Source: a bacterium (GTDB lineage: Archaea > Thermoplasmatota > E2 > JACPAO01 > JAHFTW01). From it: DNA of 64,000 bases. A program made the translations under genes and the position numbers. The notes beneath the pieces are model-generated. The model was not told the origin of the DNA and did no database searches. It worked only from the letters and a program-made list of their open reading frames with translations. The stretch covers positions 250,830-314,829 of the forward strand of contig JAZJZE010000009.1 in the NCBI GenBank assembly GCA_040390065.1, given 5' to 3'. Positions 1 through 64,000 of this stretch are shown piece after piece. Positions within the stretch are counted from its first letter, which is position 1, and every line of letters begins with the position of its first letter.

Positions 1-315
1 CTTGTAGGCCGCAACGTTCTGGCCGGCGACGGTGACGCCCCAGCCCTCGCCTTCGAAGTCGCAGTCCATGCCCTCGTCGCCCGTCGGGTCGTAGTACACG
101 CTCGTCACGGTGTTGGCGCAGTTCGTCGACTGCGGTCCACCTGGCTGCATGAGCTGGCCGGTCTTCTGTACACCGAGGTGGAGGTTGCCGCTGCCGATGA
201 CCGCCTGCCCGTCGGCCGGTTGGGTCAGTACGAGAAGGGCAACGGCACCGGCAAGGACGGCTGCCGCGCACAGCAGGCCGACCGGCAGGGTCCGCGTCGA
301 TGACAGCAGCACCAC
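1..315 (-). CDS. secreted hypothetical protein, N-terminal part (runs off window start)
   Basis: Manual translation from GTG at 315: MVLLSSTRTLPVGLLCAAAVLAGAVALLVLTQPADGQAVIGSGNLHLGV... It has a signal-peptide-like N-terminus and is open to base 1. Confidence 0.65.
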   Translation of the reverse strand, partial: MVLLSSTRTLPVGLLCAAAVLAGAVALLVLTQPADGQAVIGSGNLHLGVQKTGQLMQPGGPQSTNCANTVTSVYYDPTGDEGMDCDFEGEGWGVTVAGQNVAAYK

Positions 316-361
316 CGCGCGGCAATCAGACTGGACCTAAATGGTTCTTCTGGCCCTTCCC

Positions 362-874
362 CTAAGGGGAGACGCGCACGCCGAGCCGGGCGAGAAAGAC
401 GAGGAGGCCAAAGAGGAGCCAGAAGATGGCGCCGGAGCCGCCGAGGACGATTGCGGCCGTGTCCCAGCGCTTGGCCCAAGGGAAATCCAGGCGCTTGTAG
501 TAGCGGTGATTCGACAGGAAGACCCACGCGCCGAGCGCGAAGACCACGAGCGACGAGCCGATGGCCCACGTCGGCGACACTCCAGAGCCCGTCGTGCAGG
601 ACGCCGCGGCGCCTTTCGGGCAGCCGGCAAGCAGGTACACCAAGGCGATGCTGGCCGCCATGAGGCTTGCGCCAAACCATTCGCCATACAGGAAGCCGCG
701 CGCCGCCGTGTACTTCGCGACGGTCTCCTCGGTGACGGCCATGCCGGCGCGGGCCTTCTGAGCACGCACCTTGCGGGCCTTCGTCTCGGGGTGGTTGCGC
801 GAACCGAAGCGCTGCAGCAGGCCCATCGGCTTTTCCGGCGTCTCCGGTTGCGGCGGGTGGTCGGCGGGCGGCAT
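362..874 (-). CDS. membrane protein of unknown function (3 TM)
   Basis: C-terminal part of ORF 362..1057 has three hydrophobic segments. Start taken at ATG 874 because upstream is repeat DNA. Confidence 0.65.
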   Translation of the reverse strand: MPPADHPPQPETPEKPMGLLQRFGSRNHPETKARKVRAQKARAGMAVTEETVAKYTAARGFLYGEWFGASLMAASIALVYLLAGCPKGAAASCTTGSGVSPTWAIGSSLVVFALGAWVFLSNHRYYKRLDFPWAKRWDTAAIVLGGSGAIFWLLFGLLVFLARLGVRVSP

Positions 875-952
875 GGCCTCGTCGGGCACGGAGGCGGCCA
901 GGAACGGGTTGTAGATGAAGGGTTGCGGGGGTGGCTGCGCAGGCGACGGCTC

Positions 953-1050
953 CCAACTGAAACAGGAATCCACAGAATCGACGGAAATCCGACAAACCAG
1001 GGTTCCGTGGATTCGGTGGATTCCGATGCCGGGGCGAGGGCCGGGCAGCG
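953..1050. repeat. palindromic intergenic repeat, copy 1
   Basis: GGAATCCACAGAATCGACGGAA...TTCCGTGGATTCGGTGGATTCC: inverted arrays of 9-bp units. Confidence 0.8.
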
Positions 1051-1188
1051 GCCCCACCGTGATGCCGGCTCACGGGCCACTGGCAGAAGCGCTCGCCATT
1101 CCGTGGGGTTCCGTACGCTCCGTGGCTCGTCAGGGGGACGCGCGCGACTTGCCAGAAGGCAATCAGTTGCGGTGTCCGACGACGACGC

Positions 1189-1288
1189 CCGACTGGAACA
1201 GGAATCCACGGAATCCACAGAAACCCAAGCAGTCGCGGTTCGGTGGATTCGGTGGATTCCAATGTCCGGGGCGGGGGCTGCGCAGCCC
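1189..1288. repeat. palindromic intergenic repeat, copy 2
   Basis: GGAATCCACGGAATCCACAGAA...TTCGGTGGATTCGGTGGATTCC: a diverged direct copy of 953-1050. Confidence 0.8.
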
Positions 1289-1355
1289 GCCTAGATTATG
1301 CCCGAAAACGCCCAACCCGCGCAACAGTTGGCTGCTCAGCGGACTCAGTGGTTGG

Positions 1356-2792
1356 TCACGGATACGCGCGCGACGGTGTGCGCGGGTACGGTAGCATGTC
1401 CCGGATGTGTTCCTGGCCGGTGAACCAACGAAGCAGCCGCTCGATGCCGAGGCCGAAACCCGCGTGAGGGACAGAACCGTAGCGGCGGAGATCGAAGTAC
1501 CAGTCGTAAGGCCGCAGGTATGCTTGGTTCATGGCTTCGTCGTCGGCCATGATGGATGGCAAGCGCTCGTCGCTGTCCCGCCCAAAGGTTTTCGCAATCG
1601 CCAGCAACTCCTCCCCGAATTTGGTCCTGTCTTCCTTGTCCGGGCTGCTGGCCATCGCTCGCCACTGTGCGATGAGCCGCGTCTTCATGCTCTCGATGTC
1701 CTCACTCCTCTGGCTTCCCCCGATAATCTCCCCGAACCCGTCCGGCGCCAGCATGTCCGAGCACAGCACGCGGTCTGTTCCCTTCTTCTCGGCCATGTAG
1801 AACGCCTTGATGTTCGCCGGCCAGTCGCTGACGAAAATCGGGCTCGTGCGGCCTTCCGTGAGCGCCTTCTCGTGGGGCACGCCGAAGTCGTCGCCGTGGT
1901 TGATCTGGAATCCTTGCCGTTTGAGTTCGGCGATGGCGTCGGCGTAGTCGAGGCGCTCGAACGGGGCCTTCACGGCGAGGAGGCGGGCCGGGTCCTGCTT
2001 GAGGATCTTGAGGTCCGCCTCGCATTCGCGTGCGACCGTGTGCGCGAGGTGCGTCACCATCTTCTCCTGGAACTTGCGGTTGTCCTCGGAGTCCCACCAG
2101 GCGTACTCGGCTTCGAGGTGGTGGAATTCCGTGAGGTGCTTCGTGGTGCGGCTCTTCTCAGCTCTGAAACTCGGGGTGATGCAGAACACCTTGGGGATGC
2201 CGAAGATGCAGCCCTCGAGGTACATCTGGGCGCTCTGCGAGAGGTACGCGGTCTGGCCGAAGTAGTCGAAGGTGAACAGCGTCGATCCGCCTTCGCATGC
2301 GTTGGTCGTGATGACGGACGGGTCCACCTCGACGAAGCCCTCGGCGTCGTAGAAGTCGCGGATGGCCTTGTAGAGGCGGCCCTTGATGCGCAGGATGGCG
2401 GAGAGTTCGGTGCTGCGCAGCCACAAGTGCCGCATGTCAAGCTCGAACTCGGTGCCCTGCTCGCCGCGCAGCGGGAAGTCTGCGGCCTTCTGGTGCAGCG
2501 TGAACTTGGTGGCCTTGACCTCGAAGCCGCCGGGGGCGCGCTCGTCGGCCACGACGGTGCCTTCCAGCAATTCGACGGAGGATTCGATGAGGGCCGACTT
2601 GGCAGACTCGAGGCTGGCGTCGTCGGCGACACCCGTCTTGACGGTGCATTGCACGACGCCGCCGGAGCCGTCGCGCAGGACGATGAAGGCCATCTTGCCG
2701 GCGGAGCGCGAGCGGTGCACCCAGCCGCGCACCCGGACCATCTGGCCGGTCTTGCGCCCCGCCAAGATGTCGCTCACCGTATCGAAGGCCAC
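1356..2792 (-). CDS. asnS: asparagine--tRNA ligase
   Basis: OB-fold VRVRGWVHRSR..FIVLRDGSG, ACEGGSTLF, YLSQSAQMYLE, motif 2 FRAEKSRTTKHLTEF, GEIIGGSQR, motif 3 DLRRYGSVPHAGFGLGIER. Start GTG 2792. Confidence 0.95.
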   Translation of the reverse strand: MAFDTVSDILAGRKTGQMVRVRGWVHRSRSAGKMAFIVLRDGSGGVVQCTVKTGVADDASLESAKSALIESSVELLEGTVVADERAPGGFEVKATKFTLHQKAADFPLRGEQGTEFELDMRHLWLRSTELSAILRIKGRLYKAIRDFYDAEGFVEVDPSVITTNACEGGSTLFTFDYFGQTAYLSQSAQMYLEGCIFGIPKVFCITPSFRAEKSRTTKHLTEFHHLEAEYAWWDSEDNRKFQEKMVTHLAHTVARECEADLKILKQDPARLLAVKAPFERLDYADAIAELKRQGFQINHGDDFGVPHEKALTEGRTSPIFVSDWPANIKAFYMAEKKGTDRVLCSDMLAPDGFGEIIGGSQRSEDIESMKTRLIAQWRAMASSPDKEDRTKFGEELLAIAKTFGRDSDERLPSIMADDEAMNQAYLRPYDWYFDLRRYGSVPHAGFGLGIERLLRWFTGQEHIRDMLPYPRTPSRAYP

Positions 2793-2838
2793 GGCGCGGC
2801 CACATGGCGGCCTGTCAAAAGGCTTGGCGCGAGGGGAT

Positions 2839-3255
2839 CTAGGCCGTCGTGTTGCCAGCGATGACTGGCGGCGACGGGGCGTCCGGGATGCGCGGGACCT
2901 CGGGGATGCGGGGGATCTCGGGCACGTGGACGCCTGGCGGGCAGTTGCCGGAGTGCTCGTGCACGGTCGCATCGCCGCCGCCGCTGTGCGTCTCGATGCG
3001 TACGCTTTGTTGCGTGGAGTCGGACTGTTCGGTGCCGTCGGTGACGACGCGCGTCCCGTCGGGGCCGGACGAGCCTTCGGAATGATACGTGCCGTGGATG
3101 GTCGTCTCGGATTGCGTCTCGCCGACGGATTCGATGGTCTGGGGGCCCGTCGGCCCATGGCGCACGACGTCCGTCTCGCTGCACGACAACGGCGCACTTG
3201 CGCACCCCGCCACGGCGAACGCGACGAAGGCGGCCACCACGAGGACCTCTCGCAC
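2839..3255 (-). CDS. lipoprotein of unknown function
   Basis: Hydrophobic signal with AVAGC lipobox; Thr/Ser/Gly-rich body; PEIPRIPEVPRIP repeats. Confidence 0.65.
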   Translation of the reverse strand: MREVLVVAAFVAFAVAGCASAPLSCSETDVVRHGPTGPQTIESVGETQSETTIHGTYHSEGSSGPDGTRVVTDGTEQSDSTQQSVRIETHSGGGDATVHEHSGNCPPGVHVPEIPRIPEVPRIPDAPSPPVIAGNTTA

Positions 3256-3339
3256 GGTGGTGCATGCGCCCGACTCGCCGTAAATCTATGCCTTCGACGC
3301 CGACGCCGCGGCCGCCCTGGTTAAATCGCTGGCCGCCGC

Positions 3340-4242
3340 ATGGGAAGCATGGAGGCCGCAACGCGCGGAAAGGCCGAAGCCGCGCTGCAAGCGCTGCGCC
3401 GCGGCTGGCCCTTTGGGGCATTGCTTGCCTTCGGCTTGGGGCTCACGGTCGTTGTCGGCGCGAATCTGTCCAACGCCCAGCCGTATGGGGCTCGGCCTTG
3501 GGGTTGGCCAGGGGCGGCGTCCTTCGAGAACGGCGTCGCCTACGTGCGGCCCGAACTCGTGCTGGCCGTGACGTTGCCGTGCGTCGTCTGGGGGGCTCGC
3601 GCCCTGCGCCGGGTGCCGCCCGGACTTCGTCCCTTTGCCGCCACGGCGGGTGTCGACCTTGCCGTTCTAGGCTGCGCGACGGTCGTCGGCACTTTGCTTG
3701 GGGCGTGGGGCGCATCGTCGTCCCCGGCCGACGCCCTGTGGGCCTTCGCCGTGGCACACGGACTTCTTGGCGCAACGTTCTACTCGATCGGCCTGGTTGC
3801 CGCCGCAGCCACACGCCGCTGGTCGCTCGCGGCAGCCGCCACCGCCTGGGTCGGCTTCGTGGTGCTGCTCGACGACGGGATCAAGTTGCAGCTGTTCCGT
3901 CAGGCGGGTTATGCCAACCTGGTCACCGGCCAGTTCCCATCCTGGTTCTACTTGTCCCAGGGGCTCTCGCCTGTCGCCGCCTACCGTGCGCTGCTGATTG
4001 TTTGGCGTCCCGGCTTCCGCGACGGCCTGGAACATTACGTGCTTGATCGTGCCCCGATGCCCGGCTGGGTCAGTCCGGGAAACTTCGCTGCCGCCATCGT
4101 GGCGCTCTGGATCGCCGTGCCCATCGCCTTGGCCGCCGCCATTTGGTGGTGGCGCAGTCGCCGGGACACGACCGAAGTCGGGCTCGCCGCGGCCATGCAG
4201 GAGGCCCACCAGATGGGCGTTGTACTCGACGACGAGCCCTAG
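3340..4242 (+). CDS. ABC-2/NosY-like permease-type membrane protein
   Basis: Six or more TM segments; LSPVAAY motif typical of ABC-2 permease-like proteins. Confidence 0.6.
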   Translation: MGSMEAATRGKAEAALQALRRGWPFGALLAFGLGLTVVVGANLSNAQPYGARPWGWPGAASFENGVAYVRPELVLAVTLPCVVWGARALRRVPPGLRPFAATAGVDLAVLGCATVVGTLLGAWGASSSPADALWAFAVAHGLLGATFYSIGLVAAAATRRWSLAAAATAWVGFVVLLDDGIKLQLFRQAGYANLVTGQFPSWFYLSQGLSPVAAYRALLIVWRPGFRDGLEHYVLDRAPMPGWVSPGNFAAAIVALWIAVPIALAAAIWWWRSRRDTTEVGLAAAMQEAHQMGVVLDDEP

Positions 4243-4892
4243 GGCCAGAGCCAAACGTCGCGGTGCGGATAGTGCACGGGCCATTCGTGGTCGGGCCGGC
4301 CGGCGGCCTCGTGCCAGGCGTCGAACCGTTTTTTCCACAACGCGTACTCGCGCGGCGGCGTCGGCAGGCGGCGGTGGCGGTTGGCGTTGAGTGCGTCCTC
4401 GACGGCCCACACGTTGCGCGACGACAGCCTCCACGGGGCACGCAACTCACGAAGGTCGAGGACACCGTAGCCCTTCACCCGGCCGGTCTGGTCGATGAAG
4501 GGAGCCATGTACGAGCGCACCAACGCGTCCAGCGTGCCGTACACGGGCCGTCGGCCATGCAGCCCCGGGCAACGCGAACGGGCGACGGCGCCCCAGCGGC
4601 CTGCATCCCGGAAGAGGTAGATGACGTGGTCGAGGCGGTCGACGGACTCGATGTCCAGGATGACGGGCGGATGGCCGTGCTGCTCGAGGATGGTCGCCGC
4701 CGACAAGGCCGCCTCGAGGCAATGGGCCGTACGGTGTCTGACGACGCCCCGCAAGGTCCGCGCCGTCTCGCCGCGACGCTCCCAGTTGTACGGCAAGCGG
4801 TTGAGCCAGTGCTGCACCGCGACCGGCGTGCGCAGGCGGCGGACCAGGGCACGCTCCCTCGGCGTGAAATTGGGGTCCGCGGGCGGCGTCAA
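4239..4892 (-). CDS. conserved hypothetical protein with transglutaminase-like motifs
   Basis: LRTPVAVQHWLNRLPYN, TAHCLEAAL, DHVIYLF..GRWGAVARS; Cys/His pattern. Start uncertain (TTG 4892). Confidence 0.7.
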   Translation of the reverse strand: MTPPADPNFTPRERALVRRLRTPVAVQHWLNRLPYNWERRGETARTLRGVVRHRTAHCLEAALSAATILEQHGHPPVILDIESVDRLDHVIYLFRDAGRWGAVARSRCPGLHGRRPVYGTLDALVRSYMAPFIDQTGRVKGYGVLDLRELRAPWRLSSRNVWAVEDALNANRHRRLPTPPREYALWKKRFDAWHEAAGRPDHEWPVHYPHRDVWLWP

Positions 4893-4985
4893 CAGGCGGC
4901 AAGGGGCGGCCGGGACTTGGCGTCTTGGGTCACTTTCGCTTGCCTCTCGGCAAGGCCCAAACCTTTCCGGAGGTTGGTCGTTGCG

Positions 4986-5153
4986 ATGAGCCCCACCATC
5001 CTCGTGGCCTGCAACTCTTGTGGCGCGCGCTTTCCTGCCGAGACGCACGCCGGCCTCCTGCGCTGCACGCCTTGCGACGACCGACTCGCCTTCCGCTTGA
5101 CCGGAACCGGGCCCCTGGTCACGCAGATTGTCGACGCGGAGGCCACCCTGTGA
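4986..5153 (+). CDS. small Zn-ribbon protein
   Basis: MSPTILVACNSCG...CTPC; its stop overlaps the next GTG (GTGA). Confidence 0.6.
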   Translation: MSPTILVACNSCGARFPAETHAGLLRCTPCDDRLAFRLTGTGPLVTQIVDAEATL

Positions 5154-5620
5154 AGTTCGCCGCCATTGTCTGCGCGCGCTGCCGCCGCGCCCGGACCGTC
5201 GAAACACGCCACGCAACGGCCTCCTGCCCACATTGCGGCGTCCCCGCCACCTTGGCTCAGCGCACGCCAATCTGGACGGGCGACGACGTTGCCGGCGGCC
5301 AGGCAGCAATCCTCATGCACGCGGGGGGGACGGTGGCGGTCGCCCAGGCGGCTCGGCCGACGCGTGCCCGCGACCTGCCGCACGACTCGCCCACCATGGC
5401 CGCGGCAAGCAAGGCCACGGGAATCGTGAATCGCTCCGAAAAGGCCGAGGCAGTGACGCGCGCCCTGCTGGAGGATGGAACGGCCAGCCACATCGACCTC
5501 GTCCAGGCGATGCTGGAGGCCGGCCTGGACGGCGGCCGAGCCCAATCCGAGGTCGTACGCATGCTGGCGACGGACTTCATCCTGGAGCCGCGGCCGGGGA
5601 GGTATCGCCTCGTCGGCTAG
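5150..5620 (+). CDS. Zn-ribbon protein with C-terminal winged-helix-like region (DUF1922-like)
   Basis: CARC...CPHCG; C-terminal ILEPRPGRYRLV. Confidence 0.7.
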   Translation: MKFAAIVCARCRRARTVETRHATASCPHCGVPATLAQRTPIWTGDDVAGGQAAILMHAGGTVAVAQAARPTRARDLPHDSPTMAAASKATGIVNRSEKAEAVTRALLEDGTASHIDLVQAMLEAGLDGGRAQSEVVRMLATDFILEPRPGRYRLVG

Positions 5621-6390
5621 CTCGTCTTGCGCCGCTCGCGGCGACGTTCCTTTCGGATCATGTCGCGCACTTCGGGCGGCACGATGACCTGGAGAATGCG
5701 CTTGTCCGTGTAGACGAGGGCGAAGATTCCCCAGCCAAGGCTCGCCAGTGCCGGAATGACTTGGTCGCCCGGCCTGAGCCAGAACCACATCAGGGCAAGA
5801 CCGGGGGCAATCCATAGGGAACCCGTGACGCTGCCCCGCCAGAGGCGGCCCTCGCCCACTTCCCGGCCAATCCATGTTCCGGATGCCCCGCCGGCGAGGA
5901 CGAGGCCGAAGGACACGAGAAGCAGCGACGCGTCGAGGATGAGCGCGGGCGTCTCCGTCACGACGCGGCCTCCATCGCTTACGATGTTGGCGGCGGCGAA
6001 TTCCGTGGCCCACATAGCGCCAAACGCGAGGCCGAGAGCGGCCCCATAATACGCCGAGTCCTTGCGCATGCGGAACTTGCGGAAGCCGAGGACGCTCGTC
6101 TTGGCAAGCGTCTGGATCAGGCCGTATCCGAGCGCCGTGTAGGCGAAGGAATAGACGAGGGTCCCGGTCGTAAACGGCGGGCCCGTCCCTTGGATGACCT
6201 GCGGATACTCGAAGCCGAAGAGCCGGACCTCGAGAAAGCGCACGACGAGGGCCGCGAAGATGCCGGCCCCCATGGCGAAGAACAGGCGGTTGTCCTCGAA
6301 GTAGCCCTCGTAGCGGCCGAGCATGAACCAGATAAGGGCGGCCGTGGGCAGGAAGATGCCGACGGCTGCGACGAGGTCGGCGTAGGCCAC
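5617..6390 (-). CDS. multi-pass membrane protein (PrsW-like)
   Basis: Last 257 aa of ORF 5617..9345 are hydrophobic multi-TM with YYGAALGLAFG. Start GTG 6390. Confidence 0.7.
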   Translation of the reverse strand: MAYADLVAAVGIFLPTAALIWFMLGRYEGYFEDNRLFFAMGAGIFAALVVRFLEVRLFGFEYPQVIQGTGPPFTTGTLVYSFAYTALGYGLIQTLAKTSVLGFRKFRMRKDSAYYGAALGLAFGAMWATEFAAANIVSDGGRVVTETPALILDASLLLVSFGLVLAGGASGTWIGREVGEGRLWRGSVTGSLWIAPGLALMWFWLRPGDQVIPALASLGWGIFALVYTDKRILQVIVPPEVRDMIRKERRRERRKTS

Positions 6391-6450
6391 GGCGCCGCGA
6401 CTCGGGCCTGCAACAAAGCCTTGATGGCGGCGGCCCGGCTGCCTCGCATC

Positions 6451-7125
6451 GTGCAAGTACCGCGCATCGTCGTCAACGCCAAGGCCTACCCGCAAGCCAC
6501 GGGCCCGGGGGTTGTCGGACTCGCCCGGGCATGTCAGGCCGCGGCCGTGCGCGCCGAGGCGACGCTGGCCCTTGCAGTCCCCGCCACGGAGATCCACCGA
6601 GTCGCCCGCTTGCGCCTGTCGCGGGTGCAGGTCTGGGGCCAGCACGTCGAGGCGACGCACCCCGGCGCTGCGACGGGGGCCATCAACGCCGAGATGCTGC
6701 AGGCCGCGGGTGCGAGGGCAACGCTGGTCAACCACGCCGAACGCAAGGTGGGCGGCGCCGTCCTGCGCGACACGATGGCGCGCCTGCATGTCCTCGGCTT
6801 CCCCGCCCTTGTCTGCGCCGATTCCATCGCGGAGGCCCGCTCCGTTGCACGCCTTCATCCGGCGGCGATCGCGATTGAGCCGCCGGAACTGATTGGGGGC
6901 GACGTCAGCGTCACTTCGGCGGACCCGGCCATCGTCGCCGACGCCGTCACCGCCGTCCATCGCATCGCCCCTCGCCTTCCGGTGCTCTGCGGTGCCGGCG
7001 TCAAGACCGGCGCCGACGTCGCGGCCGCCATCGCTCTCGGCGCGCACGGCGTCCTTCTGGCCTCGGGCGTCGTCAAGGCCGCCTCGCCCGCCCGCGCGCT
7101 TCGCGACCTGTTGTCCGGGTTGTAG
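6451..7125 (+). CDS. tpiA: triosephosphate isomerase, archaeal type
   Basis: VVNAKAY, TLVNHAER, AIEPPELIGG, LCGAGVK, GVLLASGVVKA. Alternative start ATG 6424. Confidence 0.95.
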   Translation: MQVPRIVVNAKAYPQATGPGVVGLARACQAAAVRAEATLALAVPATEIHRVARLRLSRVQVWGQHVEATHPGAATGAINAEMLQAAGARATLVNHAERKVGGAVLRDTMARLHVLGFPALVCADSIAEARSVARLHPAAIAIEPPELIGGDVSVTSADPAIVADAVTAVHRIAPRLPVLCGAGVKTGADVAAAIALGAHGVLLASGVVKAASPARALRDLLSGL

Positions 7126-7128
7126 ACG

Positions 7129-9780
7129 ATGTCGAAACCTGGCGACGTCGTGGAGTTCAAGTCCGGACTCTTTGCCATCGAAGCGCCGCGCAACCTCGGC
7201 ATCCTGCTCGAACGGCGACGCGTGAAGGGCGTGGCCCTGGTTCGGCTGGCGACCCTGGACGGCGAGAAGGAGTGCAAGGCCGAACACTTGACGAAACGCC
7301 TCTTCCGGTCGCGTTACGAGGGCGACCTGCGGCAAACCGCCGATGTCGCGGCCCGGCTCCGGCACCTCGTGGCCCAGCACGCCGGCGGGGCGCTTGCGGA
7401 GGAACCGGAGGACGACCTCGACCGGCTTGAGGAGGCGCTGTGGGAGGCAACGTGCGACGACGGCCGGCCGGAGTGGTCCGAGCAGGACATCGCCCAAGCC
7501 CATTATGGCATGGCAAGTCCGGTGCAGTTGCGTGACGTCCGCGCTGCACTCGACCGGGACCGGCGTCCTGGGGTCGGGCGGTTCCAGCCTGCGGGACGCG
7601 GCGACCTGTGGCGGCCGTGGCGCCGAAGCGAAGCGGATGCGATGCGCAAGGCCTCGCAGGAATTGGCGACGCTGCGGCGGAGCCTGATCCACACCGAGGA
7701 AACGGAGCTTGGCAAGACGTTCACGGCCGTCGCCATGGATGCCGCGGCGCTTCCCAGCGACCTTGCCGCAACGTTGGCGTGGGTGCGCCGCGCGATGGAG
7801 CAGTTCGTGGACTGGGACGGGATTCCGCATGGCGAGCCCGTGGCGGGAATCGGCGGCCTCGGCGCCGTCGACGCGTTTGGCATGGACCTCCACCGGCAAC
7901 TTGGTTTTCTGGCCCAGGACTGGATCCAGAGCGAGCACACGAGCCGCTCCAGCGACTACATCCATTTCCTCCTGGGCACCCGCCTCTGGGGCCCCCAGGA
8001 TGCCGTCGACGCTCTGATCCGGCGCCACGTCAACCAGGAGGAGTTCTTCGAGCACGTCGCGGATGCCCGCGCCGAGGACGCCGCTGCCGCGCATCCCGAA
8101 CCCGACTTGGCAATGGACCCGGCCCGCACGGACCTGAGGCACTTGCCCTGCTACACGATCGATCCCCCCGATGCGAAGGACTTCGACGACGCCGCCGGGC
8201 TGGAGCCCTTGCCGGCGCCAGGCCACGTCCGCCTGTGGGTGCACGTCGCCGACGTCAGCCATTACGTGACGCCGGACTCGACGCTTGACCGCCACGCCAA
8301 GAAGCGCGCGACATCCGTCTATCTGCCCGGCCGCGTGCTGCCGATGCTGCCACACCGCCTCAGCGACCATCTTTGTTCGCTGCGCAGCGACGGCGACCGC
8401 TTCGCGCTCAGCGTTGGCATGGACGTCGACGGCGATGGCCACATCGTGGCGCGGCAGTTCCGCAAGGCGGCCATCCGCGTCACCGAGAACCTCGCGTACG
8501 GGCAAGCGTTGGCGCGCGCAAAGGCCGGCGAAGAACCGTTTGCCGGCCTCTTGGCCCTGGCGGCTCGCATGCGGCGGCATCGCGGCGGCCTGGAACTCGA
8601 GACCGGGGAACTGAAGGTGCTCCTCGGCGCCACAGGCTTCTCCGCCTTGGAGAAGCGGGCCGACGAGGCCACGCGCATGATCGAGACGTTCATGGTCGCG
8701 GCCAACGAAGCCGTTGCCGAGCACCTGGCGGCGGCGGACGTCGCGCAGTTGTTCCGCTGCCACCCTTTGCCGGACCGCACCAAGGCCAGCCGGCTGGCCC
8801 ACCAACTGGAGACGATGGGCATCGACGTGCAGATCGACCTGCCGGGCGCCAAAGCGCTGGCCGCTGGACCCGGCGAGTCCATCCTCGACCAGCTGCGGCG
8901 CGGCGGTGGCAAGCTCGAACTGTTCGGCGGCGGCATCGCAATCGCCGGCGGCGCAGCGGAAGCCCCCAAGCTGGAGGCCCCCCAGAAGGTGCCTGGCTTC
9001 GCCCAGTTGGTCCCCGAGGAGCGCGCCGCTTGGCTTGCACCGTTTCGCAAGGTGGTGGCAGCCCTCGCATCCCATCCAGATGACGCCGTGGCCGAGGTGG
9101 CGACTCTCAAGGTGCTGGCCGCGATGGGCCGCGCCTACTACACGCCAGACAACGAGGGCCACTTCGGCCTGGCCTCGACGCATTACTGCCACTTCACGAG
9201 CCCCATCCGGCGCTATCCCGACCTCGTCGTGCACCGCAACCTCAAGTGGCTGATCGACGGCCGCAGCGGCCATGCCCCCCACACCGCCGAATCGCTTCGC
9301 GCCCTGTGCGACCATTGCAGCAACCAGGAACGCGCGGCCGACCAACTCGAACGTCGCATCAAATCAAGTTGCCTCGTGCTCGCCAGCCTCGACGAAAACC
9401 CGGACCCGCAGGCAGACGCGGCCACGGAGGCTGGGGCAGGGTCAGGCCGTGAGGCGTCGGCACGAATCACCGGCATCACCCCGGCCAGCGTGTTCGTACT
9501 GCGCGGCGACGGCATCGAGGCGCGCATCCCCGGCCGCGACTTGCCGGGGGGGCCCTACCAGGCCGACGAGTGGGAGTCCATGCTGCTCTTCCCGTCGCCC
9601 ATCGACGCGGACACCGACGACAAGCGGGCCGCCGTGCAGGATGTCACGCAATGGCTCGACCCGGAATCCGGGGAACTGCGTCGGGTCCGGGCAAGGCTGG
9701 CCGACAAGGTGACCGTGCGTTTGGCGGGACGCGACGTGGCGGCGGGTCGGACGGGCGCTCAACTGCTGCGTTGGGCGTGA
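7129..9780 (+). CDS. rnr: RNB-domain exoribonuclease (RNase R/II family)
   Basis: TIDPPDAKDFDDA, VHVADVS, RATSVYLPG..PMLP, MIETFMVAANEAVA, HFGLA..YCHFTSPIRRYPDLVVHR. Confidence 0.9.
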   Translation: MSKPGDVVEFKSGLFAIEAPRNLGILLERRRVKGVALVRLATLDGEKECKAEHLTKRLFRSRYEGDLRQTADVAARLRHLVAQHAGGALAEEPEDDLDRLEEALWEATCDDGRPEWSEQDIAQAHYGMASPVQLRDVRAALDRDRRPGVGRFQPAGRGDLWRPWRRSEADAMRKASQELATLRRSLIHTEETELGKTFTAVAMDAAALPSDLAATLAWVRRAMEQFVDWDGIPHGEPVAGIGGLGAVDAFGMDLHRQLGFLAQDWIQSEHTSRSSDYIHFLLGTRLWGPQDAVDALIRRHVNQEEFFEHVADARAEDAAAAHPEPDLAMDPARTDLRHLPCYTIDPPDAKDFDDAAGLEPLPAPGHVRLWVHVADVSHYVTPDSTLDRHAKKRATSVYLPGRVLPMLPHRLSDHLCSLRSDGDRFALSVGMDVDGDGHIVARQFRKAAIRVTENLAYGQALARAKAGEEPFAGLLALAARMRRHRGGLELETGELKVLLGATGFSALEKRADEATRMIETFMVAANEAVAEHLAAADVAQLFRCHPLPDRTKASRLAHQLETMGIDVQIDLPGAKALAAGPGESILDQLRRGGGKLELFGGGIAIAGGAAEAPKLEAPQKVPGFAQLVPEERAAWLAPFRKVVAALASHPDDAVAEVATLKVLAAMGRAYYTPDNEGHFGLASTHYCHFTSPIRRYPDLVVHRNLKWLIDGRSGHAPHTAESLRALCDHCSNQERAADQLERRIKSSCLVLASLDENPDPQADAATEAGAGSGREASARITGITPASVFVLRGDGIEARIPGRDLPGGPYQADEWESMLLFPSPIDADTDDKRAAVQDVTQWLDPESGELRRVRARLADKVTVRLAGRDVAAGRTGAQLLRWA

Positions 9781-9784
9781 CGCG

Positions 9785-11254
9785 TCATACCCCGAGGCTC
9801 ATGCGCACGAAGTCGCGGATGCCCGGACCCAGGCCCACCATGATGATGGCGAACTTGACGAGGCCAATCATGGTCGGATAGCGCTGCGCGTCCTTGGGGT
9901 TCGACACGTCGATTGCGTACACGACGAGAAGACTGACGACGAGCTTGACGGGGAGGAAGCCGAAGAACGTCGGATAGTCGTGCATGGGGGCGAAGCCCGT
10001 CTGCGTCCCGGCGTCGCGCGTCCACTCGATGATTTTGCCAGAGAGGACGTGCTTCTCGTCGTAGACGCGGCCGATGTCGATGCCGATGGACGTGGCAAAA
10101 CCGTCGAGCATCTGGCTGAAGACGAGGAGCATGTTGATGGGGGAGGCGAAGGCGGCCCACTTCGGGTCGCGGCCGGCCGCCTTGTCGCGTGCCGACCAGG
10201 CTCGCGCCGCCCAGGCGATGACGATGGCGACGGCCGCTGCGGCAAACGGCGCCCACAAGGCGAGGATGACGGGGTGCGTGCTGAGGCACCGGTCCGGGAA
10301 GATAAGCGGGCACGACTGGCCGGTGGCCAAGTATGGTAGCCATGGGGCCCGCATGAACTGGGCGATGTACGCGACGGACAGCAGGATCCATCCAATCGAC
10401 ATGAAGCCGACGAGCTCGCTCGGGTCGATGCGGCCGATGCGCCGGAAGCGCCAGGCAGCGATGGCGTACGCGATGAGGCCGAACAGGGCGACCCAGATGG
10501 GGTTCACGTAGGAGTGCACCTGGTTCCAGGTCGGCGGCAGGTACAGCAGCAGGTAGCAGACGACCGGCAAGGCCACGACGAACCAGAGCTTGGCCAGCGC
10601 GCGCTCGAGGCCGGCCTTCTCCGCGATGCCCTTCAGATAGTGGCCGATGACGAAGGTGGCAACACCCATCGCGGCAAACAACAGGTAGATGGGCGGCGTG
10701 ATGAAGAAGTACTGCGTCGGCTGGCCGAACAGGTTGACGTCCTCGAGGACGTGGAAGACGGAGCCGGCGACGACCCATCCGACGGCGCCCATGATGAGCT
10801 TCGGGCCCATGACGGTCTTCTTGCGGGCCAGCATCTGCGCCGTGCCGAGGATGCACAGGCCGAGGAGTGCGGCCCAGGTGAGCGTGTTGACGATGGTGTA
10901 GCCTGAATGGGTCGTCACGCCCTGGCCGGAACACGCGGCGGCGACGATGGAGCCGTCCGGCATCAAGCACTCGGCGGAGTGGCCGGCGGCGTCAGCGTGG
11001 ATGGGGCCCCAATAGTACTGCCAGATGACTTGCCGGCCGAAGGCCTCGGGCCAGGCCTGCGATGCAATCCAGGCCATGACGGGCACTCCGATGAGGATGA
11101 GCGGGACGAGCCAGACGGGCAGGCGTTCGACGATTCCGGAGAAGCGCGACGGCCGTGGCTCCGGCGCGGGTGCGGGCGGCTGGGGCGCGACGGCCGGCTC
11201 GGCGGGGGGCGGCGCGGTCCCGGCGGATGGCTGCGTCGCGTCGGACTCGTCCAT
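9785..11254 (-). CDS. DUF63 family membrane protein
   Basis: QYYWGPI, GYTIVNT, LEDV, FFITPPIY, QMLDGFAT, YDEKHVLS, GLGPGIRD. Confidence 0.85.
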   Translation of the reverse strand: MDESDATQPSAGTAPPPAEPAVAPQPPAPAPEPRPSRFSGIVERLPVWLVPLILIGVPVMAWIASQAWPEAFGRQVIWQYYWGPIHADAAGHSAECLMPDGSIVAAACSGQGVTTHSGYTIVNTLTWAALLGLCILGTAQMLARKKTVMGPKLIMGAVGWVVAGSVFHVLEDVNLFGQPTQYFFITPPIYLLFAAMGVATFVIGHYLKGIAEKAGLERALAKLWFVVALPVVCYLLLYLPPTWNQVHSYVNPIWVALFGLIAYAIAAWRFRRIGRIDPSELVGFMSIGWILLSVAYIAQFMRAPWLPYLATGQSCPLIFPDRCLSTHPVILALWAPFAAAAVAIVIAWAARAWSARDKAAGRDPKWAAFASPINMLLVFSQMLDGFATSIGIDIGRVYDEKHVLSGKIIEWTRDAGTQTGFAPMHDYPTFFGFLPVKLVVSLLVVYAIDVSNPKDAQRYPTMIGLVKFAIIMVGLGPGIRDFVRMSLGV

Positions 11255-11332
11255 GGTCGGGCGTGCCGACTGGGGCCGCTGTCATAACCGTGATGGGCGC
11301 GCCATCCCTAAACGGGCAAATATGGCGCCTTC

Positions 11333-12280
11333 GTGCGAACGGCCGTGAAGGGAGGCTTCGACCGCACCGACGCGCAACTTGCCCTTCTCGTCGTCATCTG
11401 GGGGACCGCGTTCCCCATCATCCCCGTGGTCGAGCAGGCGCTCGGCCCGTTCCAGTTGACGTGGTATCGCTACCTGCCGTTCCCCATCCTCTACGGCGCC
11501 TACCTCCTCACCCGGCGGCGCGCAATGTTTGCGACCGTGACGGGACGCGACTGGCTCGTCATGGGTGCGATCGGCTGCGTCGGCGTCATCGGCTACCACT
11601 TCCCGCTCAACTGGGCCCTCGACCCGGCGCGCCCCGGAGCTCTGACAGGCGCCGCCGGCGCCATCATCATCGCGACAACGCCCCTCTGGACCATGCTCAT
11701 CGCCGTCGTCACGGGACACGAACGCTACAATGGGCTCGCCGCGCTTGGCACGGCAATCGCCTTCGGCGGCGTCGGAGTGGTCATCGCCCTCGGGCAAGCC
11801 GACAGCAACGTCCACCTCGCAGCCGGCGCCCTCGTCGCCCTGCTGGCACCCATTTCTTGGGCCCTGTATTCCGTTTACACGAAGCCGATGATTGCGCGCT
11901 ACGGTGGCATCTTCGTGACCGGCGTGACGCTGAGCATCGGCACCTTCGCGCTCCTGCCCATCGGCATCCAGTACGGCGTCGCGCCGCTTCGGGCCCTGAG
12001 CGCGGTCCAGTGGTGGGGCCTTGCGTTCCTCGCCATCCTGTCGACGGCCCTCGGCTACGCCCTCTGGAACGACGCCCTCAAGCGCCGGACAGCAAGCGCC
12101 GTGTCGGCTTACATCTACTTCAATCCCGTCGTGGCCACCGTCGTCGCGGTGCTGTTCTTCCACGAACGGCTGACGGCGTACTTTGCCCTCGGCGGCGCCC
12201 TCGTCATCGCCGGCGTCCTCCTCGTCAACCGGGCCCGCTTGGCCGCGGCCGCCGTTGCCGCCGTCCCCGTGAAGTCTTAA
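11333..12280 (+). CDS. DMT/EamA family transporter
   Basis: IWGTAF; about 10 TM in two repeats; YFNPVVA. Confidence 0.9.
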   Translation: MRTAVKGGFDRTDAQLALLVVIWGTAFPIIPVVEQALGPFQLTWYRYLPFPILYGAYLLTRRRAMFATVTGRDWLVMGAIGCVGVIGYHFPLNWALDPARPGALTGAAGAIIIATTPLWTMLIAVVTGHERYNGLAALGTAIAFGGVGVVIALGQADSNVHLAAGALVALLAPISWALYSVYTKPMIARYGGIFVTGVTLSIGTFALLPIGIQYGVAPLRALSAVQWWGLAFLAILSTALGYALWNDALKRRTASAVSAYIYFNPVVATVVAVLFFHERLTAYFALGGALVIAGVLLVNRARLAAAAVAAVPVKS

Positions 12281-12302
12281 CGCCGGGCGGTGTGGCGGTG
12301 GC

Positions 12303-13508
12303 GTGGCGGTCCTCTCGCTCGCCGATGTCCAGAAGGCCATGCAGTCGCTGCGCGGTGTCGTGCGCCACACGCCGATGCGGCGCTCGACGACGATTGGCGA
12401 CATGACCGGCTCGGAGTTCCACTTCAAGCTGGAGAACTTCCAGCTCACGGGCTCGTTCAAGGTGCGCGGCGCCATCCACAAGGTCGACAGCCTGTCCGCC
12501 GCCGACCGCAAGAAGGGCGTCGTGGCGGCCTCTGCGGGCAACCATGCGCAGGGTGTGGCGTACGCGGCACGCCGGGCGGGCGTCAAGTGCGACATCTTCA
12601 TGCCCGAGGAGGCAACGCTTGCGAAGGTCATGGCGACGAAGGGCTACGGCGCGACCGTGCACCTTGCTGGCCGCGACTACCAGGACACCTTCGAGCACGC
12701 CTTGGCGTTCCAGAAGAAGGCGGGCGCCGTGTACGTGCACGCCTTCGACGACCCGCTCATCATGGCAGGCCAAGGGACGATCGGCCTCGAGATCAAGGAG
12801 GACCTGCCGAAGGTCGACACGGTCTTCGTCCCCATCGGCGGCGGCGGCCTCATCTCGGGCATCGCGACAGCCCTCAAGGGATTGGACCCGAAGGTGCGCG
12901 TGATCGGCGTGCAGGCCGCAGGCGCCAACACGATCGCCCCCAGCCTCGAGAAAGGTGTCGCCATCACCCTCGACTCCGTGGACACGATGGCGGACGGCAT
13001 CGCCGTGCGCAAGGCGAACCCGACGACGCTCTCCGTCATCAAGGAGCGCGTCGACCAGGTCGTGACCGTGTCGGAGTCGGAGATCAGCGCCGCCATCCTG
13101 TTCCTGCTGGAGCGCATGAAGGTCGTGGCGGAAGGGGCGGGCGCCGTGACGCTTGCCGCGGCGATGCATGGCAAAGCCGACTTGAAGGGGCGCACCGCCT
13201 GCGCCCTCGTCTCCGGGGGCAACATCGACATGACGCTCATGTCGCGCATCATCCGCCGCGGTCTCGTCACCGAAGGCCGCATCGCCGTCTTCAGCATGAC
13301 CATCAGCGACCGCCCCGGCTCGCTGGCATCGCTTCTCAACCTCATGGCGCAGCACAGGGGCTCCATCATCGACATCCGCCACGACCGCCACCACGACGAC
13401 ATCAGCATCAACCGCACGGTGGTCGAGTTGCACGTCGAGACGCGCGGCCCCGAGCACATCGACGAACTGCGCCGCGCGTTGCAGGGCGCCGGGTACGACC
13501 TGCGCTAG
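12303..13508 (+). CDS. ilvA: threonine ammonia-lyase with C-terminal ACT domain
   Basis: PLP lysine motif KLENFQLTGSFKVRGA, ASAGNHAQG, PIGGGGLISG, SGGNID; ACT domain DRPGSL. Confidence 0.93.
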   Translation: MAVLSLADVQKAMQSLRGVVRHTPMRRSTTIGDMTGSEFHFKLENFQLTGSFKVRGAIHKVDSLSAADRKKGVVAASAGNHAQGVAYAARRAGVKCDIFMPEEATLAKVMATKGYGATVHLAGRDYQDTFEHALAFQKKAGAVYVHAFDDPLIMAGQGTIGLEIKEDLPKVDTVFVPIGGGGLISGIATALKGLDPKVRVIGVQAAGANTIAPSLEKGVAITLDSVDTMADGIAVRKANPTTLSVIKERVDQVVTVSESEISAAILFLLERMKVVAEGAGAVTLAAAMHGKADLKGRTACALVSGGNIDMTLMSRIIRRGLVTEGRIAVFSMTISDRPGSLASLLNLMAQHRGSIIDIRHDRHHDDISINRTVVELHVETRGPEHIDELRRALQGAGYDLR

Positions 13509-13813
13509 CGCGAGATGAGGTCCCAGAGCGGCCGGATGCGCGTGAAGCGTCGCCGCGCCGCACCGATGCCACCCGCGAGGAGCCCGACGAGCACGGCGGC
13601 AAGCAGCAGGCCCGCGGCGACCGAGACGGCCGGCTTCGTGGCGGGCGCTGCCGTGGCCAGCAGACCGAGGAGTGCGAGCATGGCGTAGCCGAACAGGACG
13701 AGGAGGTTGCCCTGTCGGGCGTGGAAACGGACCAAGCGGTCATGCGGCGCAGAGCGGGCGCACGCGATGGCGACGCCGGGGACCGGGATGTACGCCAGCC
13801 AGGCTGCCGTCAT
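13505..13813 (-). CDS. small membrane protein (DUF4870-like)
   Basis: LAYIP...VRFHARQG, 3 TM. Start ATG 13813. Confidence 0.7.
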   Translation of the reverse strand: MTAAWLAYIPVPGVAIACARSAPHDRLVRFHARQGNLLVLFGYAMLALLGLLATAAPATKPAVSVAAGLLLAAVLVGLLAGGIGAARRRFTRIRPLWDLISR

Positions 13814-13894
13814 CGGGGCGAGCAGGGCTTGCCGCCTTTGAAGACTGCTGGCCGCGCCGGGAAATCTTATGGGCGAGGCGCAAGTCCGGCGGCC

Positions 13895-14899
13895 ATGGAC
13901 ACCAAGACCCTCGAAGCCACCGCGCAGGCGCTGGTCGCCGGCACGAAGGGCATCCTCGCGGCCGACGAGTCGACGGCGACGATCGGCAAGCGCTTCCAGG
14001 CCATCGGCACCGAGTCGACGGAGTCGAGCCGCCGCGACTACCGCCACCTCCTCTTCACGACGCCGGGTGCGGGGGATTCGGTAAGCGGCGCCATCCTCTA
14101 CGACGAGACGTTGCGGCAGAAGGCGTCGGACGGGACGCCCATTGTCAGCGTGCTGGCCAAGGCCGGCATCATCCCCGGCATCAAGGTCGACACGGGCGCA
14201 TACGACCTGCCCAACTTCCCGGGCGAGAAGATCACGGAAGGGCTCGACGGGCTGCGCGGGCGCCTAGCGGAGTACCACAAGATCGGGGCGCGCTTTACCA
14301 AGTGGCGCGCCGTCATCACGATTGGCGACGGCATCCCGACCGGGTACTGCATCAAGGCCAACGCGCAGGCCCTCGCACGCTACGCAGCCTTGGCGCAGGA
14401 AGCCGGACTGGTCCCCATCGTCGAGCCCGAAGTCCTCATGGACGCGGACAACACGGTCGAGCGCTGCGAAGAGGTGACGGCCGAAGCGTGGCGCGTCACG
14501 TTCAACGCCTTGCGCAAGGCCCGCGTGCACCTGCCCGGAATGCTCCTCAAGCCGAACATGGTGATTGCTGGCAAGAAGTGCCCGGTGCAGGCGCCTGCCC
14601 AAGTCGTGGCGGAGCGCACCGTCACGCTGCTGCGCGCCCATGTCCCCCCCGCCGTGCCGGGCATCGTCTTCCTGTCTGGTGGCCAGTCGCCCGAGCAGGC
14701 AACGGAACACCTGCGTCTCATGAACCGCCTTGGTCCGCACCCGTGGAAACTGTCGTTCAGCTACGGCCGCGCCCTGCAGGACCCGGCCTTGAAGGCGTGG
14801 GGCGGCAAGCCGGCAAACGTCAAAGCTGCGCAGGACGCGTTTGCCAAGGTCGCAAGGGCGAATGCGGCGGCGTGCGCGGGAAAGACCCTCGTGGCGTAG
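13895..14899 (+). CDS. fba: fructose-bisphosphate aldolase class I (eukaryote/bacterial Glycolytic family)
   Basis: KGILAADES, PGIKVDTG, KWRAVI, VPIVEPEV, Schiff-base lysine LLKPNMV, FLSGGQS, FSYGRALQ. Confidence 0.95.
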   Translation: MDTKTLEATAQALVAGTKGILAADESTATIGKRFQAIGTESTESSRRDYRHLLFTTPGAGDSVSGAILYDETLRQKASDGTPIVSVLAKAGIIPGIKVDTGAYDLPNFPGEKITEGLDGLRGRLAEYHKIGARFTKWRAVITIGDGIPTGYCIKANAQALARYAALAQEAGLVPIVEPEVLMDADNTVERCEEVTAEAWRVTFNALRKARVHLPGMLLKPNMVIAGKKCPVQAPAQVVAERTVTLLRAHVPPAVPGIVFLSGGQSPEQATEHLRLMNRLGPHPWKLSFSYGRALQDPALKAWGGKPANVKAAQDAFAKVARANAAACAGKTLVA

Positions 14900-14970
14900 G
14901 CCGCCGTCCTGCCTCGCAGACGTCGACCGGCCACGCCAGGCTCCGACCGCGGCGACGCGCACGAGGTGGC

Positions 14971-15312
14971 CGCGTGGCTGAGTGTGGGAAACCTGGGAGA
15001 ACAGGAATCTCGTGAAGAGAACGGGAATGGGTTCCTGTTCTCCGTTCGTCTCCGGTTCTCCCAGGCCGCCCGTGCCTGAAAGGCCAGGAAACCGTGGAAA
15101 ATGGGTGAAACGCGTTTCCGGTTTTCGGCGATTTCCTGAGCTTCCAGGCCCCCGGCGGCCCCAGCCATCGCTGCGCTCGGCTCGCCTCGCCCTCGCTCTG
15201 CGCGCTTCGCGGCGCATTCGCTCGCCCCGACCGGGGGCTGCTTCGTGTCCCTTCCATTCCTTCATGACGTCGCCGCCGTCGGAGGAACGCGGGAATGGTT
15301 CGTTGACCTGGA
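14971..15312 (+). repeat. 342-bp inverted repeat, left copy
   Basis: Reverse complement of 19923-20264. Ends checked by eye (CGCGTGGCTGAGTGTGGG...CGTTGACCTGGA); identical translations in the ORF track. Confidence 0.95.
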
Positions 15313-15326
15313 CAAGCAGGTTTTCC

Positions 15327-16307
15327 CTACGGCTGGGGCGAGCTTGCCGCGACGAGGTCTGGCATCTTCGTCCGTCCGCACAGCCACGCGTACAGTGCGT
15401 CTTCGCGGTAGCCGAACGGCGAGAGAAGGGTCTCGACGTTGCGCGCGAGGAGCCGGACGTAGGCGTCGATGGAGTACGTCTCGCGCGGCGAGCCGAACCA
15501 TGGCGATTGCTTGCCGAGGAGTTCCACGGGTTTGACCCGCGCATCCCAAGGGCCCGTCTGGCGCGACACGACGTACTTGACGTATTCGCCGGGCTTGCGT
15601 TCGGTGCCGGCGTCGCGCAGGAGTCTGAGGGCCGCCTTGGTGCCCGTGTTGGCGCTGTAGTCCTCGACGCTCATGCGGGCTTGCAGCATGAGGCCCAGGT
15701 CCTCGGGGTCGACTTCGCGTCGGCGCAGGCGTCCGGCGGCCTCCTTCGCGACGGCAAGGGCGCGTGGGATGCGCAGCAGGAAACCTTTGGCGTCATCCGC
15801 TTCGGCAAAGACGTCCAGCATGCCCTGCTGCACGTCGTACAGAAACGGCGGCGTGCTGTGGCGTTGCACCTCGATGCCGCGCACTTTGAGGGTGCCGTCC
15901 TCGAACTTGCCGTAGTAGCGGTTGGGCACGCCGACTTCGCTTGAGGTGCTGTGGGTCTTCGACGGCAACAGGACGAGCCAGCGGTAGACGCCTTCCACGT
16001 CCATGGGGACGCCGACTTCCTTGGAGACGAGGTGCGACACGTGCACGGCGTCGGCGCGCGTGATGCCGGGCTTGTGCAGGAAGACGCAGTCCGTGAGCGC
16101 GTGCACCATCGTGTAGCCTTCGCGCTGCGCCACTTCGCGGGCGCGCGTCATGCCCGCTCGTCCCAAGCATTGGATGGCCTGGTGCACCTCGGCGCAGCCG
16201 AAGCGGGCGTTGCGGTAGCGGAAGTAGCCGAAGCAGACGACGCCGAGGGCTTTGTGCTCGGATTTGATCGCTTTGGCCTTGGCGACGAGGTTGGAGGCGC
16301 TCGTCAT
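15327..16307 (-). CDS. polB2: DNA polymerase family B, PolB2 group, C-terminal half
   Basis: Motif B K..GVVCFGYFRYRNARFG, degenerate motif C HALTDC, VPNRYYG, LKVRGIEVQRHSTP, GEYVKYVV. Confidence 0.9.
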   Translation of the reverse strand: MTSASNLVAKAKAIKSEHKALGVVCFGYFRYRNARFGCAEVHQAIQCLGRAGMTRAREVAQREGYTMVHALTDCVFLHKPGITRADAVHVSHLVSKEVGVPMDVEGVYRWLVLLPSKTHSTSSEVGVPNRYYGKFEDGTLKVRGIEVQRHSTPPFLYDVQQGMLDVFAEADDAKGFLLRIPRALAVAKEAAGRLRRREVDPEDLGLMLQARMSVEDYSANTGTKAALRLLRDAGTERKPGEYVKYVVSRQTGPWDARVKPVELLGKQSPWFGSPRETYSIDAYVRLLARNVETLLSPFGYREDALYAWLCGRTKMPDLVAASSPQP

Positions 16308-16561
16308 CGGTACACCATCGAGCGGTGGCCGAAACGGAAGAACACAATTTCGTTTTCCTGGACGGCGTACATGCCGCGATAACGGCCGACATGGACGCGA
16401 TATGCTCCTCCATGCATCTTCATGACGTCGAGGCCTGGTCGAGGACGAAACGGGTTTTCCTGGAGCATCGTGAAGGCCTTCTTGAAATGCCGCTGGACAG
16501 GGTCGGGCAGGTCATCCAACTCCAGGAGGGCCGACGGGGCGATCGTGACAACAAACGGCAT
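16304..16561 (-). CDS. RelE/ParE family toxin
   Basis: 85 aa; LDDLPDPVQRHF..LQENPF, YRVHVGRYR..Y, GHRSMVY. Confidence 0.85.
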   Translation of the reverse strand: MPFVVTIAPSALLELDDLPDPVQRHFKKAFTMLQENPFRPRPGLDVMKMHGGAYRVHVGRYRGMYAVQENEIVFFRFGHRSMVYR

Positions 16562-16562
16562 C

Positions 16563-16787
16563 CTATACGAACTTCCCTTTCTTGCTGTCCCACGTCAAGC
16601 GCGGGCGTTCCTTCATGCGGCGGTCCATCTCCTTCCAGAACGCCTCCGTCGGGGTCTCGTCCATGAATGCGTTGAGCACGTCGTCGTACGTCTTGCCACC
16701 TACTTTGTACGACCTGAGGCGCCGGAGGGTCTCAGGCTTGACGGGGACGGAAGTGAAAGTGGTCGTGCGCAGGGGGGCCTTGGCCAT
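16563..16787 (-). CDS. putative antitoxin (RHH-like N-terminus)
   Basis: 74 aa directly upstream of the toxin; TSVPVKPETLRRLRSYK..GKTYDDVL. Confidence 0.75.
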   Translation of the reverse strand: MAKAPLRTTTFTSVPVKPETLRRLRSYKVGGKTYDDVLNAFMDETPTEAFWKEMDRRMKERPRLTWDSKKGKFV

Positions 16788-16820
16788 GACAATCATTACA
16801 GTCATGACAATCATGAACGT
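16785..16820. promoter_or_regulatory. candidate TA operator: 4 x 9-bp tandem repeat
   Basis: CATGACAAT CATTACAGT CATGACAAT CATGAACGT overlapping the antitoxin start; contains TCATGA palindromes. Confidence 0.55.
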
Positions 16821-16908
16821 TGCGGCAGCGGATTCATTTCACTGTCCCGGCCCAAACCATTGTCTACGCCAAGTCCATCGCATGCTGCCGCCCAGGCGGA
16901 AGTGAACC

Positions 16909-17325
16909 ATGGCCACCCAGACCAAGCAGACCCAGAAGCCCGCAGCCTCAATGACCTCGCGCAAGGTGCGTCCCGGTTTCATCTCGCACACCGAGCTCGC
17001 CAGCAAGGACCCTGCCGCCACGAAGGCGTGGTGCCAGAACGTCCTCGGGTGGCAGTTCGGCGCCCCCGTCGCGACTCCCAACGGCGACTACCACATGTGG
17101 CAGTTCGACGAGGCCAACGGCGGCGGCATCCGCAACACCAACGCGGGCGAACCCGGCGGCACCGTCCCCTACGCCGAGGTCACCGACATCAAGGCCGCCT
17201 ACGCCAAGGCCAAGAAGGCTGGCGCCACCGAGATGATGCCGCCCAGCGAAGTGCCCGGCGGCGGCTGGATCGCCATCGTGCAAGCCCCGGGTTCCGTCCC
17301 GATCGGGTTCTGGGCGCCGAAGTGA
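16909..17325 (+). CDS. VOC/glyoxalase family protein
   Basis: ISHTELASKDPAATKAW..VLGW, GGGI, PYAEVTDI, EVPGGGWIAIVQAPG. Confidence 0.88.
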   Translation: MATQTKQTQKPAASMTSRKVRPGFISHTELASKDPAATKAWCQNVLGWQFGAPVATPNGDYHMWQFDEANGGGIRNTNAGEPGGTVPYAEVTDIKAAYAKAKKAGATEMMPPSEVPGGGWIAIVQAPGSVPIGFWAPK

Positions 17326-17329
17326 AGCG

Positions 17330-17713
17330 CTAGCGCACGAACCACGCCGCAACCGATTCCGCGGCGAAGAGGGCGATGCCGATGCCGGTCCCGATGGCGG
17401 AGCCGTTTGGGCCCGTCGACAGGCTTTGCCACAGCGCGATGAGTGTGGCGGCCATGATGCCAGAGGCAAGAGACGCAATGCCCAGGCCCACGGCCGTATC
17501 GGCCCCCACTCGCCACGCGCCGTAGAGCATCACGGCGCCGCAGCCGACGGGCAAGAACCCGATGGCCAGCAGTCGGGCAAGGCGGGCATCGAAGCCGCCG
17601 CGTTCGCCGAAAGCAACCATCGTCACGGCGATCCAGTGGCCGACGCCCGAGAGGAGGGCCACGGCACCGAGGAGGAAAGCGGCAGTCGTTGCAATCCCCT
17701 GTGGGGTTGCCAC
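17330..17713 (-). CDS. small 4-TM membrane protein
   Basis: Four hydrophobic segments; fills the gap between the VOC gene and polB2-N. Confidence 0.6.
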   Translation of the reverse strand: MATPQGIATTAAFLLGAVALLSGVGHWIAVTMVAFGERGGFDARLARLLAIGFLPVGCGAVMLYGAWRVGADTAVGLGIASLASGIMAATLIALWQSLSTGPNGSAIGTGIGIALFAAESVAAWFVR

Positions 17714-17747
17714 GCCGTGGCATCGGGCAAGCGGACTTGGAGTTTCG

Positions 17748-19112
17748 CTATCCCGGGGCCTTCGCCTTCTTGAGCACGGCCTTCGCCCAGCGCCGGTGGC
17801 CCCACAAGCGACGCAGGATCTCTGACTGGTGTCCCTGCTCCTTGCAGACGTGGTAGCCGAGTTCCGGGATGACTTCGCCGTCGGGGCAGCACGTGCAATT
17901 CAGGGTATCGGACGAGAGGTTGTGGCGCACGACCAGGCTCGGGTAGTAGCCTGAGAAATCGCATGCCGCGACGTCCTCGTACAGGCCGGGTTCCGGCACC
18001 ATGATCTGGCCGCCGCGGTCGACGGCGCAGAGTGTGGCTGCGTCCTTCCAGTCTTCGGCCAGGTTGCGTTTCCACGGCAAGGCGACACCGCGGTCGGTGG
18101 CGAGGTCGATCTGCATCTGCTGCAGGGCGAAGCCGGCGCCGTTACGGTTGACATCCTGGGCTCTGCGGTTGGCCACACGTGCGAGGTACACGATGCCATG
18201 CAGGTCCTTGCGGTCGTCTTCGGAGTCGAGCGTCTTCTTGGCGAGGTCGATGTGCCAGCGGCCGCGCAAGTAGAAGGCGTGCGTCTTGAACAGCCAGCGG
18301 CCGTACGTGTGGATGCTCTTGCTGGCCTGGTCGGGCTTGTCGGGCAACGGGTCGGCGTCACGGCCCAGGCGCACCTCACCCTCGATGCCCAGGGCCTTGA
18401 TGCGGCTGAGGAGGAACGGAATGTCGAAGCGGTCGCCATGGCGCGTCACGATGACATCAGGGTCCAGAAGCGCAAGGGACGATGCAAAGGCGCGAAGCGT
18501 GTCGCGCTCTGCGGCTGCATCGCCAGGCGCCGCGCACGGCAGGACCTCGTCGCCGAGGCGGATGGACTCGAGCGGGTCCGTGAAGGCGGGCACGTAGCCG
18601 TCCTTGCGCGCGGTGACCTCGAGGCGTACAGTGCGCAGGTCGGGATCGGGGTATTCGACGGTCCAGCGGTCTTCCCCCGGTGCCGGGCGCAGTTCGATGC
18701 CCGAGGCCGAGGTTGCAAGGCGGCACATGGACCACAATCCCTGCGCATGCATCCAGCGCGACTCCTGGCCGTGGTCGACGTCGAAGAACAGGAAGCCCTT
18801 CGTGTGCGTGCGGCGCCGCAGGTCCGTCGCGATGGCCCACGTATCCTGCAGGCGCTTGGGTCGCACGCGAAGCACCTCGGTCTCGGGTCCGCGCAGCCAC
18901 AGCCGTTGCCGGGACCTCCAAGTCTTGTCGACGCGGCCGTCCTGCGCTAGCAGTTTTTCCGCAAGCGACAGCGGCTGTGTCTCGGCCTTGACGCAGAAAT
19001 CCGGGAAGTAGGGCACGAGCCGCTTCGTGACGGCATCGCCGTGCTTGACCCAGACGACGAGGCAGGACTTGCGCGGATGGGGGTAGACGTCGAAGAGCCA
19101 GGCGTCATCCAT
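17748..19112 (-). CDS. polB2: DNA polymerase family B, PolB2 group, N-terminal half
   Basis: WLFDVYP, DPDVIVTRHGDRFDIPFL, GRWHID, DRGGQIMVPEPGLYEDVAACDFSGYYPSLVVRHNLSSDTLNCTCC; ends after the first fingers helix. Confidence 0.9.
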   Translation of the reverse strand: MDDAWLFDVYPHPRKSCLVVWVKHGDAVTKRLVPYFPDFCVKAETQPLSLAEKLLAQDGRVDKTWRSRQRLWLRGPETEVLRVRPKRLQDTWAIATDLRRRTHTKGFLFFDVDHGQESRWMHAQGLWSMCRLATSASGIELRPAPGEDRWTVEYPDPDLRTVRLEVTARKDGYVPAFTDPLESIRLGDEVLPCAAPGDAAAERDTLRAFASSLALLDPDVIVTRHGDRFDIPFLLSRIKALGIEGEVRLGRDADPLPDKPDQASKSIHTYGRWLFKTHAFYLRGRWHIDLAKKTLDSEDDRKDLHGIVYLARVANRRAQDVNRNGAGFALQQMQIDLATDRGVALPWKRNLAEDWKDAATLCAVDRGGQIMVPEPGLYEDVAACDFSGYYPSLVVRHNLSSDTLNCTCCPDGEVIPELGYHVCKEQGHQSEILRRLWGHRRWAKAVLKKAKAPG

Positions 19113-19134
19113 GCCGACGCACCCCTGGACGAAC

Positions 19135-19170
19135 CACTGAACGCACTGAACGCACTGAAATCACTGAACC
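19135..19170. repeat. 4 x 9-bp tandem repeat upstream of polB2-N
   Basis: CACTGAACG CACTGAACG CACTGAAAT CACTGAACC. Confidence 0.85.
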
Positions 19171-19416
19171 CCGCAACCCGTCTGCGAAGCCCTGCTTCGC
19201 CAAGTCCTCGAAAGGTCCTCAGGTTGCGACGACGGCTTCCTCCACGCGGACCTCAAGATGGGCCTGGAAAACCAGGAAATCGAAGAAAACAAGGAAGGCC
19301 GCCGGTCGGGGCGAGCACGCCGTCGGCGCAGCCGCGGCGAGGCGAGGGCGTGGCAAGCGCGCGATGCGGAGCAAGCGCGCGAGGGCCGCCGGCGGCAGCG
19401 GAAAGCCACAGCAGCT

Positions 19417-19785
19417 TCACGCTTCCACGAGGACCGTCTGCCCGATGCGGCCCAACTCGTAGGCATCGGGTGCCTTGACGCGGCTCTCGACGAGGCCTGC
19501 GCCACGCAGCGCGGTCAGCGCCGCTTCGAGGTCGCGCCGCAGAAGGGCGAGTTCGCGGTTCTGGCCGTCCACCATCCGCATGCCCTCCAGTAGCATGGCC
19601 AGCATGACGGGGCGTTCGAAGTCGAGGTGCGGGCGCCGGTTGATGGCGTTGGAGTGGCGGCGGGCGCGGCAGACGAGTTCGTCGAACCACTCCTGCTCGC
19701 GCGGGTGCAGTTCGGCGCGAAACTGGGCGTAGCGAGAAAGGAAGATGTCCAGCGCGATTGTCGTGGTCGGGGTGGATTGTCCCAT
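19417..19785 (-). CDS. PolB2-associated small helical protein (arCOG07300-like)
   Basis: MGQSTPT...FRAELHPREQEWFDELV..ARRH...FERPVMLAMLLE followed by a coiled coil; upstream of polB2. Confidence 0.75.
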   Translation of the reverse strand: MGQSTPTTTIALDIFLSRYAQFRAELHPREQEWFDELVCRARRHSNAINRRPHLDFERPVMLAMLLEGMRMVDGQNRELALLRRDLEAALTALRGAGLVESRVKAPDAYELGRIGQTVLVEA

Positions 19786-19922
19786 GGGATTCGCTTGTAG
19801 TGGGCACAGGTTCTTCTGTTGCTTTATGGGGTGAGTGAAAACGGCACGGCGAAATAACTGGGTGAAGCGAACGTACCATCTGACGGGCCACGGACTGCAT
19901 CGATTGCACGACAACCTGCATC

Positions 19923-20264
19923 TCCAGGTCAACGAACCATTCCCGCGTTCCTCCGACGGCGGCGACGTCATGAAGGAATGGAAGGGACACGAAGCAGCCC
20001 CCGGTCGGGGCGAGCGAATGCGCCGCGAAGCGCGCAGAGCGAGGGCGAGGCGAGCCGAGCGCAGCGATGGCTGGGGCCGCCGGGGGCCTGGAAGCTCAGG
20101 AAATCGCCGAAAACCGGAAACGCGTTTCACCCATTTTCCACGGTTTCCTGGCCTTTCAGGCACGGGCGGCCTGGGAGAACCGGAGACGAACGGAGAACAG
20201 GAACCCATTCCCGTTCTCTTCACGAGATTCCTGTTCTCCCAGGTTTCCCACACTCAGCCACGCG
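19923..20264 (-). repeat. 342-bp inverted repeat, right copy
   Basis: Reverse complement of 14971-15312. Confidence 0.95.
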
Positions 20265-20299
20265 AACCTACTTGCCGAAAAGGGCGGCCACGCCGCCAG

Positions 20300-21025
20300 T
20301 CATCCGAGTTTGGCCTGCTGCGGCTTCTTGGCACTGGCCTCACCCCAAACCTTGGCTCCGCCTTGCGGTTTCACGGCCTCGGGATCCCCGCGCCGCTTCC
20401 ACACGTCCTCGGCGATGGGCACCATCTCGTACGCGTCGTTGGCCGCCGGAACGAGGAGGTTCTGCAAGGCCTCCTTCCCCGTTGCCGCCGGATCCATCCA
20501 AGCGTCTTGCCGGACCCGCGAATCCAATTCCACCACGAAGCGGTCGTGGACCTGCGCCACGAAGTCGTTGGCCGGCGCCGTCACTTGCACGTGGCCGAGG
20601 TCGTCGTACTCGTTGCCCGTACTGGTGAAGGCGTAGTGACGGCGGGCCATGAGGGCTGCAACGACCATCAGCTTGCCATCGCGGCGTTGGATGCGGAAGG
20701 CGGCCTTGGTCTTCGCGTCGCGCTCGACGACGTAGGAGATTGCGGCGAGCGCGTGGTGCTCCGGCTTGCCGAAGAGACCGCGCCACGCCGGGGATACGAG
20801 GTTGTCTCCTCGCGCATTCGTCAGCAGGCGTGGGCCGACCGGCATCCCGAGGCGCACCTTGTCCACGACGCGCTCGCCACCCTCGAGGCGGGCCACCGGC
20901 AGGAAGTCGGCGTGGTGCACGAGCGGCCGCGCGATGCGGTCGCCGGCGTCGTAGACGTAGCGCGTGCCGCCGAGGGCGTCGATGACCTCCATCGAGCTTG
21001 CATCGATGCCTTCGAGTCCGGCCAT
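20300..21025 (-). CDS. SRAP/HMCES-family protein, paralogue 2 (divergent)
   Basis: LTNARGDN, YVVE, VTAPANDFVAQVHDR, DAWMDP; N-terminus MAGLEG. Confidence 0.75.
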   Translation of the reverse strand: MAGLEGIDASSMEVIDALGGTRYVYDAGDRIARPLVHHADFLPVARLEGGERVVDKVRLGMPVGPRLLTNARGDNLVSPAWRGLFGKPEHHALAAISYVVERDAKTKAAFRIQRRDGKLMVVAALMARRHYAFTSTGNEYDDLGHVQVTAPANDFVAQVHDRFVVELDSRVRQDAWMDPAATGKEALQNLLVPAANDAYEMVPIAEDVWKRRGDPEAVKPQGGAKVWGEASAKKPQQAKLG

Positions 21026-21033
21026 GCCACATC

Positions 21034-21747
21034 TCAGAACCAGGTTGCCGGCTTCTTCGCCGCCGCCTTGCGGGGTGTTGCGCCGTAGCGCATCGCTTCG
21101 CCGATCGGAACCAAGTCGGCGTCCTCGCGGATGCCTGGCTTGAAGATGCGGTCGTCCACGGGGACGGCTTCCCATTCGTCCTCCGCCGGATGGTGCAGGA
21201 TCGCCGCGGCCTCCTTCTTTTCCGTCGCGGCCATCCATGCGTCGGCCTCCTTGGGCGACAGCGTGCAGACCTGGCGGTCGTGGAACTGGCCGAAGAACTT
21301 GTTCGGCGCCGTCGTCACGATGGCGCAGCACAACCTGCCTTCGCCCTCGTCCATCTTGCGGGGTGCGCAGAGGCCCGGCATGACGATTGGTCGGCCGTCG
21401 ATGCGGCGGAACCACAGGCTCGTCTTCTTGCCGTCGATGGTGGCTTGCTCGTAGATGCCCGTGGCGGCAACCAGGCACGGTGACTTTGCGAGCATCGAAC
21501 CCCACATCGGGCTCTCCAGCAAGCGGTCGTCCCGAGCGTTGCCGACGGGCCGGCCGCCGCCGACGGGGAAGCCCCAGCGCGCACGCACGGCCACACGTTC
21601 CCGGTCCTTGTTGACGGCGATGGGCAGGGTCGTCGTGAGGCGGACGACGGGGTGCGGAACCCAGTCGCCCTCGTAGTCCCACTTGGAGACGCGCAGGGCG
21701 TCCTGGATGTCGATGTCGGCGGCTTGCAGTCCGATGAGGCCGGCCAC
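21034..21747 (-). CDS. SRAP/HMCES-family protein, paralogue 1
   Basis: ARWGF, NARDD, CLVAATGIYE, CAIVTTAPN..FHDRQ, DAWM. Start GTG 21747 gives MAGLIG. Confidence 0.85.
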   Translation of the reverse strand: MAGLIGLQAADIDIQDALRVSKWDYEGDWVPHPVVRLTTTLPIAVNKDRERVAVRARWGFPVGGGRPVGNARDDRLLESPMWGSMLAKSPCLVAATGIYEQATIDGKKTSLWFRRIDGRPIVMPGLCAPRKMDEGEGRLCCAIVTTAPNKFFGQFHDRQVCTLSPKEADAWMAATEKKEAAAILHHPAEDEWEAVPVDDRIFKPGIREDADLVPIGEAMRYGATPRKAAAKKPATWF

Positions 21748-21773
21748 GGCGTGCGACACGGTGGCGCGGCTGT

Positions 21774-23378
21774 CTACTTTGCGGCCTTGCGCAGGAGCGG
21801 CCGTTCCACGCCGATTGCGTAGGTCTTGTAGCGACCTTGGAAACGCACGGCGATGATGCCCTCGTTCTGCAAACGGGCCAAGCGGTGCTGCGTCGTGCTG
21901 CGCGACCAGCCGCACGTCTCCATGGCGTTGAGGACATCCTTCTGCGGGGCGCCCGGGTGGGCCTCGATCCAGGAGCGCAGGTTCGCCAACTCAGGATCGC
22001 GCAGCACGGCGGTATGGCGCCACGTTTCGGTGTAGCGGCCGTGGTTCTCGAAGAAACGCATGCGCGAATGGTGTTGGTACTCGATGACGAGCCCGGCGCG
22101 CTTCAGGACGTTGAGGTGGTGCCGCGTCGTGCCCGTCGGGATGCGTACACTTCGGCAGACCTCGCGGAAGCTGGCACCGGGGTGCTCGCAGATGAAGGCG
22201 TGCAGGCTGGCGCGGCGCGGATGGGCAAGCGGGTCCTGCGGCGCGGTGAGAAGCGGCGCCAGGAAACGCAACAGGACCAGGAGCGCCGCAAGGCCGAGGA
22301 CGGCCTCACCAGTGACCGCGATGCCGGACACGAGGGTCGCCGGTGCCGGGCTTTCGTCGAGTCGCGCGTCCTGAAGCTCACCGCCGAATCCGGCAGCCGC
22401 CGAACGAGGGCCGGTCGAATGCAGCCCGCCCAGGATGACGTGGCCCGAGGCAAGCAGCGTCTGGTTGTGGGGCCCATCGCACTGCGCGCAAGAGGACGCC
22501 GAGGCAAGGGGCAGACGGACCCAGCCATCGACCTCGACATCGAAGGCCGGCCCGCCGGCCAGCGCGAAGTCGAGGGCCCCTTGCGCAGTGAGGTTGCCGC
22601 CATTCGTCCGGAACTCCTGGTGCGACAGATGGTCGACCGTCACCTCGCTGCCTGCAAGGGAGGGCGCAGCGATGCGGGTGCGGCCGCCCGGCGGCGGGCA
22701 TGGTCTTTGGGTGCACTCGGTGGACGCGTTGAACCATTCGAGTTGCCGCACGCCGGTGGCGTTGAGGGTGAACATTTCGCCACGCCCGTTTGCCCAGACG
22801 AGGTACGTTTCGTTGTCCGGGACGTCCGGAACGCGCACCGCCAAAGGCTCGTCGATGACGGTTGGCAGGAGCGGACCGATGCCTTCGTTGGAGTTGGCGA
22901 TGGCGGCCCGTCCCGTGGTCCTGAAGTCGATGCGGTCGGCCACGAGGACGAGGGAGGAGGAACCAGGGCGGCGGAAGTCGAGGGACAGGTCGTTCCATGG
23001 CGCCGGATCTTGGCGCGGTGCGTCCTGGCCTGGCCCCATCCAGCCGCCTCCCAGTGTGCCGTTGCGCATCGCTCGGACGTTCTGCATGGTGTGGTTGACG
23101 AGGGTGCCCCCGCCGAGGTTCTCGGCCCGAAGTGTGACGGCATCCGGACCGTCGGCCATGAACCAGAGGATCAGTCGCGTCACGGCGGTCGCGTTCTCGT
23201 GCCCCCCGGCGGCGGCAGGGATCGCAAACGAGACTCTGGGCTGGTCCGCGTCCGTTGCGACGGCGGTGGGGGGGAGCACGGCGGCAAGGACGATGGCGAT
23301 GCTGGCCGCGACCTGCAACCGCAACCGTAGGCGTGGGGCTGCGTGGCCGGAGTTGGAAGCGAATCTGTTGGTCTGCAT
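21774..23378 (-). CDS. membrane-anchored double winged-helix regulator with large extracellular N-terminal domain
   Basis: Signal peptide, a TM segment, then PLAHPRRASLHAFICEHPGASFREV and a second HTH WIEAHPGAPQKDV..STTQHRLARL. Confidence 0.8.
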   Translation of the reverse strand: MQTNRFASNSGHAAPRLRLRLQVAASIAIVLAAVLPPTAVATDADQPRVSFAIPAAAGGHENATAVTRLILWFMADGPDAVTLRAENLGGGTLVNHTMQNVRAMRNGTLGGGWMGPGQDAPRQDPAPWNDLSLDFRRPGSSSLVLVADRIDFRTTGRAAIANSNEGIGPLLPTVIDEPLAVRVPDVPDNETYLVWANGRGEMFTLNATGVRQLEWFNASTECTQRPCPPPGGRTRIAAPSLAGSEVTVDHLSHQEFRTNGGNLTAQGALDFALAGGPAFDVEVDGWVRLPLASASSCAQCDGPHNQTLLASGHVILGGLHSTGPRSAAAGFGGELQDARLDESPAPATLVSGIAVTGEAVLGLAALLVLLRFLAPLLTAPQDPLAHPRRASLHAFICEHPGASFREVCRSVRIPTGTTRHHLNVLKRAGLVIEYQHHSRMRFFENHGRYTETWRHTAVLRDPELANLRSWIEAHPGAPQKDVLNAMETCGWSRSTTQHRLARLQNEGIIAVRFQGRYKTYAIGVERPLLRKAAK

Positions 23379-23547
23379 GGCGTGGCCCGGTCGTAGATTT
23401 GCCTGGCCTCCTTAACGGGACTCGCTCAATGGTTGGTGTGAGCCCTGCCAACAGGAGGCGACGACGCCACCGGCTGCGTCTGCTTCTACATGAATCCAGC
23501 GCGGTGGGCCCGCATTGCCGATAACGATTTTCGCCAAATCGCGATAG

Positions 23548-23622
23548 TGGGACCTGGGAGATTTGAACTTCCGACCAGCGGGTTATGAGCCCGTCGCTCT
23601 GACCGAGCTGAGCTAAGGTCCC
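23548..23622 (-). tRNA. tRNA with CAU anticodon, probably tRNA-Ile2
   Basis: GGGACCT/AGGTCCC acceptor stem, GCTC/GAGC D stem, CTCATAA loop, GTTCAAATC T loop, discriminator A. Resembles archaeal Ile2 rather than Met. Confidence 0.88.
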
Positions 23623-23819
23623 TTGCCCGCTGCGAGCCGACGCCACGACAAGAACCCGCCGAAGCCGTGCCCCGCCGTCGGCCACTTCATAGCCGCTGTG
23701 GATAGAACGCTTGAACGACTGGTCGGATCGCCGAAACGCCGGCCGCCACGGCCCGCCGGCCGCGCCCCGCCACCGCCCCGGCCACCAAACCTTACAATGG
23801 GCACCCCGTCGCCGCGCCC

Positions 23820-24125
23820 GTGAGGATCGGCACGCTGCTTTGGGGGCTCGCCTTCCTCGCCGCCGGCGCCGTCGTCCTCGCGGGACTTGCCCTCGGAGCC
23901 TCGGACTGGTCGACGGGCCCGCGCATCGGCATCGGCATGGTCCTCCTCCTCCTCGGATTCCTCCTCGCCGCCGGCCCCTGGATTGCGTACGCCGTCCGCC
24001 GCGCCTCCAGCAAGGAAAGCAAAGGCGGCTGCCCCGTAGGGACGACTTGCGCCTGCGGCCACTTCAACTTCAAGCCCCGCGCCCACTGCCGAGAATGCGG
24101 CACGGCGACGACGTACCCCGAGTGA
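23820..24125 (+). CDS. 2-TM protein with C-terminal Zn ribbon
   Basis: Two TM segments then CACGHFN...CRECG. Confidence 0.65.
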   Translation: MRIGTLLWGLAFLAAGAVVLAGLALGASDWSTGPRIGIGMVLLLLGFLLAAGPWIAYAVRRASSKESKGGCPVGTTCACGHFNFKPRAHCRECGTATTYPE

Positions 24126-24229
24126 CGACGCGGCCCGTCGGCCCAACGACCGACGCGGCTACCTTTTCATACCAGCGTTTCTCGGCCGCCATGGGCCCAA
24201 GCGGCCCCACCTCTTTCCAACAAGCACAC

Positions 24230-24302
24230 GCTCCGTTAGTCTAGAGGCCAAGGATGCAGGCCTTTCAAGCCTGCGGCACGGGTTCGAATCCCGTACGGAG
24301 CA
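24230..24302 (+). tRNA. tRNA-Glu(UUC)
   Basis: GCTCCGT/ACGGAGC acceptor, CAGGC-CTTTCAA-GCCTG anticodon arm, ACGGG-TTCGAAT-CCCGT T arm. Confidence 0.95.
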
Positions 24303-24394
24303 CTGCGCCGCCGCGAAGCGCGGCAAGGGCCGTACGGGTTCGCCGCGCGCCCGCGGCGCGAGGCATGGCCGAGGCCGCCGCAGCGGCCTTGGCC

Positions 24395-24414
24395 TCGAAT
24401 CCCGTGCGGAGCAC
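24395..24414 (+). repeat. duplicate of tRNA-Glu 3' end (att-like)
   Basis: TCGAATCCCGTGCGGAGCAC, 19/20 identical to 24284-24303. Confidence 0.85.
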
Positions 24415-24643
24415 ATCGATATCGGTTCGAATACCCCAAAAGGGGCCCTTCGAGCCAGTCAGTCGGAATCGGCAATTCATGCCCTAGCGGCGCGGTCGTT
24501 GGCATCATCATGCCTGGGTTCATCGCGGGAGCGACCAGTGCCGCGGAAAACCGCGGGCCACGTGGGATCTGTCCATTTCCGTCAGTCAGGCCGGCGCTGG
24601 TTCGATGCCTGCGCGGGAGGATGGGGGTGTGGAGCGAATCTCC

Positions 24644-25066
24644 ATGGCAACCCAAACCACCCCCCAAACGACCAACGCCGCCACCTCCGTCAAGGACCTC
24701 ATCGCGGAGGCCCGGACAAAGATCGACAATCTCCCGTGCGCCGCGATGGCGCAGGCCCTTGAAGCACCAGACGTCCTGCTCGTCGACTTGCGGGAACCGG
24801 CCGAGCGCGCCCAGAACGGAACGATCCCCGGCGCCCTGGCGGCGCCGCGGGGCATGTTGGAGTTCTACGCCGATCCCACGATGCCCTACCACAAGCCCGA
24901 GTTCCAGCGCTCCCGCCGCATCCTTCTGTACTGCGCCTCCGGGGGCCGTTCCGCGCTTGCCGGCGCCAGCCTGCGCCGCCTCGGGTACGACCGCGTCGCG
25001 AGTCTCGATGGCGGCTTCAAGGCCTGGCAGGAATCGGGGCGAGAAGTCGCCCCCGTCCAGGCCTGA
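24644..25066 (+). CDS. rhodanese-like sulfurtransferase
   Basis: LVDLREPAE..GTIPGA..PRGMLEF, active site YCASGGRSA, LDGGFKAW. Confidence 0.92.
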   Translation: MATQTTPQTTNAATSVKDLIAEARTKIDNLPCAAMAQALEAPDVLLVDLREPAERAQNGTIPGALAAPRGMLEFYADPTMPYHKPEFQRSRRILLYCASGGRSALAGASLRRLGYDRVASLDGGFKAWQESGREVAPVQA

Positions 25067-25132
25067 AGCAAGCGGCGCGGAGCGTCGGCTGGCGGGCGAA
25101 GACGTTATCCTGAAGACCGCACGTGAGGCATC

Positions 25133-26137
25133 ATGGACGCAATCGACGTCGGGATCCTTCGAGCGATGGGCGTCCGCCCCTACGAGCGGACGCCCAAGCC
25201 GCTGGATGCCCTCCAGCCGTCCCGCATCGCGCGCGTGACAGGCTCCAGCGTGAACACCGTGAAGGACCGCATCACTCGCATGACCGAGACCGGCGTCATC
25301 GCGGGATACCAAGCGGTCCCCAACCTGCGCCACCTGGGCTTGCAAGGTGAAGCGTACCACCTGAACTTCACGAGCGACGCAGCCAAGGACGCCGCGATGC
25401 CTCGGCTCCTGGCGGTCGACGGCTTGCTGGAGCTGCACGACTTCCTTGGCCAAGGGGCCTGCGCGGACTTTGCCTTCAAGGACCACGCCGACTTGCAACG
25501 CACGCTCGCAACCATCTCCGCAGGATCCCAGCTCGGCGCGCCACGCCACTTCTACAGCCGCGAGATGCCTGAGGTCAAGCGGTCCCTCACCCCGCTGGAT
25601 TGGCGCATCGTGCAGGCCTTGCGCGCCGACCCACGGGCGACGCCGGCCGACCTGGCGCCAGCCATCGGCGTCAGCACCCGCACGGTGAAGCGACACTTGA
25701 CGCGGATGGCCGCAGAAGGCAGCCTCTTCCTCGTCCCCATGATTGATCCGAGCAAGGCGGACGGCGTTTTCCTGTTCGAACTCCTCGTCCACCTGCGGGA
25801 GGGCACGGGGCCGCGGCCGATGGCTGCGTTGCGGGCCGCTTTCCATGCCGAACACGTCTACGCCTATGTGCCGGCATCGGCGGAACTCGGGAACTTCGAC
25901 CTGCTCTTGTTCGCTCGCACGAGCGCCGAGGTGGAAGCGTTGCGTCGGCGCGCCGAAGAGATCGACGGCGTCGTTCGAGCCGAGGCGTGGCTCTTCCGCG
26001 CGTTCCTGGGCTTCCCAACCGGGCTGGATGCCGCAATCGAGCGTGCCTCTCGCGGGTTGGAACCCGCACCCGCGGCCGTTTCGTCAAAGGGCCAGGGCGA
26101 TGCCAAACGCCGCCCGCTGGCGCTCAAAAAGACATGA
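25133..26137 (+). CDS. tandem (double) Lrp/AsnC-type regulator
   Basis: Two HTH units: MDAIDVGIL..IAR..VNTVKDRITRM and LTPLDWRIVQAL..GVSTRTVKRHL. Confidence 0.85.
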   Translation: MDAIDVGILRAMGVRPYERTPKPLDALQPSRIARVTGSSVNTVKDRITRMTETGVIAGYQAVPNLRHLGLQGEAYHLNFTSDAAKDAAMPRLLAVDGLLELHDFLGQGACADFAFKDHADLQRTLATISAGSQLGAPRHFYSREMPEVKRSLTPLDWRIVQALRADPRATPADLAPAIGVSTRTVKRHLTRMAAEGSLFLVPMIDPSKADGVFLFELLVHLREGTGPRPMAALRAAFHAEHVYAYVPASAELGNFDLLLFARTSAEVEALRRRAEEIDGVVRAEAWLFRAFLGFPTGLDAAIERASRGLEPAPAAVSSKGQGDAKRRPLALKKT

Positions 26138-26215
26138 CGCGGTCGGAATCGCGAACGAATTCGTACAGGTTTCGCCCCCGGCAGCCTTTACGCCAGCCGC
26201 GCTCTCGGCGCCTGC

Positions 26216-27355
26216 ATGGCACGGGCCCTGGTGCTTGGCGGCGGCTTCGGCGGCATCTCGGCAGCCCTGGAACTTCGGCGCCTTCTCGGGGCAGGCCACG
26301 ACGTCACCTTGGTCGACGAGGGCACGGCCTTCCGCATGGGCCTGGGGAACTTGTGGCTGCTTGACGGCCGTCGCAAGGTCGGCGAGGGAAGACGGGCGCT
26401 CCGAGATCTGGAGTCCAAAGGCATCCAGGTGAGGAAGGGGGTCGTGCAGGACATCGACGTCGCCCAGCGTAGCGCCGTCGTCGACGGCGAGACCCTGCAG
26501 TCCGACGGACTGGTCGTCGCTCTCGGCATGCGCCTTGCCCCGGAAGCGACGCCCGGATTCGACCTCACGCACAACGTGTACGACGAGGCTGGCGCCGCAG
26601 CATTCGCCGCCGCGCTTCAGGAATTCCGCGGTGGGCGCCTGCTCATCCAGGTTTGCGGCTTGCCGTTCAAGTGTCCGCCTGCGCCGTACGAAGCGGCGCT
26701 GATTGCCGCCGACGTCCTGAGGCGCCGGGGTGTCAAGGCCGATATCCACCTCGCGACTCCCGAGGCGCACCCATTGCCCGTGGCGCCCCCAGAATTCGGC
26801 GGCCGCTTGCTGCCCATCCTCGAAGCGGCGGGAATCACGTACCATCCCAACTGCAAGCCAGCGCGTTTCGTCGACGGCGCCGTGGAATGGGAGAACGGGT
26901 CGCGACAATCCTTCGACTTGGCGGCGGCGGTCCCCATCCATCAAGCGCCGCAAGTCATCGCCCGCACGGGCTTGGCGGGGCCATCCGGGTTCATTCCAGT
27001 CGATGCGCACACGATGCAGACGAAGGCCGCCGGAGTCTACGGCGTCGGCGATGTCGCCGCCGTGCCACTCCCCAACGGCAAGGTCGCGCCGAAGGCCGGC
27101 ATGCTGGCCGAAGCCCAAGGACGGGCAGCCGCGAGCCACTTGGCAAGGGGAATCCTAGGGTCCGGTAAGGCAACGGACTTTGCCGGGCGTGGCACCTGCT
27201 TCATCGAGCTTGGCAACGGCCAAGCCATTCCGGCCGAGGGCGACTTCTTCGCCGCACCACAACCCCGCTTCGCCTTCCAGCCCGCCTCGACGCAGGGGCT
27301 ACAGGAGAAACAGCGCTTCGAGGCGGACCGCCTCAAGGCCTGGTTCGGGGCATAG
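26216..27355 (+). CDS. FAD-dependent oxidoreductase, sulfide:quinone oxidoreductase-like
   Basis: VLGGGFGG, FKCPPAPYE, VYGVGDV, PKAG, GTCFIELG. Confidence 0.85.
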   Translation: MARALVLGGGFGGISAALELRRLLGAGHDVTLVDEGTAFRMGLGNLWLLDGRRKVGEGRRALRDLESKGIQVRKGVVQDIDVAQRSAVVDGETLQSDGLVVALGMRLAPEATPGFDLTHNVYDEAGAAAFAAALQEFRGGRLLIQVCGLPFKCPPAPYEAALIAADVLRRRGVKADIHLATPEAHPLPVAPPEFGGRLLPILEAAGITYHPNCKPARFVDGAVEWENGSRQSFDLAAAVPIHQAPQVIARTGLAGPSGFIPVDAHTMQTKAAGVYGVGDVAAVPLPNGKVAPKAGMLAEAQGRAAASHLARGILGSGKATDFAGRGTCFIELGNGQAIPAEGDFFAAPQPRFAFQPASTQGLQEKQRFEADRLKAWFGA

Positions 27356-27377
27356 TGGGTGATTGGGCCGGGATGGG

Positions 27378-27752
27378 CTACGAGAATGGTTTGACGGCCC
27401 CGGACAATTCGATGAGGACATTGGGCTCGTTGCCGACCACCCATGCGTCGTGGCCTGGCGGCATGACGGCAACGTCGCCCGGACCGTATTCCATCTCGCT
27501 GCCATCCGCGAGTCGGATACGTTGCCGACCTGACAGGAAGATCTTGACGTGGGACTTCATGCAGAGGTCGGTCTTTGCGACGGGTTTGACGTCTTCAATC
27601 CAGTGCCAGCCGGGCTGCAGGGTCTCACGGTTGAAACTGAGGCCAGCGAGGTTCACGATTTGGAACATGGTGCGGTTGAAGGGCCGCTTCGTTTCGTCGG
27701 GCGTGTCGAAGCTCTTCTTCAACATCGGGATTGTCGGCAGTGTCGTCGTCAT
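27378..27752 (-). CDS. cupin domain protein
   Basis: KSFDTPDE, LQPGWHW..VKP..C..H, GPGDV..PPGHDAWVVG. Confidence 0.88.
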   Translation of the reverse strand: MTTTLPTIPMLKKSFDTPDETKRPFNRTMFQIVNLAGLSFNRETLQPGWHWIEDVKPVAKTDLCMKSHVKIFLSGRQRIRLADGSEMEYGPGDVAVMPPGHDAWVVGNEPNVLIELSGAVKPFS

Positions 27753-27950
27753 GCTACGCCTCGCAGGATGCTGAGGATACCTGCAGGCGGTAGATAGCCC
27801 TGCGTTAGGGGTAGGCGCCGAGCGCTCCGCAAAACGTCCCGGTCACTTGCAGCCACGGGCCCGCCGTGAATTGGTCCGCGAACGAATCGAATCCTTCGCG
27901 ATTCAATCCGCCAGCAACGGAAGGGCGGAATCGACCCGCCCCTGGCCACT

Positions 27951-27966
27951 ATCCCGTACGGAGCAC
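27951..27966 (+). repeat. attR-like copy of tRNA-Glu 3' end
   Basis: Exact 16-bp match to 24288-24303. Confidence 0.85.
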
Positions 27967-27987
27967 ATTCATTGGGCTGGCCGGGCC

Positions 27988-28488
27988 TTACGCCGTGGCC
28001 CGTGCGGGCGCCACGGTGGCGTTCGGCACTGGGGGGGTTTCTACGAGGGCGGGTGGCCGGCGTTCGACGAGGGATTCCAGGGTGATCTGGACTTCGATGT
28101 CGGTGAGGTCTTCGGAGAGGCGTTCCTTGAGGATGGTTTGCAGGTGGTTGAGGTCGCGCACGCGCATCATGACGAGGACGGGTTTAGGCCCCGTGATGAG
28201 AAGGGCCCGGGTGACGTTCGGGATGGCGGCGAGTTGTTTGGCGACGGCGGCGGAGCGTGTGAGGTCGCAGCGCGCGTATAGGATGGCAAGTGCTGGCAGG
28301 CCGGCTTGTTCGAGGTCGATGCGCGCCTCGTAGCCCCGCAGGAAGCCGCCGAGTTCGAGGGCGGTGACGCGTTCGCGCACGGTGGTCTCGGAGCGGCCGA
28401 CGGCTTGCGCAAGGTCGGTCAGGCTGATGCGAGCGTTCTTCTGCAGCAACTGAAGGATGCGGAGATTGGTCTCGTCCATGCGTGCCAT
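27988..28488 (-). CDS. Lrp/AsnC family regulator
   Basis: MDETNLRILQLLQKNARISLTDLAQAVGRSETTVRERV..LE..G. Confidence 0.92.
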   Translation of the reverse strand: MARMDETNLRILQLLQKNARISLTDLAQAVGRSETTVRERVTALELGGFLRGYEARIDLEQAGLPALAILYARCDLTRSAAVAKQLAAIPNVTRALLITGPKPVLVMMRVRDLNHLQTILKERLSEDLTDIEVQITLESLVERRPPALVETPPVPNATVAPARATA

Positions 28489-28675
28489 AGCGACGTCCAC
28501 CGTCCAACTGGACGGATAGGGATAGGCGGCGAAGCCCCTCATATACCTTGGGGCAAGGTTCCGGTTTCGGTCGATGCAAGCAACGCTGTGGCACGCCGTC
28601 GGGTGGGAAGCGGCTTCGCGTGGGTTCCCGCCGCCAAATGGGGCTGGCGGGAATCGCGCTCGTCCTCGCGTGGGC

Positions 28676-29170
28676 CTAGCCAAAGGTCGCTTCGGACGAT
28701 GGAGAGGGCGCCTGGCTGGGCTCCGCCAGGCCGGGCGGGCCTTGAGCGGGCGCTTCCGTCTCCCTCGTGGCCGGGCGTGCGGGGCGCCCCCACATGCCGG
28801 CGGGTCGGGAGCCGGGCGCGACGACGCGTTCGATGAGGTGGCCGAGGCGGCCGGCCTCTTCGGCGCGGATGCGTGCCTGCTCGAGGGCTTCTGGCCGGAT
28901 GTGCCGCTTGCTCACGAAGAAGTAGCAGGTGCGGCAGTCGCGCAGGCTCGACAGCGAATCGAGCACGCCGTGGTCCTTGAGGCGGCGCACGGCGTAGCGG
29001 ATGGTGCGCGGGGGCAGGCCGGTGGCCAGTCCGAGTTCGTTGTGGGTCAAGGGGCCGCGTTCGCGCACGGCGTCGAGGACGCGACGCGCGGAGCCGGGCA
29101 GGTTTTCCACGATGCGCGGATCGACCTGGACGGCGTCGGCCGGAAACTGCAGGAACGAGTATTCGGTCAT
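28676..29170 (-). CDS. winged-helix (MarR-like) regulator
   Basis: LPGSARRVL..GPLTHNEL..TGLPPRTIRYAVRRL..SLRDCR..Y. Confidence 0.85.
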   Translation of the reverse strand: MTEYSFLQFPADAVQVDPRIVENLPGSARRVLDAVRERGPLTHNELGLATGLPPRTIRYAVRRLKDHGVLDSLSSLRDCRTCYFFVSKRHIRPEALEQARIRAEEAGRLGHLIERVVAPGSRPAGMWGRPARPATRETEAPAQGPPGLAEPSQAPSPSSEATFG

Positions 29171-29407
29171 GCAACCTTCAATCATCGGCCACCAATGATA
29201 AGCCAAGCCCGTGGATGCCGCGGTGCGGGGGGTTTATGCGGCGCGGAATCCGCGGGATTGTCCTAGTGGACGCCTGGACCGGCATTCTCCAGGGAGAAAC
29301 GGGGTCTTTGTGCAACGCGGCGACCTGGGAGGCCTCCGCCAGGCCCATCTCAAGACAACACCGTCGTGAAAACAAGTGGGAGGAAGGGAGAAGGGTGCAA
29401 GAGTGGT

Positions 29408-30163
29408 CTAGCCGTAGTAGGTCCGGACCTCTCCTGCGAGGGCGCAGCCGCCGGAGTTCGCGACGATCTCGATGGCGTAGGCGCCATGCGACGAGAGGGG
29501 CGCTTGGATCTCGACGGTCTGGTTCTGGCCTGCCGGGAGCATGACGGTCTGTTCCTTGAGGACCGCCTTGTTGGGGTCCAGGATGCGCAGACGAATCTCG
29601 CTCGATCCGGCAAACACGACGCTTCGCAGGTCGACGTGCAGGACCATGGTGCTGGCCTTGTCACGCACCTCGACAGGCATCGCGAGCCGCGACGTCTGCG
29701 TCGCGTTCAGCGGCCCTGGCGGGGACGCGTAGAGGACTTGGCCAGCGATGGCCATCTTCTCGTCCACCTTGACCTCGAGGGAGGTCGAGTCGGACTTCTT
29801 GTTCTGCCCGTCGCTCGTGCCCGAGTCGAGCACCGTCACCGTGGCGTGGTAGTCGCCACCGCGGCCGTAGGTGTGCTTGACGTCGGCCGCTTCGCGGTCG
29901 GTCACGCTTGTCTGGTTGCCGTCGCCAAAGTCGAAGACCCAGCTGGCGATCTTGCCGTCCGGGTCGCTCGAGTCCCTGGCGTCGAAGGCGAACGAATCGG
30001 TCGTCCAGCCTTCGTTGCGGTCTGCCTTGAGGCGTGCCTGCGGCGCCTGGTTGCTGGTGCCGCCGCCGAAGCCGGAACACCCGGCCAGGACGAAACACGA
30101 CGCTAGCGCCAAGGCGAGGAACACGCCTCGCGGCGTATGGTTGCGTTCGTTGTGGGGTGCCAT
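29408..30163 (-). CDS. PKD-domain lipoprotein
   Basis: LAGC lipobox; FDARDSSDPDGKIASWVFDFGDG..HTY. Confidence 0.88.
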   Translation of the reverse strand: MAPHNERNHTPRGVFLALALASCFVLAGCSGFGGGTSNQAPQARLKADRNEGWTTDSFAFDARDSSDPDGKIASWVFDFGDGNQTSVTDREAADVKHTYGRGGDYHATVTVLDSGTSDGQNKKSDSTSLEVKVDEKMAIAGQVLYASPPGPLNATQTSRLAMPVEVRDKASTMVLHVDLRSVVFAGSSEIRLRILDPNKAVLKEQTVMLPAGQNQTVEIQAPLSSHGAYAIEIVANSGGCALAGEVRTYYG

Positions 30164-30268
30164 GAGGTCACCATCTCACACTGCGGGACCTCATGGGACT
30201 TAACCGCTGTTGCAGAATCATTGTCGTTGCCGCGGCCGCAAATTGCAGGTCTGGACGGGGGGCGGGCT

Positions 30269-31651
30269 TTACGCGCGGCGGCGTACGACGCCGACCAGCA
30301 CCGCTGCGCCGATGAGGGCGACGAATGGCAGGAGGGCCGAGTCGCCGGGCTCGCGCGCCACCGCGGCATCTCGAGACGCCTGGCTGAGACCCGTGGGCGC
30401 GGGATTGGTGCCGCCGTTGGCCGGCGCGCTGGCTTGGCCACTGACGACGGGCGACACCGCGGGCGCTGCCGTATCCGTCGCCGCACCCGGTGTGACGGTG
30501 GCACTGGATGCGGGCGGCGCGACCGGGCCAACTTGCGGCGGGGTGGCAGCGGGTTGGACCGGCGCGGCTTGCGGCGGGTTCGTTCCTGCCGGCGGGCTCG
30601 CTGGCTCAGCCGATTGGGCGGGCGCCGACGCAGCCGGCTGCGTATCGGATGGGAGGGGTGTGGACGGTTCCGCGGACGACGGCTGTGTCACGGAGGCGTC
30701 CGTGGCGGGGGGAGCCGCAGTCGCATCGCTCGGCGTGCTGGAGGGGACCTCGACGTTGGCGGGCACCGAAAGGAGCGATCCTCCGGTCTGCAAGTGGACC
30801 GCCAAGGTCGAATTTGCCAGCGTGTCAAACGTCGTGTCTGGAGCCGCGCCCAAGTTGGCCACCAATGCGGGGGCCGCCGCGGCCTCGACCAGTTGCACCG
30901 TGATCTTGTGGTGGATCGGGTCGACGTCGGAGTCGTGGTAGACGTACATGCTCGATACGTCGAGCGGGGGGGCGATGCCGCCGTTGGGCAGGACGAGCAC
31001 GTACGCGAAGGCGTCGGTCGTGTTGCCGGAGCAGTCCTGGTTCAACGGGCACGGCCGCTGCGGGAGCGTCGATGCCGCGACGGTCGTGAAGACTGGAGCG
31101 GCGTCGGCCGGACCGACGGCTGGAGGCGGCGTCCGCACGGGAGTGGACGCGCTGTCCGTCACGGGGGGCGTCGTCGGCACGGTGAGCTGGGGTGCGGTCA
31201 CCGGCGTCTGGTCCCCGGCACCCGCTTGCGAGGCATCGATGGCTGTGCCATCGTTGGCTGACATGGCTCCAGCCGCGCCGCCGTTGGCCTGCAGGAAGAC
31301 CGCGACGCCGAGAGCCAATGCCATGCCGAGCACCAGCGCCAGCGAGGCCACGGCCATGACGAGGTAGAAACGCACGCGCTGCGGCTCGAGGATCGACTTT
31401 CCGCGCGCAGAGAGATTGTAGTAGACCCAGCGGCGCTCCGGGTCGTCCATCCGCTCGATGAGACCCGACTCGGTCAGCTTCTTGAGATGCTCCGACACGG
31501 CCGGCTTGCCAAGGTTGAGGCGGACGGCCATCTCCGCACCGGTCATCCGGCGTTCCGACAAGAGGCGTAGGATCTCACGCCTGGATTCGCTCGACAGGAC
31601 CTTCAAGAGGGAGTCGTCGAGGGGGAGTTCGAGGACCTGAGGGGCGTTCAT
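30269..31651 (-). CDS. ArsR-type wHTH fused to TM, Pro/Ala/Thr-rich extracellular region and C-terminal anchor
   Basis: LKVLSSESRREILRLL..VSEHLKKL..GLI..WVYYNLSARG; TM segment; ends PGDSALLPFVALIGAAVLVGVVRRRA. Confidence 0.85.
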   Translation of the reverse strand: MNAPQVLELPLDDSLLKVLSSESRREILRLLSERRMTGAEMAVRLNLGKPAVSEHLKKLTESGLIERMDDPERRWVYYNLSARGKSILEPQRVRFYLVMAVASLALVLGMALALGVAVFLQANGGAAGAMSANDGTAIDASQAGAGDQTPVTAPQLTVPTTPPVTDSASTPVRTPPPAVGPADAAPVFTTVAASTLPQRPCPLNQDCSGNTTDAFAYVLVLPNGGIAPPLDVSSMYVYHDSDVDPIHHKITVQLVEAAAAPALVANLGAAPDTTFDTLANSTLAVHLQTGGSLLSVPANVEVPSSTPSDATAAPPATDASVTQPSSAEPSTPLPSDTQPAASAPAQSAEPASPPAGTNPPQAAPVQPAATPPQVGPVAPPASSATVTPGAATDTAAPAVSPVVSGQASAPANGGTNPAPTGLSQASRDAAVAREPGDSALLPFVALIGAAVLVGVVRRRA

Positions 31652-31903
31652 GTCAGACAGGCCATTCGTTCCGGGCCATATGAAGTTCACTCTGGTGTTC
31701 GGTCGACGCCGAACCCGTGCACGGTCCTCTGGAAATGTGGGTTTGGTGGCAACCGAACCATGGTTCGGCCTGTACAGAAAAGAACGGCCGAAGGCCTACC
31801 TCGTGGTCCGCACGATACTTAAGGCAGAGTTTGCGGCAACAGCGGCCCACGCACGCCTGTCGGCAGCCTGAAGTGGCCCCCGCCTGTGGCTGCCCGAAGC
31901 CGG

Positions 31904-33082
31904 ATGCGGGTCGCCATCTTCACCGACAGTTGGTTCCCGCGCATCGACGGTTTGACGACGAGCGTCCAGGGCTTCAAGGCCGAGTTGGAGAAGCGAGGCC
32001 ATACCTTCCATGTGTTTACGTCCGGGCCCCGCTGGGAACGAACGCACGACGTCACCCGGTACAAGGGGTTCCCGTTCTGGGGCTACCCGGATTTCTATGT
32101 CAGCCTCCGCCCCGGCCGCCACGATACGGCGCGCATCCTCAAGGAGGAGGGCTTCGACCTCGTGCATATCCAGAGCCCGTTCATGGTCGGCTGGTGGGGC
32201 TTGCGAGGGGCCCGCAAGGCCGGGCTGCCCGTCATCACGAGCTACCACACGTACATCCCCGACCTCGTGCCCTACGTCGTGCCGCCGGGCTTCCGGACCG
32301 TCTCGCAACGCATCGTCTGGCGTTGGACCGAGACCTTCTTCCGCCGCTGCGACGCGGTCCTCGTGCCGAGCAACTCGTGCGCGCGGGAACTGATCGACCA
32401 CGTGCCGCACCACAAGATCCCCAACCTCGAGATCCACCCGAACGGCGTCGACACGCGGCGCTTCAACCCCGGCGCCCGCAGCGACGCGATGCGCGCCCGC
32501 CTCGGCCCGCCCGATGCACTCATCCTGCTATCGGTCGGCCGCCTGGCGCGTGAGAAGGACGTGCCCTTCCTGCTGTCGGCCTTCGCCGAGGCACGCCGCA
32601 TCGAGCCGCGGCTGCATATTGCCGTCGGTGGGCGCGGCCCCGAACTGGAGCGCGTGCAGAAGCGCGCGGCCGAACTCGGCATCCAGCCAGCCATGACGTA
32701 CATGGGCTTCATCCCGGACGCAGAGCTTCCGGCGGCCTACGCTTCCTCGGACGCCTTTGCTTCGGCCAGCCAGTTCGAGACGCAGGGGATGACGGCCGTG
32801 GAGTCCATGGCTTGCGGGACGCCGGTTGCGGCGGTGCGCGCCCGCGGCCTTGCCGACTACGTGGGCGAGGGAGTGACAGGACACCTGTTCGAACCCGGCG
32901 ACGTCGAAGGCGCCGCGGAAGCCATCCTGAAGACGGTACGTGCCGGGGCTGCGATGCGGACGGCGGCGCGGGCTCACGCCGAGACGTTCAGCCTGGACAG
33001 CTCCGTCGACCAGTTGGAGATGTGCTACAAGCGCGTCACGGCGGCGGGTCGGCGCGACGGCCGGCTTGAACCCCGAATCTAG
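31904..33082 (+). CDS. GT4 family glycosyltransferase
   Basis: MRVAIFTDSWFPRIDG, SYHT, PNGVD, VGRLAREK, ETQGMTAVESMACG. Confidence 0.93.
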   Translation: MRVAIFTDSWFPRIDGLTTSVQGFKAELEKRGHTFHVFTSGPRWERTHDVTRYKGFPFWGYPDFYVSLRPGRHDTARILKEEGFDLVHIQSPFMVGWWGLRGARKAGLPVITSYHTYIPDLVPYVVPPGFRTVSQRIVWRWTETFFRRCDAVLVPSNSCARELIDHVPHHKIPNLEIHPNGVDTRRFNPGARSDAMRARLGPPDALILLSVGRLAREKDVPFLLSAFAEARRIEPRLHIAVGGRGPELERVQKRAAELGIQPAMTYMGFIPDAELPAAYASSDAFASASQFETQGMTAVESMACGTPVAAVRARGLADYVGEGVTGHLFEPGDVEGAAEAILKTVRAGAAMRTAARAHAETFSLDSSVDQLEMCYKRVTAAGRRDGRLEPRI

Positions 33083-33678
33083 AACTGGGCAGCGTTCTCG
33101 AGGGCCAGGCGCTCGCGGCGGGCCATGACCATGCGGCGGATGGAATAGCCCCACGATGCGGCCAGGAACGCCGCGGCGGCCGACAGGCTGACGGCGAGGG
33201 CGGTGCTGCTGTCGAAGTACTTGTAGGCCGACGTGGCGGCAAGCAGAAGGGCGCCGTACTTTGCCACGGACCCCAGGCCGACGTAGAAGACGGCCAGCCC
33301 GGGACGCCAGCCGCGCACCCGGATGAAGGCGCCGACGACGGGCAGGACTGGAACGACCCGGTTGACGAGGACGAGCTTCTCGTCGCTCACCAGCAGGGAG
33401 CCGGCGTAGCCGTCCATGAGGCGGCGCAACCAGCCCGGGAGGCGGATCATGCCGGTGAGATAGTACAGGAGCCCAGCGGTCATGACCTCGACGGCGGCGG
33501 CGATGGCGACGAGGGCCGCGCCCCAGGCCAGGGTCGGGTTCTGCAGGAAGGCGCCGAGGATGGCCAACTCGGGCAGTAGGGGGACGCCGAGTCCGTCGAG
33601 GAGGAACACGATGGCGACGGCGGCCAGCGGGTGCGCCTGCACAAGGATCCACAACGCGGATTGGCCGATTGCCGTCAC
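33079..33678 (-). CDS. membrane protein (DedA/VTT-like)
   Basis: DGLGVPLLPE, LVNRVVPVLP, multiple TM. Confidence 0.7.
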   Translation of the reverse strand: MTAIGQSALWILVQAHPLAAVAIVFLLDGLGVPLLPELAILGAFLQNPTLAWGAALVAIAAAVEVMTAGLLYYLTGMIRLPGWLRRLMDGYAGSLLVSDEKLVLVNRVVPVLPVVGAFIRVRGWRPGLAVFYVGLGSVAKYGALLLAATSAYKYFDSSTALAVSLSAAAAFLAASWGYSIRRMVMARRERLALENAAQF

Positions 33679-33770
33679 CTCCAGTCAGGCCGCACGGGCC
33701 CTTGGACCGGTTTCGAGACTCGGCCCGTCCTATAAACCTGCCCCTAAACCCGCCGCTTGCGGCAACACGG

Positions 33771-34598
33771 TTAGCCGCTTGTGGGGGGCTCGGGCCATGC
33801 CTTCGAGGCCAGGCGGACCACGACGGCAGCCAGCAAGAGCCCGGCCAGCACATCCACGAGCCAATGGATGCCGAGGTACATGGTGGAGAAGACGATGGCT
33901 GCGGCGAGGGCGACCATGGTGACGCGGAAGGCCCGCGGCATCGGCCCCTGCCAGACGAGCGCCGCCAATGCCGTCGAGATGGCGGTGTGCAGGCTGGGGA
34001 AGCAGTTGTTGACGTCGTTGAAGGAGTAGAGATGCTGCCGCACGAGGGGATACGAGTTGACGATGTTCTCGACGTGGGCGTTGTGCACCCAGACCTCGTC
34101 GACGGGGACGAAGAGATAGAACGGCAGCGCGGCGAGGAAGCACATGGCATAAGCCGCGAGGCTGCGCCGGGCGAGCCGGCCCTGGTCCATCCAGACGGGC
34201 AACACGATGCACGCGACGATGACGAAGGGGTAGCCCGCCACGTACACCGTCGTCAGGACTGGGCGCAGCCACCCCCAGGAAAGATGCGACTGGAGCGCTT
34301 CGTGGAATCCACCCTCCAGGCCGGAGAGAAATGTCGTCGGGCCGGTCTGGACGGCCGCGGGCAGGTGCGCCGTCACCCACGGGTCAAGCTGCGATTCCAC
34401 GACTTCGGGAATGAGCATGAGGAGCAGGCCGGCAATGACGAGGCCGTGCCGCGACAGGAGCCGCCCCCAGTATGCGAGCGTCCAGAGGCGCCGGTCGTGG
34501 GGAAGGAAGACCGCTGCGCCGCCGATGGCGGAGGCGGGTAGGGCGACGAGCACGAGCAGGCCGACCGTCTGGAGCGCCCCGGCCAAGCCGTCAGCCAT
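33771..34598 (-). CDS. PAP2-superfamily membrane phosphoesterase (IPC synthase/AUR1-like)
   Basis: NCFPSLH and STMYLGIHWLVD motifs. Confidence 0.88.
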   Translation of the reverse strand: MADGLAGALQTVGLLVLVALPASAIGGAAVFLPHDRRLWTLAYWGRLLSRHGLVIAGLLLMLIPEVVESQLDPWVTAHLPAAVQTGPTTFLSGLEGGFHEALQSHLSWGWLRPVLTTVYVAGYPFVIVACIVLPVWMDQGRLARRSLAAYAMCFLAALPFYLFVPVDEVWVHNAHVENIVNSYPLVRQHLYSFNDVNNCFPSLHTAISTALAALVWQGPMPRAFRVTMVALAAAIVFSTMYLGIHWLVDVLAGLLLAAVVVRLASKAWPEPPTSG

Positions 34599-34696
34599 GG
34601 CGCGCCCCCATCACGGCCGAGCCACCGGCGTCCACATGACAAAAGGGTTCGGGTCCGCGGCGCAAGTCTCAAGCCCGTGGGGCATCTCGCGCGCCA

Positions 34697-36199
34697 ATGC
34701 GCCCAATCCCTCTGTTTCTCTCCGGTCTGCTGGTGGCCGTCGTCCTCGCGGGATGCACCGAATCGTCGACGCCGCCGACCTCCGGCCCGACGGCGCCAGC
34801 GGACACAATCGCGACGCTGCCCGGGTTCACGCCGCTGGCGCGCAGCCTCCTGCCGACGTTCGCGGCGCCGACCCTCATCGACGATGTGCGGGCTGGCGGC
34901 GAACCCGTCATCGCGGTCACGCACAAGGGCACCATCCTCGTCGGCTCGCATCCTGGCTTCACGCACTACCACCCCGGATCGGACCCCGCGGCGGTCACCG
35001 ACCTCGTCGGTCCCTTCGGCGGCCAGTCGTACATCTTCCGCAGCACGGACAACGGCACGACCTGGCAGCCCATCGGTGCTCCGATGGGAATGGGCATGGG
35101 CCCCCGCGGCGCCGGCTTCGGCGTGTCCGACCCGGAGTTCACCGTCATGGAAGACGGCACCATCTGCTTCACCGACCTCGAAGCGCTCGCCGCCGCGAGC
35201 ACGTCGTGCAGCATCGACGACGGCCAGACATGGCTCACGGCGAATCCCGCGTCGTCGGGCGGGCCCGTCGACCGGCAGTGGCTGTCGTCGTACAAGGACG
35301 AATTCTACTTCACCGGCTCCGGCGCCAAGTTCCGCGCCAGCAAGGACCGGGGCGTCACCTGGGAGGACCGCGGCGACGAGGCATGCGGCTCCGATGTCGT
35401 CGCCAACCCGGCCAACGGGCACCTCTACCAATCCTGCGACGGTTACGCGATGGCGGTGTCGACGGACGGCGGCCGCTTGTGGAGCAGGCCCCTCGGCCCG
35501 AAGGACGCGCAAGGCTCCGGCCTGGCCCTCAACGAGCCAGCGGTCGACTCCGCCGGCAACGTCTGGCTCGCGTGGGCAGACAACGAGAAGACATTGCACC
35601 TGGCCGGGACCCCGGATGAGGGATCCACTTGGCCGTGGGAGCTCGACTTGACGCCGCACTTCCGGCTGTTCTCGGCGACGGCGAGCCACGCCGCAAGCGG
35701 CCTTGCCGGGCCATCGTTCTCCGGCAACATGACAGCGTACCCCGCGACCAACGGCACCTACGTCTGGCCCTGGGTCTCCGCCGGCTCCGCGGGCCGCCTC
35801 TCGGTGACCTGGATTGGCGCCTACGAGGAACAGCCCAGCGAATCGAACGATGGCCCTTGGTACACCTTCACCGCGTTCGTCATCAACGCGACGTCGCCCC
35901 ACCCCACAGTGGTCGTGTCGCAGTTGACTCCCACGCCAATGCACGACGGCCCCATCTGCCAAGGCGGCACCGGGTGCGAGGTGGGTTCCGTGCAGGGCGA
36001 GGCGGGCAGTGACCGGCGGCTGGGCGACTTCTTCGAGACGACCGTCGAACCCGGCACGGGATACCTGCTTGCGACGTGGTCGAACACCGCAGCGCACCCG
36101 AGCGACGTGATCGGCCACCCGCAGTTCGTCCGCCAGACGGGGGGCATCCGCCTCATCGCCGACGACGAGTTGGCACGCTTCCGGCCGACCCAAGGCTGA
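34697..36199 (+). CDS. sialidase-like/BNR-repeat lipoprotein
   Basis: LAGC lipobox; Asp-boxes STDNGTTW, SIDDGQTW, SKDRGVTW, STDGGRLW; DRQW; LGDFFE. Confidence 0.85.
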   Translation: MRPIPLFLSGLLVAVVLAGCTESSTPPTSGPTAPADTIATLPGFTPLARSLLPTFAAPTLIDDVRAGGEPVIAVTHKGTILVGSHPGFTHYHPGSDPAAVTDLVGPFGGQSYIFRSTDNGTTWQPIGAPMGMGMGPRGAGFGVSDPEFTVMEDGTICFTDLEALAAASTSCSIDDGQTWLTANPASSGGPVDRQWLSSYKDEFYFTGSGAKFRASKDRGVTWEDRGDEACGSDVVANPANGHLYQSCDGYAMAVSTDGGRLWSRPLGPKDAQGSGLALNEPAVDSAGNVWLAWADNEKTLHLAGTPDEGSTWPWELDLTPHFRLFSATASHAASGLAGPSFSGNMTAYPATNGTYVWPWVSAGSAGRLSVTWIGAYEEQPSESNDGPWYTFTAFVINATSPHPTVVVSQLTPTPMHDGPICQGGTGCEVGSVQGEAGSDRRLGDFFETTVEPGTGYLLATWSNTAAHPSDVIGHPQFVRQTGGIRLIADDELARFRPTQG

Positions 36200-36273
36200 C
36201 GCCGGCAGGGGCGAACGGTATCTGCCAAACCATCCGCGACGGTCTAAAAGGCCGGGCCGGCTACTCATGTGAC

Positions 36274-39200
36274 ATGTCCGCCCGCAGGACCTTGCTTGCC
36301 CTCGTGTTCGTCGCCCTCCTGTCGGTACCGGCCACCCCCGTTGCCGCCAAGGAGGTGGCCTTCGGCCTGAACGTCAACCTGGACCAGCAGGTCGTGCGCC
36401 CCGGCGGCGACCTCGGCGTAACGGTGTACGCCTACACGAACGGCCGCACCTCGTCGACGACTGCCGCCCTCGCCGTGAACCTGGAATCCATCGGCCCTGG
36501 CAGCGACTGGATGGCAAGCCCAAGCCTCGGCCGGGCGCGCTCGGACATCTCCGTCATGGATCCCGGGACGGATTACGGCTGGAGCCACCACGTGGTCTGG
36601 GCCGGCATCCCGGCCGGAGTGTACCGCCTCGAAGCGCTGGAGGACGGCGACGTCCAGCAACGCCTGCTCGTGCAAGTGACCGACCTCGGCCTCGTCGTGC
36701 AGACCGCGGGACCCGAGCGCCTCGTCTGGGCCGTGAGCCTGGCAAGCGGCGAACCCGTTGCCGGCGCGCAGATCCGCGGGGCGTCCACTTGGACGACTGG
36801 CGCCGACGGCGTCGCCGTCACCACCGGCACAGGCGACCTCTACGCCTCGAGCTCCATCGGCCCGGCCTACTACACGTCCTCCGGCCAATGGTTCGCCGAA
36901 CCGGCTGGCGCCTTCGACAACCGCATCCACGTCTACACAGACCGGCCGCTGTACCGGCCCGGCCAGACCGTACACACGAAGGTCGTTGCCTGGCACGTGG
37001 GCCCCGACGGCCTCGTGCCCCTGCCCGGCGACGCCGTGAGCCTATCCGCATCAGTCTACCGCAACGGCCGAATGGAGCGCGTCGCAAGCCTTGACGTGCC
37101 GCTCGACGCGTACGGCGCTGGCGAGGCCGACATCATCCTCGACGCGACCGCAGGACTCGGCACGTACGACCTGGGGGCCCGCTGGAAGGGCAGCGAAGCG
37201 CACGGCGGATTCGAGGTGCAGGAGTACCGCCTGCCGGGCTTCAAGGTCACCCTGAGCCCCACGGCGCAGGCCGTGGCCGCCGGCGACCCGCTCGAGGTCC
37301 TGATCGCCGCCGCCCGCTTCAGCGGCGCTCCCCTCGACCAAGGCAAGGCCCACTACGTCGTGTCCGGCCAACCCAACTTCTACTCGACGTGCCGGTGGTG
37401 CCGCCAACCCGACCAACCTGCCTGGCAAGGCTCGCAGGAATCCGGCGACCTGGACTTGCGCAGCGACGGCACGGCCATCCTGCGCCTCAAGAGCGGCGAC
37501 CCCGGCGCGTACACGCTCACAGTCCAGGTCACGGCCCCGAACGGCGAGCGCATCGAGGCTACGCAGATGCTCGAGGTCGCTGCGGCAGGTGCGCGCCTGG
37601 ACATCGATCTGCCCCGCCAGGGACTCGCCGCGGGTCAGGCCACGGTGGCGACGGTGCACTTCACGGACCTCGCGGGGCGGCCCCTGTCGGGCCGCGTCGA
37701 CGTCGACCTCGTCAACACCGACGCGACCGGGACGATCGGCAGCTTCGTCGTGGACGTTGCGCAAGGCGTCGGAACGATGGCCTTCACGCCCCGTTCGGCT
37801 GGGTCGTACCGCCTGGAAGCACGAGCAAGGGACGCCGCCGGCCGCGCCGTCACGGGCATGGCGTGGTTCTGGGTCGCGAGCGACACCGACAGCTTCGGCG
37901 GCGGCGAACTCCAGGTGCGCGCCGAATCCGAGACCGTCCGCCCCGGCGAGGCCATCCGACTGCACGTCTCCAGCGCCATGCCTCAACCGATCCTCGTGAC
38001 GACGGCCGCGGGCCGCTTCCTCGACCACCGCGTCCTGCGCGGCGTCGGCACGGCCCTCGTTCCAACGACGGGCGCAAGCGACGCCGATGCGCACGCCACG
38101 GTCGTGCAAGTCATCCCTGCCGACGCGGCGACGCATTCCGCCATGGCGGAATTGCGCCAGGCCCAGGCCACCATCACCCTCGCCCCGCATCCGCAAGGCC
38201 TGCAAGTCACTGTGACGCCGGACAAGCCGACGTACCACAACGGCGACACGGCGCGCGTGCTCATCGAAGTCCACGACGCCGATGGGCGGCCTGTGCAGGC
38301 GCAAGTCAGCGTCGCCATGGTCGACGAAGCCCTCCTCGCCCTTCGTTCCGCAAGCGGCGCCACGGCACTGTCGGACTTCTACCCGGCCACGTACGGCGCG
38401 AGCCCCGAGACGTCGTGGGGCGGTTTCAACCACTACGTCATGTTCGAGGACGGCTGCGGTTTCTGCGAACAGGCCCTCCCGGCCATGGCGCCGCGCATGG
38501 GCGCAGCGGGCGACGCCCTGCTGGACTCGACCAAGATCACCACCGCCGGCATCCAGGTCCGTTCCTACTTCCCCGAGACGGCGCTGTGGATGCCGCGGCT
38601 CGAGACCGATGCCAAGGGTGTCCTGCGTCTGGCAGTGGCCCTTCCCGACACGCTCACGACGTGGGCCGTGGACGTCGAGGCCATCACGCAGCACGGCCAA
38701 GCCGGCGCGGGCACGACCCACATCTCCACGCTGCGCGACATCGAGGCCGACCTGTACGCGCCGCGGAGCCTCGTGGCCGGCGACGACTCGACGGTCCAGG
38801 CGACCGTGTACAACCACATGGCCGAACAGCGCGACGTACAAGTCCTCCTGGTGGCCACCGGCGTCGACGCCTCGGGACATCTGACGCGCACCCTGAGCCT
38901 GGCTCCCGGCGCAAGCGGCCTCGTCTCGTTCCCGTTGCACGCCACCGCGTCCGGCACGGCCGACCTCATCTTCTATGCCTGGAGCGACGGCGACGTCCCA
39001 GCGGGCGACGCCATCGAACGCACTTTCCCCGTCAAGCCGCACGGCACGCCGAGCCTCGAGACGCGTTCGGGCCGCGGCGATGCCGACCTGCACCTCACCG
39101 TGCCCGCCGCGGCCGCCGAGGGCAAGGCCACCATCGACATCACGGTGACGCCCACGATTGGCAACGCCATGGTCGATGCGCTCCCGTACCTCACGGGCTA

Positions 39201-41124
39201 TCCCTACGGTTGCGTGGAGCAGACGTTGTCGCGCTTCCTGCCCGACGTCGCCGTGGCGCGCGCCGCCAACACGTTGGGCATCCGTGGCCGCATCGACGCA
39301 GACCTCGACGACCAGGTCAAGGCCGGCCTGGAGCGGCTCTACGGCTACCAGCACAGCTCCGGTGCCTGGGGCTGGTGGACCACCGACGACGACAACCCGT
39401 ACACGACGGCGTACACGGTGTACGGACTTGCCGTGGCGCGCCAGGCCGGATACACCGTGGATGCGGACGTGCTGTCGCGCGGTGTCGCGGCCCTGTCCGA
39501 CATGGCCAAGTCGTCGACGGGCGCCCTGCACGCGTACCAAGTCTACGCGCTGAGCCTTGCCGCCCCGTCCGCGGCGCCCGCCGTCAGCGACGCGACCGAG
39601 CCGGCCGAACTTGCCATGGCCATCCTTGCCGCACACGCCAAGGGCGACGATGCCTGGGGCCGCGCCCGACTCTCCCGACTGGAAGCCTCAGCCGTGCGCT
39701 CCGGCGACCTGGCCCACTGGCCCGACCCGGCCGAAGGATGGACGGTACACGGCATGTCGAGCGACACGATGGTCACGGCCCTGGCCTTGCGCGCCATCGT
39801 GGCGGTCAGCCCCAACGACCCGGACGCAGGCGCCGCAGTGCGGTGGCTGCTTGCCAACCGCGCCGGGGGCAACTGGGAATCCACGAAGGACACAGCCGAA
39901 GCGATCTTCGCCCTCGTCGACTACCTCACCGCGGCTGGCGACCTGCACGGCGCAAGCGGCGCCACCATCACCGTCGACGGTGTTGCTCGGCACGTGGCCT
40001 TCGACGCCGCGTCCGGATGGGCGGCGCGTCCAGCCGTGCACGTCGACGTCGGCACGGGCGACCATGAAGTGCGCATCGTGGCGGAAGGGGACGGACCCTT
40101 GTACTGGTCCACGGCGATGCGCCACTTCGACGGCGGCGAACCCATCCGCTCCGACGCCGGTGCCTTCCACTTCGAACGCCGCATCACGGACGGGAGCGGC
40201 AACGAGGTGACCCGCCTGAAGGTCGGCGAGGAGGCGACCGTGGAGGTCCGCGTGACCGCCGTCGCCGATGCCCGGTACGTCCAGGTGGAAGACCCCTTCG
40301 CGGCTGGCCTCGAGGCCTCGGCCGTGGACCAAGTCGCGCCGTTTGCGCGCGGTGGCATCGCCATCGACTGCTTCGGCCCCTGCCGCCCCTACCAGTGGGC
40401 CAACGCCGAGGTGCATGACGATCGCGTCGCGTTCTTCGCGGACAACCTGGCGGCGGGCCAGGCGGCCTCGTACACGTACGCCGTGCGCGCCGTCTTCCCC
40501 GGCTGCTACCACGTGATGCCGCCGGCAGCCGTCGGTATGTACGACCCAGGCCTGGCAGGCCACGGCGACGAGACGCGCTTCTGCGTCGACGGCCCCGCCG
40601 AACTGCAAGCTGGCCGCGTCGGCGTCACGGACGAGGGCGGCGAGCGCAAGGCGAGCGTGAACCTCTACCCAGTCCAGCAGGCGCCCACGGAGGTCGAGGT
40701 CCAAGTGGTCGGCCCCGCCGGCGAGCCAGTGGGAGAAGCAACCACGGTCCCCGCCCGTGTCGATGACGCTGGAACCGTCCACATCGACGTGGGCGTCCCC
40801 GAAGGTGCATTCACGCTGCTCGTGTCGGCAGGCGACGCCACCGTCGTCATCCGCCACGATGACGCCCCGCAGGCGGCCGTTGCCGCGCCGGGATTCAACG
40901 CCACGCTGGAGACGCGGTGGACGTCCGGCACGGTCCAGTTCGCGGCGAGCCCGCTTCGCCCGGGCGCCGAGCCGGACTACCGCGCCGTCTTCCAAGGCGT
41001 CGGAAAGGACGCATTGGTGCCGGCGCCACCGGAGGCGACGCATGTGCCTTGGCCAGCGGGACTCGTCTGGCTCGCGCTGGCATTCGGCCTGATGGTCGTG
41101 CGCCGGCGCCGCTCAGATGAGTGA
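36274..41124 (+). CDS. alpha-2-macroglobulin family protein with intact thioester motif
   Basis: YTDRPLYRPGQ, FEVQEYR, VRSYFPETALW, LPDTLTTW, YPYGCVEQ, YQHSSGAWGWW; signal peptide and C-terminal TM plus RRRR. Confidence 0.93.
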   Translation: MSARRTLLALVFVALLSVPATPVAAKEVAFGLNVNLDQQVVRPGGDLGVTVYAYTNGRTSSTTAALAVNLESIGPGSDWMASPSLGRARSDISVMDPGTDYGWSHHVVWAGIPAGVYRLEALEDGDVQQRLLVQVTDLGLVVQTAGPERLVWAVSLASGEPVAGAQIRGASTWTTGADGVAVTTGTGDLYASSSIGPAYYTSSGQWFAEPAGAFDNRIHVYTDRPLYRPGQTVHTKVVAWHVGPDGLVPLPGDAVSLSASVYRNGRMERVASLDVPLDAYGAGEADIILDATAGLGTYDLGARWKGSEAHGGFEVQEYRLPGFKVTLSPTAQAVAAGDPLEVLIAAARFSGAPLDQGKAHYVVSGQPNFYSTCRWCRQPDQPAWQGSQESGDLDLRSDGTAILRLKSGDPGAYTLTVQVTAPNGERIEATQMLEVAAAGARLDIDLPRQGLAAGQATVATVHFTDLAGRPLSGRVDVDLVNTDATGTIGSFVVDVAQGVGTMAFTPRSAGSYRLEARARDAAGRAVTGMAWFWVASDTDSFGGGELQVRAESETVRPGEAIRLHVSSAMPQPILVTTAAGRFLDHRVLRGVGTALVPTTGASDADAHATVVQVIPADAATHSAMAELRQAQATITLAPHPQGLQVTVTPDKPTYHNGDTARVLIEVHDADGRPVQAQVSVAMVDEALLALRSASGATALSDFYPATYGASPETSWGGFNHYVMFEDGCGFCEQALPAMAPRMGAAGDALLDSTKITTAGIQVRSYFPETALWMPRLETDAKGVLRLAVALPDTLTTWAVDVEAITQHGQAGAGTTHISTLRDIEADLYAPRSLVAGDDSTVQATVYNHMAEQRDVQVLLVATGVDASGHLTRTLSLAPGASGLVSFPLHATASGTADLIFYAWSDGDVPAGDAIERTFPVKPHGTPSLETRSGRGDADLHLTVPAAAAEGKATIDITVTPTIGNAMVDALPYLTGYPYGCVEQTLSRFLPDVAVARAANTLGIRGRIDADLDDQVKAGLERLYGYQHSSGAWGWWTTDDDNPYTTAYTVYGLAVARQAGYTVDADVLSRGVAALSDMAKSSTGALHAYQVYALSLAAPSAAPAVSDATEPAELAMAILAAHAKGDDAWGRARLSRLEASAVRSGDLAHWPDPAEGWTVHGMSSDTMVTALALRAIVAVSPNDPDAGAAVRWLLANRAGGNWESTKDTAEAIFALVDYLTAAGDLHGASGATITVDGVARHVAFDAASGWAARPAVHVDVGTGDHEVRIVAEGDGPLYWSTAMRHFDGGEPIRSDAGAFHFERRITDGSGNEVTRLKVGEEATVEVRVTAVADARYVQVEDPFAAGLEASAVDQVAPFARGGIAIDCFGPCRPYQWANAEVHDDRVAFFADNLAAGQAASYTYAVRAVFPGCYHVMPPAAVGMYDPGLAGHGDETRFCVDGPAELQAGRVGVTDEGGERKASVNLYPVQQAPTEVEVQVVGPAGEPVGEATTVPARVDDAGTVHIDVGVPEGAFTLLVSAGDATVVIRHDDAPQAAVAAPGFNATLETRWTSGTVQFAASPLRPGAEPDYRAVFQGVGKDALVPAPPEATHVPWPAGLVWLALAFGLMVVRRRRSDE

Positions 41125-42485
41125 CGTTCCGCCAGTGACGGCGCGCGCCTGGATGTCGGTGCCCTGGACCGCAAGCCCGATGCCGGTGCCCGCCGTGCTC
41201 GACGCCCAAGCCGCCACGGGGTAGCCGTTGGGTTGGATGGCGACCTCGAAGAAGTCAAGCATGGAACGGTCCCCGGCCAGGCAGGCCGTGCCGCTCGTGC
41301 AGACCGCACCGATGTGGTTCGGCGTGTCAGTGAGCTTGGCGGCCTGGAAGTGCGGCGCGCCCGCGTCGGCGTCGACGGCCTCGAGCAGCATGACGTCCCA
41401 CTCGTCCGGCAGGTTCTCGTTGGGCAGGCCCAGGGTGTTCTGGTAGTACGTGATGGCGATGCTGCCGGTGGCGCCCGCCGCGATCCACGGCATGATGGCG
41501 ACCTTCAGGGAGGGCGAGACGAGCAAGGGAGCGCCCCACGTCACGCCGTGGTCGCTGGACTTGTACAGGTAGACGCCGTACTGGGTGCCCTGCTTCGGCG
41601 CGGCGCCAGGCGCGGTGTCCTGCTTGAGGCTGATCACCAGGTAGAGGTTGCCGGCGCGGTCGGCCGCCATGACCGGGAAGATGCTCGTCGAGAAGATGTC
41701 GCCGGGGCTGCCGCGCGAGCTTGCGATGACCGTCTTGCTCCACGATGCTCCCGTGTCGTTCGAGATCATGACCACGATCTGCGCCTCCTGCGTCGGGCTG
41801 CCGCCGGCGATGACGCCGCTGAAGTCGACGGCCGGGATGTACAGGCGCGACATCTGCGTCGTGTCGTGGATGATGGGGCCGCCCAACGTGTCGTCGGCGA
41901 CCTTGACCTTGTCGCCCCATGTCTTGCCGCCGTCCGGGCTGGTGTTGAAGGAATATCCTTGGCTGCCGTCGCGCCACGCGGCGTAGACGTGCCCGTCGGG
42001 GGTCACGTCGATCCATTCGCGGTCGCTGCCCGTCTTCTTGCTGACGTCCACGACCTTGGAGAACGACTCGCCGCGGTCATCGGGGAACTGGTACGGGATG
42101 GCGTTGCTGCCGTCGAAGAGGCCAAGCCAGTGGATGCGGCCCGTGGCGTCGATGGCGATGTCGCCGTCGCCGTGGCCCTTGGTCTGCGACGTACCGAGGT
42201 CCGTGAAGGTGGCGCCGCCGTCATCGCTGCGGTAGACGTGGTCGATGGGAGTCACGTAGATGGTGCCATCGGGTGCGACGGCGACGTTGGGTTCCCCGGA
42301 ACCCTGCCCAAGAGTCAGCATAGGACCGAGCTGGGGCGGCACCAGGGCGGGCGGCGCCGGCGGGGCGGTGGCCGTCTCCGAGGTGGACGTCGTCGTCGTG
42401 GTGTCGGTCGGGGTCGAGCATCCAGCCAAGAGGGCGCAAACCAGCAGGATGGACAGCAGGATGGGGCGGGCCTTGGCGGCGCCAC
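41113..42485 (-). CDS. sialidase-like/BNR-repeat lipoprotein (start region probably frameshifted)
   Basis: Asp-boxes SDDGGATF, SPDGGKTW, SNDTGASW, SSDHGVTW; DREW; LDFFE. In-frame signal ILLSILLVCALLAGC lacks an in-frame start codon. Confidence 0.75.
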
Positions 42486-42569
42486 TCGACCGGCCATCTT
42501 GACATTTGCGCGCCTCGACCTACCCCGGCGTCCACTTGCTATTTGTATGGCAAGGCTTACAGGTGCCCG

Positions 42570-43943
42570 GTGCCCCGCCTCAACCCGGCACAACTGCGTC
42601 TCTTCGAGCGGCACGTCGAGCGGGCCATCGAGACTCTGCGGGCCGGCGACCGGCTTCTGCGCGGTGCCGTCAGTGACGTGGTCGAGCGCTGTGTCGCGGC
42701 CCTCAAGGCTGAACTGGAGCGCGTCGAGGCCGGCGAATCGACCGCGGTGTCCTTCGACATCGACAAGCTGCCGCTGCGGCTCGTGCCGTACGTCGAGGAC
42801 CCGTTTGCGCAGAGCCTGGCGTTCAACCTGCATTGCGCCCGCACCGGCCAGAGCCACGCCCAGGCGGGCCGCGACTGGGAAGGCGGATCGCAGGCCGTCG
42901 CGGCGCGCAACCTCCTGTTCCTGCCGCAGATCTACCATCGGCTCTGGACGGACGGCGTGCTGGACAAGACGCGCCTTGTCAACATCGCCAACCGCAACCT
43001 GACGCCCAAGGCGTACCTCGAGGTCGCCGAACTGGTGCGCAGCCGCCGCAAGGAGGACGTCGACGACCGCCTCATGCGCATGCCGCCTGGATCCGTGCAG
43101 CCGGGCCGCCGCGGCCCCGAGCAGGCCATCGAGGCGGCGCGCGCCAACGCGTGGACCGACAAGCTGCGCACCGTCCAGATCGCCGCCGAGTTAGTGATGG
43201 AGGCCGGTTCGGCCATCCCCGATGCGCCGACGGAACTCATCCCGCAAGAGCCGGGGCCAACGGTTGGCCCGGCGGAGCAGGAGCCTGCGGCCGCGCCGGC
43301 CAACCGTCCGCAGGCCAACGCCGCGGAGACTGCGTTGCGAACCCTGCGCGCCGGCCTCTCGGGAGCCAAGGTCGCCCCCGAAGTGGCGGAGGCCATGGCG
43401 CTGAGCCCGGACCCGAACGTGCTGGTCGAGCGCTACCTCACGGCGCACCGCCAGTCCGGCGACCCCTACCCCGAGCTCGTCACCAAGACGTTGTTCTTCG
43501 CGCACGCCGGGCCGATGCAGAAGCTCACCGCGGACGACAAGCTGCTGCTGCGCCACTTCCGGCCCGTGAAGACCCAGAAGCGCGGCCAACTCTTCTACCG
43601 CCTCCTGGAAGTCATCGAGGAACTCCTGTTGGAAAAGAATCACCTGGCTGCCCTCGACGAACGAGGCGTCACGGAGCCCGAGGCCATGGCCGCCGTGCGC
43701 AAGGTCATCCTCGACCTCAACCGCGACCCGAACCGCCACCTGGTCGTCCCCGACGAGTGGCTGGGCGAAGTGACGCGCCGACACCTGTACTTCGGCAGCC
43801 GCACACGCAAGGAAGGGGCGGCGTACAAGTGGTACCGCCGCATCGGCGCCAAGTTCTATCTGGGCGCGCACAAGACGCGCGACGAGATCGACGAGCGCGC
43901 TGCGCGGCGGGCGGCACGAGCCGCAGACGACGAAGACGAGTGA
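42570..43943 (+). CDS. hypothetical cytoplasmic protein
   Basis: Long ORF with host-like codon usage and no recognisable motif. Start GTG 42570 inferred. Confidence 0.75.
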   Translation: MPRLNPAQLRLFERHVERAIETLRAGDRLLRGAVSDVVERCVAALKAELERVEAGESTAVSFDIDKLPLRLVPYVEDPFAQSLAFNLHCARTGQSHAQAGRDWEGGSQAVAARNLLFLPQIYHRLWTDGVLDKTRLVNIANRNLTPKAYLEVAELVRSRRKEDVDDRLMRMPPGSVQPGRRGPEQAIEAARANAWTDKLRTVQIAAELVMEAGSAIPDAPTELIPQEPGPTVGPAEQEPAAAPANRPQANAAETALRTLRAGLSGAKVAPEVAEAMALSPDPNVLVERYLTAHRQSGDPYPELVTKTLFFAHAGPMQKLTADDKLLLRHFRPVKTQKRGQLFYRLLEVIEELLLEKNHLAALDERGVTEPEAMAAVRKVILDLNRDPNRHLVVPDEWLGEVTRRHLYFGSRTRKEGAAYKWYRRIGAKFYLGAHKTRDEIDERAARRAARAADDEDE

Positions 43944-43944
43944 T

Positions 43945-46900
43945 CTACGACGTTTGGCGCGGTGCCCGGCGTCGGGCGAGGACCGCGACTGCGAAGGCTC
44001 CGATCATGACGATGAGGGCCGCAAGGAGCAAGGCCCAGACTTGCATGGCCACGGCCGCTGCGGGCTCGGCAGCGAGAGCCACGGCCGGCTCAGGTGCATG
44101 GCCTTGCGGCACGGCGGCCTGTGGCGGCGGCGCGACGGGCGCGGCCTCGACCGCGATGTCCTGGACGGCAGTGCCGGAAAGCTCGCCGTCGCTGACCTCG
44201 AGCATGAAACGCAGGCCGGCCGCGTCGGCGGGGGCCGCGAAGGTGGCGACGGCGCCGCCTGCGCCTTGCAAGTCCACGGGCGGGCCGGCCCACTGCACCC
44301 AGTGGAACTGGAGGGGCTTGCCAGTCGGCGACGACGAGGCGGACCCGTCGAGGCGCACGGTTTCCCCAGCCGTGGACGCGGTCGGCCCAGTGATGCGCGC
44401 GATGGGGCCGTCGCCGGCCAGGACACGGACCGTGATGCCGTCGAAGCCGGAAATGCGGCCGTTGGTGGCGACGACTTCGAAGAACAGCTCCTGCCCGGCA
44501 GCGTCGGGGGCCGTAAAACGCGGCGAGTCGGTGTCCGCGTTCTTTAGGTCGACGTTCGGGCCCGCGGTCTGGCGCCAATGGAACGCTGTCGCACCGACGG
44601 CCGTTGCGTGCAGGCGAACGATGGTGCCCTCGCCGACGGCGGCGGGGCCCGTGGCGTCGACCACCAGCCCCTGCTCCTCCGGGAAGCACTCGATGATCCA
44701 AAGGCCGCCATTCGTGGCTGCGACTGGCTGATGCCCGGCGCACTTGGCCCCCATGCAGTCGCCGTGCGTCACGCCGTCGTCCGACGAAGTGGGGCAGGCA
44801 CAGGTGGCGGCAGGCTGGCACGGCCCGACGCACTCTGGGCAGGGCATCCAGCCGCATTCATCGACGGAGTCCTCCATCCCGGTCGACTGGGACTTGCACT
44901 CCGTCGGCGGGTCTTGGCCGCCACCGTTGCCCGGTTTCGCGAGGCTCGCCCCGTGCACGACGACCGACTGGCACGCCGTGGCCGACAGTCCGCTCGAACT
45001 CACGACCGTGAGGCAAGTGTTGTAGGTGCCGGGCTCGCCGAAGATGTGGTGCACGTTCGTCTGGCTGGTCGTGTGGCCGTCGCCGAAGTCCCACCACCAT
45101 GAGACGATGGTGCCCCCGTCTTGGTCCCACGCGTCGTCGACATAGGTGACCTCCTCGCCGACCGCGGCATCCTGCGGGTTGACCGTGAACAGCGCGTGCG
45201 GCCCCTTGGGCGGCGGAGGTGGTGGCGGCGGTGGCGGCGGGGGCGGAGGCGGGGGCGTCGGCGTGACGGTGACGTTGACGTAGCCGAACCAGGTGCGCGA
45301 CTTGCAGCAACCGCCCATCCAGTCGCCATCGCGGCGCGTATGGTGGTCCATGATGGTGAATGGAATCTGCGCCGTGCCGAAGAAGTTGGGGCCGAACGTC
45401 ATGTCGTACGTGTAGCGCAGTGGCGTGTCGCAACCGAGGCAACTCCACGTCCACCCCGAGGTCGTGCACGCAGCTGCCGTGATCGTGGTCGAGATGGCGG
45501 CGCCGCCAGAGCCGGCGTCCGGAGTCGTGGTCGGCCCTCCGACGAGGATCTCGAGGTCGCCCGGCGCGTCGACATCACTGGCCATCGGCACGGCGTCGCA
45601 CTTGTAGGTCGGATTGAACTGGATGGAGTCGCCCTGCTGGATGGTGAAGGCGGAATCGATCGGACTGGGGTAATGGTCGAGGTCGATGGAGACTTCCGCC
45701 ACGGACGACTCGCCGATGTCGTTCTGGATGCGGTAAGTGAGGAAGTCCGTCCCGACCTGCGCGTCGATAGGGTCGTAGACGATATGCAGGCCGTCGGCCG
45801 AGATGAAGGCGGTCCCCTTCGTCGGCGGGCTCACGATAGCCGTGACCGTCACCGAGCGCAGGAATGGATTCCGGTCGTTCTTGGCGACGGCGAAGTTGAA
45901 CGTGCCGAGTTCGACAGTCGTGACATAGTAGTCGTCGATGGCCTTGAGTGGCTGCACCGGGCCCGTCGTGTAGTTGAGGAACAGGTTCTGGTAGCCCACG
46001 TTCCAGTGCGAGCCGAGCCACGTGGAGGGCAGCGGCGGCCCCGGGTGGAAGTACGTGTCGTAGCCGCAGTCGAAGTGGTCGGCGTCGGTGCACTCGTTGA
46101 CGAGGAACGTCCCGGCCTCCGGGTAGCACATGATGTCGACGCCGTCGTTGCAGTGGCCGACACCGTTCGCGCCGGGCGCGGCAGGCAGGACGGCGCCCAT
46201 GTTGTGGCCGTTCTCGTGCATCATGAGGCGCGGGTTGGGATAGTAGCTGATGCCCATGCCCCACGCGGTGTTGACGGCATTTGTAAGACCCGGCGTCTGG
46301 TCGCCAGGGTTCGTGCCGAAGCCGGCGCAACCGCATGCGACGTCGGGCCCATACGTGTCGTGGAAGGACAGCGGCTTCGGCGTGCCGTCGTCGTTGTAGA
46401 AATAGGAGTCCATGTCGAAGGCGACCCAGTACTGCACGCCGACCCGGTTGAGCCCCACGTTCTTCAGTTCCTGCATCACGTTGATCGTCGGCATCTGCGT
46501 CATGGTGAACGGCAGCGTGACGTTCAGGACGCTGAGTCGCACCGGAAGCGGCGACAGCGGCGGCGCATTCTGGTCCTCGGGCAGGGGCGTCTCGCAGGCC
46601 ATGCGGTAGTCGGTGAGCACGCCGGCGCCCACCCATTCGGATTCCTTGTGCAGGCGGTGGTCGACGTACTGCATGATGATGCGGATGGTCGGCGACTTCA
46701 GGGAATAGCGGTCGAGGGCGTCACTGGCACGCACGTAGGCGAGTTGACCGTAGTCCTTCTCGCCGATTGGCGGCAGCCCGTCAGGCAGAGCCATCACGCA
46801 CGTTGGCATGCGCAGGGCTGCGCTGTAGTCTTGGCCCCAGTCGTACATCTCCTCCGTCATGCGGTACAGGTCGTAGGATTGGTGCTGGACGGCGAGGTCC

Positions 46901-47169
46901 ACGTCAGGGCCATGCGTCAAGCCGAGGATGTGGCCGTCGTCGCCGCGCAGTTCCCAGATGCCGTCGGCGCGCAGACAAGCCTGGCCGATGCCGGGCGCGA
47001 GTCCGCTCGCGGGACATGCCGGCGGCAGACCCTTGTCGGAGAGCAGGTCCACGATGGGTTCGGGGACCGTCGCGTGCGCCACGGCTGGGCCGGCCCCATG
47101 CGCGTCGGCGACGGCCATGGCACCGCCCACGACGACCGTCACGGCCGCGACGAGCCACCACAGGCGCAT
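43945..47169 (-). CDS. secreted Zn-metallopeptidase-like protein with Ig-like/PKD domains and C-terminal anchor
   Basis: Signal peptide, HENGHNMG..H, DIMCY, poly-Pro linker, WWWDFGDG PKD, two WxQxAGP repeats, TM plus RRR. Confidence 0.82.
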   Translation of the reverse strand: MRLWWLVAAVTVVVGGAMAVADAHGAGPAVAHATVPEPIVDLLSDKGLPPACPASGLAPGIGQACLRADGIWELRGDDGHILGLTHGPDVDLAVQHQSYDLYRMTEEMYDWGQDYSAALRMPTCVMALPDGLPPIGEKDYGQLAYVRASDALDRYSLKSPTIRIIMQYVDHRLHKESEWVGAGVLTDYRMACETPLPEDQNAPPLSPLPVRLSVLNVTLPFTMTQMPTINVMQELKNVGLNRVGVQYWVAFDMDSYFYNDDGTPKPLSFHDTYGPDVACGCAGFGTNPGDQTPGLTNAVNTAWGMGISYYPNPRLMMHENGHNMGAVLPAAPGANGVGHCNDGVDIMCYPEAGTFLVNECTDADHFDCGYDTYFHPGPPLPSTWLGSHWNVGYQNLFLNYTTGPVQPLKAIDDYYVTTVELGTFNFAVAKNDRNPFLRSVTVTAIVSPPTKGTAFISADGLHIVYDPIDAQVGTDFLTYRIQNDIGESSVAEVSIDLDHYPSPIDSAFTIQQGDSIQFNPTYKCDAVPMASDVDAPGDLEILVGGPTTTPDAGSGGAAISTTITAAACTTSGWTWSCLGCDTPLRYTYDMTFGPNFFGTAQIPFTIMDHHTRRDGDWMGGCCKSRTWFGYVNVTVTPTPPPPPPPPPPPPPPPPKGPHALFTVNPQDAAVGEEVTYVDDAWDQDGGTIVSWWWDFGDGHTTSQTNVHHIFGEPGTYNTCLTVVSSSGLSATACQSVVVHGASLAKPGNGGGQDPPTECKSQSTGMEDSVDECGWMPCPECVGPCQPAATCACPTSSDDGVTHGDCMGAKCAGHQPVAATNGGLWIIECFPEEQGLVVDATGPAAVGEGTIVRLHATAVGATAFHWRQTAGPNVDLKNADTDSPRFTAPDAAGQELFFEVVATNGRISGFDGITVRVLAGDGPIARITGPTASTAGETVRLDGSASSSPTGKPLQFHWVQWAGPPVDLQGAGGAVATFAAPADAAGLRFMLEVSDGELSGTAVQDIAVEAAPVAPPPQAAVPQGHAPEPAVALAAEPAAAVAMQVWALLLAALIVMIGAFAVAVLARRRAPRQTS

Positions 47170-47336
47170 GCGCACTGTCCCCTGGAACCGGCGGATTGCC
47201 AATAAGGATGTTGGGCCGGCCCTTGAGCCGATGCAGGGAAACCGGCATCGCCTCGACCGGCCAGCCGGGCCGTCTCCGCCAGGGGGGTCCGACCTGGCTG
47301 GCGCCAGGGCCAAACCGTGCACGCCTGGTGGCCGCA

Positions 47337-47528
47337 TCACTCGTACGGGGCGGCTTCCTTGATCAGGTCGACGTGCGAGATGATCATCCTTCGGCAACAG
47401 AAGCGCGTCAGTCCGGTGGCGTCGAGCGCCTCCTTGGACTTGACGCCCTTCTTGACGGACGCCTGGTACTGCTCGTAGGCGGAACCGACGACCTTGCCAC
47501 AGGTGAAGCAGCGGACGGGGATGATCAC
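47337..47528 (-). CDS. rpoN: RNA polymerase subunit N (Rpo10)
   Basis: IIPVRCFTCGKVV...RFCCRRM..HVD. Confidence 0.97.
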   Translation of the reverse strand: MIIPVRCFTCGKVVGSAYEQYQASVKKGVKSKEALDATGLTRFCCRRMIISHVDLIKEAAPYE

Positions 47529-47532
47529 AACA

Positions 47533-47937
47533 TCACCTGTACGACTTCTGGCGCTTCTTGCGGGCACCGCGGCCAAGGGGCTTCTTGGATTCCTTGACGC
47601 GCGTGTCGTTGACCAGGAGGGTCCTGTCGTAGGCCGTGAACTGCTCCTTGAGTTCGGCGTCCTCCGTGTACTCCAGGATGGCGCGGGCGATGGCCGTGCG
47701 GGCTGCATCGGCCTGGCCGTAGACGCCGCCGCCGGAGACGGTGACGGCGATGTCGAGCTTCTCGGCGCGCTTGCCAGCGATGTGCAGAGGCTCCGTCATC
47801 TTGAGGCGGGCCAGGGCCGGCTCGTAGATCTCGAGCGGGACCTTGTTGATGCGGACGCGGCCTTCGCCCTTGAGGGCGGTGGCGCGGGCGACCGCGGTCT
47901 TGCGCTTGCCGCTGGTGTTGACGACTTTCTTGGCCAT
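47533..47937 (-). CDS. rps9: 30S ribosomal protein S9
   Basis: [32 protein letters not shown]. Confidence 0.98.
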
Positions 47938-47940
47938 GGC

Positions 47941-48420
47941 TTACAACTCCTTGGTCGGCCGGCCGAGCCAGCTGGACAGTTCGGCCACCGTGAGGTAGCT
48001 GTGCGCGTCGCGCTTGGCGCTGGGGATGGTCTCGGCCTTCTGGCCGGCGAGTTCCTTGGGGACGCCGAGGTGCGCCTTGATGCGCGCGTAGGCGGCCTTG
48101 CCGTGCGACGACTGGTAGTTGATCATGCCGCGGCACGTGCGCTTCACGAGCAGGTGCGGTTCGCGCGGGAAGAACGGGCCCTTGCGGTCCGTGCCCAGTC
48201 CGCGCTTGAACTGGTAGTGCTCCTGGATGGCCCGGCGCGACGAGCCGACGATGATGGCCTTCTCGGCGTTGACGATGTGGACTTCGTCGCCGAGGATGGC
48301 GCGCTTGGCGGCATGTGTGGCCATGCGGCCGAGGACCAGGCCGGTGGCGTCGATGATCGTGACCGGGCGCTTGAGGTCGGCCGGTTCGGGGAGGGGTGCG
48401 GTGTGTTTGGCTCCGGACAT
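47941..48420 (-). CDS. rpl13: 50S ribosomal protein L13
   Basis: IDATGLVLGRMA, VNAEKAII, GPFFPREP..KRTCRGM. Confidence 0.97.
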   Translation of the reverse strand: MSGAKHTAPLPEPADLKRPVTIIDATGLVLGRMATHAAKRAILGDEVHIVNAEKAIIVGSSRRAIQEHYQFKRGLGTDRKGPFFPREPHLLVKRTCRGMINYQSSHGKAAYARIKAHLGVPKELAGQKAETIPSAKRDAHSYLTVAELSSWLGRPTKEL

Positions 48421-48425
48421 GAGGT

Positions 48426-48794
48426 TCACCCGATGATCCTGCAGTTCTGACCCTTCGGGTAGGCCTTGAGGCCCTCCTCGAAAGTGAGCACTTTGCCGCC
48501 GGCCTTGGAGATCTTGGCCTTGGCGGATTGGCTTGCGGACACGGCGATGACGGTCACGGGCTTCGTGACCTCGCCGTCGCCCAGGAGCTTGCCCGGGATG
48601 ATGGCGTGTTCGCCGTCGCCGACGTGGGCGTCCAGCTTGCTGACATTGACCTGTGCCCAGTTGCGCGACGGCCCCTCCAATCGGGAGGCGATGTCTCGCC
48701 ACAGGGGAGCCTGGTTCGTGCGGCCCGCGTTCTTGAGGGCGCCGATCAGCTCCACAAGCACAGGATTCGACTTGCGTTCGGATCCAGTTGCCAT
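48426..48794 (-). CDS. rpl18e: 50S ribosomal protein L18e
   Basis: KSNPVL, WRDIA, VNVSKL, IPGKLLGDG, AKAKISKAGG. Confidence 0.97.
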   Translation of the reverse strand: MATGSERKSNPVLVELIGALKNAGRTNQAPLWRDIASRLEGPSRNWAQVNVSKLDAHVGDGEHAIIPGKLLGDGEVTKPVTVIAVSASQSAKAKISKAGGKVLTFEEGLKAYPKGQNCRIIG

Positions 48795-48914
48795 TGTGAC
48801 TACCTCGACATTGCGCCGTGCCCTTGGAAGGGCCGGCTTGGCTCGCGACACACAGGGGGTATTTGAGCGGGACGGTGGGGACGGCCTCCCACACGAGGAC
48901 TGGACCCACGCCGG

Positions 48915-51476
48915 CTACGCGGCCGCGGCGAGCCGCTCGCCGCCGTCCGGGCCGAGCGCGTCGTCCGTGGGCTTGGCCGGCGGGCCCTGCACTGGCACCT
49001 TGAACCAGAACGTGCTGCCCTTTCCTTGGCCAGCCGAGGCCACGTTCATCGTGCCGCCGTGCTCTGTGACGATGCCCTTGCAGATGTACAGGCCGAGCCC
49101 CGTGCCGGGGCGCTGCACCTTGGTCGGGTCGTGCACTTGGCTGAACGGTTGGAAGAGGCGGGCAATCTGGGGCGGCTCCAGTCCCAGGCCGTTGTCCTCG
49201 ACGCGCACCTCGACGTCGGCGGCGACCCGTTTGGCGACGACGCGGATCTTGCCCTGCTTGGGTGTGAACTTGAGGGCATTGGAGAGCAGGTTGTCCAGCA
49301 CTTGGCTGATACGCTGCGGGTCGGCCGTGGCGTGCAGGTCGCCGTCCACGGCCACTTGCAGCGTGACGCCGGCGGCGCGGGCGGGCTCGGCAAAGCCGTC
49401 GCCGGCTTCGCGGACGGTCTGCGCGAGGTCGATGGCCTGGGGGTGCAGCTTGAGATGTCCGGACTGCAGGCGGGCCACGTCGAGGATCTCGCTCACGAGC
49501 GATGCCAGCCGGTCGGTGTTGCGTTCGAGGATGCGGACGGACTTCTCCTGCTCGGGCGTCAAGGGGCCGAAGGCGCCGGTGCGCAGCAGGTGCATCTGCA
49601 GCTTGAGCGGGGTGATGGGCGTGTTGAGTTCGTGGCTTGCCGTGCTGAGGATGCGGGTCTTGAAGCGGTCCATCTCGCGCAGCTGCTCGATTTCCAGGAG
49701 GCGGCCGAACGCCACGCGGTCGGCCTCGGAGGCCGCCTTGACTGCCGTCACGTCCTGCACGGTCCCGATGACCAAGCTGGGCTTGCCGGCCTCGTCGACG
49801 TGCAGTTCGCCTTGGCCGCGCAGGTAGCGCAACTGGCCGTCCGGCAACTGCACGCGGTATTCCACCGGTGGGAGGTCGAGGCCCGTGGGCGCCGGCTTGG
49901 CGAGGGTCGCCGCGAGGTCGGCGCGGATCGCGACCTGGTCCTCCGGGAGGACGCGCTCCATGGCCTTCTCGAATGTGACCTCGAAACTCCTTGGCTCGTA
50001 CCCGTAGAGGCGGTACATCTCGTCGGACCACGTCACGCGCTGCGTCGTAAGGTCCCACTCCCACGAGCCGAGGTGGGCGATGCGTTGCGCCTCCTCGATG
50101 CGGCTGCGCGATTCCAGGGCCGCCTGCTCCGCCTCCTTGCGCGCGGTGATGTCGCGCGACAAAACGAGCACGGTGGCGACCGCGCCGTCGTCTCCGAACT
50201 CGGGAACCACGCGTGTCTCGAAGACGCGCGGGCCCGCGGGCGTGGGGGCCGACGCTTCGAAGACCTGAAGGGCGCCGCTTGCGAACACTTGGTCGATGCA
50301 GGCCATCAGGGAGGCGACCGTGGCGGCTGGGATGCCCGGCATGCCCTTGGGCTCGAGTCGGACGCCGATCATTGCCTCCCGGTTGACACCGCGCGCGGTT
50401 GCGGCGCTGCGATTGGCGTAGAGGCGCTTGTGGGTCCGGTCGAACCGGCTGATCAGGTCCGGCGAGTTCTCGGCAAGGGCGCGGTACTCGGCTGCGGCGG
50501 CTCGGGCGCGGTCCTCGGCTTCGTGGCGCGCCGTGACGTCCTCGAGGGTTCCCGCGTACCCAGTGACGGCCCCCTTCGTGTCGCGCAGCGGGAGGGCGTG
50601 CGTCGCGACGTGGCGCGCCTCACCGCTTGCGTGAACGTACCGGAATTCGGCGACCAATTCGCCGCCGCTTGCCATTGCGGCGCGCCACGCCGTCGTCAGG
50701 CGTTCGCGGTCGGCGTCATGCACGGCGCGGCGGATGGCGTCGAAGTCGTGGTAGTCGCAGCCGGCGATGTCGCACCACCGCTGGTTGGCGTAGACGACGA
50801 GGCCGCGCGCGTCGGTCTGGAAGATGCCAAGCGGCGACCCCTCCGTCACGGTTCGCAGGCGTTCCTCGGACGAGCGTGCCTCGCGGAACGCCTCCTCCAC
50901 CGCATCGCGGCTCTCGCGCTCGTTCGCCAGCACGGTCGCGGCCCGGTACGCGGCCCGGGCCCGCAGGTTGGACACGACGAAGCCGCCCGCCACGCCGACG
51001 GCGGCCCGCAGCCCGTACTCCCGGATGAGTGGATCGCCCAATTGGCCGGAGAAAAGCGCCATCCAGGCGACGGCGGCCACGACGTCGACGAGGGCGAGCC
51101 AGCCCGGCCGAAGGAGGAGCAAACCCGCACCAAGCAGAAGCCACAAGCCGTTGTTGAACGGGGCGCTGTCGCCAAGCCAGTACAGCCCAAAGTCGGCGCA
51201 AGCGTAGAACGCGGCGACGGCGGCGGCGAGGGGATAGAGGATGCCGGGCGGGGGCGTGCTGCGGCGCACCCAGGCGGCCATCGCGAGCATGCCGAGGCCA
51301 ATGCCGACTTGCGCCAAGGCGAGCCGCGGGCCGAGCGAGCCACCGAGGGACAGCGTGGTCCACGGTGAAAGAAGACCTGTCAGCAGACCAAGGACGGCAA
51401 GAGCCACGGGCAGGACGCGCACGAAGGCGGCATCGGCGGCGGTGCGCCGGTCCGATGGGGCGAGAAGGGGCGGCAT
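48915..51476 (-). CDS. membrane PAS-domain sensor histidine kinase
   Basis: N-terminal TM bundle, three PAS/PAC domains, H-box SHELNTPIT, NLLSNALKFT, DNGLG, GTGLGL. Confidence 0.93.
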   Translation of the reverse strand: MPPLLAPSDRRTAADAAFVRVLPVALAVLGLLTGLLSPWTTLSLGGSLGPRLALAQVGIGLGMLAMAAWVRRSTPPPGILYPLAAAVAAFYACADFGLYWLGDSAPFNNGLWLLLGAGLLLLRPGWLALVDVVAAVAWMALFSGQLGDPLIREYGLRAAVGVAGGFVVSNLRARAAYRAATVLANERESRDAVEEAFREARSSEERLRTVTEGSPLGIFQTDARGLVVYANQRWCDIAGCDYHDFDAIRRAVHDADRERLTTAWRAAMASGGELVAEFRYVHASGEARHVATHALPLRDTKGAVTGYAGTLEDVTARHEAEDRARAAAAEYRALAENSPDLISRFDRTHKRLYANRSAATARGVNREAMIGVRLEPKGMPGIPAATVASLMACIDQVFASGALQVFEASAPTPAGPRVFETRVVPEFGDDGAVATVLVLSRDITARKEAEQAALESRSRIEEAQRIAHLGSWEWDLTTQRVTWSDEMYRLYGYEPRSFEVTFEKAMERVLPEDQVAIRADLAATLAKPAPTGLDLPPVEYRVQLPDGQLRYLRGQGELHVDEAGKPSLVIGTVQDVTAVKAASEADRVAFGRLLEIEQLREMDRFKTRILSTASHELNTPITPLKLQMHLLRTGAFGPLTPEQEKSVRILERNTDRLASLVSEILDVARLQSGHLKLHPQAIDLAQTVREAGDGFAEPARAAGVTLQVAVDGDLHATADPQRISQVLDNLLSNALKFTPKQGKIRVVAKRVAADVEVRVEDNGLGLEPPQIARLFQPFSQVHDPTKVQRPGTGLGLYICKGIVTEHGGTMNVASAGQGKGSTFWFKVPVQGPPAKPTDDALGPDGGERLAAAA

Positions 51477-51481
51477 ACGCC

Positions 51482-52276
51482 TCACGAAGCCTGCTTGCGG
51501 CCGCCGTCGGGTGCCAGGCGGCGCCGCACCCAAGCGGGCGGCTTGTACGCCAAGTAGACGGCGGTGGCGGCGGCGAGAGCAATCACCATGTTGAGCAACT
51601 GCCACGACTGCTGTGTTGCCGGGTTCGAACTGAGGCCGGTGAGAGTGCCCGTCAGACTCGAGGCGAACCACACGACGAGCGACGCGGAGACGACGGCGAT
51701 GCGGTACTTCTGCTCCCGCCCGTCGACGCGGAAGAACAGCAGGAAGAACGCGACGGCGGAGAGCAGCGGCGGCACGGCGACCAGGAGCCCGAAGAGGATG
51801 CCCTGCAACGGGTCGCTCTTGATGCGCTGGCCGGCGGCGTCCAGGAACGTCTTGGAGCCGCCATCGGGGGGGACGCCATACGAGGCGATGTGGGCCGCCA
51901 CGAGGATGTACTCGAGCCACACAAGCATGACGAGGAAGTACGCCACGACGGCACCCAGCACCCAGTTGCGGCCCGTGTAGAGGTACAGCAGGTAGTACAC
52001 GAGGCCGGCAATCGCGGCGAAGATGACGACGAGCAACGCCTGGATGAGCACGAGCATGATGTCGTACTTGTCGAGGCCAAGCTGCGCGAGGATGGCGACG
52101 AACGGCGTAAACAGCGACAGGCCGGCAAGGCCGTACCACCAAGCCTGGAACATGCGCTTGGCCAATTGCGCGTCCGGAGAGGCGGGCCGACGGCCGACTT
52201 GGACCCCGACGGCGATGTAGACGATGGCGGATGCCACGGCCAAGACGATGCTGAGGGGCAGGAAGAGGTCGGCCAT
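51482..52276 (-). CDS. 7-TM membrane protein
   Basis: About seven hydrophobic helices; coupled to the upstream ATPase gene. Confidence 0.85.
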   Translation of the reverse strand: MADLFLPLSIVLAVASAIVYIAVGVQVGRRPASPDAQLAKRMFQAWWYGLAGLSLFTPFVAILAQLGLDKYDIMLVLIQALLVVIFAAIAGLVYYLLYLYTGRNWVLGAVVAYFLVMLVWLEYILVAAHIASYGVPPDGGSKTFLDAAGQRIKSDPLQGILFGLLVAVPPLLSAVAFFLLFFRVDGREQKYRIAVVSASLVVWFASSLTGTLTGLSSNPATQQSWQLLNMVIALAAATAVYLAYKPPAWVRRRLAPDGGRKQAS

Positions 52277-53046
52277 CAGATCAACTCCCGGGCGCGTTGG
52301 GCGACGCTGCGCCTCGCGGACCCACCGCTGATGTTCTCGATGCCGGCAAAGAGCGCCTCGACCACCATGCCCTTCTCCGTGAGGGCGAGGCGGCGGTAGT
52401 GACGGTCATGGTCCGAGCCCCGGCACTTGAGGACGTTGATGGCCTTCTGCAGTTCGCCCTCGAGCTCGACGTAGCGCAGGATGATGACGGAGTCGACCAA
52501 GAACTCCAGCCCGTATTCGCTCACCCGGACCGCCGGGCCGATGATGTCCGGAATCTCATGCGTGATGAGGGTGGTGACGTCGACGAGCCGCAAGTGGTTC
52601 ATGAGCCCGGCCATCTCCTCCCGAAGGCGGGGTCCGTCATGCCCCATGAACTCGAAGTGCGTCATGCTGTCGATGACGAGGCGCTTGGCGCCGATGTCGC
52701 GGATGGCTTCGTCGAGAAGGGTGATGCCGGGAGCGGATTCGGCCAGCAGGACGTCCGGCGTGGTGCAGAGGATGCGCACGAGACCCTTGTCCTCCCAGGC
52801 GCGAAGGTCCCAGCCGCGGCGCGCGGCGTCGCGGTAGATCTGCTGTGGAAGGTACTCGAACGTGACGAGGACGCCCGTCTCGCCGGCAGCCACGCCGGCA
52901 GCGATGAAGTGCAGGCCTGCCGTCGTCTTGCCAGTGCCCGGGGCGCCGGCGATCAGGGTGGCGTTTCCCTCGAACAATCCGCCGCCGAGCATCTGGTCGA
53001 GGCCCGGGATGCCCGTGAGCATGCGGCGCTGCGCCGGCTCGGTCAT
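52276..53046 (-). CDS. single-domain KaiC-like (RecA-superfamily) ATPase
   Basis: TGIPGLDQMLGGG, GAPGTGKT, RLVIDS, VDSVIILRY, VLKCRGSDH. Confidence 0.92.
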   Translation of the reverse strand: MTEPAQRRMLTGIPGLDQMLGGGLFEGNATLIAGAPGTGKTTAGLHFIAAGVAAGETGVLVTFEYLPQQIYRDAARRGWDLRAWEDKGLVRILCTTPDVLLAESAPGITLLDEAIRDIGAKRLVIDSMTHFEFMGHDGPRLREEMAGLMNHLRLVDVTTLITHEIPDIIGPAVRVSEYGLEFLVDSVIILRYVELEGELQKAINVLKCRGSDHDRHYRRLALTEKGMVVEALFAGIENISGGSARRSVAQRARELI

Positions 53047-53399
53047 GCCGGATCCCCCATGCGGCGCCGCAACTTTGCCATGACCAGTTCCTGGATCTCG
53101 CCGCGGCGCTCGCGGTTGAACAGGAGGACCGTCTTGTCGCCCATCGTGCGCGCCTGCAGCAGGCCCAGGCGGACGTGGTCGGCCACGGCGTCGCGCAAGG
53201 CTTCCACGTTCGTGCCGAGCCGCCGCGCAAGTCCCTCGGCGGTCTCGATGACCCCTGGATTGTTGTTGTAGAAGATGACGACCTGAGCCTTGAGCTCGGA
53301 ATCCACCCAGACTTCGAACAACGTGTGCAGGTCCGCGGCCGGATTCTCCGGCGACGCGGCCGGCGCGGCCGGGATACGCGGGGTCTTGGCGCGCGTCAC
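53043..53399 (-). CDS. small winged-helix-like protein
   Basis: FYNNNPGVIETAEGLARRLG..LRDAVADHVRLGLL; overlaps both neighbours by 4 nt. Confidence 0.75.
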   Translation of the reverse strand: MTRAKTPRIPAAPAASPENPAADLHTLFEVWVDSELKAQVVIFYNNNPGVIETAEGLARRLGTNVEALRDAVADHVRLGLLQARTMGDKTVLLFNRERRGEIQELVMAKLRRRMGDPA

Positions 53400-53824
53400 G
53401 GTGTCGCCTTGTGGAACCGCAGGAGGCGGCGGCCGGGCAAGGCGCCCGGGCGGTCGATGGCACCCTCGAACGGGCGCTTGAGGACGGCTTTGAGGAGGCC
53501 TTCGATGAAACCGAGGAGGATGCCTTGGCCGACGTGGCCGCCCCCCACGAGCGGAGAACCGTCGACCTCGACCACCACTTCGTCGGGGCCTGCCGCGACG
53601 AGACGGCTGCGATGGCCCAGAATCCCGTCGACGCGGTGCAGCAGGTCGCCGAGCTCCGGGGGCGCGGCGCCGGCCCCGAGACGCGCACCCTCCTGCTGCG
53701 AGGCGAAATGGAAGGTGGCGTAGCTCGGCCCGTCGCCGACAATCTCCGTGAAACGGTCAAGGAGCCCGCCGAAGAGCCCCATCGGCGCCACGGCCGGGGG
53801 CAGCCTATCCGTGGTAGGTGGCAT
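53396..53824 (-). CDS. V4R-like small-ligand-binding domain protein
   Basis: EGARLG, VVVEVDGSP, GILLGFIEGLL pattern; first gene of the KaiC operon. Confidence 0.6.
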   Translation of the reverse strand: MPPTTDRLPPAVAPMGLFGGLLDRFTEIVGDGPSYATFHFASQQEGARLGAGAAPPELGDLLHRVDGILGHRSRLVAAGPDEVVVEVDGSPLVGGGHVGQGILLGFIEGLLKAVLKRPFEGAIDRPGALPGRRLLRFHKATP

Positions 53825-53978
53825 CCGACCCCCATCTGCTTCGTGTGACTCTTAAGGGAGGGCCGCAATGGATAAGAGGGGGACCGCCGCCGTGGGGCGG
53901 GCGGGGCCGCCTCCTGGGCATCTGCAGGCGGACGGACGCGTGGCCATTGCCGCGGCACGCTCGCCGGGCCGTGCCGCC

Positions 53979-53984
53979 TATAAA
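53979..53984 (+). promoter_or_regulatory. TATA box
   Basis: TATAAA about 36 nt before ATG 54020 in GC-rich DNA. Confidence 0.6.
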
Positions 53985-54019
53985 TGATTTGCAAAGCCGT
54001 CTTGAACGCCCCAGCCCCC

Positions 54020-54458
54020 ATGCCGGAGCAGGAAGTGCCGTACGCCACCAACGCCAAGCGCAGCCAGTGGAGCCACCGTCCTCGTGGTGGACGACGAGGA
54101 GGACATCCTTGACTCGCTCAAGGCGCTTCTGGAAAGTTCGGTGACGGGGCTCAAATGCAAGACGGCGGGCTCCGCCGCCGACGCCCTCAAGATGCTCGAC
54201 CAGGGCGGTGTGGACCTGATTCTATGCGACTACCGCATGCCGGGAATGGACGGCCTCAAGTTCCTCGAACTGGCGCGCCAGAAGGCCCCGAACGTGCCCC
54301 GCATCCTCATGACGGCGTTTCCCCACCTGGAACTCGCCATCGAGGCCATCAACGAGGCGCGCGTCGAGATCTTCCTCACGAAGCCCATGGACCCCGACAA
54401 GCTCATCGGCGTCGTCCAGGACACCCTGCGGAGCCGGAAGGCGACGCGCACCGTCTAA
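54020..54458 (+). CDS. stand-alone response regulator receiver (apparent +1 frameshift near 54041)
   Basis: VLVVDDEE, LCDYRMPGMDG, MTAF, TKP. ATG 54020 is one base out of frame with the receiver ORF. Confidence 0.8.
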
Positions 54459-54522
54459 GACCAAGCCGAAAGGCGACGCGAACCGTGTAGGACCCAGCCG
54501 CAAGGCGACGCGCCCGGTGTAG
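54432..54522 (+). repeat. about 3 x 32-bp tandem repeat of the regulator 3' end
   Basis: AGCCGnAAGGCGACGCG..GT.TAR units at 54432, 54464 and 54496. Confidence 0.85.
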
Positions 54523-54707
54523 ATTCCGCCAGCCAGGCGACCCCCGCCTCCTGGAATCCGGTGGAAAGACGCGCAGAAGGGTGGCCGCAAGGGCGCTGAC
54601 GGGGTGGCACTGCAGCGTTTTTCGCCGCGCGGCCACGTTTTGCCCCACGTCATCTCTCTTCCACACCCTTAAAATGGGGCTCGGGCGTCAATCTCCTTGG
54701 ACCGCTC

Positions 54708-55151
54708 ATGAAGAGCCCAGCACCCACGCCGCCGGAGCCCTCCAGCACCATCTTGCTGGTGGACGACGACCCGACGTTCCTTCAGGACCTGCGGGACCTG
54801 CTGCTCACGTACATGCCGAACACGCATGTGCTTACGGCGCAGTCCGGCGTGGAGGCCCTTGCCATCCTGCGCTCGAAGTCCGTCGACCTCATCATCAGCG
54901 ACCAGAACATGCCGGAGATGGACGGCCTGCACTTCCTCGACGCGGCGCGCACGCACCACCCCGACGTCCCGCGCATCATGATGACGGGCTACCCCGTCTT
55001 CGAGACCGCCATGGGGGCACTCAACCAGGCGCGTGTCGGCGAATTCATCCCGAAGCCGCCAAACCCGGAGCGCACCATCCAGGCCGTGAAGCGCGCGCTC
55101 ATCGAGCGCAGCATCAACCGTGAATCCGGCGCGGCCGGCTCGGCGGCGTAG
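54708..55151 (+). CDS. stand-alone response regulator receiver
   Basis: ILLVDDD, ISDQNMPEMDG, MTGY, PKP. Confidence 0.93.
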   Translation: MKSPAPTPPEPSSTILLVDDDPTFLQDLRDLLLTYMPNTHVLTAQSGVEALAILRSKSVDLIISDQNMPEMDGLHFLDAARTHHPDVPRIMMTGYPVFETAMGALNQARVGEFIPKPPNPERTIQAVKRALIERSINRESGAAGSAA

Positions 55152-55163
55152 ACCACCACAGGC

Positions 55164-56939
55164 CTACGCTTCAGCAGGGGCAGGCGCGTGCCCGCCGTCG
55201 CCGGGCTGTGTGGCGGGCAAGTCCACGAGGAACGCCGAGCCTTGCCCCGGTACGCTGTGCGCCGAGAGGCGGCCGTGGTGCCGCTGGATGATCTTGTGGC
55301 ACGTGGCCAAACCGAGGCCATAGCCCTCGACGCGGTGTTCGAGGCGCGTGTAGGGCCGCACCATGCGGTCGAGCTCGGTGGGGTCGAAGCCGATGCCGTT
55401 GTCCTCGACGACGACGCGGAAGCCGACCCAGCCCTTGCCGTCGGAGTACGGCTCGGCATGCACCTTGACGATGGGCGGCACTCCGGGCCGGTGGTACTTG
55501 AGTCCGTTGCCCATGAGATTGAGCAGAAGTTGCAGGAGTTGCGTGCGGTTTCCGGGCAGCCTCGGCAGGGAACGGTACTCGATGCGGCCGCCCGTGGCAT
55601 GCAGGCGCTCCTCCAGGTCATTGACGACTTCCTCCATGACGTCGTTGAGGTTGACCTCCTGCATCGGCGCCGCCTGCGAGGCCACGCGGGAGTAGTCGAG
55701 GATGGAGCGGATGTGCTGGGCCATGCGCAGGGCCGTCGTCTCGAGCCGCTCCAGGCGCTGCATGGCATCCGGGTCGAGGCGGCTGCGTTCGCGCTCGCGC
55801 ACGACGGCGGCGTTGAGGGCGATTGTCGACAGGGGGGGTTGCAGGTCGTGGCTGACGACGGCGGCGAAGTCGCGTAGGTCCTGGTTGCTGCGCTCGAGGT
55901 CGATCTTGTCGCGGTCGATGCGGCCCATGAGGCGGTTGAACGACGCCGCGAGCTGCCCGATCTCGTCGTCGCGCATGGTGCGGACGCGGCCCCCGGTGGC
56001 GCCGGTGCCCAGCGCCTCCACGTCGCGCGTCAGCCGATGCAACGGCGTGAAGACGCTGCGGTCGAGCATGGTGGTGATGAGGACGAGGATGGCGCCGCCG
56101 ACAAGGATGGTCGAGGCAAGACCGAACGCCAGGTTCTGCACGCTCTGCTGGTAGATCGGCCGGTCCATGCGCACCTCCAGTGCGAGCGCCGGTTGGCCGA
56201 GAAGGTCATGCAGCGGGGCGGTGGCCACCAAGGCGGAGGACGACTCCAACTCGATGACAGGCTGGTCCGGCGTCTGCGCGACTTCTGCGTAGCCTGGCCG
56301 CGCCGCGACGTCCGGCCATGGTCGCACGGACACTTCGAGCAGGGTGCGCCGGGCCAAGTCGTTCACCTCGGCCCCGTCGAGGAAACGGCCCCACACGAGG
56401 ACGCCCGCCGGCGCTGCGTCGAGGTGCGTGGGCAGGATTGGCCATGCCGAGACCATGATGGGCCCACCGGACGCGATGAGGATGCCGCTCGTGGACTGGT
56501 TGAGCTGCCCGGCCCGCAGAAGCGGATTCGCAAGCGGGCCGGCAAGCAGGTCGGCGGGCGCCGCGTGCAACGAATCCTGGCCTGGCGTGTGCGCCAAGGC
56601 GGAGACGGGGTGGCCTGCCGCGTCGAAGAAGATCATCACGTCGACGTGGTTGAGGTGGAACGTGCCCGGCACGAGGTTTGCGTCGACGAAGTCGGGCCCT
56701 GCGCCCTGCACGAACGCGTAGGCGTCGTCCCAGTGGGCCCAGTCGCCCGCGCCGTCGTTCATGCGGTCGAGGTCGTACTGCAACGCCTCGCTGACGCGCT
56801 GCACGTTCTCGTGCGCCCGCTTCTCCTCCAGGGCTTGGACGCTGTGGAACACGGCGGCCTGCGCGACCGCGAAAGCCAGACCCGTGGCGGCCACCAGGGT
56901 GACGAAGATGACCAGGAACGTACGACGCTCGAGGTTCAC
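55164..56939 (-). CDS. CHASE4-HAMP sensor histidine kinase
   Basis: DWAHWDDAYAFV (CHASE4), HAMP DEIGQLA, SHDLQPPL, NLMGNGLKY, DNGIG, GYGLGL. Confidence 0.92.
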   Translation of the reverse strand: MNLERRTFLVIFVTLVAATGLAFAVAQAAVFHSVQALEEKRAHENVQRVSEALQYDLDRMNDGAGDWAHWDDAYAFVQGAGPDFVDANLVPGTFHLNHVDVMIFFDAAGHPVSALAHTPGQDSLHAAPADLLAGPLANPLLRAGQLNQSTSGILIASGGPIMVSAWPILPTHLDAAPAGVLVWGRFLDGAEVNDLARRTLLEVSVRPWPDVAARPGYAEVAQTPDQPVIELESSSALVATAPLHDLLGQPALALEVRMDRPIYQQSVQNLAFGLASTILVGGAILVLITTMLDRSVFTPLHRLTRDVEALGTGATGGRVRTMRDDEIGQLAASFNRLMGRIDRDKIDLERSNQDLRDFAAVVSHDLQPPLSTIALNAAVVRERERSRLDPDAMQRLERLETTALRMAQHIRSILDYSRVASQAAPMQEVNLNDVMEEVVNDLEERLHATGGRIEYRSLPRLPGNRTQLLQLLLNLMGNGLKYHRPGVPPIVKVHAEPYSDGKGWVGFRVVVEDNGIGFDPTELDRMVRPYTRLEHRVEGYGLGLATCHKIIQRHHGRLSAHSVPGQGSAFLVDLPATQPGDGGHAPAPAEA

Positions 56940-57118
56940 GACGGCATCACGCCCACGACGACCTTGACCTCCCCGACATCCTCGTGCAGGAGCCTGAGTG
57001 CCGGAGATAGCCTTTCTGAAGTCCCCGGGGGACATCCCCAGGCTGCACTGTACATTCCCGTGCAATCGATGGGAAAGCAGCACGCCCTATGCGGCATCGG
57101 CCCGGGCCTGGCGCGGCA

Positions 57119-58483
57119 TCATCCCACGACCTTCTCCCATTTCTTCAGGTGCAGCACCGAGGACAGAGTCTTGCCGCGGCGGATCTCCTCGCGCAGCCGG
57201 TTCTCGCGTTCATGCACTTCGATGGAGCGGTTGGCGATCTCTTGGGCCTCGTCCTGCGGGACAACGACGACGCCCATGTCGTCGGCGACGATCCAGTCGC
57301 CGGAGCGCACGGTCTGGCCGCCGCAGCGGACCTCGCCGCCGATCTCGCCGAAGCCCTTGGGTTCCCCAGCGTTTGGCACGACCCAGCGCGACCACACTGG
57401 GAAGCCCATGGCGCGGATGTCGTCGATGTCACGCACGGCCCCGTCGACGACGACGGCCGCAACGCCGCGCAGTTGGCTCGAATGGCTCGCCAGTTCGCCC
57501 CACATGGCCGTCTGCGTGCCGCGCTGGTCGATGACGAGGACTTCGCCGCGCTTGGCTGCCTCGATGGCCTCGACGGGTTTGGCCCAGTCGCCGTCCGCCG
57601 TGAAGACGGTCACGGCGCGGCCAGCGATGCGCACACCCGTCTGCCGCGGCTGGATGCCGCCGTCCATGGCGCCCTTGCGATGCATGGCGTCGGAGATGTT
57701 CGACGTGCTGCACTTGGCGAAGGCGGCGGCCAGTTCCTCCTGGCCGTACTTCTTGTAGAGGTCGGTGCGGATGACGGAGCGCTGCCGCATCGCCGTGGTG
57801 AGGCGCCGCGCTTCGGCCTTGATGTCGGGAGCCTTGGTGAGCGCCCCGCCCACGATGACGATGCTGGCGCCCGCCTTGACGCACTCGCCGACGGTCTCCG
57901 AGTTGAGCCCGCCGGCGACCATGACGGGGATGCGCACGGCGGCGACGACGGCGCGCAAGGTGTCGAGCGGCTTGGCGCCACGCATCTGCTCGTCGACGCC
58001 CATGTGCAAGGCCACGTAGTCGCAGCCCATCGCTTCCGCCTCCTTGGCGCGCTTCACCTTGTCAGGCACGCTCAGGAGGTCCATGTAGACCTTGGCGCCG
58101 TACTTGCGGGCTGCCTTCACAGCTTCCCTGAACGTGCCGTCGGAGGCAGCACCCAGGATGCCGACCACGCCGGCTCCGGCCTTGACGGCGATCTCCGTCT
58201 CGAAGGCGCCCGTGTCCATCGTCTTCATGTCGGCGACGATGGTCTGGCCGGGAAAGGTGCGCCGTAGTTCGCGCACGGCGTCGAGGCCACACGCTTTGAT
58301 GAGGGGCGTTCCCGCTTCGACCCACTGCGCACCGCCCGCGACGGCCTCCCTGGCGTACTGCAGGGCGCGGTCGAGGTTGACTTCGTCGAGCGCGATTTGC
58401 AGGACCGGCCAGGGCGACCCGTTGGCGCTGGCCTTCGGGCGGGCGGTCTTGCTGGGACTTCCCTTCTTGGCGGTCTTGGGCAT
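57119..58483 (-). CDS. hxlA: 3-hexulose-6-phosphate synthase fused to RraA-like domain
   Basis: LQIALD, EAGTPLIK, ADMKTMDTG, VAGGL; then STSNISDAM, WGEL, VVDGAVRD, DWIVADDMGVVVVP. Confidence 0.9.
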   Translation of the reverse strand: MPKTAKKGSPSKTARPKASANGSPWPVLQIALDEVNLDRALQYAREAVAGGAQWVEAGTPLIKACGLDAVRELRRTFPGQTIVADMKTMDTGAFETEIAVKAGAGVVGILGAASDGTFREAVKAARKYGAKVYMDLLSVPDKVKRAKEAEAMGCDYVALHMGVDEQMRGAKPLDTLRAVVAAVRIPVMVAGGLNSETVGECVKAGASIVIVGGALTKAPDIKAEARRLTTAMRQRSVIRTDLYKKYGQEELAAAFAKCSTSNISDAMHRKGAMDGGIQPRQTGVRIAGRAVTVFTADGDWAKPVEAIEAAKRGEVLVIDQRGTQTAMWGELASHSSQLRGVAAVVVDGAVRDIDDIRAMGFPVWSRWVVPNAGEPKGFGEIGGEVRCGGQTVRSGDWIVADDMGVVVVPQDEAQEIANRSIEVHERENRLREEIRRGKTLSSVLHLKKWEKVVG

Positions 58484-58508
58484 GAGGCGTCCCAGGACGT
58501 CCCACGTT

Positions 58509-59960
58509 TCAAGGTTGGCCCCACGGCTCCGGTGGCTGCTGGAACTCGTCGGGGACGCGGCCGTAGATTCGTTGCATCGCCCCCGTGTGGGCATCGAGGA
58601 GGAGTTCGGGTGCCGGCGGGTCGCAGCTGAGCCTGAATGCAGGCAGGATCGGGGTATCGATTCCAAGACCGTACAGGCCGTTGTACGTCAAGTCCATCGC
58701 ACAGGCGTCCGCGTGGTAGAGGCGTTTGTAGAGTGCGAAGGGCGCATCATAGGCGACGATGCGCTCTGCTGCCAAGTCAAGCGGTGGCATCCGGCGAAGG
58801 CGGTCCTTGTCAACCGTGTACTCCGAGCACTTGGTGCCGGACGGCGCCGTAGGCACGACGGGCTGGACGGTGTGTTGGCAGGTGACGTACAATGCCTGAT
58901 TGCGTTGCGGCCCGCCGTACATGACCTGCCAGGTGTAGGAATCTTGCACGACCACGCCCGGGGACGGCTCGAAGTGGCCGCTCTGGCTGCCAATCCATTC
59001 GTAGATGAGGGTCTTTGGGTCGTCCTTCCAGGCCTGCAGTGTTGCAAGCGAGGTGTCGGACTCCGCGTAGGCGATCATGTCATGCAAGGACCAGGCGTGT
59101 GGCGGGTCCTCCCGCGTTGCCCGGGCGGTGAGGGCGAGCGTCGCCTGGCGATTGGGAGCCGGCGCGAAGGCAGCGCACGGCGCGATAGGCTTTCCTGATG
59201 TCGTCAAGTTGGCGGCGTCGAGGGCGAGGTGTTTGACATCCTCGAACGTGTTGTGCCGCGGCATCTCCACCCAGGACGGCAGGCGGCCGGTCCCCACGGC
59301 TTCGCTCTTCCATGCGACGATGTCGAGGACCATTTGCCGGCCTTCGGGCGGCATGGCCCCAGACGACGAAGAGTGCCACCATGCGGCTGAATAGCCCGGG
59401 TAGTCGCCGACATCCAGGCCGTACGATGTTCCGTTCAAGGGAAGCCAATTGGGGGGCGGCGCCTCCGTACCGTTGTGCCGTAGGAGGAAACCCGGCAGGA
59501 AATTGAAGTGGCTCACGTCGCCGGCGGCGGCGAACTCGAGCATCTGGCCGTCGTGGCCGTCCTGCAGCGCCCAGACGGGCGTCATGCACGGGCCGAGGGC
59601 ATAGTGCATGGTCCATTGGCGATTCCACATCGTCCAGTTCACGGTGGCCACGTGCCCGTATGTGGGTTGCCCATAGGCGTCGAGGAAAATGGTGGGACGG
59701 AGGCGCAGCCACAGGTCCTGACCGGCGCCCCGGTAGTGCACGGTCATGTTGTCGGTGATGGGCGGCGCCGAAAGGCTGCTCGGCTGCGCGGGCATGCGGT
59801 GGGACGTCGTTTGGGTGTAAGGGGCGTGCGTGTTGCCGCCGGCCGCCGTCGAGGGCGTACCTTCGGATTCCAGCTTATGGCCGCCCGGCGTCGCCGCGGG
59901 GGTGGCGCATCCGGCTCCCAGCATGGTGACGACGAGAAGGATGACGAGGAGGCCGCGCAC
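58509..59960 (-). CDS. lipoprotein of unknown function
   Basis: VRGLLVILLVVTMLGAGC lipobox. Start GTG 59960. Confidence 0.7.
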   Translation of the reverse strand: MRGLLVILLVVTMLGAGCATPAATPGGHKLESEGTPSTAAGGNTHAPYTQTTSHRMPAQPSSLSAPPITDNMTVHYRGAGQDLWLRLRPTIFLDAYGQPTYGHVATVNWTMWNRQWTMHYALGPCMTPVWALQDGHDGQMLEFAAAGDVSHFNFLPGFLLRHNGTEAPPPNWLPLNGTSYGLDVGDYPGYSAAWWHSSSSGAMPPEGRQMVLDIVAWKSEAVGTGRLPSWVEMPRHNTFEDVKHLALDAANLTTSGKPIAPCAAFAPAPNRQATLALTARATREDPPHAWSLHDMIAYAESDTSLATLQAWKDDPKTLIYEWIGSQSGHFEPSPGVVVQDSYTWQVMYGGPQRNQALYVTCQHTVQPVVPTAPSGTKCSEYTVDKDRLRRMPPLDLAAERIVAYDAPFALYKRLYHADACAMDLTYNGLYGLGIDTPILPAFRLSCDPPAPELLLDAHTGAMQRIYGRVPDEFQQPPEPWGQP

Positions 59961-60080
59961 AGACAGAACCGGGTACGGCCCGGAATAAGCCTCTTGGTCA
60001 GGTTGGGAAAAGGCCGAACGACGGCGCCACCCCAACCCGTCCTCATCGGCACGGCCTTCAAGCGCAAGGGCCTCGGTCGG

Positions 60081-60878
60081 ATGATGCCTGAGGGGCAAGC
60101 CCCATCCACGGATCTGCCGCCCAAGACGCTGCCGCAGTTGCAGGCCGAGCACACGGCGCCACCACGCTCGCGCCTCAACTCGCCGCAGACGGAGGAGACG
60201 GAACAGTCCCCCTACCGCAACTACGTGCGCGACCTCATCCTCGGCCTGAATGACGGCATCGTCTCCGTGTATGCCCTCGTCGCGGGCCTCGCCGGTGCAG
60301 GCTTTGCCGCCAAGTCGGTCGCCGTCGCCGGTGTTGCGGCCTCCATCGCAGGCGCCTTGTCGATGGGCCTTGGCGAATACCTTTCCACGAAGTCGCAGCG
60401 GCAGTACTACGCAGCCGAGGAACGCCGCGAACGCGAGCACATCCGCACGTACCCCGACCTCGAGTACGCTGAACTCCGGCAGATGCTGCAGGAGCAGAAC
60501 TACCCGCCCGACGTCGCCGCGAAGATGGTGCAGCACCTGGCATCAAGCGAGGACCGCTTCGTCGAGTTCATGATGCGCGAGGAGTTCGGCATCGGCCGCG
60601 AATCCGACCGCTCGCCGGTGGCCGCCATGCTTCTCATCATGGGCGCGTTCCTGGCCGGCGCGATCCTTCCCGTCCTGCCCTTCTTCGTGCCGTTCGGGCA
60701 GTCGGCGTTGGCCGCAGCATCGGCCTTCGCGGTGGCGGGCCTCTTCGTCGCTGGCGCCGCAAAGGGCAAACTGTCGGGCCTTTCGCCGGTCCGTTCCGGC
60801 GGCGAGATGGCGCTCTTCGGTGCGGTGGCTGCCCTCATCACGTTCGGCGTCGGGCAATTGTTCCACGCACAGGTCTAG
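60081..60878 (+). CDS. VIT1/CCC1 family Fe/Mn transporter
   Basis: RDLILGLNDGIVS, AGALSMGLGEYLS, MMREEFG. Confidence 0.93.
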   Translation: MMPEGQAPSTDLPPKTLPQLQAEHTAPPRSRLNSPQTEETEQSPYRNYVRDLILGLNDGIVSVYALVAGLAGAGFAAKSVAVAGVAASIAGALSMGLGEYLSTKSQRQYYAAEERREREHIRTYPDLEYAELRQMLQEQNYPPDVAAKMVQHLASSEDRFVEFMMREEFGIGRESDRSPVAAMLLIMGAFLAGAILPVLPFFVPFGQSALAAASAFAVAGLFVAGAAKGKLSGLSPVRSGGEMALFGAVAALITFGVGQLFHAQV

Positions 60879-60941
60879 TCGCCCGCCCATCGTGGTCGTG
60901 CAAGAAAAGGGGGGAGAGGGGGGAAGGGAATCCGCGCGGGC

Positions 60942-62048
60942 CTAATGCGCGCGCGTTGCCGCCGTCAGAATCGTGGCCGCCTTGCCGTGGCTGCCGCCAT
61001 TCTTCGTGTCGGGCCCTCCGAGGACCGGCTTGGCGTTGAGGACGGTTGTCTCGAGGATGAGGCGCGTCACGCGGTACGGGTCCATGTTGGCGGCCGGGCG
61101 GCGGTCCTCGAGGTAGCCCATGCCCTGCTGCGCGGTGGCAAGCGGGATGCGGATGGACGCCCCGCGGTCGGAGACGCCGTAGCGGAACTGGTCGATGCTG
61201 CAGGTCTCATGCCGGCCGGTGAGGCGCTCCGTGTTGTGGGCGCCGTACTCGGCGACGTGGTCGTAGTGGCGGGCGCCGAGCTTCTTGCAGGCGTCCTCGA
61301 TGACCTTCATGCCGCCCTTCGAGCGCATCGCCTTCGTCGAGAAGTTCGTGTGCGCGCCGGCGCCGTTCCAGTCGCCCTTCATGGGCTTCGGGTGGAGCGT
61401 GGCGGTGATGCCGAACTCCTCGCCCAGGCGGTAGAGAAGCCAGCGGGCGAGCCAGATCTGGTCGGCGCACTCCAGCGGCGGCAGGGGGCCAATCTGGAAT
61501 TCCCATTGGGCGGGCATGACTTCGGCGTTGGTGCCGGACAGGCGCAGGCCCGCGGCGATGCAGGCCTCCGTGTGGGCTTCGATGAGTTCGCGGCCGTAGA
61601 CTTCGTCGGCGCCCACACCGCAGTAGTAGGGGCCCTGGGGCGGGGGAAAGCCGTTCTCCGGCCAGCCGAGCGGCTGCATGCCGCGGAACAGCGTGTATTC
61701 CTGCTCGATGCCGAACCACGGCTCGGCGGCCGCCGACTTCTTGGCGACTTCGCGCAGCTTGGAGCGCGTGTTGGTCGGGTGTGGCGTCTTGCCGTCGGCA
61801 AGGAACACCTCGGCCATGACGAGGACGTGCGGCCAGCCGCGGATGGGATCGTTGTAGAACGACACCGGGTGCAGCGCGCAGTCGGACTTGTCGCCGGGCG
61901 CCTGCCCGGTCGAGGAGCCGTCGAAGCCCCACAGGGGAAGATCGCTGACCTTCTTCACTTCATCAATCTCCACGACCTTCGTCTTGGAGCGCAGCTTCTG
62001 CGTCGGCGAGGTGCCGTCCATCCAGATGTATTCGGCGAATACGACCAT
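60942..62048 (-). CDS. glnII: glutamine synthetase type II
   Basis: AEYIWMDG, LRSKT, WGFDGSSTGQA, WFGIEQEY, QGPYYCGVG, NAEVMPAQWEFQIG, DWNGAGAHTNFST, YLEDRRPAANMDPY. Confidence 0.95.
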   Translation of the reverse strand: MVVFAEYIWMDGTSPTQKLRSKTKVVEIDEVKKVSDLPLWGFDGSSTGQAPGDKSDCALHPVSFYNDPIRGWPHVLVMAEVFLADGKTPHPTNTRSKLREVAKKSAAAEPWFGIEQEYTLFRGMQPLGWPENGFPPPQGPYYCGVGADEVYGRELIEAHTEACIAAGLRLSGTNAEVMPAQWEFQIGPLPPLECADQIWLARWLLYRLGEEFGITATLHPKPMKGDWNGAGAHTNFSTKAMRSKGGMKVIEDACKKLGARHYDHVAEYGAHNTERLTGRHETCSIDQFRYGVSDRGASIRIPLATAQQGMGYLEDRRPAANMDPYRVTRLILETTVLNAKPVLGGPDTKNGGSHGKAATILTAATRAH

Positions 62049-62191
62049 GCACATCCCCTCCCGGGGCAAGCGGCCCAGCGCGGCCAGGATGATAAGGATT
62101 CAGTTGCACCGGAAATATAGGTCAATGCGAGCCTAATGCTCCGCTTTGTCAAAACAAATGGTACAAATGCGTCAAGATGCTGCGATTCTTC

Positions 62192-62758
62192 ATGGCCGAT
62201 GGGACGCCCGTTTCGCCGCCGAGCCTCGACCGCGTCGACCGCATGCTGCTGCGCGAACTCGCCAAGGACGGCCGCGCGAGCCACCGCGACGTCGCCGAAC
62301 GCACGGGCCTCAGCCTCGCCACGGTCAACCGCCGCATCCGGCAACTCGAGGCGGACAAGACCATCCGCGGGTACGCTGTGCTGGCCGACGCCGAACAACT
62401 CGGCTGGACGCTGACGGCCGTCATCGGCTTGCGCATCGAGAAGGGCTTCGTGCGCGCCGTGCATGAGACGATCGCCAAGGACCCGCGCATCTTCGGCGTG
62501 TACGACGTGACCGGCGAATGGGACGGCCTCGTGCTGGTGCGCCTGCGCGGCCGCGAGGATCTCGACGACCTCGTGAAGAGCACGCTGTCGCTGCCGCACA
62601 TCCAGCGCACGAGCACCATGGTCGTGCTGAAGACCGTCCTCGAGTCCTCCGTCGTGAACGTCCCCGAGGAGCCGCCTGCAAAGCCGGCCCCGCGGCGGGC
62701 ACGCAGTGCTACGCGGGGCAGCAGCTCGATCGGTCGCGGCCGCGCTGCGCAGCCTTAA
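62192..62758 (+). CDS. Lrp/AsnC family regulator (divergent from glnII)
   Basis: LDRVDRMLLREL..DGR..VAERTGLS..TVNRRIRQLE, YDVTGEWD. Confidence 0.93.
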   Translation: MADGTPVSPPSLDRVDRMLLRELAKDGRASHRDVAERTGLSLATVNRRIRQLEADKTIRGYAVLADAEQLGWTLTAVIGLRIEKGFVRAVHETIAKDPRIFGVYDVTGEWDGLVLVRLRGREDLDDLVKSTLSLPHIQRTSTMVVLKTVLESSVVNVPEEPPAKPAPRRARSATRGSSSIGRGRAAQP

Positions 62759-62787
62759 GCCTGCAACCGCCTGGGCGAATCCCCCCG

Positions 62788-63849
62788 ATGCTGCCGCCCG
62801 CCGTCGTGCCCGAGTTCGTCGCCCTGCTGGCCTTGCTTGCCGCCGCGATGTTCTTCAACATGAGCGAGACGGCCATGATCGGCGTCAACCGCGTCACGGT
62901 CCGGCAGCGAGCCGACGCAGGCGACCGCCGGGCGCGCCGCCTCGACCACATGCTCGACGACCCGCAACGCATCCTCTCCACGGTGCTGGTGGGCAACACC
63001 ATCGTGACGATCAGCGCTGCCGCCCTCGCGACCGCCATCGCCGAACAGGTCATCGACCGCTTCCCCGCCCTCATCGCGACCGTGTCGGTGACCGTCGTCG
63101 TCCTGGTCCTCTGCGAACTCGTCCCGAAGACCCTGGCCGTCAACCACCCGCTCGGATTCGCCCTTGCCCTTGCACGTCCGCTGCGCGTCGTCGAAAGCAT
63201 CCTCAAACCCTTCATCGGCTTGGCAGGCGGGACCGCCAAGGCCATCACGCGCCTGTTGGGACAGAAGACGACGAGCAAGGCGCCCTACATCACCTCGGAC
63301 GAGATCGAGATGCTGGTGCGCATGGGCGTCGAGGGCGGCGAGGTGCGCCACTTCGAGCAACGCGTCATCAGCGACGTCTTCGACTTCACCGAGACCGACG
63401 TCGCCAAGGTCATGACGCCGGCGGCAAAGGTCCACTGGGTCAACAAGGACGCGACCCTCGGAGCCGCCGCCCAACTCGCCGCCAAGCACGGCCACAGCCG
63501 CATCATCGTCGCGGACGGCCGCTTCGACAACGTGCTTGGCGTCGTGCACATCAAGGACTTGCTCCACTACGGCGACGACGAACTCGCGAGTCTCCCCGTG
63601 ACCCTGGAGCTTCGCGCCGTCATCTACGCCAACCACGACCTGCCCGCCGACAAGCTCCTGGTCCAGATGCAGAAGGCGCACCGCCTCATGGCCGTCATCC
63701 AGGACGGCTACGGCCGCAACCTCGGCATCGTGACCGGCGACGACCTCGTCGAGGAACTCGTCGGCGAAATGCACGACGAGTTCGACAGGGCAAGGCGACG
63801 CAAGGAATTGGCCAAGGCCGAGGAAGCCGCCAAGGAAGTCAAACGATAG
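62788..63849 (+). CDS. CNNM/DUF21-CBS (hemolysin-like) protein
   Basis: FFNMSETAM, VLVGN, ELVPKTLA, VMTP, HSRI, GIVT.DDLVEELVGE..DEFD. Confidence 0.92.
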   Translation: MLPPAVVPEFVALLALLAAAMFFNMSETAMIGVNRVTVRQRADAGDRRARRLDHMLDDPQRILSTVLVGNTIVTISAAALATAIAEQVIDRFPALIATVSVTVVVLVLCELVPKTLAVNHPLGFALALARPLRVVESILKPFIGLAGGTAKAITRLLGQKTTSKAPYITSDEIEMLVRMGVEGGEVRHFEQRVISDVFDFTETDVAKVMTPAAKVHWVNKDATLGAAAQLAAKHGHSRIIVADGRFDNVLGVVHIKDLLHYGDDELASLPVTLELRAVIYANHDLPADKLLVQMQKAHRLMAVIQDGYGRNLGIVTGDDLVEELVGEMHDEFDRARRRKELAKAEEAAKEVKR

Positions 63850-63879
63850 GCATCACCGCCCGCATCTAGCTCCGGCACG

Positions 63880-63964
63880 GCCTACGCCAAGCGCCATCGC
63901 TTCGCTCGTCGGCGCCTCCCAGGTCATCACCCCGAGCCTACGCCGACCGCCATCGCTTCGCTCG
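63880..63964 (+). repeat. pair of 29-bp direct repeats (REP-like)
   Basis: GCCTACGCCnAnCGCCATCGCTTCGCTCG at 63880 and 63936, 27/29 identical. Confidence 0.8.
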
Positions 63965-64000
63965 GCGGGCGCAGGCATCCCTCGGCGCCGCGCTTCGCGC

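Follow-up and report, generated by a model that had tools for sequence, protein, structure and literature searches.

A predicted PolB2 operon in the metagenome-assembled genome (MAG) of an uncultured archaeon of the Thermoplasmatota lies between two nearly identical inverted repeats; both arms point inward and represent a single unit from a family of intergenic repeats that is specific to the lineage, non-coding and rich in hairpins. The window analyzed here is a 64,000-nucleotide stretch of contig JAZJZE010000009.1 (assembly GCA_040390065.1), to which all positions refer (Table 1). The best explanation, in which our confidence is a little better than even, is gene conversion between two old copies of the family together with a crossover that would have flipped the operon; both the mechanism and the occurrence of the inversion in cells are what we infer. 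The repeat-flanked, apparently flipped operon looks like the outcome of ordinary repeat-driven recombination and not like a new mobile element or a switch.

A repeat search pairs the left arm (14971-15325) with the right arm (19910-20264) over 355 nt at 99% complementarity (99.155% in pairwise alignment), with 4584 nt between them. The perfect tract covers 342 nt (14971-15312 and 19923-20264), and the inner 13 nt contain 3 mismatches. A perfect match of this length cannot be due to chance, and the 342-bp inverted repeats noticed in an earlier, sequence-only reading are borne out by the repeat search and by reading of both arms. The two hairpins it had placed in each arm are likewise found: one stem joins CCTGGGAGAAC (14992-15002) to GTTCTCCCAGG (15057-15067), and the other, around 15085-15137, joins CAGGAAA to TTTCCTG. 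The sharp ends that it described hold for the perfect tract, but diverged family homology runs past both of them. Inward, each arm has its own version of the family 3′ consensus in these 13 nt, and the left arm ends 2 nt short of the polB_C stop codon. Outward, the left arm runs into a further family module (14928-14970), which lies outside the inverted repeat and has no counterpart beside the right arm; the outer flank of the latter resembles a different family junction. A module of this kind stands just before 14 of 25 family 5′ ends. The outer flanks of the arms share no direct repeat, and the earlier reading had likewise seen no flush target-site duplication. The enclosed segment was said to hold exactly an accessory gene, both PolB halves and a ParE/antitoxin pair; all of these are there, but so are a plus-strand glyoxalase-family gene and a 127-aa ORF.

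Table 1. Features in and around the repeat-bounded segment (window coordinates).
Feature	Position	Strand	Remarks
5′ module of the repeat family	14928..14970	+	hairpin CGGCCAC...GTGGCCG; family alignment
Left arm	14971..15325	+	perfect to 15312; non-coding (codon-usage gene caller)
Left arm, inner end	15313-15325		diverged family 3′ end (CAAGCAGGTT...)
polB_C, PolB2 C-terminal half	15327..16307	-	Pfam DNA_pol_B
ParE-family toxin gene	16304..16561	-	Pfam PF05016, E 1.1e-9
Putative antitoxin	16563..16796	-	no Pfam family; 84% identity to same-place gene in G004
Glyoxalase/bleomycin-resistance (VOC) family gene	16909..17325	+	Pfam PF00903, E 1.3e-5
127-aa ORF	17330..17713	-	no family match
polB_N, PolB2 N-terminal half	17748..19112	-	Pfam
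acc122-polB_N spacer	19113..19416	-	further repeat fragments
Accessory gene acc122	19417..19785	-	conserved; predicted three-helix protein
acc122 upstream (promoter) region	19766..19876	-	78% identity over 111 nt with G004; inside repeat-bounded segment
Right arm	19910..20264	-	perfect over 19923-20264
Right arm, inner 13 nt			another variant of family 3′ end (GATGCAGGTT)
Right arm, outer flank			...CAAGTAGGTT
SRAP paralogue a	20300..21025	-	Pfam SRAP
SRAP paralogue b	21034..21759	-	Pfam SRAP, E 9e-28
514-aa protein	21774..23318	-	C-terminal ArsR/MarR-type winged helix; Pfam and NCBIfam

Partly independent support comes from a second assembly made with a different assembler, the Logan contigs of run X1, which is the likely source sample. 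One of these contigs ends at 15000, one spans 15283-19952 and one starts at 20235, so that at all four junctions they stop 30 nt (k-1) into the arm. One arm piece (15208-15312) has a depth of 22, against 12-15 in the flanks. Another exact arm piece (20059-20182) has a depth of 11.1, which is that of single-copy sequence and, since short-read assemblers can collapse near-identical copies, leaves the full identity of the arms less than certain over their hairpin part. Next to nothing of the stretch was found in runs X2 and X3, and when a collection of metagenome contigs was scanned for exact copies of the left outer junction there were none, the same strain being evidently absent from that collection. 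An apparent joint between opposite strands at 14300/19335 was considered as an inversion junction and rejected, as it reflects 38 nt that match a fragment of a short repeat.

The sequence-only reading left the genome-wide copy number of the arm to be determined. The arm proves to be a high-copy dispersed repeat, with 51-52 matches in the MAG (52 in one count) at about 40 intergenic loci and 68-86% identity to the arm; a single one of the 52 overlaps a called ORF. Copies occur in both orientations and are mosaics of hairpin modules with conserved pairing. Module A is represented by 29 copies with 96% of cells paired and no compensatory pairs, and module B by 13 copies with 91% paired and compensatory changes at 4 pairs; the arm folds as DNA with a z of -2.5. 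The units show no clear terminal inverted repeats or target duplications, only recurrent CAAGCAGGTT-like motifs at their borders. At the gathering score, Rfam finds no family in the window except two tRNAs, and in E-value mode its sole match to the arm is a miRNA at chance level (E 0.59). A long ORF across the left arm has no Pfam match. Of the genomes of the genus, only G000 (58 matches) and its closest relative G004 (40) have the family in abundance, with 2 matches in G010, 1 in G012 and none in 9 others; on these counts, it is confined to the species of this MAG and its closest relative. This new modular hairpin repeat family is a by-product of the analysis.

Within this family the arm pair is an outlier. 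It is 99.2% identical, against 92% for the next best pair and a median of 79% in 505 copy-pair comparisons, and it is the only homogenised pair because all others (68-92% alike) reach 92% at most. Of 20 copy pairs whose members lie within 12 kb of one another (12 of these pairs are inverted), none apart from the arms is more than 88% identical. In G004, old family copies occupy both matching positions, after fba and upstream of acc122; its contig ends inside the copy that follows fba, and its copy upstream of acc122 comprises only the 3′ half of the unit. The diverged homology past the tract and the old copies at both sites in G004 favour gene conversion or other recombination between two old copies, and they fit the ongoing homogenisation that had been proposed from the identity of the arms.

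Under this explanation, old family copies would have stood at both sites, after fba and upstream of the first gene of the PolB2 operon. Recent copying between the sites, most likely by intrachromosomal gene conversion during recombinational repair, would have rendered 342 nt identical without altering the diverged family ends. The resulting identical inverted repeats, 4.6 kb apart, would be substrates for homologous recombination, and a crossover between them would flip everything in between; the assembled orientation would then be the flipped state relative to all relatives. Such a flip would be a passive by-product of the repeats and would involve no activity encoded by an element. Several observations argue against gene conversion. 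The perfect tract stops on both sides exactly where 10-nt CAAGCAGGTT-like motifs start, which gene conversion does not predict and unit-wise copying does. Conversion starting between copies about 75-80% alike would be inefficient, and no other neighbouring pair shows it. Finally, since the upstream copy in G004 is the 3′ half only, converting in the 5′ hairpin modules would need homology or microhomology at the outer end.

The case for a flip rests on gene order. In 16 of the 20 relatives' loci that include polB_C, SRAP lies downstream of it on the opposite strand; in none of the 20 is SRAP upstream and co-directional, as assembled here. Flipping exactly the repeat-bounded segment brings polB_C next to SRAP_a, which is the order of the relatives and gives polB_C the same neighbour as in G004, where the SRAP_a orthologue (70% identity) is convergent with polB_C. 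At this polB_C/SRAP_a junction, comparison with G004 shows diverged C-terminal tails, and the genes overlap. Synteny thus suggests that the assembled PolB2 operon is inverted relative to its relatives. An inverted repeat of at least 45 nt was found in none of 8 relatives' loci. The empty site between fba and SRAP that had been anticipated in relatives did not materialise, as no fba-SRAP adjacency was found in the genomes checked: in G007, a member of the genus with no PolB2 match, fba has different downstream neighbours, and in G004 fba and the PolB2 module are on separate contigs.

A perfect inverted repeat longer than k makes the assembly graph symmetric, so both orientations fit it and the inversion is unverified from short-read contigs. 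The two inverted copies could accordingly be real with no inversion having occurred. The organism would then have fba, arm, acc122, PolB2, arm and a convergent SRAP in that order, as in its relatives, and the orientation taken by the assembler would be the wrong one or one of two that co-exist. This account is possible, if on balance unlikely. The Logan contigs break at 4 of 4 junctions and the middle piece cannot be ordered, and the relative-like order costs one event fewer. However, the contig passes through both arms, yet the same assembly breaks at several other repeats of about 275 nt at contig ends; this may mean that read pairs or long reads supported the chosen path.

A one-step replicative inversion would account for identity and flip together. 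The 342-nt unit upstream of acc122, which would then have stood beside fba, would have been copied, in an intramolecular event resembling replicative transposition, to a target that lay between the stop codons of polB_C and SRAP_a; the same event would have created the second, inverted copy and turned the segment. A single event from a relative-like ancestor would give the identity, the inward 3′ ends and the flipped synteny, and the perfect tract matches a unit bounded by the 10-nt motifs. In addition, 15313-15322 and 20265-20274 are reverse complements of each other apart from a single mismatch in the 10 nt, and they lie just where inverted target duplications would fall. However, a recent duplication should be as perfect as the unchanged 2 x 342 nt, and this one contains a mismatch; the left-arm 10-mer is the family's own 3′ consensus and is therefore more simply part of an old copy. 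Searches of the MAG (89% complete) gave no match to a Y1 transposase or TnpB, the window has no transposase domain, and there is no other young copy of the unit, the next best pair reaching 92%. We regard such an event as improbable.

The sequence-only reading also raised an invertible segment, of which the inversion is suggested by synteny with relatives and the programmed switch is unsupported. In a cassette driven by recombination, the cell would keep the arms identical and the operon would flip between a state convergent with SRAP and the helix-turn-helix (HTH) gene and a co-directional state open to read-through; the polymerase finger tip of this operon would, besides, be a place where cargo genes are tolerated or drawn in. 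We think this highly doubtful. If it were true, flipping would yield subpopulations that differ in expression of a mutagenic polymerase. A dedicated switch, with a site-specific recombinase that couples and uncouples PolB2 from SRAP/HTH transcription, is a long shot. Perfect inverted repeats do bracket a functional unit, and in the assembled state the PolB2 operon runs in the same direction as the HTH gene and the two SRAP genes. However, no recombinase gene lies between the arms or in the 15-25 kb or so around them, each arm is a 342-nt piece of a generic dispersed repeat rather than a short specific site, and the relatives do not have the inverted repeat. The conserved acc122 upstream region moves with the operon: this promoter region (78% conserved) is inside the flipped segment, so the operon keeps its own promoter either way round, which tells against the proposal that the polymerase is connected to and disconnected from SRAP. 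Recombinase and transposase domains are absent from the window genes from 362 to 47169, and the 6 tyrosine recombinases of the MAG are on contigs C2, C4, C5 and C11, with none on C9.

B-family polymerases between terminal inverted repeats, with Cas1 or an integrase, are typical of casposons and other self-synthesising transposons. The segment resembles these in outline, but a mobile polymerase-carrying element (casposon-like, polinton-like or a composite transposon) has next to no probability here: Pfam scans of all ORFs between the arms find no transposase, integrase or Cas1, as had been stated before and as NCBIfam agrees, no mobility gene lies within about 15-25 kb, no direct target duplication lies outside the arms, the arms are members of a repeat family native to the host genome, none of the 8 relatives' loci has the inverted repeat, the acc122-PolB2-SRAP arrangement occurs without repeats in relatives of several families, the polymerase is of PolB2 type with an LTD motif C, and a scan with the PolB N-terminal half, a method that finds close relatives only, detected none in viral contigs. 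Unlike casposons, then, this is a chromosomal PolB2 in conserved synteny between arms of host repeats. The composite form is rejected in particular because codon-usage calling finds no gene in the arms and so no IS transposase there.

Homologous recombination is known to invert DNA between inverted dispersed repeats such as IS, MITE and rRNA copies, and to produce inversion isomers of replicons that have large inverted repeats. The locus shares with these cases identical inverted copies, an orientation that differs from relatives, no need of a dedicated recombinase and an expected concerted evolution of the arms. It differs in the shortness of its arms (342 nt), in their descent from an old and diverged non-coding family with no other homogenised pair, and in that the inversion is a putative one, read from assembled contigs. 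REP/BIME and MITE sequences are intergenic palindromic repeats, and like them the family is short, non-coding, intergenic, multi-copy, present in both orientations and built as mosaics of hairpin modules; unlike REP and MITE sequences, its units showed neither terminal inverted repeats nor clear target duplications, searches for a partner transposase in the MAG gave no match, and the family is limited to this species and its closest relative. If the flip is real, the locus would be a clean natural case of short dispersed repeats reshaping a DNA-damage-tolerance locus in an uncultured archaeon, and would show a single repeat pair evolving in concert within a family of about 40 diverged copies. 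For annotators, the locus is a warning against taking every polymerase flanked by long inverted repeats for a self-synthesising transposon, and against relying on the orientation that short-read MAGs give to repeat-bounded segments. The by-products, namely the split PolB2 with its cargo, the SRAP arrays and the hairpin repeat family, are perhaps of more specialist interest than the repeat itself.

The predicted PolB2 is split at the finger tip by the ParE/antitoxin-glyoxalase insert. polB_N starts with the N-terminal domain and an exonuclease-like domain, goes on through motif A (DFSGYYPS) to the first of the finger helices and ends in the finger-tip loop; it aligns to PDB PolB structures up to about residue 474. 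polB_C resumes at the second of these helices, where KALGVVCFGYFRY resembles motif B, and comprises the thumb and a palm that contains motif C; it aligns to about residues 487-755, and both halves also align to an unsplit relative. Motif C reads LTD in polB_C and in the unsplit relative, the first Asp of DxD being substituted, and such a substitution is a published criterion for PolB2 (PMC11791011). In the Exo II region of polB_N, Asn is replaced by His and Asp is kept; Exo I reads D-V-D by eye only. The stop of the parE-family gene overlaps the polB_C start codon, and the glyoxalase-family gene, on the opposite strand within the insert that splits PolB2, has a strong third-position GC signal. 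The spacer upstream of polB_N is made up of repeat fragments, namely a short repeat of TTCAGTG type at about 19120-19169 and, at about 19293-19396, a third copy of the repeat family; acc122 and polB_N overlap without a spacer in most relatives.

The split is natural and recurs across lineages, with the halves 0.35-2.5 kb apart and cargo genes between them. An engineered finger-tip split of Pfu DNA polymerase combined with Q484R is reported to have given better incorporation of a modified nucleotide, which implies activity (PMC3061061). There too a B-family polymerase consists of two polypeptides divided near the tip of the fingers; the split described here differs from it in being natural, in the separation of the halves by cargo genes and in its recurrence.

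Sixteen further loci have a counterpart of the accessory gene acc122 (44-79% identity) upstream of polB. Its AF2 model is all-helical (pLDDT 82.5), with three helices and an N-terminal arm, and the Atlas lead is DUF8156 (0.90). Fold searches gave weak, tied helical matches (Z at most 5.4), among them sigma-factor N-domains including 1h3l (Z 4.2). In the archaeal translesion "mutasome" operon, PPB2-PolB2-iRadA, PPB2 is a small three-helix protein encoded just upstream of PolB2, and SRAP genes are enriched near polB2 (PMC11791011). By that description, acc122 is probably the PolB2 partner PPB2. The locus is like the mutasome operon of that account in the missing first Asp of DxD, the upstream gene for a predicted three-helix protein and the SRAP neighbours; it is unlike it in lacking an iRadA gene, in the polymerase split by unrelated genes and in having two to four SRAP paralogues. 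No iRadA (an inactive RadA homologue) was found in the window, and Rad51 family matches occur on contigs C1 and C4 only. The SRAP genes form arrays of two to four paralogues beside PolB2 and do not have the N-terminal cysteine. Next to the SRAP genes, the 514-aa winged-helix protein has homologues that recur in relatives' PolB2 loci (L010, L012 and L041).

The window corresponds to C9:250830-314829 of a Thermoplasmatota MAG. Comparison of the whole MAG (G000; 2.68 Mb in 50 contigs, 67% GC, estimated 89% complete) with itself finds the inverted repeat around the split PolB2 operon to be its longest near-identical repeat. A repeat search of the window places the arms at 14971-15325 and 19910-20264 (355 nt, 99% complementary, gap 4584 nt). 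Read base by base, they comprise 342 perfectly matched positions and then, at the inner ends, 13 bases with three mismatches. The sequence-only reading had claimed such an inverted repeat, which both approaches confirm, and the hairpins it quoted are found in the arm sequence. The arm has 51-52 matches at ~40 loci of the MAG (68-86% identity), in every gene context and both orientations. Essentially all are intergenic; one of 52 overlaps a called ORF, which is probably spurious. Family copies are mosaics of two hairpin modules, a GC-rich middle and a 3′ part. Hairpin pairing is conserved in the family, with 96% of cells paired in module A (29 copies), and 91% paired with four compensatory pairs in module B (13 copies); folded as single-stranded DNA, the arm with its outer module exceeds shuffled sequences (z = -2.5). 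No Rfam family matches the arms, and neither a Y1 transposase nor TnpB is detectable in the 89% complete MAG. Only two genomes of the genus carry the family in abundance, G000 (58 hits) and G004 (40 hits, 3′ half only), the closest relative of G000 by fba (84% identity); G010 has two hits, G012 one, and nine genomes none.

When family copies were compared two by two (505 comparisons), no other pair approached the 99.2% identity of the arms (next best 92%, median 79%), and none of the other copy pairs at most 12 kb apart (20 pairs including the arms, 12 of them inverted) exceeds 88%. The inner 13 nt of the arms are recognisable family 3′ ends of two variants, diverged to the degree typical of the family (~77% alike). 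The left arm runs outward into a further family module, one found ahead of 14 of 25 family 5′ ends, and the outer flank of the right arm looks like a family junction of another type. Both corresponding sites in G004 are occupied by family copies, after fba (where the contig ends inside the copy) and upstream of acc122, the operon's small first gene; next to the latter copy comes a 111-nt stretch of upstream sequence that shares 78% identity with its counterpart in the window. Together, these observations speak for homogenisation of two old copies, an option that the sequence-only reading had offered, and against insertion of a new one. Such a pattern is what a gene-conversion tract would be expected to leave.

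The main rival is intramolecular replicative transposition, in which the second copy and the inversion would arise in one step. CAAGCAGGTT-like 10-mers border the perfect tract on either side, which fits gene conversion less neatly, and 15313-15322 and 20265-20274, where the inverted target duplications of such an event would lie, are reverse complements but for one mismatch. However, the border 10-mer is the family's own 3′ consensus, no transposase was found, and no other young copy of the repeat unit exists.

In addition to the likely homogenisation of its arms, the operon has probably been flipped relative to its relatives, judging from gene order. Of 20 distinct loci of relatives with polB_C (the C-terminal half), 16 have their nearest SRAP gene downstream and facing polB_C from the other strand (convergent); two others meet a contig end first, two have other neighbours, and none of the 20 has SRAP upstream and co-directional. 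The convergent gene in G004 is orthologous to SRAP_a (70% identity). The assembled window has SRAP_b and SRAP_a upstream of acc122 in the same direction, and the conserved order returns when exactly the repeat-bounded segment is flipped. On homogenisation and on a probable flip, the sequence-only reading is thus partly right. Inverted repeats of at least 45 nt are absent from all eight loci of relatives that were searched. G000 and G004 differ in their wider surroundings too: in G004, fba is on another contig than the PolB2 module, and the sequence past the SRAP genes matches C9:424-434 kb of G000, indicating that the locus was rearranged at family copies more than once.

The public run X1, which is probably the source sample, contains 99% of the window's sampled words, and its Logan contigs come from a different assembler. 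One contig stops at 15000, one is exactly 15283-19952 and one begins at 20235; every unique piece penetrates the arm by 30 nt (k-1) and then stops. The two flanks must therefore adjoin the arm at its outer end, and the middle piece, on both of its sides, at the inner end. Depth is 22 over arm piece 15208-15312 versus 12.2-14.7 in the flanks, matching the expectation for two copies, and these four junctions and the doubled depth argue against an artefactual arm copy. Another exact arm piece, 20059-20182, has a depth of 11.1, and short-read assemblers can merge near-identical copies, so full identity is less certain over the hairpin part. Since the perfect repeat is longer than k, either orientation of the middle piece fits the graph equally and the contigs cannot choose, which leaves a lesser but appreciable chance that the assembled orientation is wrong or mixed.

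Two other proposals of the sequence-only reading are not supported. A programmed switch is rejected because no recombinase occurs among window genes 362-47169 and the operon's conserved upstream region moves with the operon; the six tyrosine recombinases of the MAG are all on contigs other than C9. A mobile polymerase-carrying element is rejected given the absence of Cas1, integrase and transposase from the genes between the arms and of a direct target duplication from their outer flanks, the synteny kept in relatives without repeats, and the nature of the arms as a host repeat; a search of viral contigs also found no close relatives. Concerted evolution and inversion brought about by a pair of dispersed repeats is a kind of system already known; new here are the repeat family and the locus affected by it. 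Genes (table) were called by a codon-usage caller trained on G000, verified by a third-position GC plot, and scanned with Pfam and NCBIfam.

Features of the PolB2 locus (window coordinates) and dispersed repeats of G000 (contig coordinates where prefixed)
Feature	Position	Strand	Location or source
fba	13895-14899	+	outside, left of arms
PolB C-half (polB_C)	15327-16307	-	inside arms
ParE toxin	16304-16561	-	inside arms
Putative antitoxin	16563-16796	-	inside arms
Glyoxalase-family gene	16909-17325	+	inside arms
ORF, 127 aa, no assigned family	17330-17713	-	inside arms
PolB N-half (polB_N)	17748-19112	-	inside arms
Spacer, 304 nt, composed of repeat fragments	19113-19416	-	between acc122 and polB_N
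acc122	19417-19785	-	inside arms
SRAP_a	20300-21025	-	outside, right of arms
SRAP_b	21034-21759	-	outside, right of arms
HTH protein	21774-23318	-	outside, right of arms
~275-nt repeat copies	C9:24859-25136, C9:36522-36795, C9:213169-213441, C9:559124-559398		G000 self-comparison
~275-nt repeat copies	C1:365067-365343, C4:72750-73028, C11:172047-172322, several contig ends		G000 self-comparison
TTCAGTG-type motif	window 19120-19169; C9:217775-217807, C9:562801-562832, C1:19553-19592, others		

Against solved archaeal PolB structures, the N-half aligns to ~residue 474 and the C-half from ~residue 487, which places the split at the tip of the fingers; the PolB of an unsplit relative aligns across the break without interruption. 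Motif C is LTD, lacking the first Asp of DxD, a loss that PMC11791011 gives as a PolB2 hallmark; the paper also describes a small three-helix partner, PPB2, and an enrichment of SRAP genes near polB2. The acc122 gene precedes the polymerase in another 16 loci, and its model has three helices and an N-terminal arm (pLDDT 82.5) with weak, tied fold matches, sigma-factor N-domains among them; it is a putative PPB2-like protein. The PolB2 locus has no RadA-like gene.

Judged from reading frames and phylogeny, the split recurs across the clade: PolB open frames span 457-515 aa in eight relatives versus 730-947 aa in others, and a maximum-likelihood tree of 21 N-halves implies at least six split/unsplit changes, counting well-supported branches only. 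The loci concerned are that of the window (15327-19112) and L010, L012, L015, L016, L019, L024, L033, L039, L040 and L041. Every break falls in one and the same finger-tip loop, with inserts of 0.35-2.5 kb that carry toxin-antitoxin pairs, glyoxalase, haemolysin-III-like (HlyIII), Zn-ribbon, pirin, DsbA or Kelch genes, and no mobility genes. According to PMC3061061, a Pfu polymerase engineered to be split close to the tip of the fingers reportedly incorporates nucleotides, and by analogy a permissive site is the simplest reading of the PolB2 split.

In the toxin-antitoxin region between the halves (window 16304-16796; G004 locus L040, 12731-13222), the antitoxin is 84% identical between G000 and G004, above the polymerase (73-78%) and ParE (53%), and the G004 N-half groups with the unsplit G010 gene, which suggests cassette exchange or re-fusion. 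A second insertion site is the acc122/polB_N junction (window 19113-19416, L010, L011, L012, L016, L019, L022, L040, L042); most relatives have an overlap of ~75 nt between the genes here, whereas the window instead has a gap filled by repeat-family fragments. In some genomes (L022, G025, G029) the first ~25 polB_N codons are duplicated at the end of acc122.

The HTH protein beyond the SRAP genes (~500 aa, C-terminal ArsR/MarR-type winged helix) is a candidate regulator. Its homologues (32-38% identity) occur in the PolB2 neighbourhoods L010 (463-1308), L012 (5180-6334) and L041 (5389-6384), between acc122 and polB_N in the first two. SRAP arrays of two to four paralogues lie beside PolB2 in L013, L017, L018, L022, L040 and L043. 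The canonical SRAP N-terminus is M-C-G; the window paralogues begin MAGLEG... and VSHAVAGLIG..., and both presumably lack the nucleophilic N-terminal cysteine.

Two further ~275-nt repeat families in G000 (5-7 copies each, 93-99.6% identity, many at contig ends) look like recently active, MITE-like elements. A TTCAGTG-type motif, short and in tandem, is likewise scattered across at least 10 loci, often next to copies of the arm family.

What the first reader, a model, noticed from the sequence alone, without database searches (positions are those of the whole stretch)
15327..19112. PolB2 polymerase split at the fingers, with its C-half wired into a toxin-antitoxin operon
Seen: two long, stop-free ORFs (454 + 326 aa) together make one PolB2-sized protein. 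The N-half has the exonuclease-like region, motif A (DFSGYYPS) and ends after the first fingers helix (RRWAKAVLKKAKAPG*). The C-half starts just before motif B and carries HALTDC and KVRG. The 1.44 kb between them holds a membrane gene, an opposite-strand VOC gene, an antitoxin and a RelE toxin. The toxin TGA overlaps the C-half ATG (ATGA at 16304-16307). Known: PolB2/Dpo2 has degenerate motif C and is DNA-damage-inducible and mutagenic in Sulfolobales, and two-subunit PolBs exist in Methanothermobacter. Inference: the break sits at a surface loop and the C-half has its own coupled start, so this may be a working heterodimer. Its halves would be driven by two promoters (damage promoter and TA autorepression), giving a two-input gate on mutagenesis. 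Alternatively the TA module simply stabilises the locus.
Basis: partly seen in the sequence, partly recalled or inferred. Interest (0 to 1): 0.92.

Follow-up and report, generated by a model that had tools for sequence, protein, structure and literature searches.

The report
Naturally split archaeal PolB2 polymerase
A damage-tolerance DNA polymerase gene of an uncultured archaeon is cut in two at the tip of its fingers domain by inserted passenger genes, and about half of its relatives carry the same cut with both halves kept under selection, so it most likely works as a two-chain enzyme.

Summary
Two stop-free ORFs (454 and 326 aa, minus strand) together make one family-B polymerase. The 1.44 kb between them holds a membrane gene, a VOC gene and an antitoxin/ParE-RelE pair. 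The toxin TGA overlaps the C-half ATG.

The gene belongs to a Thermoplasmatota PolB2-type clade: motif C reads LTD, a PPB2-like gene lies upstream, relatives have an iRadA-like gene, and SRAP genes are neighbours.

- **The split recurs.** The same finger-tip loop is broken in 13 of 25 related genomes, with different inserts (TA, HlyIII, DsbA). Split and fused forms are interleaved on the tree, with at least 8 changes among 85 proteins.
- **Both halves are conserved.** dN/dS is 0.1-0.3, as in fused genes.
- **The halves are predicted to associate.** ipSAE is 0.87 against 0.00 for the best control, though likeness to solved PolBs may explain this.
- **There are precedents.** Pfu polymerase split at this loop is fully active, and T4-like gp43 is naturally split there.

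I read it as a working two-chain PolB2, with the TA module as a passenger that now drives the C-half. The "two-input gate" is untested and not general.

Also found: 355-nt inverted repeats flank the locus, which is inverted relative to relatives. The assembly orientation cannot be verified.

The parts
17748..19112 (-). PolB2 N-half (454 aa): N-terminal domain, degenerate exonuclease domain, palm with motif A (DFSGYYPS), first fingers helix. It ends ...KKAKAPG*.
   Evidence: Motif conservation in 18 of 18 rows. 27 stand-alone N-halves aligned, with D385, Y389 and Y390 invariant.
15327..16307 (-). PolB2 C-half (326 aa): second fingers helix with degenerate motif B (K..GVVCFGY), motif C (HALTDC), thumb.
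   Evidence: 35 stand-alone C-halves aligned, with K19, D73 and C74 invariant.
16304..16561 (-). ParE/RelE-superfamily toxin (85 aa). Its TGA overlaps the C-half ATG.
   Evidence: PF05016, 1.1e-9, 39.2 bits against a cut-off of 23. Sequence. Orthologue in the same position in G004 (53-54% identity). Internally deleted in G003 and absent in G002.
16563..16814 (-). Antitoxin-like gene (83 aa as listed). The true start may be the ATG at 16787.
   Evidence: No Pfam or NCBIfam family reached its cut-off. 83%, 77% and 65% identical (tblastn) copies sit in the same gap in G004, G003 and G002. Paired with toxin homologues at other loci in the order.
16784..16908 (.). Divergent intergenic region between the VOC gene and the antitoxin gene. 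It contains an AT-rich run of TCATGA/GTCATGAC palindromes (about 16784-16816). Inferred to be the TA promoter/operator that would also drive the C-half.
   Evidence: Sequence read directly. GC dips to 0.59 here against about 0.67 around it. The function is inferred, not tested.
16909..17325 (+). VOC/glyoxalase-family gene (138 aa), opposite strand; passenger.
   Evidence: PF00903, 1.3e-5. Among the nine inserts compared, a weak homologue was seen only in G024.
17330..17713 (-). Small hydrophobic (membrane-like) protein of 127 aa; passenger. It starts 34 nt after the N-half stop.
   Evidence: no family. Hydrophobic stretches read by eye. Not found in the other eight inserts.
19417..19785 (-). 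PPB2-like (arCOG07300-like) small helical partner gene upstream of the N-half.
   Evidence: The same family lies directly upstream of polB in 15 of 18 loci. Alignment of 11 copies has an invariant N-terminus starting MG. Model has a free N-terminal arm plus three main helices, mean pLDDT 81.8. Matches the published description only qualitatively.
14971..15325 (.). Left arm of a 355-nt inverted repeat. It ends 1 nt before the C-half stop codon.
   Evidence: Member of a dispersed repeat family with 43 blastn copies in the genome.
19910..20264 (.). Right arm of the inverted repeat, 99% complementary to the left arm, upstream of the PPB2-like gene.
   Evidence: Logan contigs break inside both arms.
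20300..21049 (-). SRAP paralogue 2 (the start is not fixed).
   Evidence: PF02586, 3.4e-14. Orthologous to the gene that directly follows polB in G004.
21034..21915 (-). SRAP paralogue 1 (abasic-site-binding SOS-response-associated peptidase family).
   Evidence: PF02586, 7.1e-28. SRAP-family ORFs appear in 11 of 18 polB loci.

Best explanation
This is the PolB2-type (translesion 'mutasome') family-B polymerase of an uncultured Thermoplasmatota archaeon. Inserted passenger genes have cut it into two genes at the finger-tip loop, and it still works as a two-chain enzyme.

**Shown**
- The halves are complementary.
- The break is at the loop between the two fingers helices.
- The same loop is broken in about half of the related genomes, with unrelated inserts.
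- Both halves stay under purifying selection.

**Inferred**
- The N-half is made from the upstream PPB2-polB promoter.
- The C-half is made from the antitoxin-toxin transcript by translational coupling. Support for this is the ATGA overlap and a GGTG seven bases upstream that matches the 16S anti-Shine-Dalgarno sequence.
- The two chains reassemble through the shared palm sheet and the fingers hairpin.

The TA pair, the VOC gene and the membrane gene are cargo that landed in a permissive spot. They are not parts of the polymerase. The loop is a recurrent site most likely because it is the one place where an insertion leaves both pieces able to fold together, so such insertions survive.
For: - **Complementary halves.**
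- **Same breakpoint in relatives.** 13 of 25 genomes of the order that carry this clade are split: G000, G002, G003, G004, G012, G015, G018, G021, G022, G024, G044, G045, G047. 11 are fused and 1 is undetermined.
- **Clean junctions.** N-halves end within a few residues of ..AK..G. C-halves start with M at the [VIL] of the fused [VIL]D.[DE].
- **Inserts of 0.35-2.5 kb with different genes.** HlyIII 3.7e-45, DSBA 4.1e-42, a kelch/galactose-oxidase-like gene, and TA.
- **Tree of 18 N+C concatenates.** 6 state changes, at least 5 forced by starred branches. G004-split is sister to G010-fused (100/100) and G012-split to G011-fused (98/100). End branches of split rows are no longer than those of their fused sisters.
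- **Tree of 85 public proteins.** 30 split and 55 fused rows give 12 changes, at least 8 forced.
- **Public protein collection.** 31 of 114 N-half relatives end at the finger tip. Dozens of C-halves stand alone.
- **dN/dS (NG86).** Split-split pairs: 0.11-0.19 for the N-half and 0.15-0.25 for the C-half. Fused-fused pairs: 0.13-0.27 and 0.17-0.30.
- **Motifs.** Motifs A, B and C are conserved alike in the split and fused rows (18 rows).
- **Complex prediction.** ipSAE 0.87/0.87/0.86, best of 3 controls 0.00. Runs agree in at least 94% of contacts and partner pLDDT is at least 82. The mark was reached by 58 of 80 solved complexes and 2 of 110 mismatched pairs; these counts hold only roughly here because my own alignments were used. 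Solved single-chain PolBs exist, so this pass may be from likeness.
- **No second PolB2-type gene in this assembly.**
- **Published precedent (passages read).** Pfu polymerase split between residues 467 and 468 and translated through an AUGA overlap behaves like wild type. T4-like gp43 is naturally split in the finger tip, with 2 bp to 3 kb between the cistrons.
- **Shine-Dalgarno match.** The 16S 3' end reads GATCACCTCC. GGTG lies upstream of the C-half ATG in G000 and AGGTGAT in G004.
Against: - There is no expression or protein evidence. No RNA run holds the locus.
- dS is 0.7-2.8, near saturation, so dN/dS averages over long times and cannot exclude recent loss of function in this one genome.
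- The G012 C-half has no start codon at the junction (GTC). At least one split may therefore be a fresh disruption rather than a working pair.
- The exonuclease motifs are degenerate and motif B is non-canonical. Polymerase activity is inferred only from the retained motif A Asp and second motif C Asp, and from published work on Sulfolobus Dpo2 (abstracts in the listing; passages).
- In this genome the iRadA-like partner gene is 80 kb away. The usual operon is broken here.
- The complex prediction may pass from memory of solved PolB structures.
Confidence: 0.7

Rival explanations
1. Adaptive two-promoter gate. The split lets the cell make an active PolB2 only when both the damage-responsive upstream promoter and the autorepressed TA promoter fire.
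For: - The toxin stop overlaps the C-half start in G000. In G004 the toxin stop is 8 nt before the ATG and has an AGGTGAT Shine-Dalgarno match.
- An antitoxin-like gene is kept in the gap in 4 genomes, and its divergence tracks that of the polymerase. Antitoxin identity is 83, 77 and 65% (tblastn) where the N-half is 73, 69-71 and 56-57% identical.
- A different RelE-like gene ends 12 nt before the junction in G012.
Against: - The split genomes of four other genera carry HlyIII and no TA. This was seen in 6 of them; the G047 and G045 inserts were not examined.
- The toxin is lost in G002 and internally deleted in G003.
- The TA family is generic, with many copies elsewhere in these genomes.
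- There are no expression data.
- 11 genomes manage with a fused gene.
Confidence: 0.1
2. Targeted mobile cassette. The recurrent break reflects a site-specific or homing-type insertion mechanism, or spread of the insert with its flanks by homologous recombination, rather than survival of random insertions.
For: - At least 8 split/fused changes on the 85-row tree and at least 5 on the 18-row tree.
- All breaks fall within a window of a few codons.
- G000 and G004 share the residues SNL just after the junction although G004 is sister to a fused gene.
- Published precedent: T4-like gp43 fingertip inserts are attributed to invading DNA elements.
Against: - No integrase, transposase, homing endonuclease or intein motif was seen in the nine inserts whose ORFs I listed. 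Only the named ORFs were scanned against Pfam.
- The inserts are unrelated in content.
- No target-site duplication or terminal repeats were seen at the junctions read by eye.
- Nucleotide identity between G000 and G004 is not clearly raised next to the break: 0.82 against 0.78 over the first 90 nt of the C-half.
Confidence: 0.15
3. Decaying pseudogene. The insertion killed the gene and the two ORFs are remnants.
For: - The G012 C-half lacks a start codon at the junction.
- The iRadA-like partner is displaced by 80 kb in this genome.
- 4 of 12 other genomes of the genus have no match to this polymerase at all.
Against: - Both ORFs are full length and free of stops.
- dN/dS is 0.16-0.29 (N-half) and 0.17-0.32 (C-half) for pairs with G000.
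- Motifs are conserved as in the fused genes.
- The split state is shared by whole genera. G000 sits in a 9-row all-split clade.
- A coupled start is present.
Confidence: 0.06
4. Assembly artefact. The insert or the split is a misjoin in a metagenome-assembled genome.
For: - The genome is a 50-contig MAG, 89% complete.
- Repeats flank the locus.
Against: - An independently assembled 4670-bp contig covers 15283-19952 with 0 differences at even depth of about 12.9.
- The same architecture is found in 12 other genomes.
Confidence: 0.02

Closest known systems
Bicistronic (split finger-tip) gp43 DNA polymerases of T4-related phages (Petrov et al., as described in PMC3061061; passages read)
   Same: - A family-B polymerase is naturally cut in the finger tip into two cistrons.
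- The spacer ranges from a few bp to about 3 kb and holds unrelated inserted DNA.
- Monocistronic and bicistronic forms coexist among close relatives.
   Different: - Those are replicative phage enzymes. This is a cellular archaeal PolB2-type (translesion) enzyme.
- The inserts here are TA, HlyIII, DsbA, VOC and similar genes. No homing endonuclease was seen.
- I did not read the original Petrov papers.
Engineered split Pfu polymerase 'SQ' (PMC3061061; abstract and passages read)
   Same: - The split is at the finger tip (between Pfu residues 467 and 468), within about 10 residues of the position found here.
- The second chain is translated by coupling through an AUGA overlap, the same overlap as at 16304-16307.
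- The enzyme is fully active as a heterodimer, and the C-fragment needs the N-fragment to fold.
   Different: - It is a laboratory artefact in a PolB3-type replicative enzyme with no intervening genes.
- There the split, together with Q484R, broadened substrate use. Whether that applies here is unknown.
Split PolB of Methanothermobacter and split-intein PolB of Nanoarchaeum equitans (PMC4104785 and PMC3061061; passages read)
   Same: Archaeal family-B polymerases encoded by two genes. The Methanothermobacter halves form a 1:1 active dimer.
   Different: - The Methanothermobacter break is in the palm, about 83 residues further on, with the genes 85 kb apart. It is a PolB3 and is thought to derive from intein loss.
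- Nanoarchaeum uses a split intein. No intein sequence is present at this break.
PolB2 mutasome operon iRadA-PPB2-PolB2 (Makarova 2014, PMC4104785; Timinskas 2025, PMC11791011; passages and sections 3.1 and 3.2 read)
   Same: - The first Asp of the motif C DxD is replaced (LTD here).
- The exonuclease motifs are degenerate.
- The gene order iRadA-like, PPB2-like, polB is found in relatives.
- SRAP genes lie next door.
   Different: - The polymerase is in two genes.
- In this genome the iRadA-like gene is 80 kb away.
- The word 'split' does not occur in the main text of the 2025 survey, which discarded truncated sequences. Its supplements could not be seen.

Membership tests
Archaeal PolB2 / Dpo2 group (arCOG number recalled, not tested) | Family-B polymerase domains | tested here: met
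   PF03104 and PF00136 are above their cut-offs. The best PDB matches are Thermococcales PolBs, down to 1.9e-24 for the N-half and 1.2e-14 for the C-half.
Archaeal PolB2 / Dpo2 group (arCOG number recalled, not tested) | First Asp of the motif C DxD replaced and second Asp kept (criterion from PMC11791011) | tested here: met
   HALTDC in the window. The pattern x-T-D holds in 18 of 18 aligned rows. D73 is invariant in 35 C-halves.
Archaeal PolB2 / Dpo2 group (arCOG number recalled, not tested) | Exonuclease domain without an active site | tested here: inconclusive
   The Exo I position reads D-V-D instead of D-x-E. The Exo II ..FD is kept. Exo III could not be located. No structure comparison of the N-half was made.
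Archaeal PolB2 / Dpo2 group (arCOG number recalled, not tested) | Operon with iRadA and PPB2 (order iRadA-PPB2-PolB2) | tested here: met
   - **Relatives.** The upstream partner family, a PPB2-like gene of about 125 aa, lies before polB in 15 of 18 loci. An iRadA-like gene of about 230 aa precedes it in at least 9 of them.
- **iRadA-like profile.** A profile of 6 copies hits only RadA/Rad51 in the PDB (10 of 10 hits, best E 0.009, which is weak).
- **This window.** Only the PPB2-like gene is adjacent. The iRadA-like gene is at C9:350754-351440, 80 kb away.
- **PPB2 identity.** It rests on position, size and helical model. A Foldseek search against the PDB gave no match at E of 0.001 or better.
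Archaeal PolB2 / Dpo2 group (arCOG number recalled, not tested) | Reaches a curated PolB2-type model | tested here: not met
   The best NCBIfam models are NF004418 and NF004416 ('type B DNA-directed DNA polymerase'). Scores of 128+125 and 108+158 bits are far below the cut-offs of 692 and 516. It is therefore a separate subfamily, not a member of those equivalogs. It shares the ..CFGY form of motif B with a haloarchaeal protein of that name (P0113).
Type II toxin-antitoxin, ParE/RelE superfamily | Toxin matches the family model | tested here: met
   PF05016, 1.1e-9, 39.2 bits against a cut-off of 23.
Type II toxin-antitoxin, ParE/RelE superfamily | Small antitoxin gene immediately upstream in one operon | tested here: met
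   One base lies between the antitoxin stop and the toxin start. Homologous antitoxin-toxin pairs are adjacent at other loci: G008:C10, G019:C264, G025:C209, G029:C282. The antitoxin reaches no curated family.
Type II toxin-antitoxin, ParE/RelE superfamily | Toxicity and neutralisation | not testable with these tools
   This needs expression in a host.
Split-intein polymerases (Nanoarchaeum type) | Intein halves at the break | tested here: not met
   The N-half ends and the C-half starts within a few residues of the fused loop, with no extra domain. Bacterial relatives do carry an intein, but about 24 residues further on, in motif B.
Naturally split finger-tip family-B polymerases (T4-like gp43 type) | Break between the two fingers helices, two cistrons, variable spacer, fused relatives | tested here: met
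   The feature list is from passages of PMC3061061.

The most novel reading that the evidence does not exclude
The finger tip of this PolB2 clade is a genuine recurrent landing site for gene cassettes, and the split is adaptive rather than merely tolerated. Two routes are possible. Separating the halves under different promoters (here a stress-responsive TA promoter) would make assembly of the mutagenic polymerase conditional. Alternatively, an open finger tip would loosen nucleotide selection, as the engineered Pfu split did, and so tune an extender polymerase for damaged templates.
Probability: 0.12. Interest if true: 0.85.

Novelty: new variant of a known kind. Interest (0 to 1): 0.6.

Why it matters
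PolB2 is the polymerase required for damage-induced mutagenesis in Sulfolobus, and it is now modelled as a multi-subunit 'mutasome'. This finding gives a natural series of split and unsplit versions of such an enzyme within one archaeal order.

- It shows that the finger-tip split, known from phage gp43 and from an engineered Pfu enzyme, also arises and persists in cellular archaea, and does so repeatedly.
- Matched fused and split orthologues allow a direct test of whether a split finger tip changes fidelity or substrate range.
- It warns that surveys which discard 'truncated' PolB2 sequences miss about half of this clade.
- The TA link offers a testable case of a selfish module becoming the promoter of half of a host enzyme.

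Tried and rejected
- **Rfam on 14500-20700.** No match at E of 0.1 or better, so the 355-nt repeat is no known RNA.
- **RNA evidence.** No RNA holder is listed for the locus. Nothing can be said on expression.
- **Reads from runs X2 and X3.** They gave only short pieces of relatives at 90-95% identity. One joint, 16244 to 18003, has only 20 letters on one side. I do not use it.
- **Recombination near the break.** Sliding-window identity gave no clear signal at this divergence.
- **PPB2-like model against the PDB.** 0 matches at E of 0.001 or better. The sigma-factor likeness reported in print was not recovered.
- **Integron-cassette idea for the inserts.** Dropped, because the gene spacing in the window leaves no room for attC-like sites (read by eye).
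- **Repeat beside the displaced iRadA-like gene.** I looked for a copy that could explain its move and found none.
- **sigma-70 promoter scan.** Not run, because it does not apply to archaea.
- **Literature.** Searches for a described split PolB2 found none. The terms were PolB2+archaea+split and 'split gene'/'DNA polymerase B'/Thermoplasmatota. Supplements are closed and may list such cases.

Full report
**What is there**

The window is part of a 609-kb contig of a 2.68-Mb, 50-contig genome. Database names for its proteins place it in uncultured Thermoplasmatota. On the minus strand lie, in order of transcription:

- a 122-aa helical protein gene (19417-19785);
- the polymerase N-half (17748-19112, 454 aa);
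- a 127-aa hydrophobic protein gene (17330-17713);
- an opposite-strand VOC gene (16909-17325);
- an 83-aa antitoxin-like gene (16563-16814);
- a ParE/RelE toxin gene (16304-16561);
- the polymerase C-half (15327-16307, 326 aa).

The toxin TGA and the C-half ATG share the four bases ATGA.

The two polymerase ORFs match complementary parts of Pfam DNA_pol_B and of NCBIfam NF004418. Alignments to solved Thermococcales polymerases put the end of the N-half at about residue 474 and the start of the C-half match at about residue 487-488. That is the tip of the fingers hairpin, just before motif B. A Logan contig of 4670 bp from run X1 covers 15283-19952 without a single difference. X1 is probably the sample the genome came from.

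**Which polymerase**

- Motif A keeps its Asp (DFSGYYPS).
- Motif C reads HALTDC, with the first Asp of DxD replaced and the second kept.
- Motif B is K..GVVCFGY, not KxxxNSxYG.
- Exo I reads DVD.
- These forms are conserved across the 18 aligned relatives, split and fused alike.

In relatives the gene is preceded by a protein of about 230 aa and then by the helical protein of about 125 aa. A profile of the 230-aa protein hits only RadA/Rad51 structures, weakly (best E 0.009). SRAP genes follow convergently. This is the iRadA-PPB2-PolB2 arrangement with SRAP neighbours described for PolB2 (passages and sections read).

The closest curated models are the 'type B DNA-directed DNA polymerase' families, but the scores are far below their cut-offs. 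I therefore file it as a PolB2-type enzyme of a separate Thermoplasmatota subfamily. No other PolB2-type gene was found in this assembly. The third family-B hit, on contig C5, matches only PolB1/3-type models, and weakly.

**The split is not peculiar to this genome**

The order holds 38 species genomes. 29 of them have a match to the N-half at E of 1e-30 or better. Among the 25 genomes with a copy of this clade:

- 13 are split at the same loop: G000, G002, G003, G004, G012 in the window's genus; G015, G024, G044; G022, G045; G021; G018, G047.
- 11 are fused.
- 1 (G043) is too fragmentary to tell.

These counts rest. For G045 only the end of the N-half frame was seen. In G022 the halves lie on two contigs.

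The junctions are clean. N-halves end a few residues after ..AK. C-halves begin with Met exactly where fused genes have [VIL] of [VIL]D.[DE].

The inserts measure 353 to 2521 bp and differ in content:

- an antitoxin with toxin in G000 and G004;
- an antitoxin with an internally deleted toxin in G003;
- an antitoxin alone in G002, where the N-half stop overlaps its start;
- a HlyIII gene in four other genera;
- a DsbA gene plus an unrelated RelE-like gene in G012;
- further cargo: VOC, a membrane protein and a kelch/galactose-oxidase-like gene.

In the public protein collection, 31 of 114 relatives of the N-half end at the finger tip. Dozens of C-halves stand alone.

**History**

On a careful tree of 18 N+C concatenates the split and fused states need 6 changes, at least 5 of them forced by starred branches. 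G004-split is sister to G010-fused (100/100) and G012-split to G011-fused (98/100).

I also built a quick tree from the 114 proteins plus the window. I kept the 85 rows that were numbered P0093 or lower, covered at least 400 of the 454 query positions and had a clear state. I left out the last 14 columns before the break. That tree needs 12 changes, at least 8 forced. G000 lies in a 9-row all-split clade.

G012 still has the fused-type residues G-P-V-D in frame upstream of its C-half and no start codon there. This looks like a separate and more recent insertion.

The antitoxin in the gap is 83, 77 and 65% identical in G004, G003 and G002. This follows the divergence of the polymerase, so that insert is old and inherited with the gene.

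I cannot tell repeated insertion from re-fusion or recombination. Window identities near the break gave no signal.

**Are the halves alive**

Pairwise dN/dS within the two subclades, by pair type:

| Pair type | N-half | C-half |
|---|---|---|
| split-split | 0.11-0.19 | 0.15-0.25 |
| fused-fused | 0.13-0.27 | 0.17-0.30 |
| pairs with G000 | 0.16-0.29 | 0.17-0.32 |

dS is 0.7-2.8, so these are long-term averages. End branches of split rows are not longer than those of their fused sisters. Catalytic and structural residues are invariant in 27 stand-alone N-halves and 35 stand-alone C-halves.

A two-chain fold of the halves scored ipSAE 0.87, 0.87 and 0.86 against 0.00 for the best of three controls. 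The runs agreed in at least 94% of contacts and partner pLDDT was at least 82. The mark was reached by 58 of 80 solved complexes and 2 of 110 mismatched pairs, counts that hold only roughly with my own alignments. The interface joins the motif A strand to the motif C strands, and the two fingers helices to each other. Solved single-chain PolBs make a pass from likeness probable, so this shows compatibility, not binding.

The strongest outside support is published. Pfu polymerase split between residues 467 and 468 and translated through an AUGA overlap is indistinguishable from wild type. T4-like gp43 is naturally bicistronic at the finger tip.

**How the C-half is probably made**

The antitoxin gene begins in an AT-rich run of TCATGA/GTCATGAC palindromes at about 16784-16816. 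The region has 59% GC in a genome of about 67%. I infer that this is the TA promoter/operator and that the real antitoxin start may be the ATG at 16787.

The C-half has no room for a promoter of its own. Its ATG overlaps the toxin stop and is preceded by GGTG. G004 has AGGTGAT at this position. The 16S 3' end reads GATCACCTCC. Co-transcription with the TA pair and translational coupling are thus inferred, not shown.

The TA family is ordinary and multicopy in this order. Further copies sit near polB2 loci in G008 and G012. I read the pair as a passenger.

**Surroundings**

A 355-nt inverted repeat, 99% complementary, brackets the whole unit (14971-15325 and 19910-20264). It belongs to a dispersed family of 43 blastn copies. 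All the other copies are 86% identical or less, and the family has no Rfam match.

In G004 and G006 the polymerase runs towards convergent SRAP genes. In G000 the bracketed segment has the opposite orientation, and the switch points coincide with the repeat arms. This is either an inversion by recombination between the arms or a wrong orientation chosen by the assembler. Logan contigs break inside both arms, so the data at hand cannot decide.

The iRadA-like gene of this genome is intact but lies 80 kb away, next to an unrelated secreted-protein gene, with no repeat beside it.

**Verdict**

- The heterodimer reading is well supported by comparison, but nothing has been tested at the bench.
- The two-input gate is a minority possibility.
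- Naturally split family-B polymerases are known, including at this very loop in phages. I found no description of a split PolB2, nor of a cellular archaeal polymerase split at the finger tip in about half of an order.

Noticed in passing
window 14971-15325 and 19910-20264; 41 further copies in the genome: A modular 355-nt dispersed repeat family with internal palindromes (43 blastn copies; sub-parts 1-100, 177-270 and 284-352 occur separately). Only the two copies that flank the polB2 unit are near-identical (99%). The others are 68-86% identical. No Rfam match.
   Followed up: partly
window 15326-19909 relative to 20300-21915: The repeat-bracketed 4.6-kb segment is inverted compared with G004 and G006, where polB converges on the SRAP genes. 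Independent contigs break in both arms. A real inversion, an invertible segment and a mis-oriented assembly cannot be told apart.
   Followed up: partly
window 20300-21915 (-); also L024 (G004) 8172-10890: Tandem SRAP paralogues lie next to polB2: two in this window and an apparent run of three or four SRAP-family ORFs in G004.
   Followed up: partly
G000:C9:350754-351440 (L049 4752-5531, -): The iRadA-like partner gene is intact but lies 80 kb from PPB2-polB2. An unrelated 507-aa secreted-looking protein gene follows it, and no repeat copy lies beside it. How the operon was broken is unexplained.
   Followed up: partly
proteins P0173, P0175, P0177, P0180, P0182, P0187 and others: Many bacterial PolB2-type relatives (about 40% identity) carry what looks like an intein inserted in motif B: the sequence before S/CFGY ends in ..T[GH]N. 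One (P0187) has a LAGLIDADG domain. The site is about 24 residues after the break studied here.
   Followed up: no
L024 (G004) 889-3411; L044 (G045) 4330-7214: In G004 and G045, 2.5-2.9 kb lies between the PPB2-like gene and the polB start. This is a second place in the operon that takes up DNA. G004 has partial copies of the 355-nt repeat there and upstream of PPB2.
   Followed up: no
G008:C6:49842-50323; G012:C12:4527-5046: Further antitoxin/ParE-RelE pairs of the same family lie 1-3 kb from the polB2 genes of G008 (fused) and G012. The neighbourhood seems to collect TA modules.
   Followed up: no
window N-half residues 405-429 (about 17826-17900): The cluster N-C-x-C-C ... C ... G-H-Q (C406, C408, C409, C423, H428) is invariant in 27 N-halves. 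It may be a metal site or a set of disulfides at the base of the fingers.
   Followed up: no
G000:C5:168355-171726 (L023): A third, very divergent family-B polymerase-like gene (745 aa or more). It matches PolB1/3-type models only weakly (E about 1e-6).
   Followed up: partly
window about 19230-19400: By eye, the spacer between the PPB2-like gene and the N-half resembles parts of the 355-nt repeat. Two low-support opposite-strand joints in run X1 point there. Blastn at E of 1e-3 or better did not report it.
   Followed up: no

What the first reader, a model, noticed from the sequence alone, without database searches (positions are those of the whole stretch)
20300..21747. Tandem SRAP/HMCES paralogues that both have Ala in place of catalytic Cys2
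Seen: the N-termini align without gaps (MAGLIGLQAADIDIQDALRVSKWDYE vs MAGLEGIDASSMEVIDALGGTRYVYD). Both keep NAR, the Glu (GIYE / YVVE) and HDR motifs, but start M-A-G rather than M-C-G. Known: SRAP proteins (YedK, HMCES) use Cys2 to form a thiazolidine crosslink that shields ssDNA abasic sites, and C2A mutants lose the stable crosslink and favour Schiff-base AP-lyase cleavage. Inference: a natural C2A subfamily, possibly a heterodimer, that cuts or hands over abasic sites rather than protecting them.
Basis: partly seen in the sequence, partly recalled or inferred. Interest (0 to 1): 0.8.

Follow-up and report, generated by a model that had tools for sequence, protein, structure and literature searches.

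The report
Natural alanine-for-cysteine SRAP abasic-site proteins
Two adjacent archaeal genes encode abasic-site (SRAP/YedK/HMCES-type) proteins whose normally essential crosslinking cysteine is replaced by a conserved alanine, so they probably cut or only briefly hold damaged DNA instead of locking onto it.

Summary
Two minus-strand genes, 21034-21747 (T1, GTG start, MAGLIGL) and 20300-21025 (T2, ATG start, MAGLEGID), are both SRAP proteins by Pfam and by predicted fold. They are 35% identical.

Ala2 is not a start-codon or sequencing artefact:
- 117 of 120 listed T1 homologues and 42 of 46 T2 homologues carry the same N-terminus.
- All four Ala codons are used, and in-frame stops lie just upstream in relatives.
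- The Asn, Glu and His-x-Arg of the YedK active site are invariant.

New here:
- The genome has a third Ala2 paralogue (MAGVIGL) and one Cys2 SRAP.
- In relatives, T1, a Cys2 type (MCGRVVWVWD), T2 and T3 form a four-gene array.
- The SRAP genes sit beside a PolB2-like translesion polymerase operon in 10 of 16 fetched loci.
- Cys-to-Ala arose at least three times.
- The clade is tiny: 7 of 14,512 SRAP representatives, all from uncultured Thermoplasmatota.

The mechanism is inferred from YedK C2A biochemistry (PMC9436759): either AP lyase activity or reversible Schiff-base holding. The heterodimer idea got no verdict. I found no paper on this in five searches. The scan noted the same thing earlier on another genome (e1-1201472).

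The parts
21034..21747 (-). SRAP paralogue T1 (237 aa, GTG start, N-terminus M-A-G-L-I-G-L; N70, E100, H156, R158)
   Evidence: Searches give the sequence. PF02586, E 3.8e-28. AF2 pLDDT 87, pTM 0.84. YedK TM 0.76-0.80, Z 23.4; 117 of 120 homologues carry the same N-terminal motif.
20300..21025 (-). SRAP paralogue T2 (241 aa, ATG start, N-terminus M-A-G-L-E-G-I-D; N70, E101, H160, R162; T2-specific conserved insert around F133-T149)
   Evidence: Searches give the sequence. PF02586, E 3.1e-14. AF2 pLDDT 89.9, but residues 1-7 are under 50. Z 22.7 to SRAP structures over residues 9-222; 42 of 46 homologues carry AGLEGID; invariant columns.
19417..19785 (-). Small conserved helical-looking protein (122 aa). 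The N-terminus MGQSTPTTT is identical in the 7 copies compared. Candidate PPB2-like partner of the polymerase.
   Evidence: No Pfam or PADLOC hit. The PPB2 reading rests only on size, position and the conserved N-terminal arm described in PMC11791011.
17748..19112 (-). N-terminal half of a PolB2-like family B DNA polymerase (exonuclease-like domain plus motif A, DFSGYYPS)
   Evidence: PF03104 and PF00136, weak scores; 62-78% identical to relatives' polymerases, which are single ORFs in L037, L039, L042, L043, L044 and L047.
15327..16307 (-). C-terminal half of the same polymerase. Motif C reads L-T-D, so the first Asp is missing.
   Evidence: PF00136 positions 164-413; sequence; synteny. PMC11791011 states that PolB2 lacks the first Asp of DxD.
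16909..17713 (.). 1.4 kb insert that splits the polymerase gene. It carries a glyoxalase-family gene (16909-17325, +) and a membrane-like ORF (17330-17713, -).

Best explanation
These are genuine, functional SRAP-fold proteins of a small archaeal clade in which the N-terminal nucleophile Cys2 has been replaced by Ala, while the rest of the abasic-site pocket is kept.

Most likely mechanism:
1. Methionine is removed.
2. The protein binds an abasic site in single-stranded DNA as YedK does.
3. It opens the sugar ring with Glu100/101 and His156/160.
4. The free alpha-amine of Ala2 attacks to give a Schiff base.
5. With no thiol the thiazolidine ring cannot close, so the link is not locked. It either resolves by beta-elimination (AP-lyase cleavage) or reverses and releases the lesion.

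The genes belong to a DNA-damage-tolerance module. In relatives, three Ala2 types and one Cys2 SRAP sit in one array next to a PolB2-like translesion polymerase operon. The Ala2 proteins therefore plausibly process or hand over the lesion that the Cys2 type would lock.

Shown: the identity, fold, conservation, recurrence and gene context. Inferred: Met removal, the Schiff base, and the cleavage or hand-over outcome.
For: SRAP identity and fold:
- Pfam match for both proteins.
- AF2 pLDDT 87 and 89.9.
- Foldseek TM 0.76-0.80 to YedK, including the C2A Schiff-base complex 8D2M.
- VIA Z 23.4 and 22.7.
- The T1 model aligns from residue 1 onto YedK residue 2.

Ala2 is selected, not decay:
- A2 and G3 are invariant across 16 sequences of three paralogue types that are only 32-41% identical between types. 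N70, R72, E100, T145, H156 and R158 are invariant too.
- Comparing 33 Ala2 rows with 28 Cys2 rows, eleven canonical positions are shared. The only consistent changes are C2A, the YNxxP motif (Y->P, A->R) and one A->P.
- All four Ala codons occur at position 2.

Recurrence:
- The T1/T2/T3 rows form one side of a branch (SH-aLRT 90, quick tree).
- Within the Cys2 'TC' lineage, Ala appears in two separate well-supported subclades (98 and 99).
- One of these was read from DNA as ATG GCC GGA.
- The replacement is always Ala, never Ser, Gly or Thr, and Cys-to-Ala needs two base changes.

Chemistry precedent (passages read in PMC9436759): YedK C2A forms no DPC. It forms a borohydride-trappable imine between the N-terminal Ala and the AP site (crystal structure 8D2M). 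It cleaves AP-DNA, and both steps depend on Glu105.

Context:
- A polymerase plus SRAP neighbourhood occurs in 10 of 16 fetched loci.
- Four-gene SRAP arrays occur in L035, L036 and L037, and in part in L038, L040 and L041.
- A DUF72 gene lies beside the polymerase in L039.
- PMC11791011 reports SRAP and DUF72 enriched near polB2.
Against: No assay was possible, so every chemical step is borrowed from an E. coli point mutant.

YedK C2A is a slow lyase. The paper's rate constant is 0.05, against 1.7 for imine formation under borohydride; I did not see the units. Cutting ssDNA at a fork would make a double-strand break, which is an odd thing to select for.

The N-terminal seven residues of the T2 model have pLDDT under 50, and the first ten of T1 average 63. 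The models therefore do not confidently seat Ala2 in the pocket.

The older Ala2 clade has also lost Arg4 of the canonical M-C-G-R start and the Y-N-x-x-P motif. DNA handling may differ from YedK.

Archaeal N-terminal acetylation of Ala (recalled, from no call) would block the amine.

No RNA data were found. In this genome the array is scattered: T3, the iRadA-like gene and the Cys2 copy lie elsewhere.
Confidence: 0.5

Rival explanations
1. Non-covalent lesion reader. The Ala2 SRAPs have given up covalent chemistry altogether. They act as abasic-site or ssDNA-junction binding subunits that mark the lesion or recruit and regulate the neighbouring PolB2-like polymerase. The conserved N-terminus serves as a structural or protein-contact element rather than as a nucleophile.
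For: - There is no thiol.
- The N-terminus has low confidence in both models.
- The N-terminal motif is longer than chemistry needs. MAGLIGL, MAGLEGID and MAGVIGL are each nearly fixed within their type, which resembles an interaction arm.
- The link to the polymerase operon is conserved.
- YedK binds AP analogues non-covalently (PDB 6NUH appears among the fold matches).
Against: A mere binder would not obviously need Glu, His and Asn to stay invariant. Nor would it need residue 2 to be Ala in every member, or Ala to be reached again and again in independent lineages.
Confidence: 0.3
2. Hetero-oligomer with division of labour. T1, T2, T3 and the Cys2 type assemble, pairwise or all together. 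The Ala2 subunits position DNA for the single Cys2 subunit, or control the reversal of its crosslink.
For: - Four paralogues sit in one array in several genomes.
- T1 and T2 are 8 bases apart here.
- The contig lengths listed for T1 and T2 homologues coincide repeatedly, for example 6478, 2107, 42624, 8566, 3564, 10136, 9306, 4181, 5842 and 24518.
- Wild-type YedK can crosslink to the 3' end left by YedK C2A cleavage (passage in PMC9436759). A cut-then-cap relay is therefore chemically possible.
Against: - Solved SRAP proteins act as monomers on DNA (recalled).
- One genome (G247, 88% complete) showed four SRAP matches, all with Ala2 and no Cys2 partner.
- This genome lacks the TC type and has only a divergent Cys2 copy on another contig.
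Confidence: 0.12
3. Artefact. The true proteins start at a Cys that is hidden by a wrong start call, a frameshift or a sequencing error.
For: In this window a Cys-Gly precedes the Met of T2 in frame. T1 has another in-frame GTG four codons upstream.
Against: - The same M/V-A-G start occurs in 117 of 120 T1 and 42 of 46 T2 homologues from many independent assemblies.
- The upstream Cys-Gly is not conserved.
- In six loci, in-frame stops with no possible start in between pin the start.
Confidence: 0.02

Closest known systems
E. coli YedK and human HMCES (canonical SRAP proteins, PF02586)
   Same: - Same fold: Z 22-23, TM 0.76-0.80.
- Same length, with the N-terminus as the start of the domain.
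- Same Asn, Glu and His-x-Arg pocket residues, plus G3, G59, D117, T145 and W171.
- Same kind of genomic company, namely translesion polymerases (PMC3765255; PMC11791011).
   Different: Residue 2 is Ala, so the thiazolidine crosslink that defines YedK/HMCES function cannot form. Arg4 of M-C-G-R and the Y-N-x-x-P motif are also replaced in the older Ala2 clade. The proteins occur as three co-resident paralogue types rather than as one gene.
YedK C2A laboratory mutant (PDB 8D2M; PMC9436759)
   Same: N-terminal Ala in an otherwise intact SRAP pocket. 8D2M is among the top fold matches. It is the only experimental model for what an Ala2 SRAP does: imine formation with the AP site, no stable DPC, and Glu-dependent beta-elimination.
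   Different: It is an engineered loss-of-function variant of a Cys2 protein. The archaeal proteins are natural, conserved and only about 22-25% identical to it. Their rates and outcomes may have been tuned by selection.
Archaeal/bacterial PolB2 mutasome operon (iRadA-PPB2-PolB2) with neighbouring SRAP and DUF72 genes (PMC11791011)
   Same: - The polymerase has a weak exonuclease-domain match and motif C lacks the first Asp.
- A small protein with an invariant N-terminal arm lies upstream, and in relatives a conserved gene of about 200-240 aa lies before that.
- DUF72 lies beside the polymerase in one relative, and SRAP genes are adjacent.
   Different: - The paper mentions SRAP only as an enriched neighbour. 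In the passages I read it says nothing about residue 2 or paralogue arrays. Its supplements were not seen.
- The small protein's arm reads MGQST rather than MGRT.
- Neither accessory protein hits Pfam.
- In this window the polymerase gene is split and the iRadA-like gene lies about 80 kb away.

Membership tests
SRAP superfamily (Pfam PF02586), membership by descent | Significant match to the family profile above the curated cut-off | tested here: met
   T1 98.9 bits and T2 53.4 bits against a cut-off of 27.1. The same holds for the third Ala2 copy and the Cys2 copy of the genome.
SRAP superfamily (Pfam PF02586), membership by descent | SRAP fold | tested here: met
   AF2 models with pLDDT 87 and 89.9. 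All 21 chains with Z >= 8 belong to the listed SRAP entries. Best Z is 23.4 (rmsd 2.9, 210 aligned) for T1 and 22.7 (rmsd 2.7, 203 aligned) for T2.
SRAP superfamily (Pfam PF02586), membership by descent | Conserved Asn, Glu and His of the pocket (YedK N75, E105, H160) | tested here: met
   N70, E100 and H156 (T1) and N70, E101 and H160 (T2) are invariant in A1, A2, A3 and A4. They align to the YedK motifs.
YedK/HMCES-type abasic-site crosslinkers (functional class) | Cysteine as residue 2, described as absolutely conserved and always the second residue (PMC3765255). It is the thiol needed for the thiazolidine link (PMC9436759). | tested here: not met
   Residue 2 is Ala in T1 and T2 and their homologues. 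They are therefore not filed as members of this functional class.
YedK/HMCES-type abasic-site crosslinkers (functional class) | Formation of a stable DNA-protein crosslink with an AP site in ssDNA | not testable with these tools
   Needs purified protein and AP-DNA.
AP lyases acting through an N-terminal amine Schiff base (functional analogy: YedK C2A) | Free N-terminal alpha-amine in the pocket, borohydride-trappable imine, beta-elimination product | not testable with these tools
   Only the sequence prerequisites are seen. A small residue after Met should allow Met removal (recalled rule). Glu and His are retained. The T1 model N-terminus overlays the YedK N-terminus, but with low local confidence.
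PolB2 mutasome operon (context) | Family B polymerase lacking the first Asp of motif C, with PPB2 (small helical protein, conserved N-terminal arm) and iRadA neighbours | tested here: inconclusive
   Motif C is L-T-D. The small protein has an invariant MGQSTPTTT arm. An upstream conserved gene occurs in relatives and elsewhere in this genome. Neither accessory protein has a Pfam hit, and I made no direct comparison with a named PolB2, PPB2 or iRadA.

The most novel reading that the evidence does not exclude
Uncultured Thermoplasmatota carry a lesion-processing array of four SRAP paralogues, three with Ala2 and one with Cys2, that works with a PolB2-type translesion polymerase. Cys-to-Ala is a recurrent adaptive switch that turns an abasic-site 'lock' into a dedicated ssDNA AP lyase or a reversible lesion chaperone. 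That chaperone would hand the site to the polymerase, and the Cys2 member may then cap the cleaved end. This would be the first natural SRAP enzyme that is not a suicide crosslinker, and a new accessory layer of an archaeal mutasome.
Probability: 0.25. Interest if true: 0.85.

Novelty: new variant of a known kind. Interest (0 to 1): 0.72.

Why it matters
The paper that founded the SRAP family describes Cys2 as absolutely conserved (passage read in PMC3765255). All mechanistic work treats the thiazolidine crosslink as the point of the family.

A natural clade that keeps the whole pocket but has Ala at position 2, and that reached Ala at least three separate times, shows the fold has a second selected mode of action. 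The only existing model for that mode is the laboratory C2A mutant.

This makes a clear question directly testable with ordinary biochemistry: lyase, reversible imine or pure binder. It also offers natural proteins for studying the steps before ring closure. The array next to a PolB2-like polymerase ties SRAP chemistry to archaeal translesion synthesis, where the handling of abasic sites is poorly understood.

Tried and rejected
- **Complex prediction of T1 with T2** (alignments A3 and A4). The verdict was 'no answer': score 0.00 against a mark of 0.32, and the controls were not run. It says nothing for or against binding.
- **Sequencing runs**. No RNA holder is listed. The only holder is a DNA run that may be the source of the assembly, so I did not lay reads.
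- **PADLOC**. No defence-system family matched T1, T2 or the small protein.
- **NCBIfam**. Only a far sub-threshold match to the YedK subfamily model: 43.5 and 23.7 bits against a cut-off of 349.
- **phmmer of T2 against PDB sequences**. No hit at E <= 0.01. The fold search was needed to tie T2 to solved structures.
- **The careful tree** did not finish in 288 s. The quick tree is what I cite. Its Ala2 branch has SH-aLRT 90, and the genome's own Cys2 copy sits on a very long branch (2.66), so its placement as sister to the Ala2 clade is unsure. I dropped one row (the L047 T3 copy) because its N-terminal part is in another frame.
- **Looking for an iRadA gene downstream of the polymerase halves.** The region 13895-14899 (+) instead encodes what looks, by recalled sequence hallmarks, like a class I fructose-bisphosphate aldolase (no family search run).
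- **Earlier notes of this scan** by place and by words returned nothing.
- **Paper PMC7494546** (a SRAP structural review) is not held.
- **Supplements are closed.** Supplementary Table S1 and the data files of PMC11791011 may list these very operons, and Additional file 1 of PMC3765255 may list non-Cys members. I could not see either.
- **Literature searches** found no paper describing a natural non-cysteine SRAP. This holds only for the library searched.
Full report
**What is there.** The window is a 68% G+C stretch of contig C9 of a 2.68 Mb, 89%-complete genome. Close homologues are labelled Thermoplasmatota or Thermoplasmata MAGs. Two genes lie head to tail on the minus strand.
- T1 runs from 21747 to 21034. 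It has a GTG start and encodes 237 aa beginning (M)AGLIGLQAADIDIQDAL.
- T2 runs from 21025 to 20300. It has an ATG start and encodes 241 aa beginning MAGLEGIDASSMEVIDAL. My first translation of T2 was one base off.
- Eight bases separate the two genes.

Both match Pfam SRAP above threshold, E 3.8e-28 and 3.1e-14. They are 35% identical over their whole length. N70, E100 and H156-D-R158 in T1, and N70, E101 and H160-D-R162 in T2, line up with the YedK INAR, GWFE and IHDR motifs.

**Is Ala2 real?** Yes.
- Of the 120 best T1 homologues, 117 have the AGL[I/M]G[L/I] motif. Of these, 95 start exactly at M/V-A-G. The other 22 are longer gene calls in which the residue before A-G is V (11), M (10) or I (1). 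Three are truncated calls.
- Of the 46 T2 homologues, 42 have AGLEGID and 38 of those are at residue 2. Four are truncated or fragments.
- I read 30 Ala2 gene starts from DNA in the window and 17 loci. The start codon is ATG 18 times and GTG 12 times. Codon 2 uses all four Ala codons: GCC 19, GCA 5, GCT 3, GCG 3.
- Nine of the 30 have an in-frame stop within 12 codons upstream. Six of those nine have no possible start in between.
- The Cys-Gly that precedes the T2 Met in this window is not seen at that place in any of the seven other T2 starts read from DNA.

**Fold.** The AlphaFold2 models reach pLDDT 87.0 (T1) and 89.9 (T2).
- For T1, Foldseek's top matches are YedK, including the AP-DNA crosslink 6NUA and the C2A Schiff-base complex 8D2M (TM 0.76-0.80), and then HMCES.
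- VIA-align gives Z 23.4 (T1, model residues 1-218 on YedK 2-225) and Z 22.7 (T2, residues 9-222). Every strong match is a SRAP structure.
- One caveat applies. The first ten residues of T1 average pLDDT 63, and residues 1-7 of T2 are under 50. The models do not confidently seat the N-terminus.

**More paralogues and an array.** The genome has four SRAP matches.
- The third (contig C9, about 417 kb, outside the window) begins (M)AGVIGLRGPDIEKRDAL. I call it T3.
- The fourth (contig C5) begins MCIFVDQ and has Cys2.

I searched a profile of the three Ala2 types against 301 genomes of the phylum. Sixty-one had some SRAP match at E <= 1e-10. Only 15, this genome included, had full-length Ala2-type matches (best E 1e-49 to 6e-107). 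The next best genome scored 3.6e-25. The 15 fall in six of the tool's families.

In fetched loci the SRAP genes form arrays:
- L035 has T1, a Cys2 type (start read as M-CGRVVWVWD; I call it TC), T2 and T3 in that order.
- L036 and L037 hold the same four genes in a different order.
- L040 and L041 hold parts of the array on short contigs.
- L038 has TC, T3 and T1, with T2 on another contig of the same genome (L039).

In this genome the array is dispersed and no TC orthologue was detected.

**How rare, and how it arose.** The Ala2 profile found 14,512 SRAP proteins at E <= 0.001 among 1.84 billion cluster representatives. Only 7 scored at E <= 1e-30, and these are the Ala2 clade. The next score is 2e-27. 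Of the best 150, 117 start M-C and 6 start M-A. The nearest Cys2 relatives are of the MCGR[IV]V.V[WY]D kind, that is TC.

In a quick maximum-likelihood tree of 64 rows (one frameshifted row dropped):
- The 34 T1/T2/T3-type rows lie on one side of a branch (SH-aLRT 90).
- TC and its relatives form a separate clade (98).
- The genome's own Cys2 copy is a very long branch next to the Ala2 clade.

Within TC, 4 of 30 close members have Ala2, 24 have Cys2 and 2 are truncated calls. One Ala2 member was read from DNA as ATG GCC GGA CGT. In a tree of 35 rows these fall into two separately supported subclades (98 and 99) nested among Cys2 forms. Cys-to-Ala therefore happened at least three times in this archaeal radiation. 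Each event needed two base changes and each ended at Ala.

**What stayed and what changed.** I compared 33 Ala2 rows with 28 Cys2 rows.
- Shared positions: M1, G3, G59, N70, R72, E100, D117, T145, N149, H156, R158 and W171.
- Consistent differences: C2A; the canonical Y-N-x-x-P motif (Y to P, A to R at T1 positions 33 and 36); and one A to P at position 124.
- Arg4 of the usual M-C-G-R start is L or V in T1-T3, but is retained in the young TC-derived Ala2 forms.

**Context.** Downstream on the same strand lie, in order:
- A 122-aa gene (19785-19417) whose N-terminus MGQSTPTTT is identical in all seven copies compared.
- A family B polymerase that is split here into an N-half (19112-17748) and a C-half (16307-15327) by a 1.4 kb insert. 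The insert carries a glyoxalase-family gene and a membrane-like ORF.

Polymerase hits lie beside the SRAP genes in 10 of the 16 fetched loci, and the small gene in 6. Motif C of the polymerase reads L-T-D, lacking the first Asp.

In five relatives a conserved gene of about 200-240 aa precedes the small gene. Its homologue in this genome lies at C9:350799-351440. One relative has DUF72 next to the polymerase.

This pattern fits the iRadA-PPB2-PolB2 operon described in PMC11791011. That paper also notes SRAP and DUF72 as enriched neighbours (passages read). I made no direct comparison with a named PolB2, PPB2 or iRadA, so this identification is inferred.

**Mechanism.** The only experimental guide is YedK C2A (passages read in PMC9436759).
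- Without the thiol, no stable crosslink forms.
- The N-terminal Ala amine makes an imine with the ring-opened AP site, trapped and solved as 8D2M.
- The DNA is then cleaved by beta-elimination.
- Glu105 is needed for both steps.
- Wild-type YedK can crosslink to the cleaved 3' end.

Ala2, Gly3, Asn, Glu and His-x-Arg are all fixed in the archaeal proteins, and Ala was reached repeatedly. I therefore think the pocket is still used and the N-terminal amine is still the reactive group. That would give a link that is not locked, with either cleavage or release and hand-over as the outcome (confidence 0.5).

The main rival is a purely non-covalent lesion reader or polymerase cofactor (0.3). A hetero-oligomer among the paralogues is possible (0.12). 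The one complex job gave no verdict.

**Novelty.** The founding SRAP paper states that the cysteine is absolutely conserved and always the second residue. Five full-text searches found no report of a natural non-cysteine SRAP. Supplements and one review could not be read.

The scan had already noted tandem Ala2 SRAP paralogues on another genome (e1-1201472), and that note reaches the same reading. It is not independent evidence.

I class this as a new variant of a known kind. Added here are the third paralogue type, the four-gene array with a Cys2 member, the recurrence of Cys-to-Ala and the link to a PolB2-like operon.

Noticed in passing
window 15327-19112 (-), with L035, L036, L048: The PolB2-like polymerase gene is split at the same point into N and C halves in this window and in three relatives. 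The cargo between the halves differs:
- here, a glyoxalase-family gene and a membrane ORF;
- in L036, a kelch/galactose-oxidase-like gene;
- in L035, a DUF7557 gene and a nucleotidyltransferase gene.
In six other loci the polymerase is one ORF. A PADLOC 'homing endonuclease' profile matches the two halves on either side of a gap of about 560 positions. This suggests the split coincides with a known intein site.
   Followed up: partly
window 19417-19785 (-): A 122-aa protein whose N-terminus MGQSTPTTT is identical in all 7 copies compared, with no Pfam or PADLOC hit. It is a candidate PPB2-like polymerase partner. Its arm differs from the published MGRT motif.
   Followed up: partly
G000:C9:350799-351440 (outside the window); L043:13081-13800, L042:5533-6243, L039:730-1497, L035:16674-17291, L044:12490-13728: A conserved gene of about 200-240 aa with no Pfam hit lies upstream of the small gene in relatives, at the place where iRadA sits in PolB2 operons. 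In this genome it is about 80 kb from the polymerase.
   Followed up: partly
L004:1432-2121 (-) = G000 contig C5: The genome's only Cys2 SRAP starts M-C-I-F instead of M-C-G-R and has H-D-T instead of H-D-R. It sits on a very long branch. Whether it is functional was not examined.
   Followed up: no
P0219, P0280, P0189: Among the best 150 SRAP representatives, three others do not start M-C. They start MPGRLGLW, MVARLTQI and MFIFTWED. They may be further non-cysteine forms or wrong start calls.
   Followed up: no
window 21774-23378 (-): A 534-aa protein just upstream of T1 on the same strand. It has what looks by eye like a hydrophobic membrane-spanning segment (no membrane prediction run) and C-terminal winged-helix domains (HVO_0163-type HTH, Csa3-like by PADLOC). 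It is not conserved next to the SRAP genes in relatives.
   Followed up: partly
L047:2433-3243 (-) and L043:7686-9597: The T3 copy in L047 changes frame near its N-terminus, which points to a frameshift or an assembly error. In L043 a PIN/VapB pair and a MazE-like gene lie between the T1 and T3 genes.
   Followed up: no
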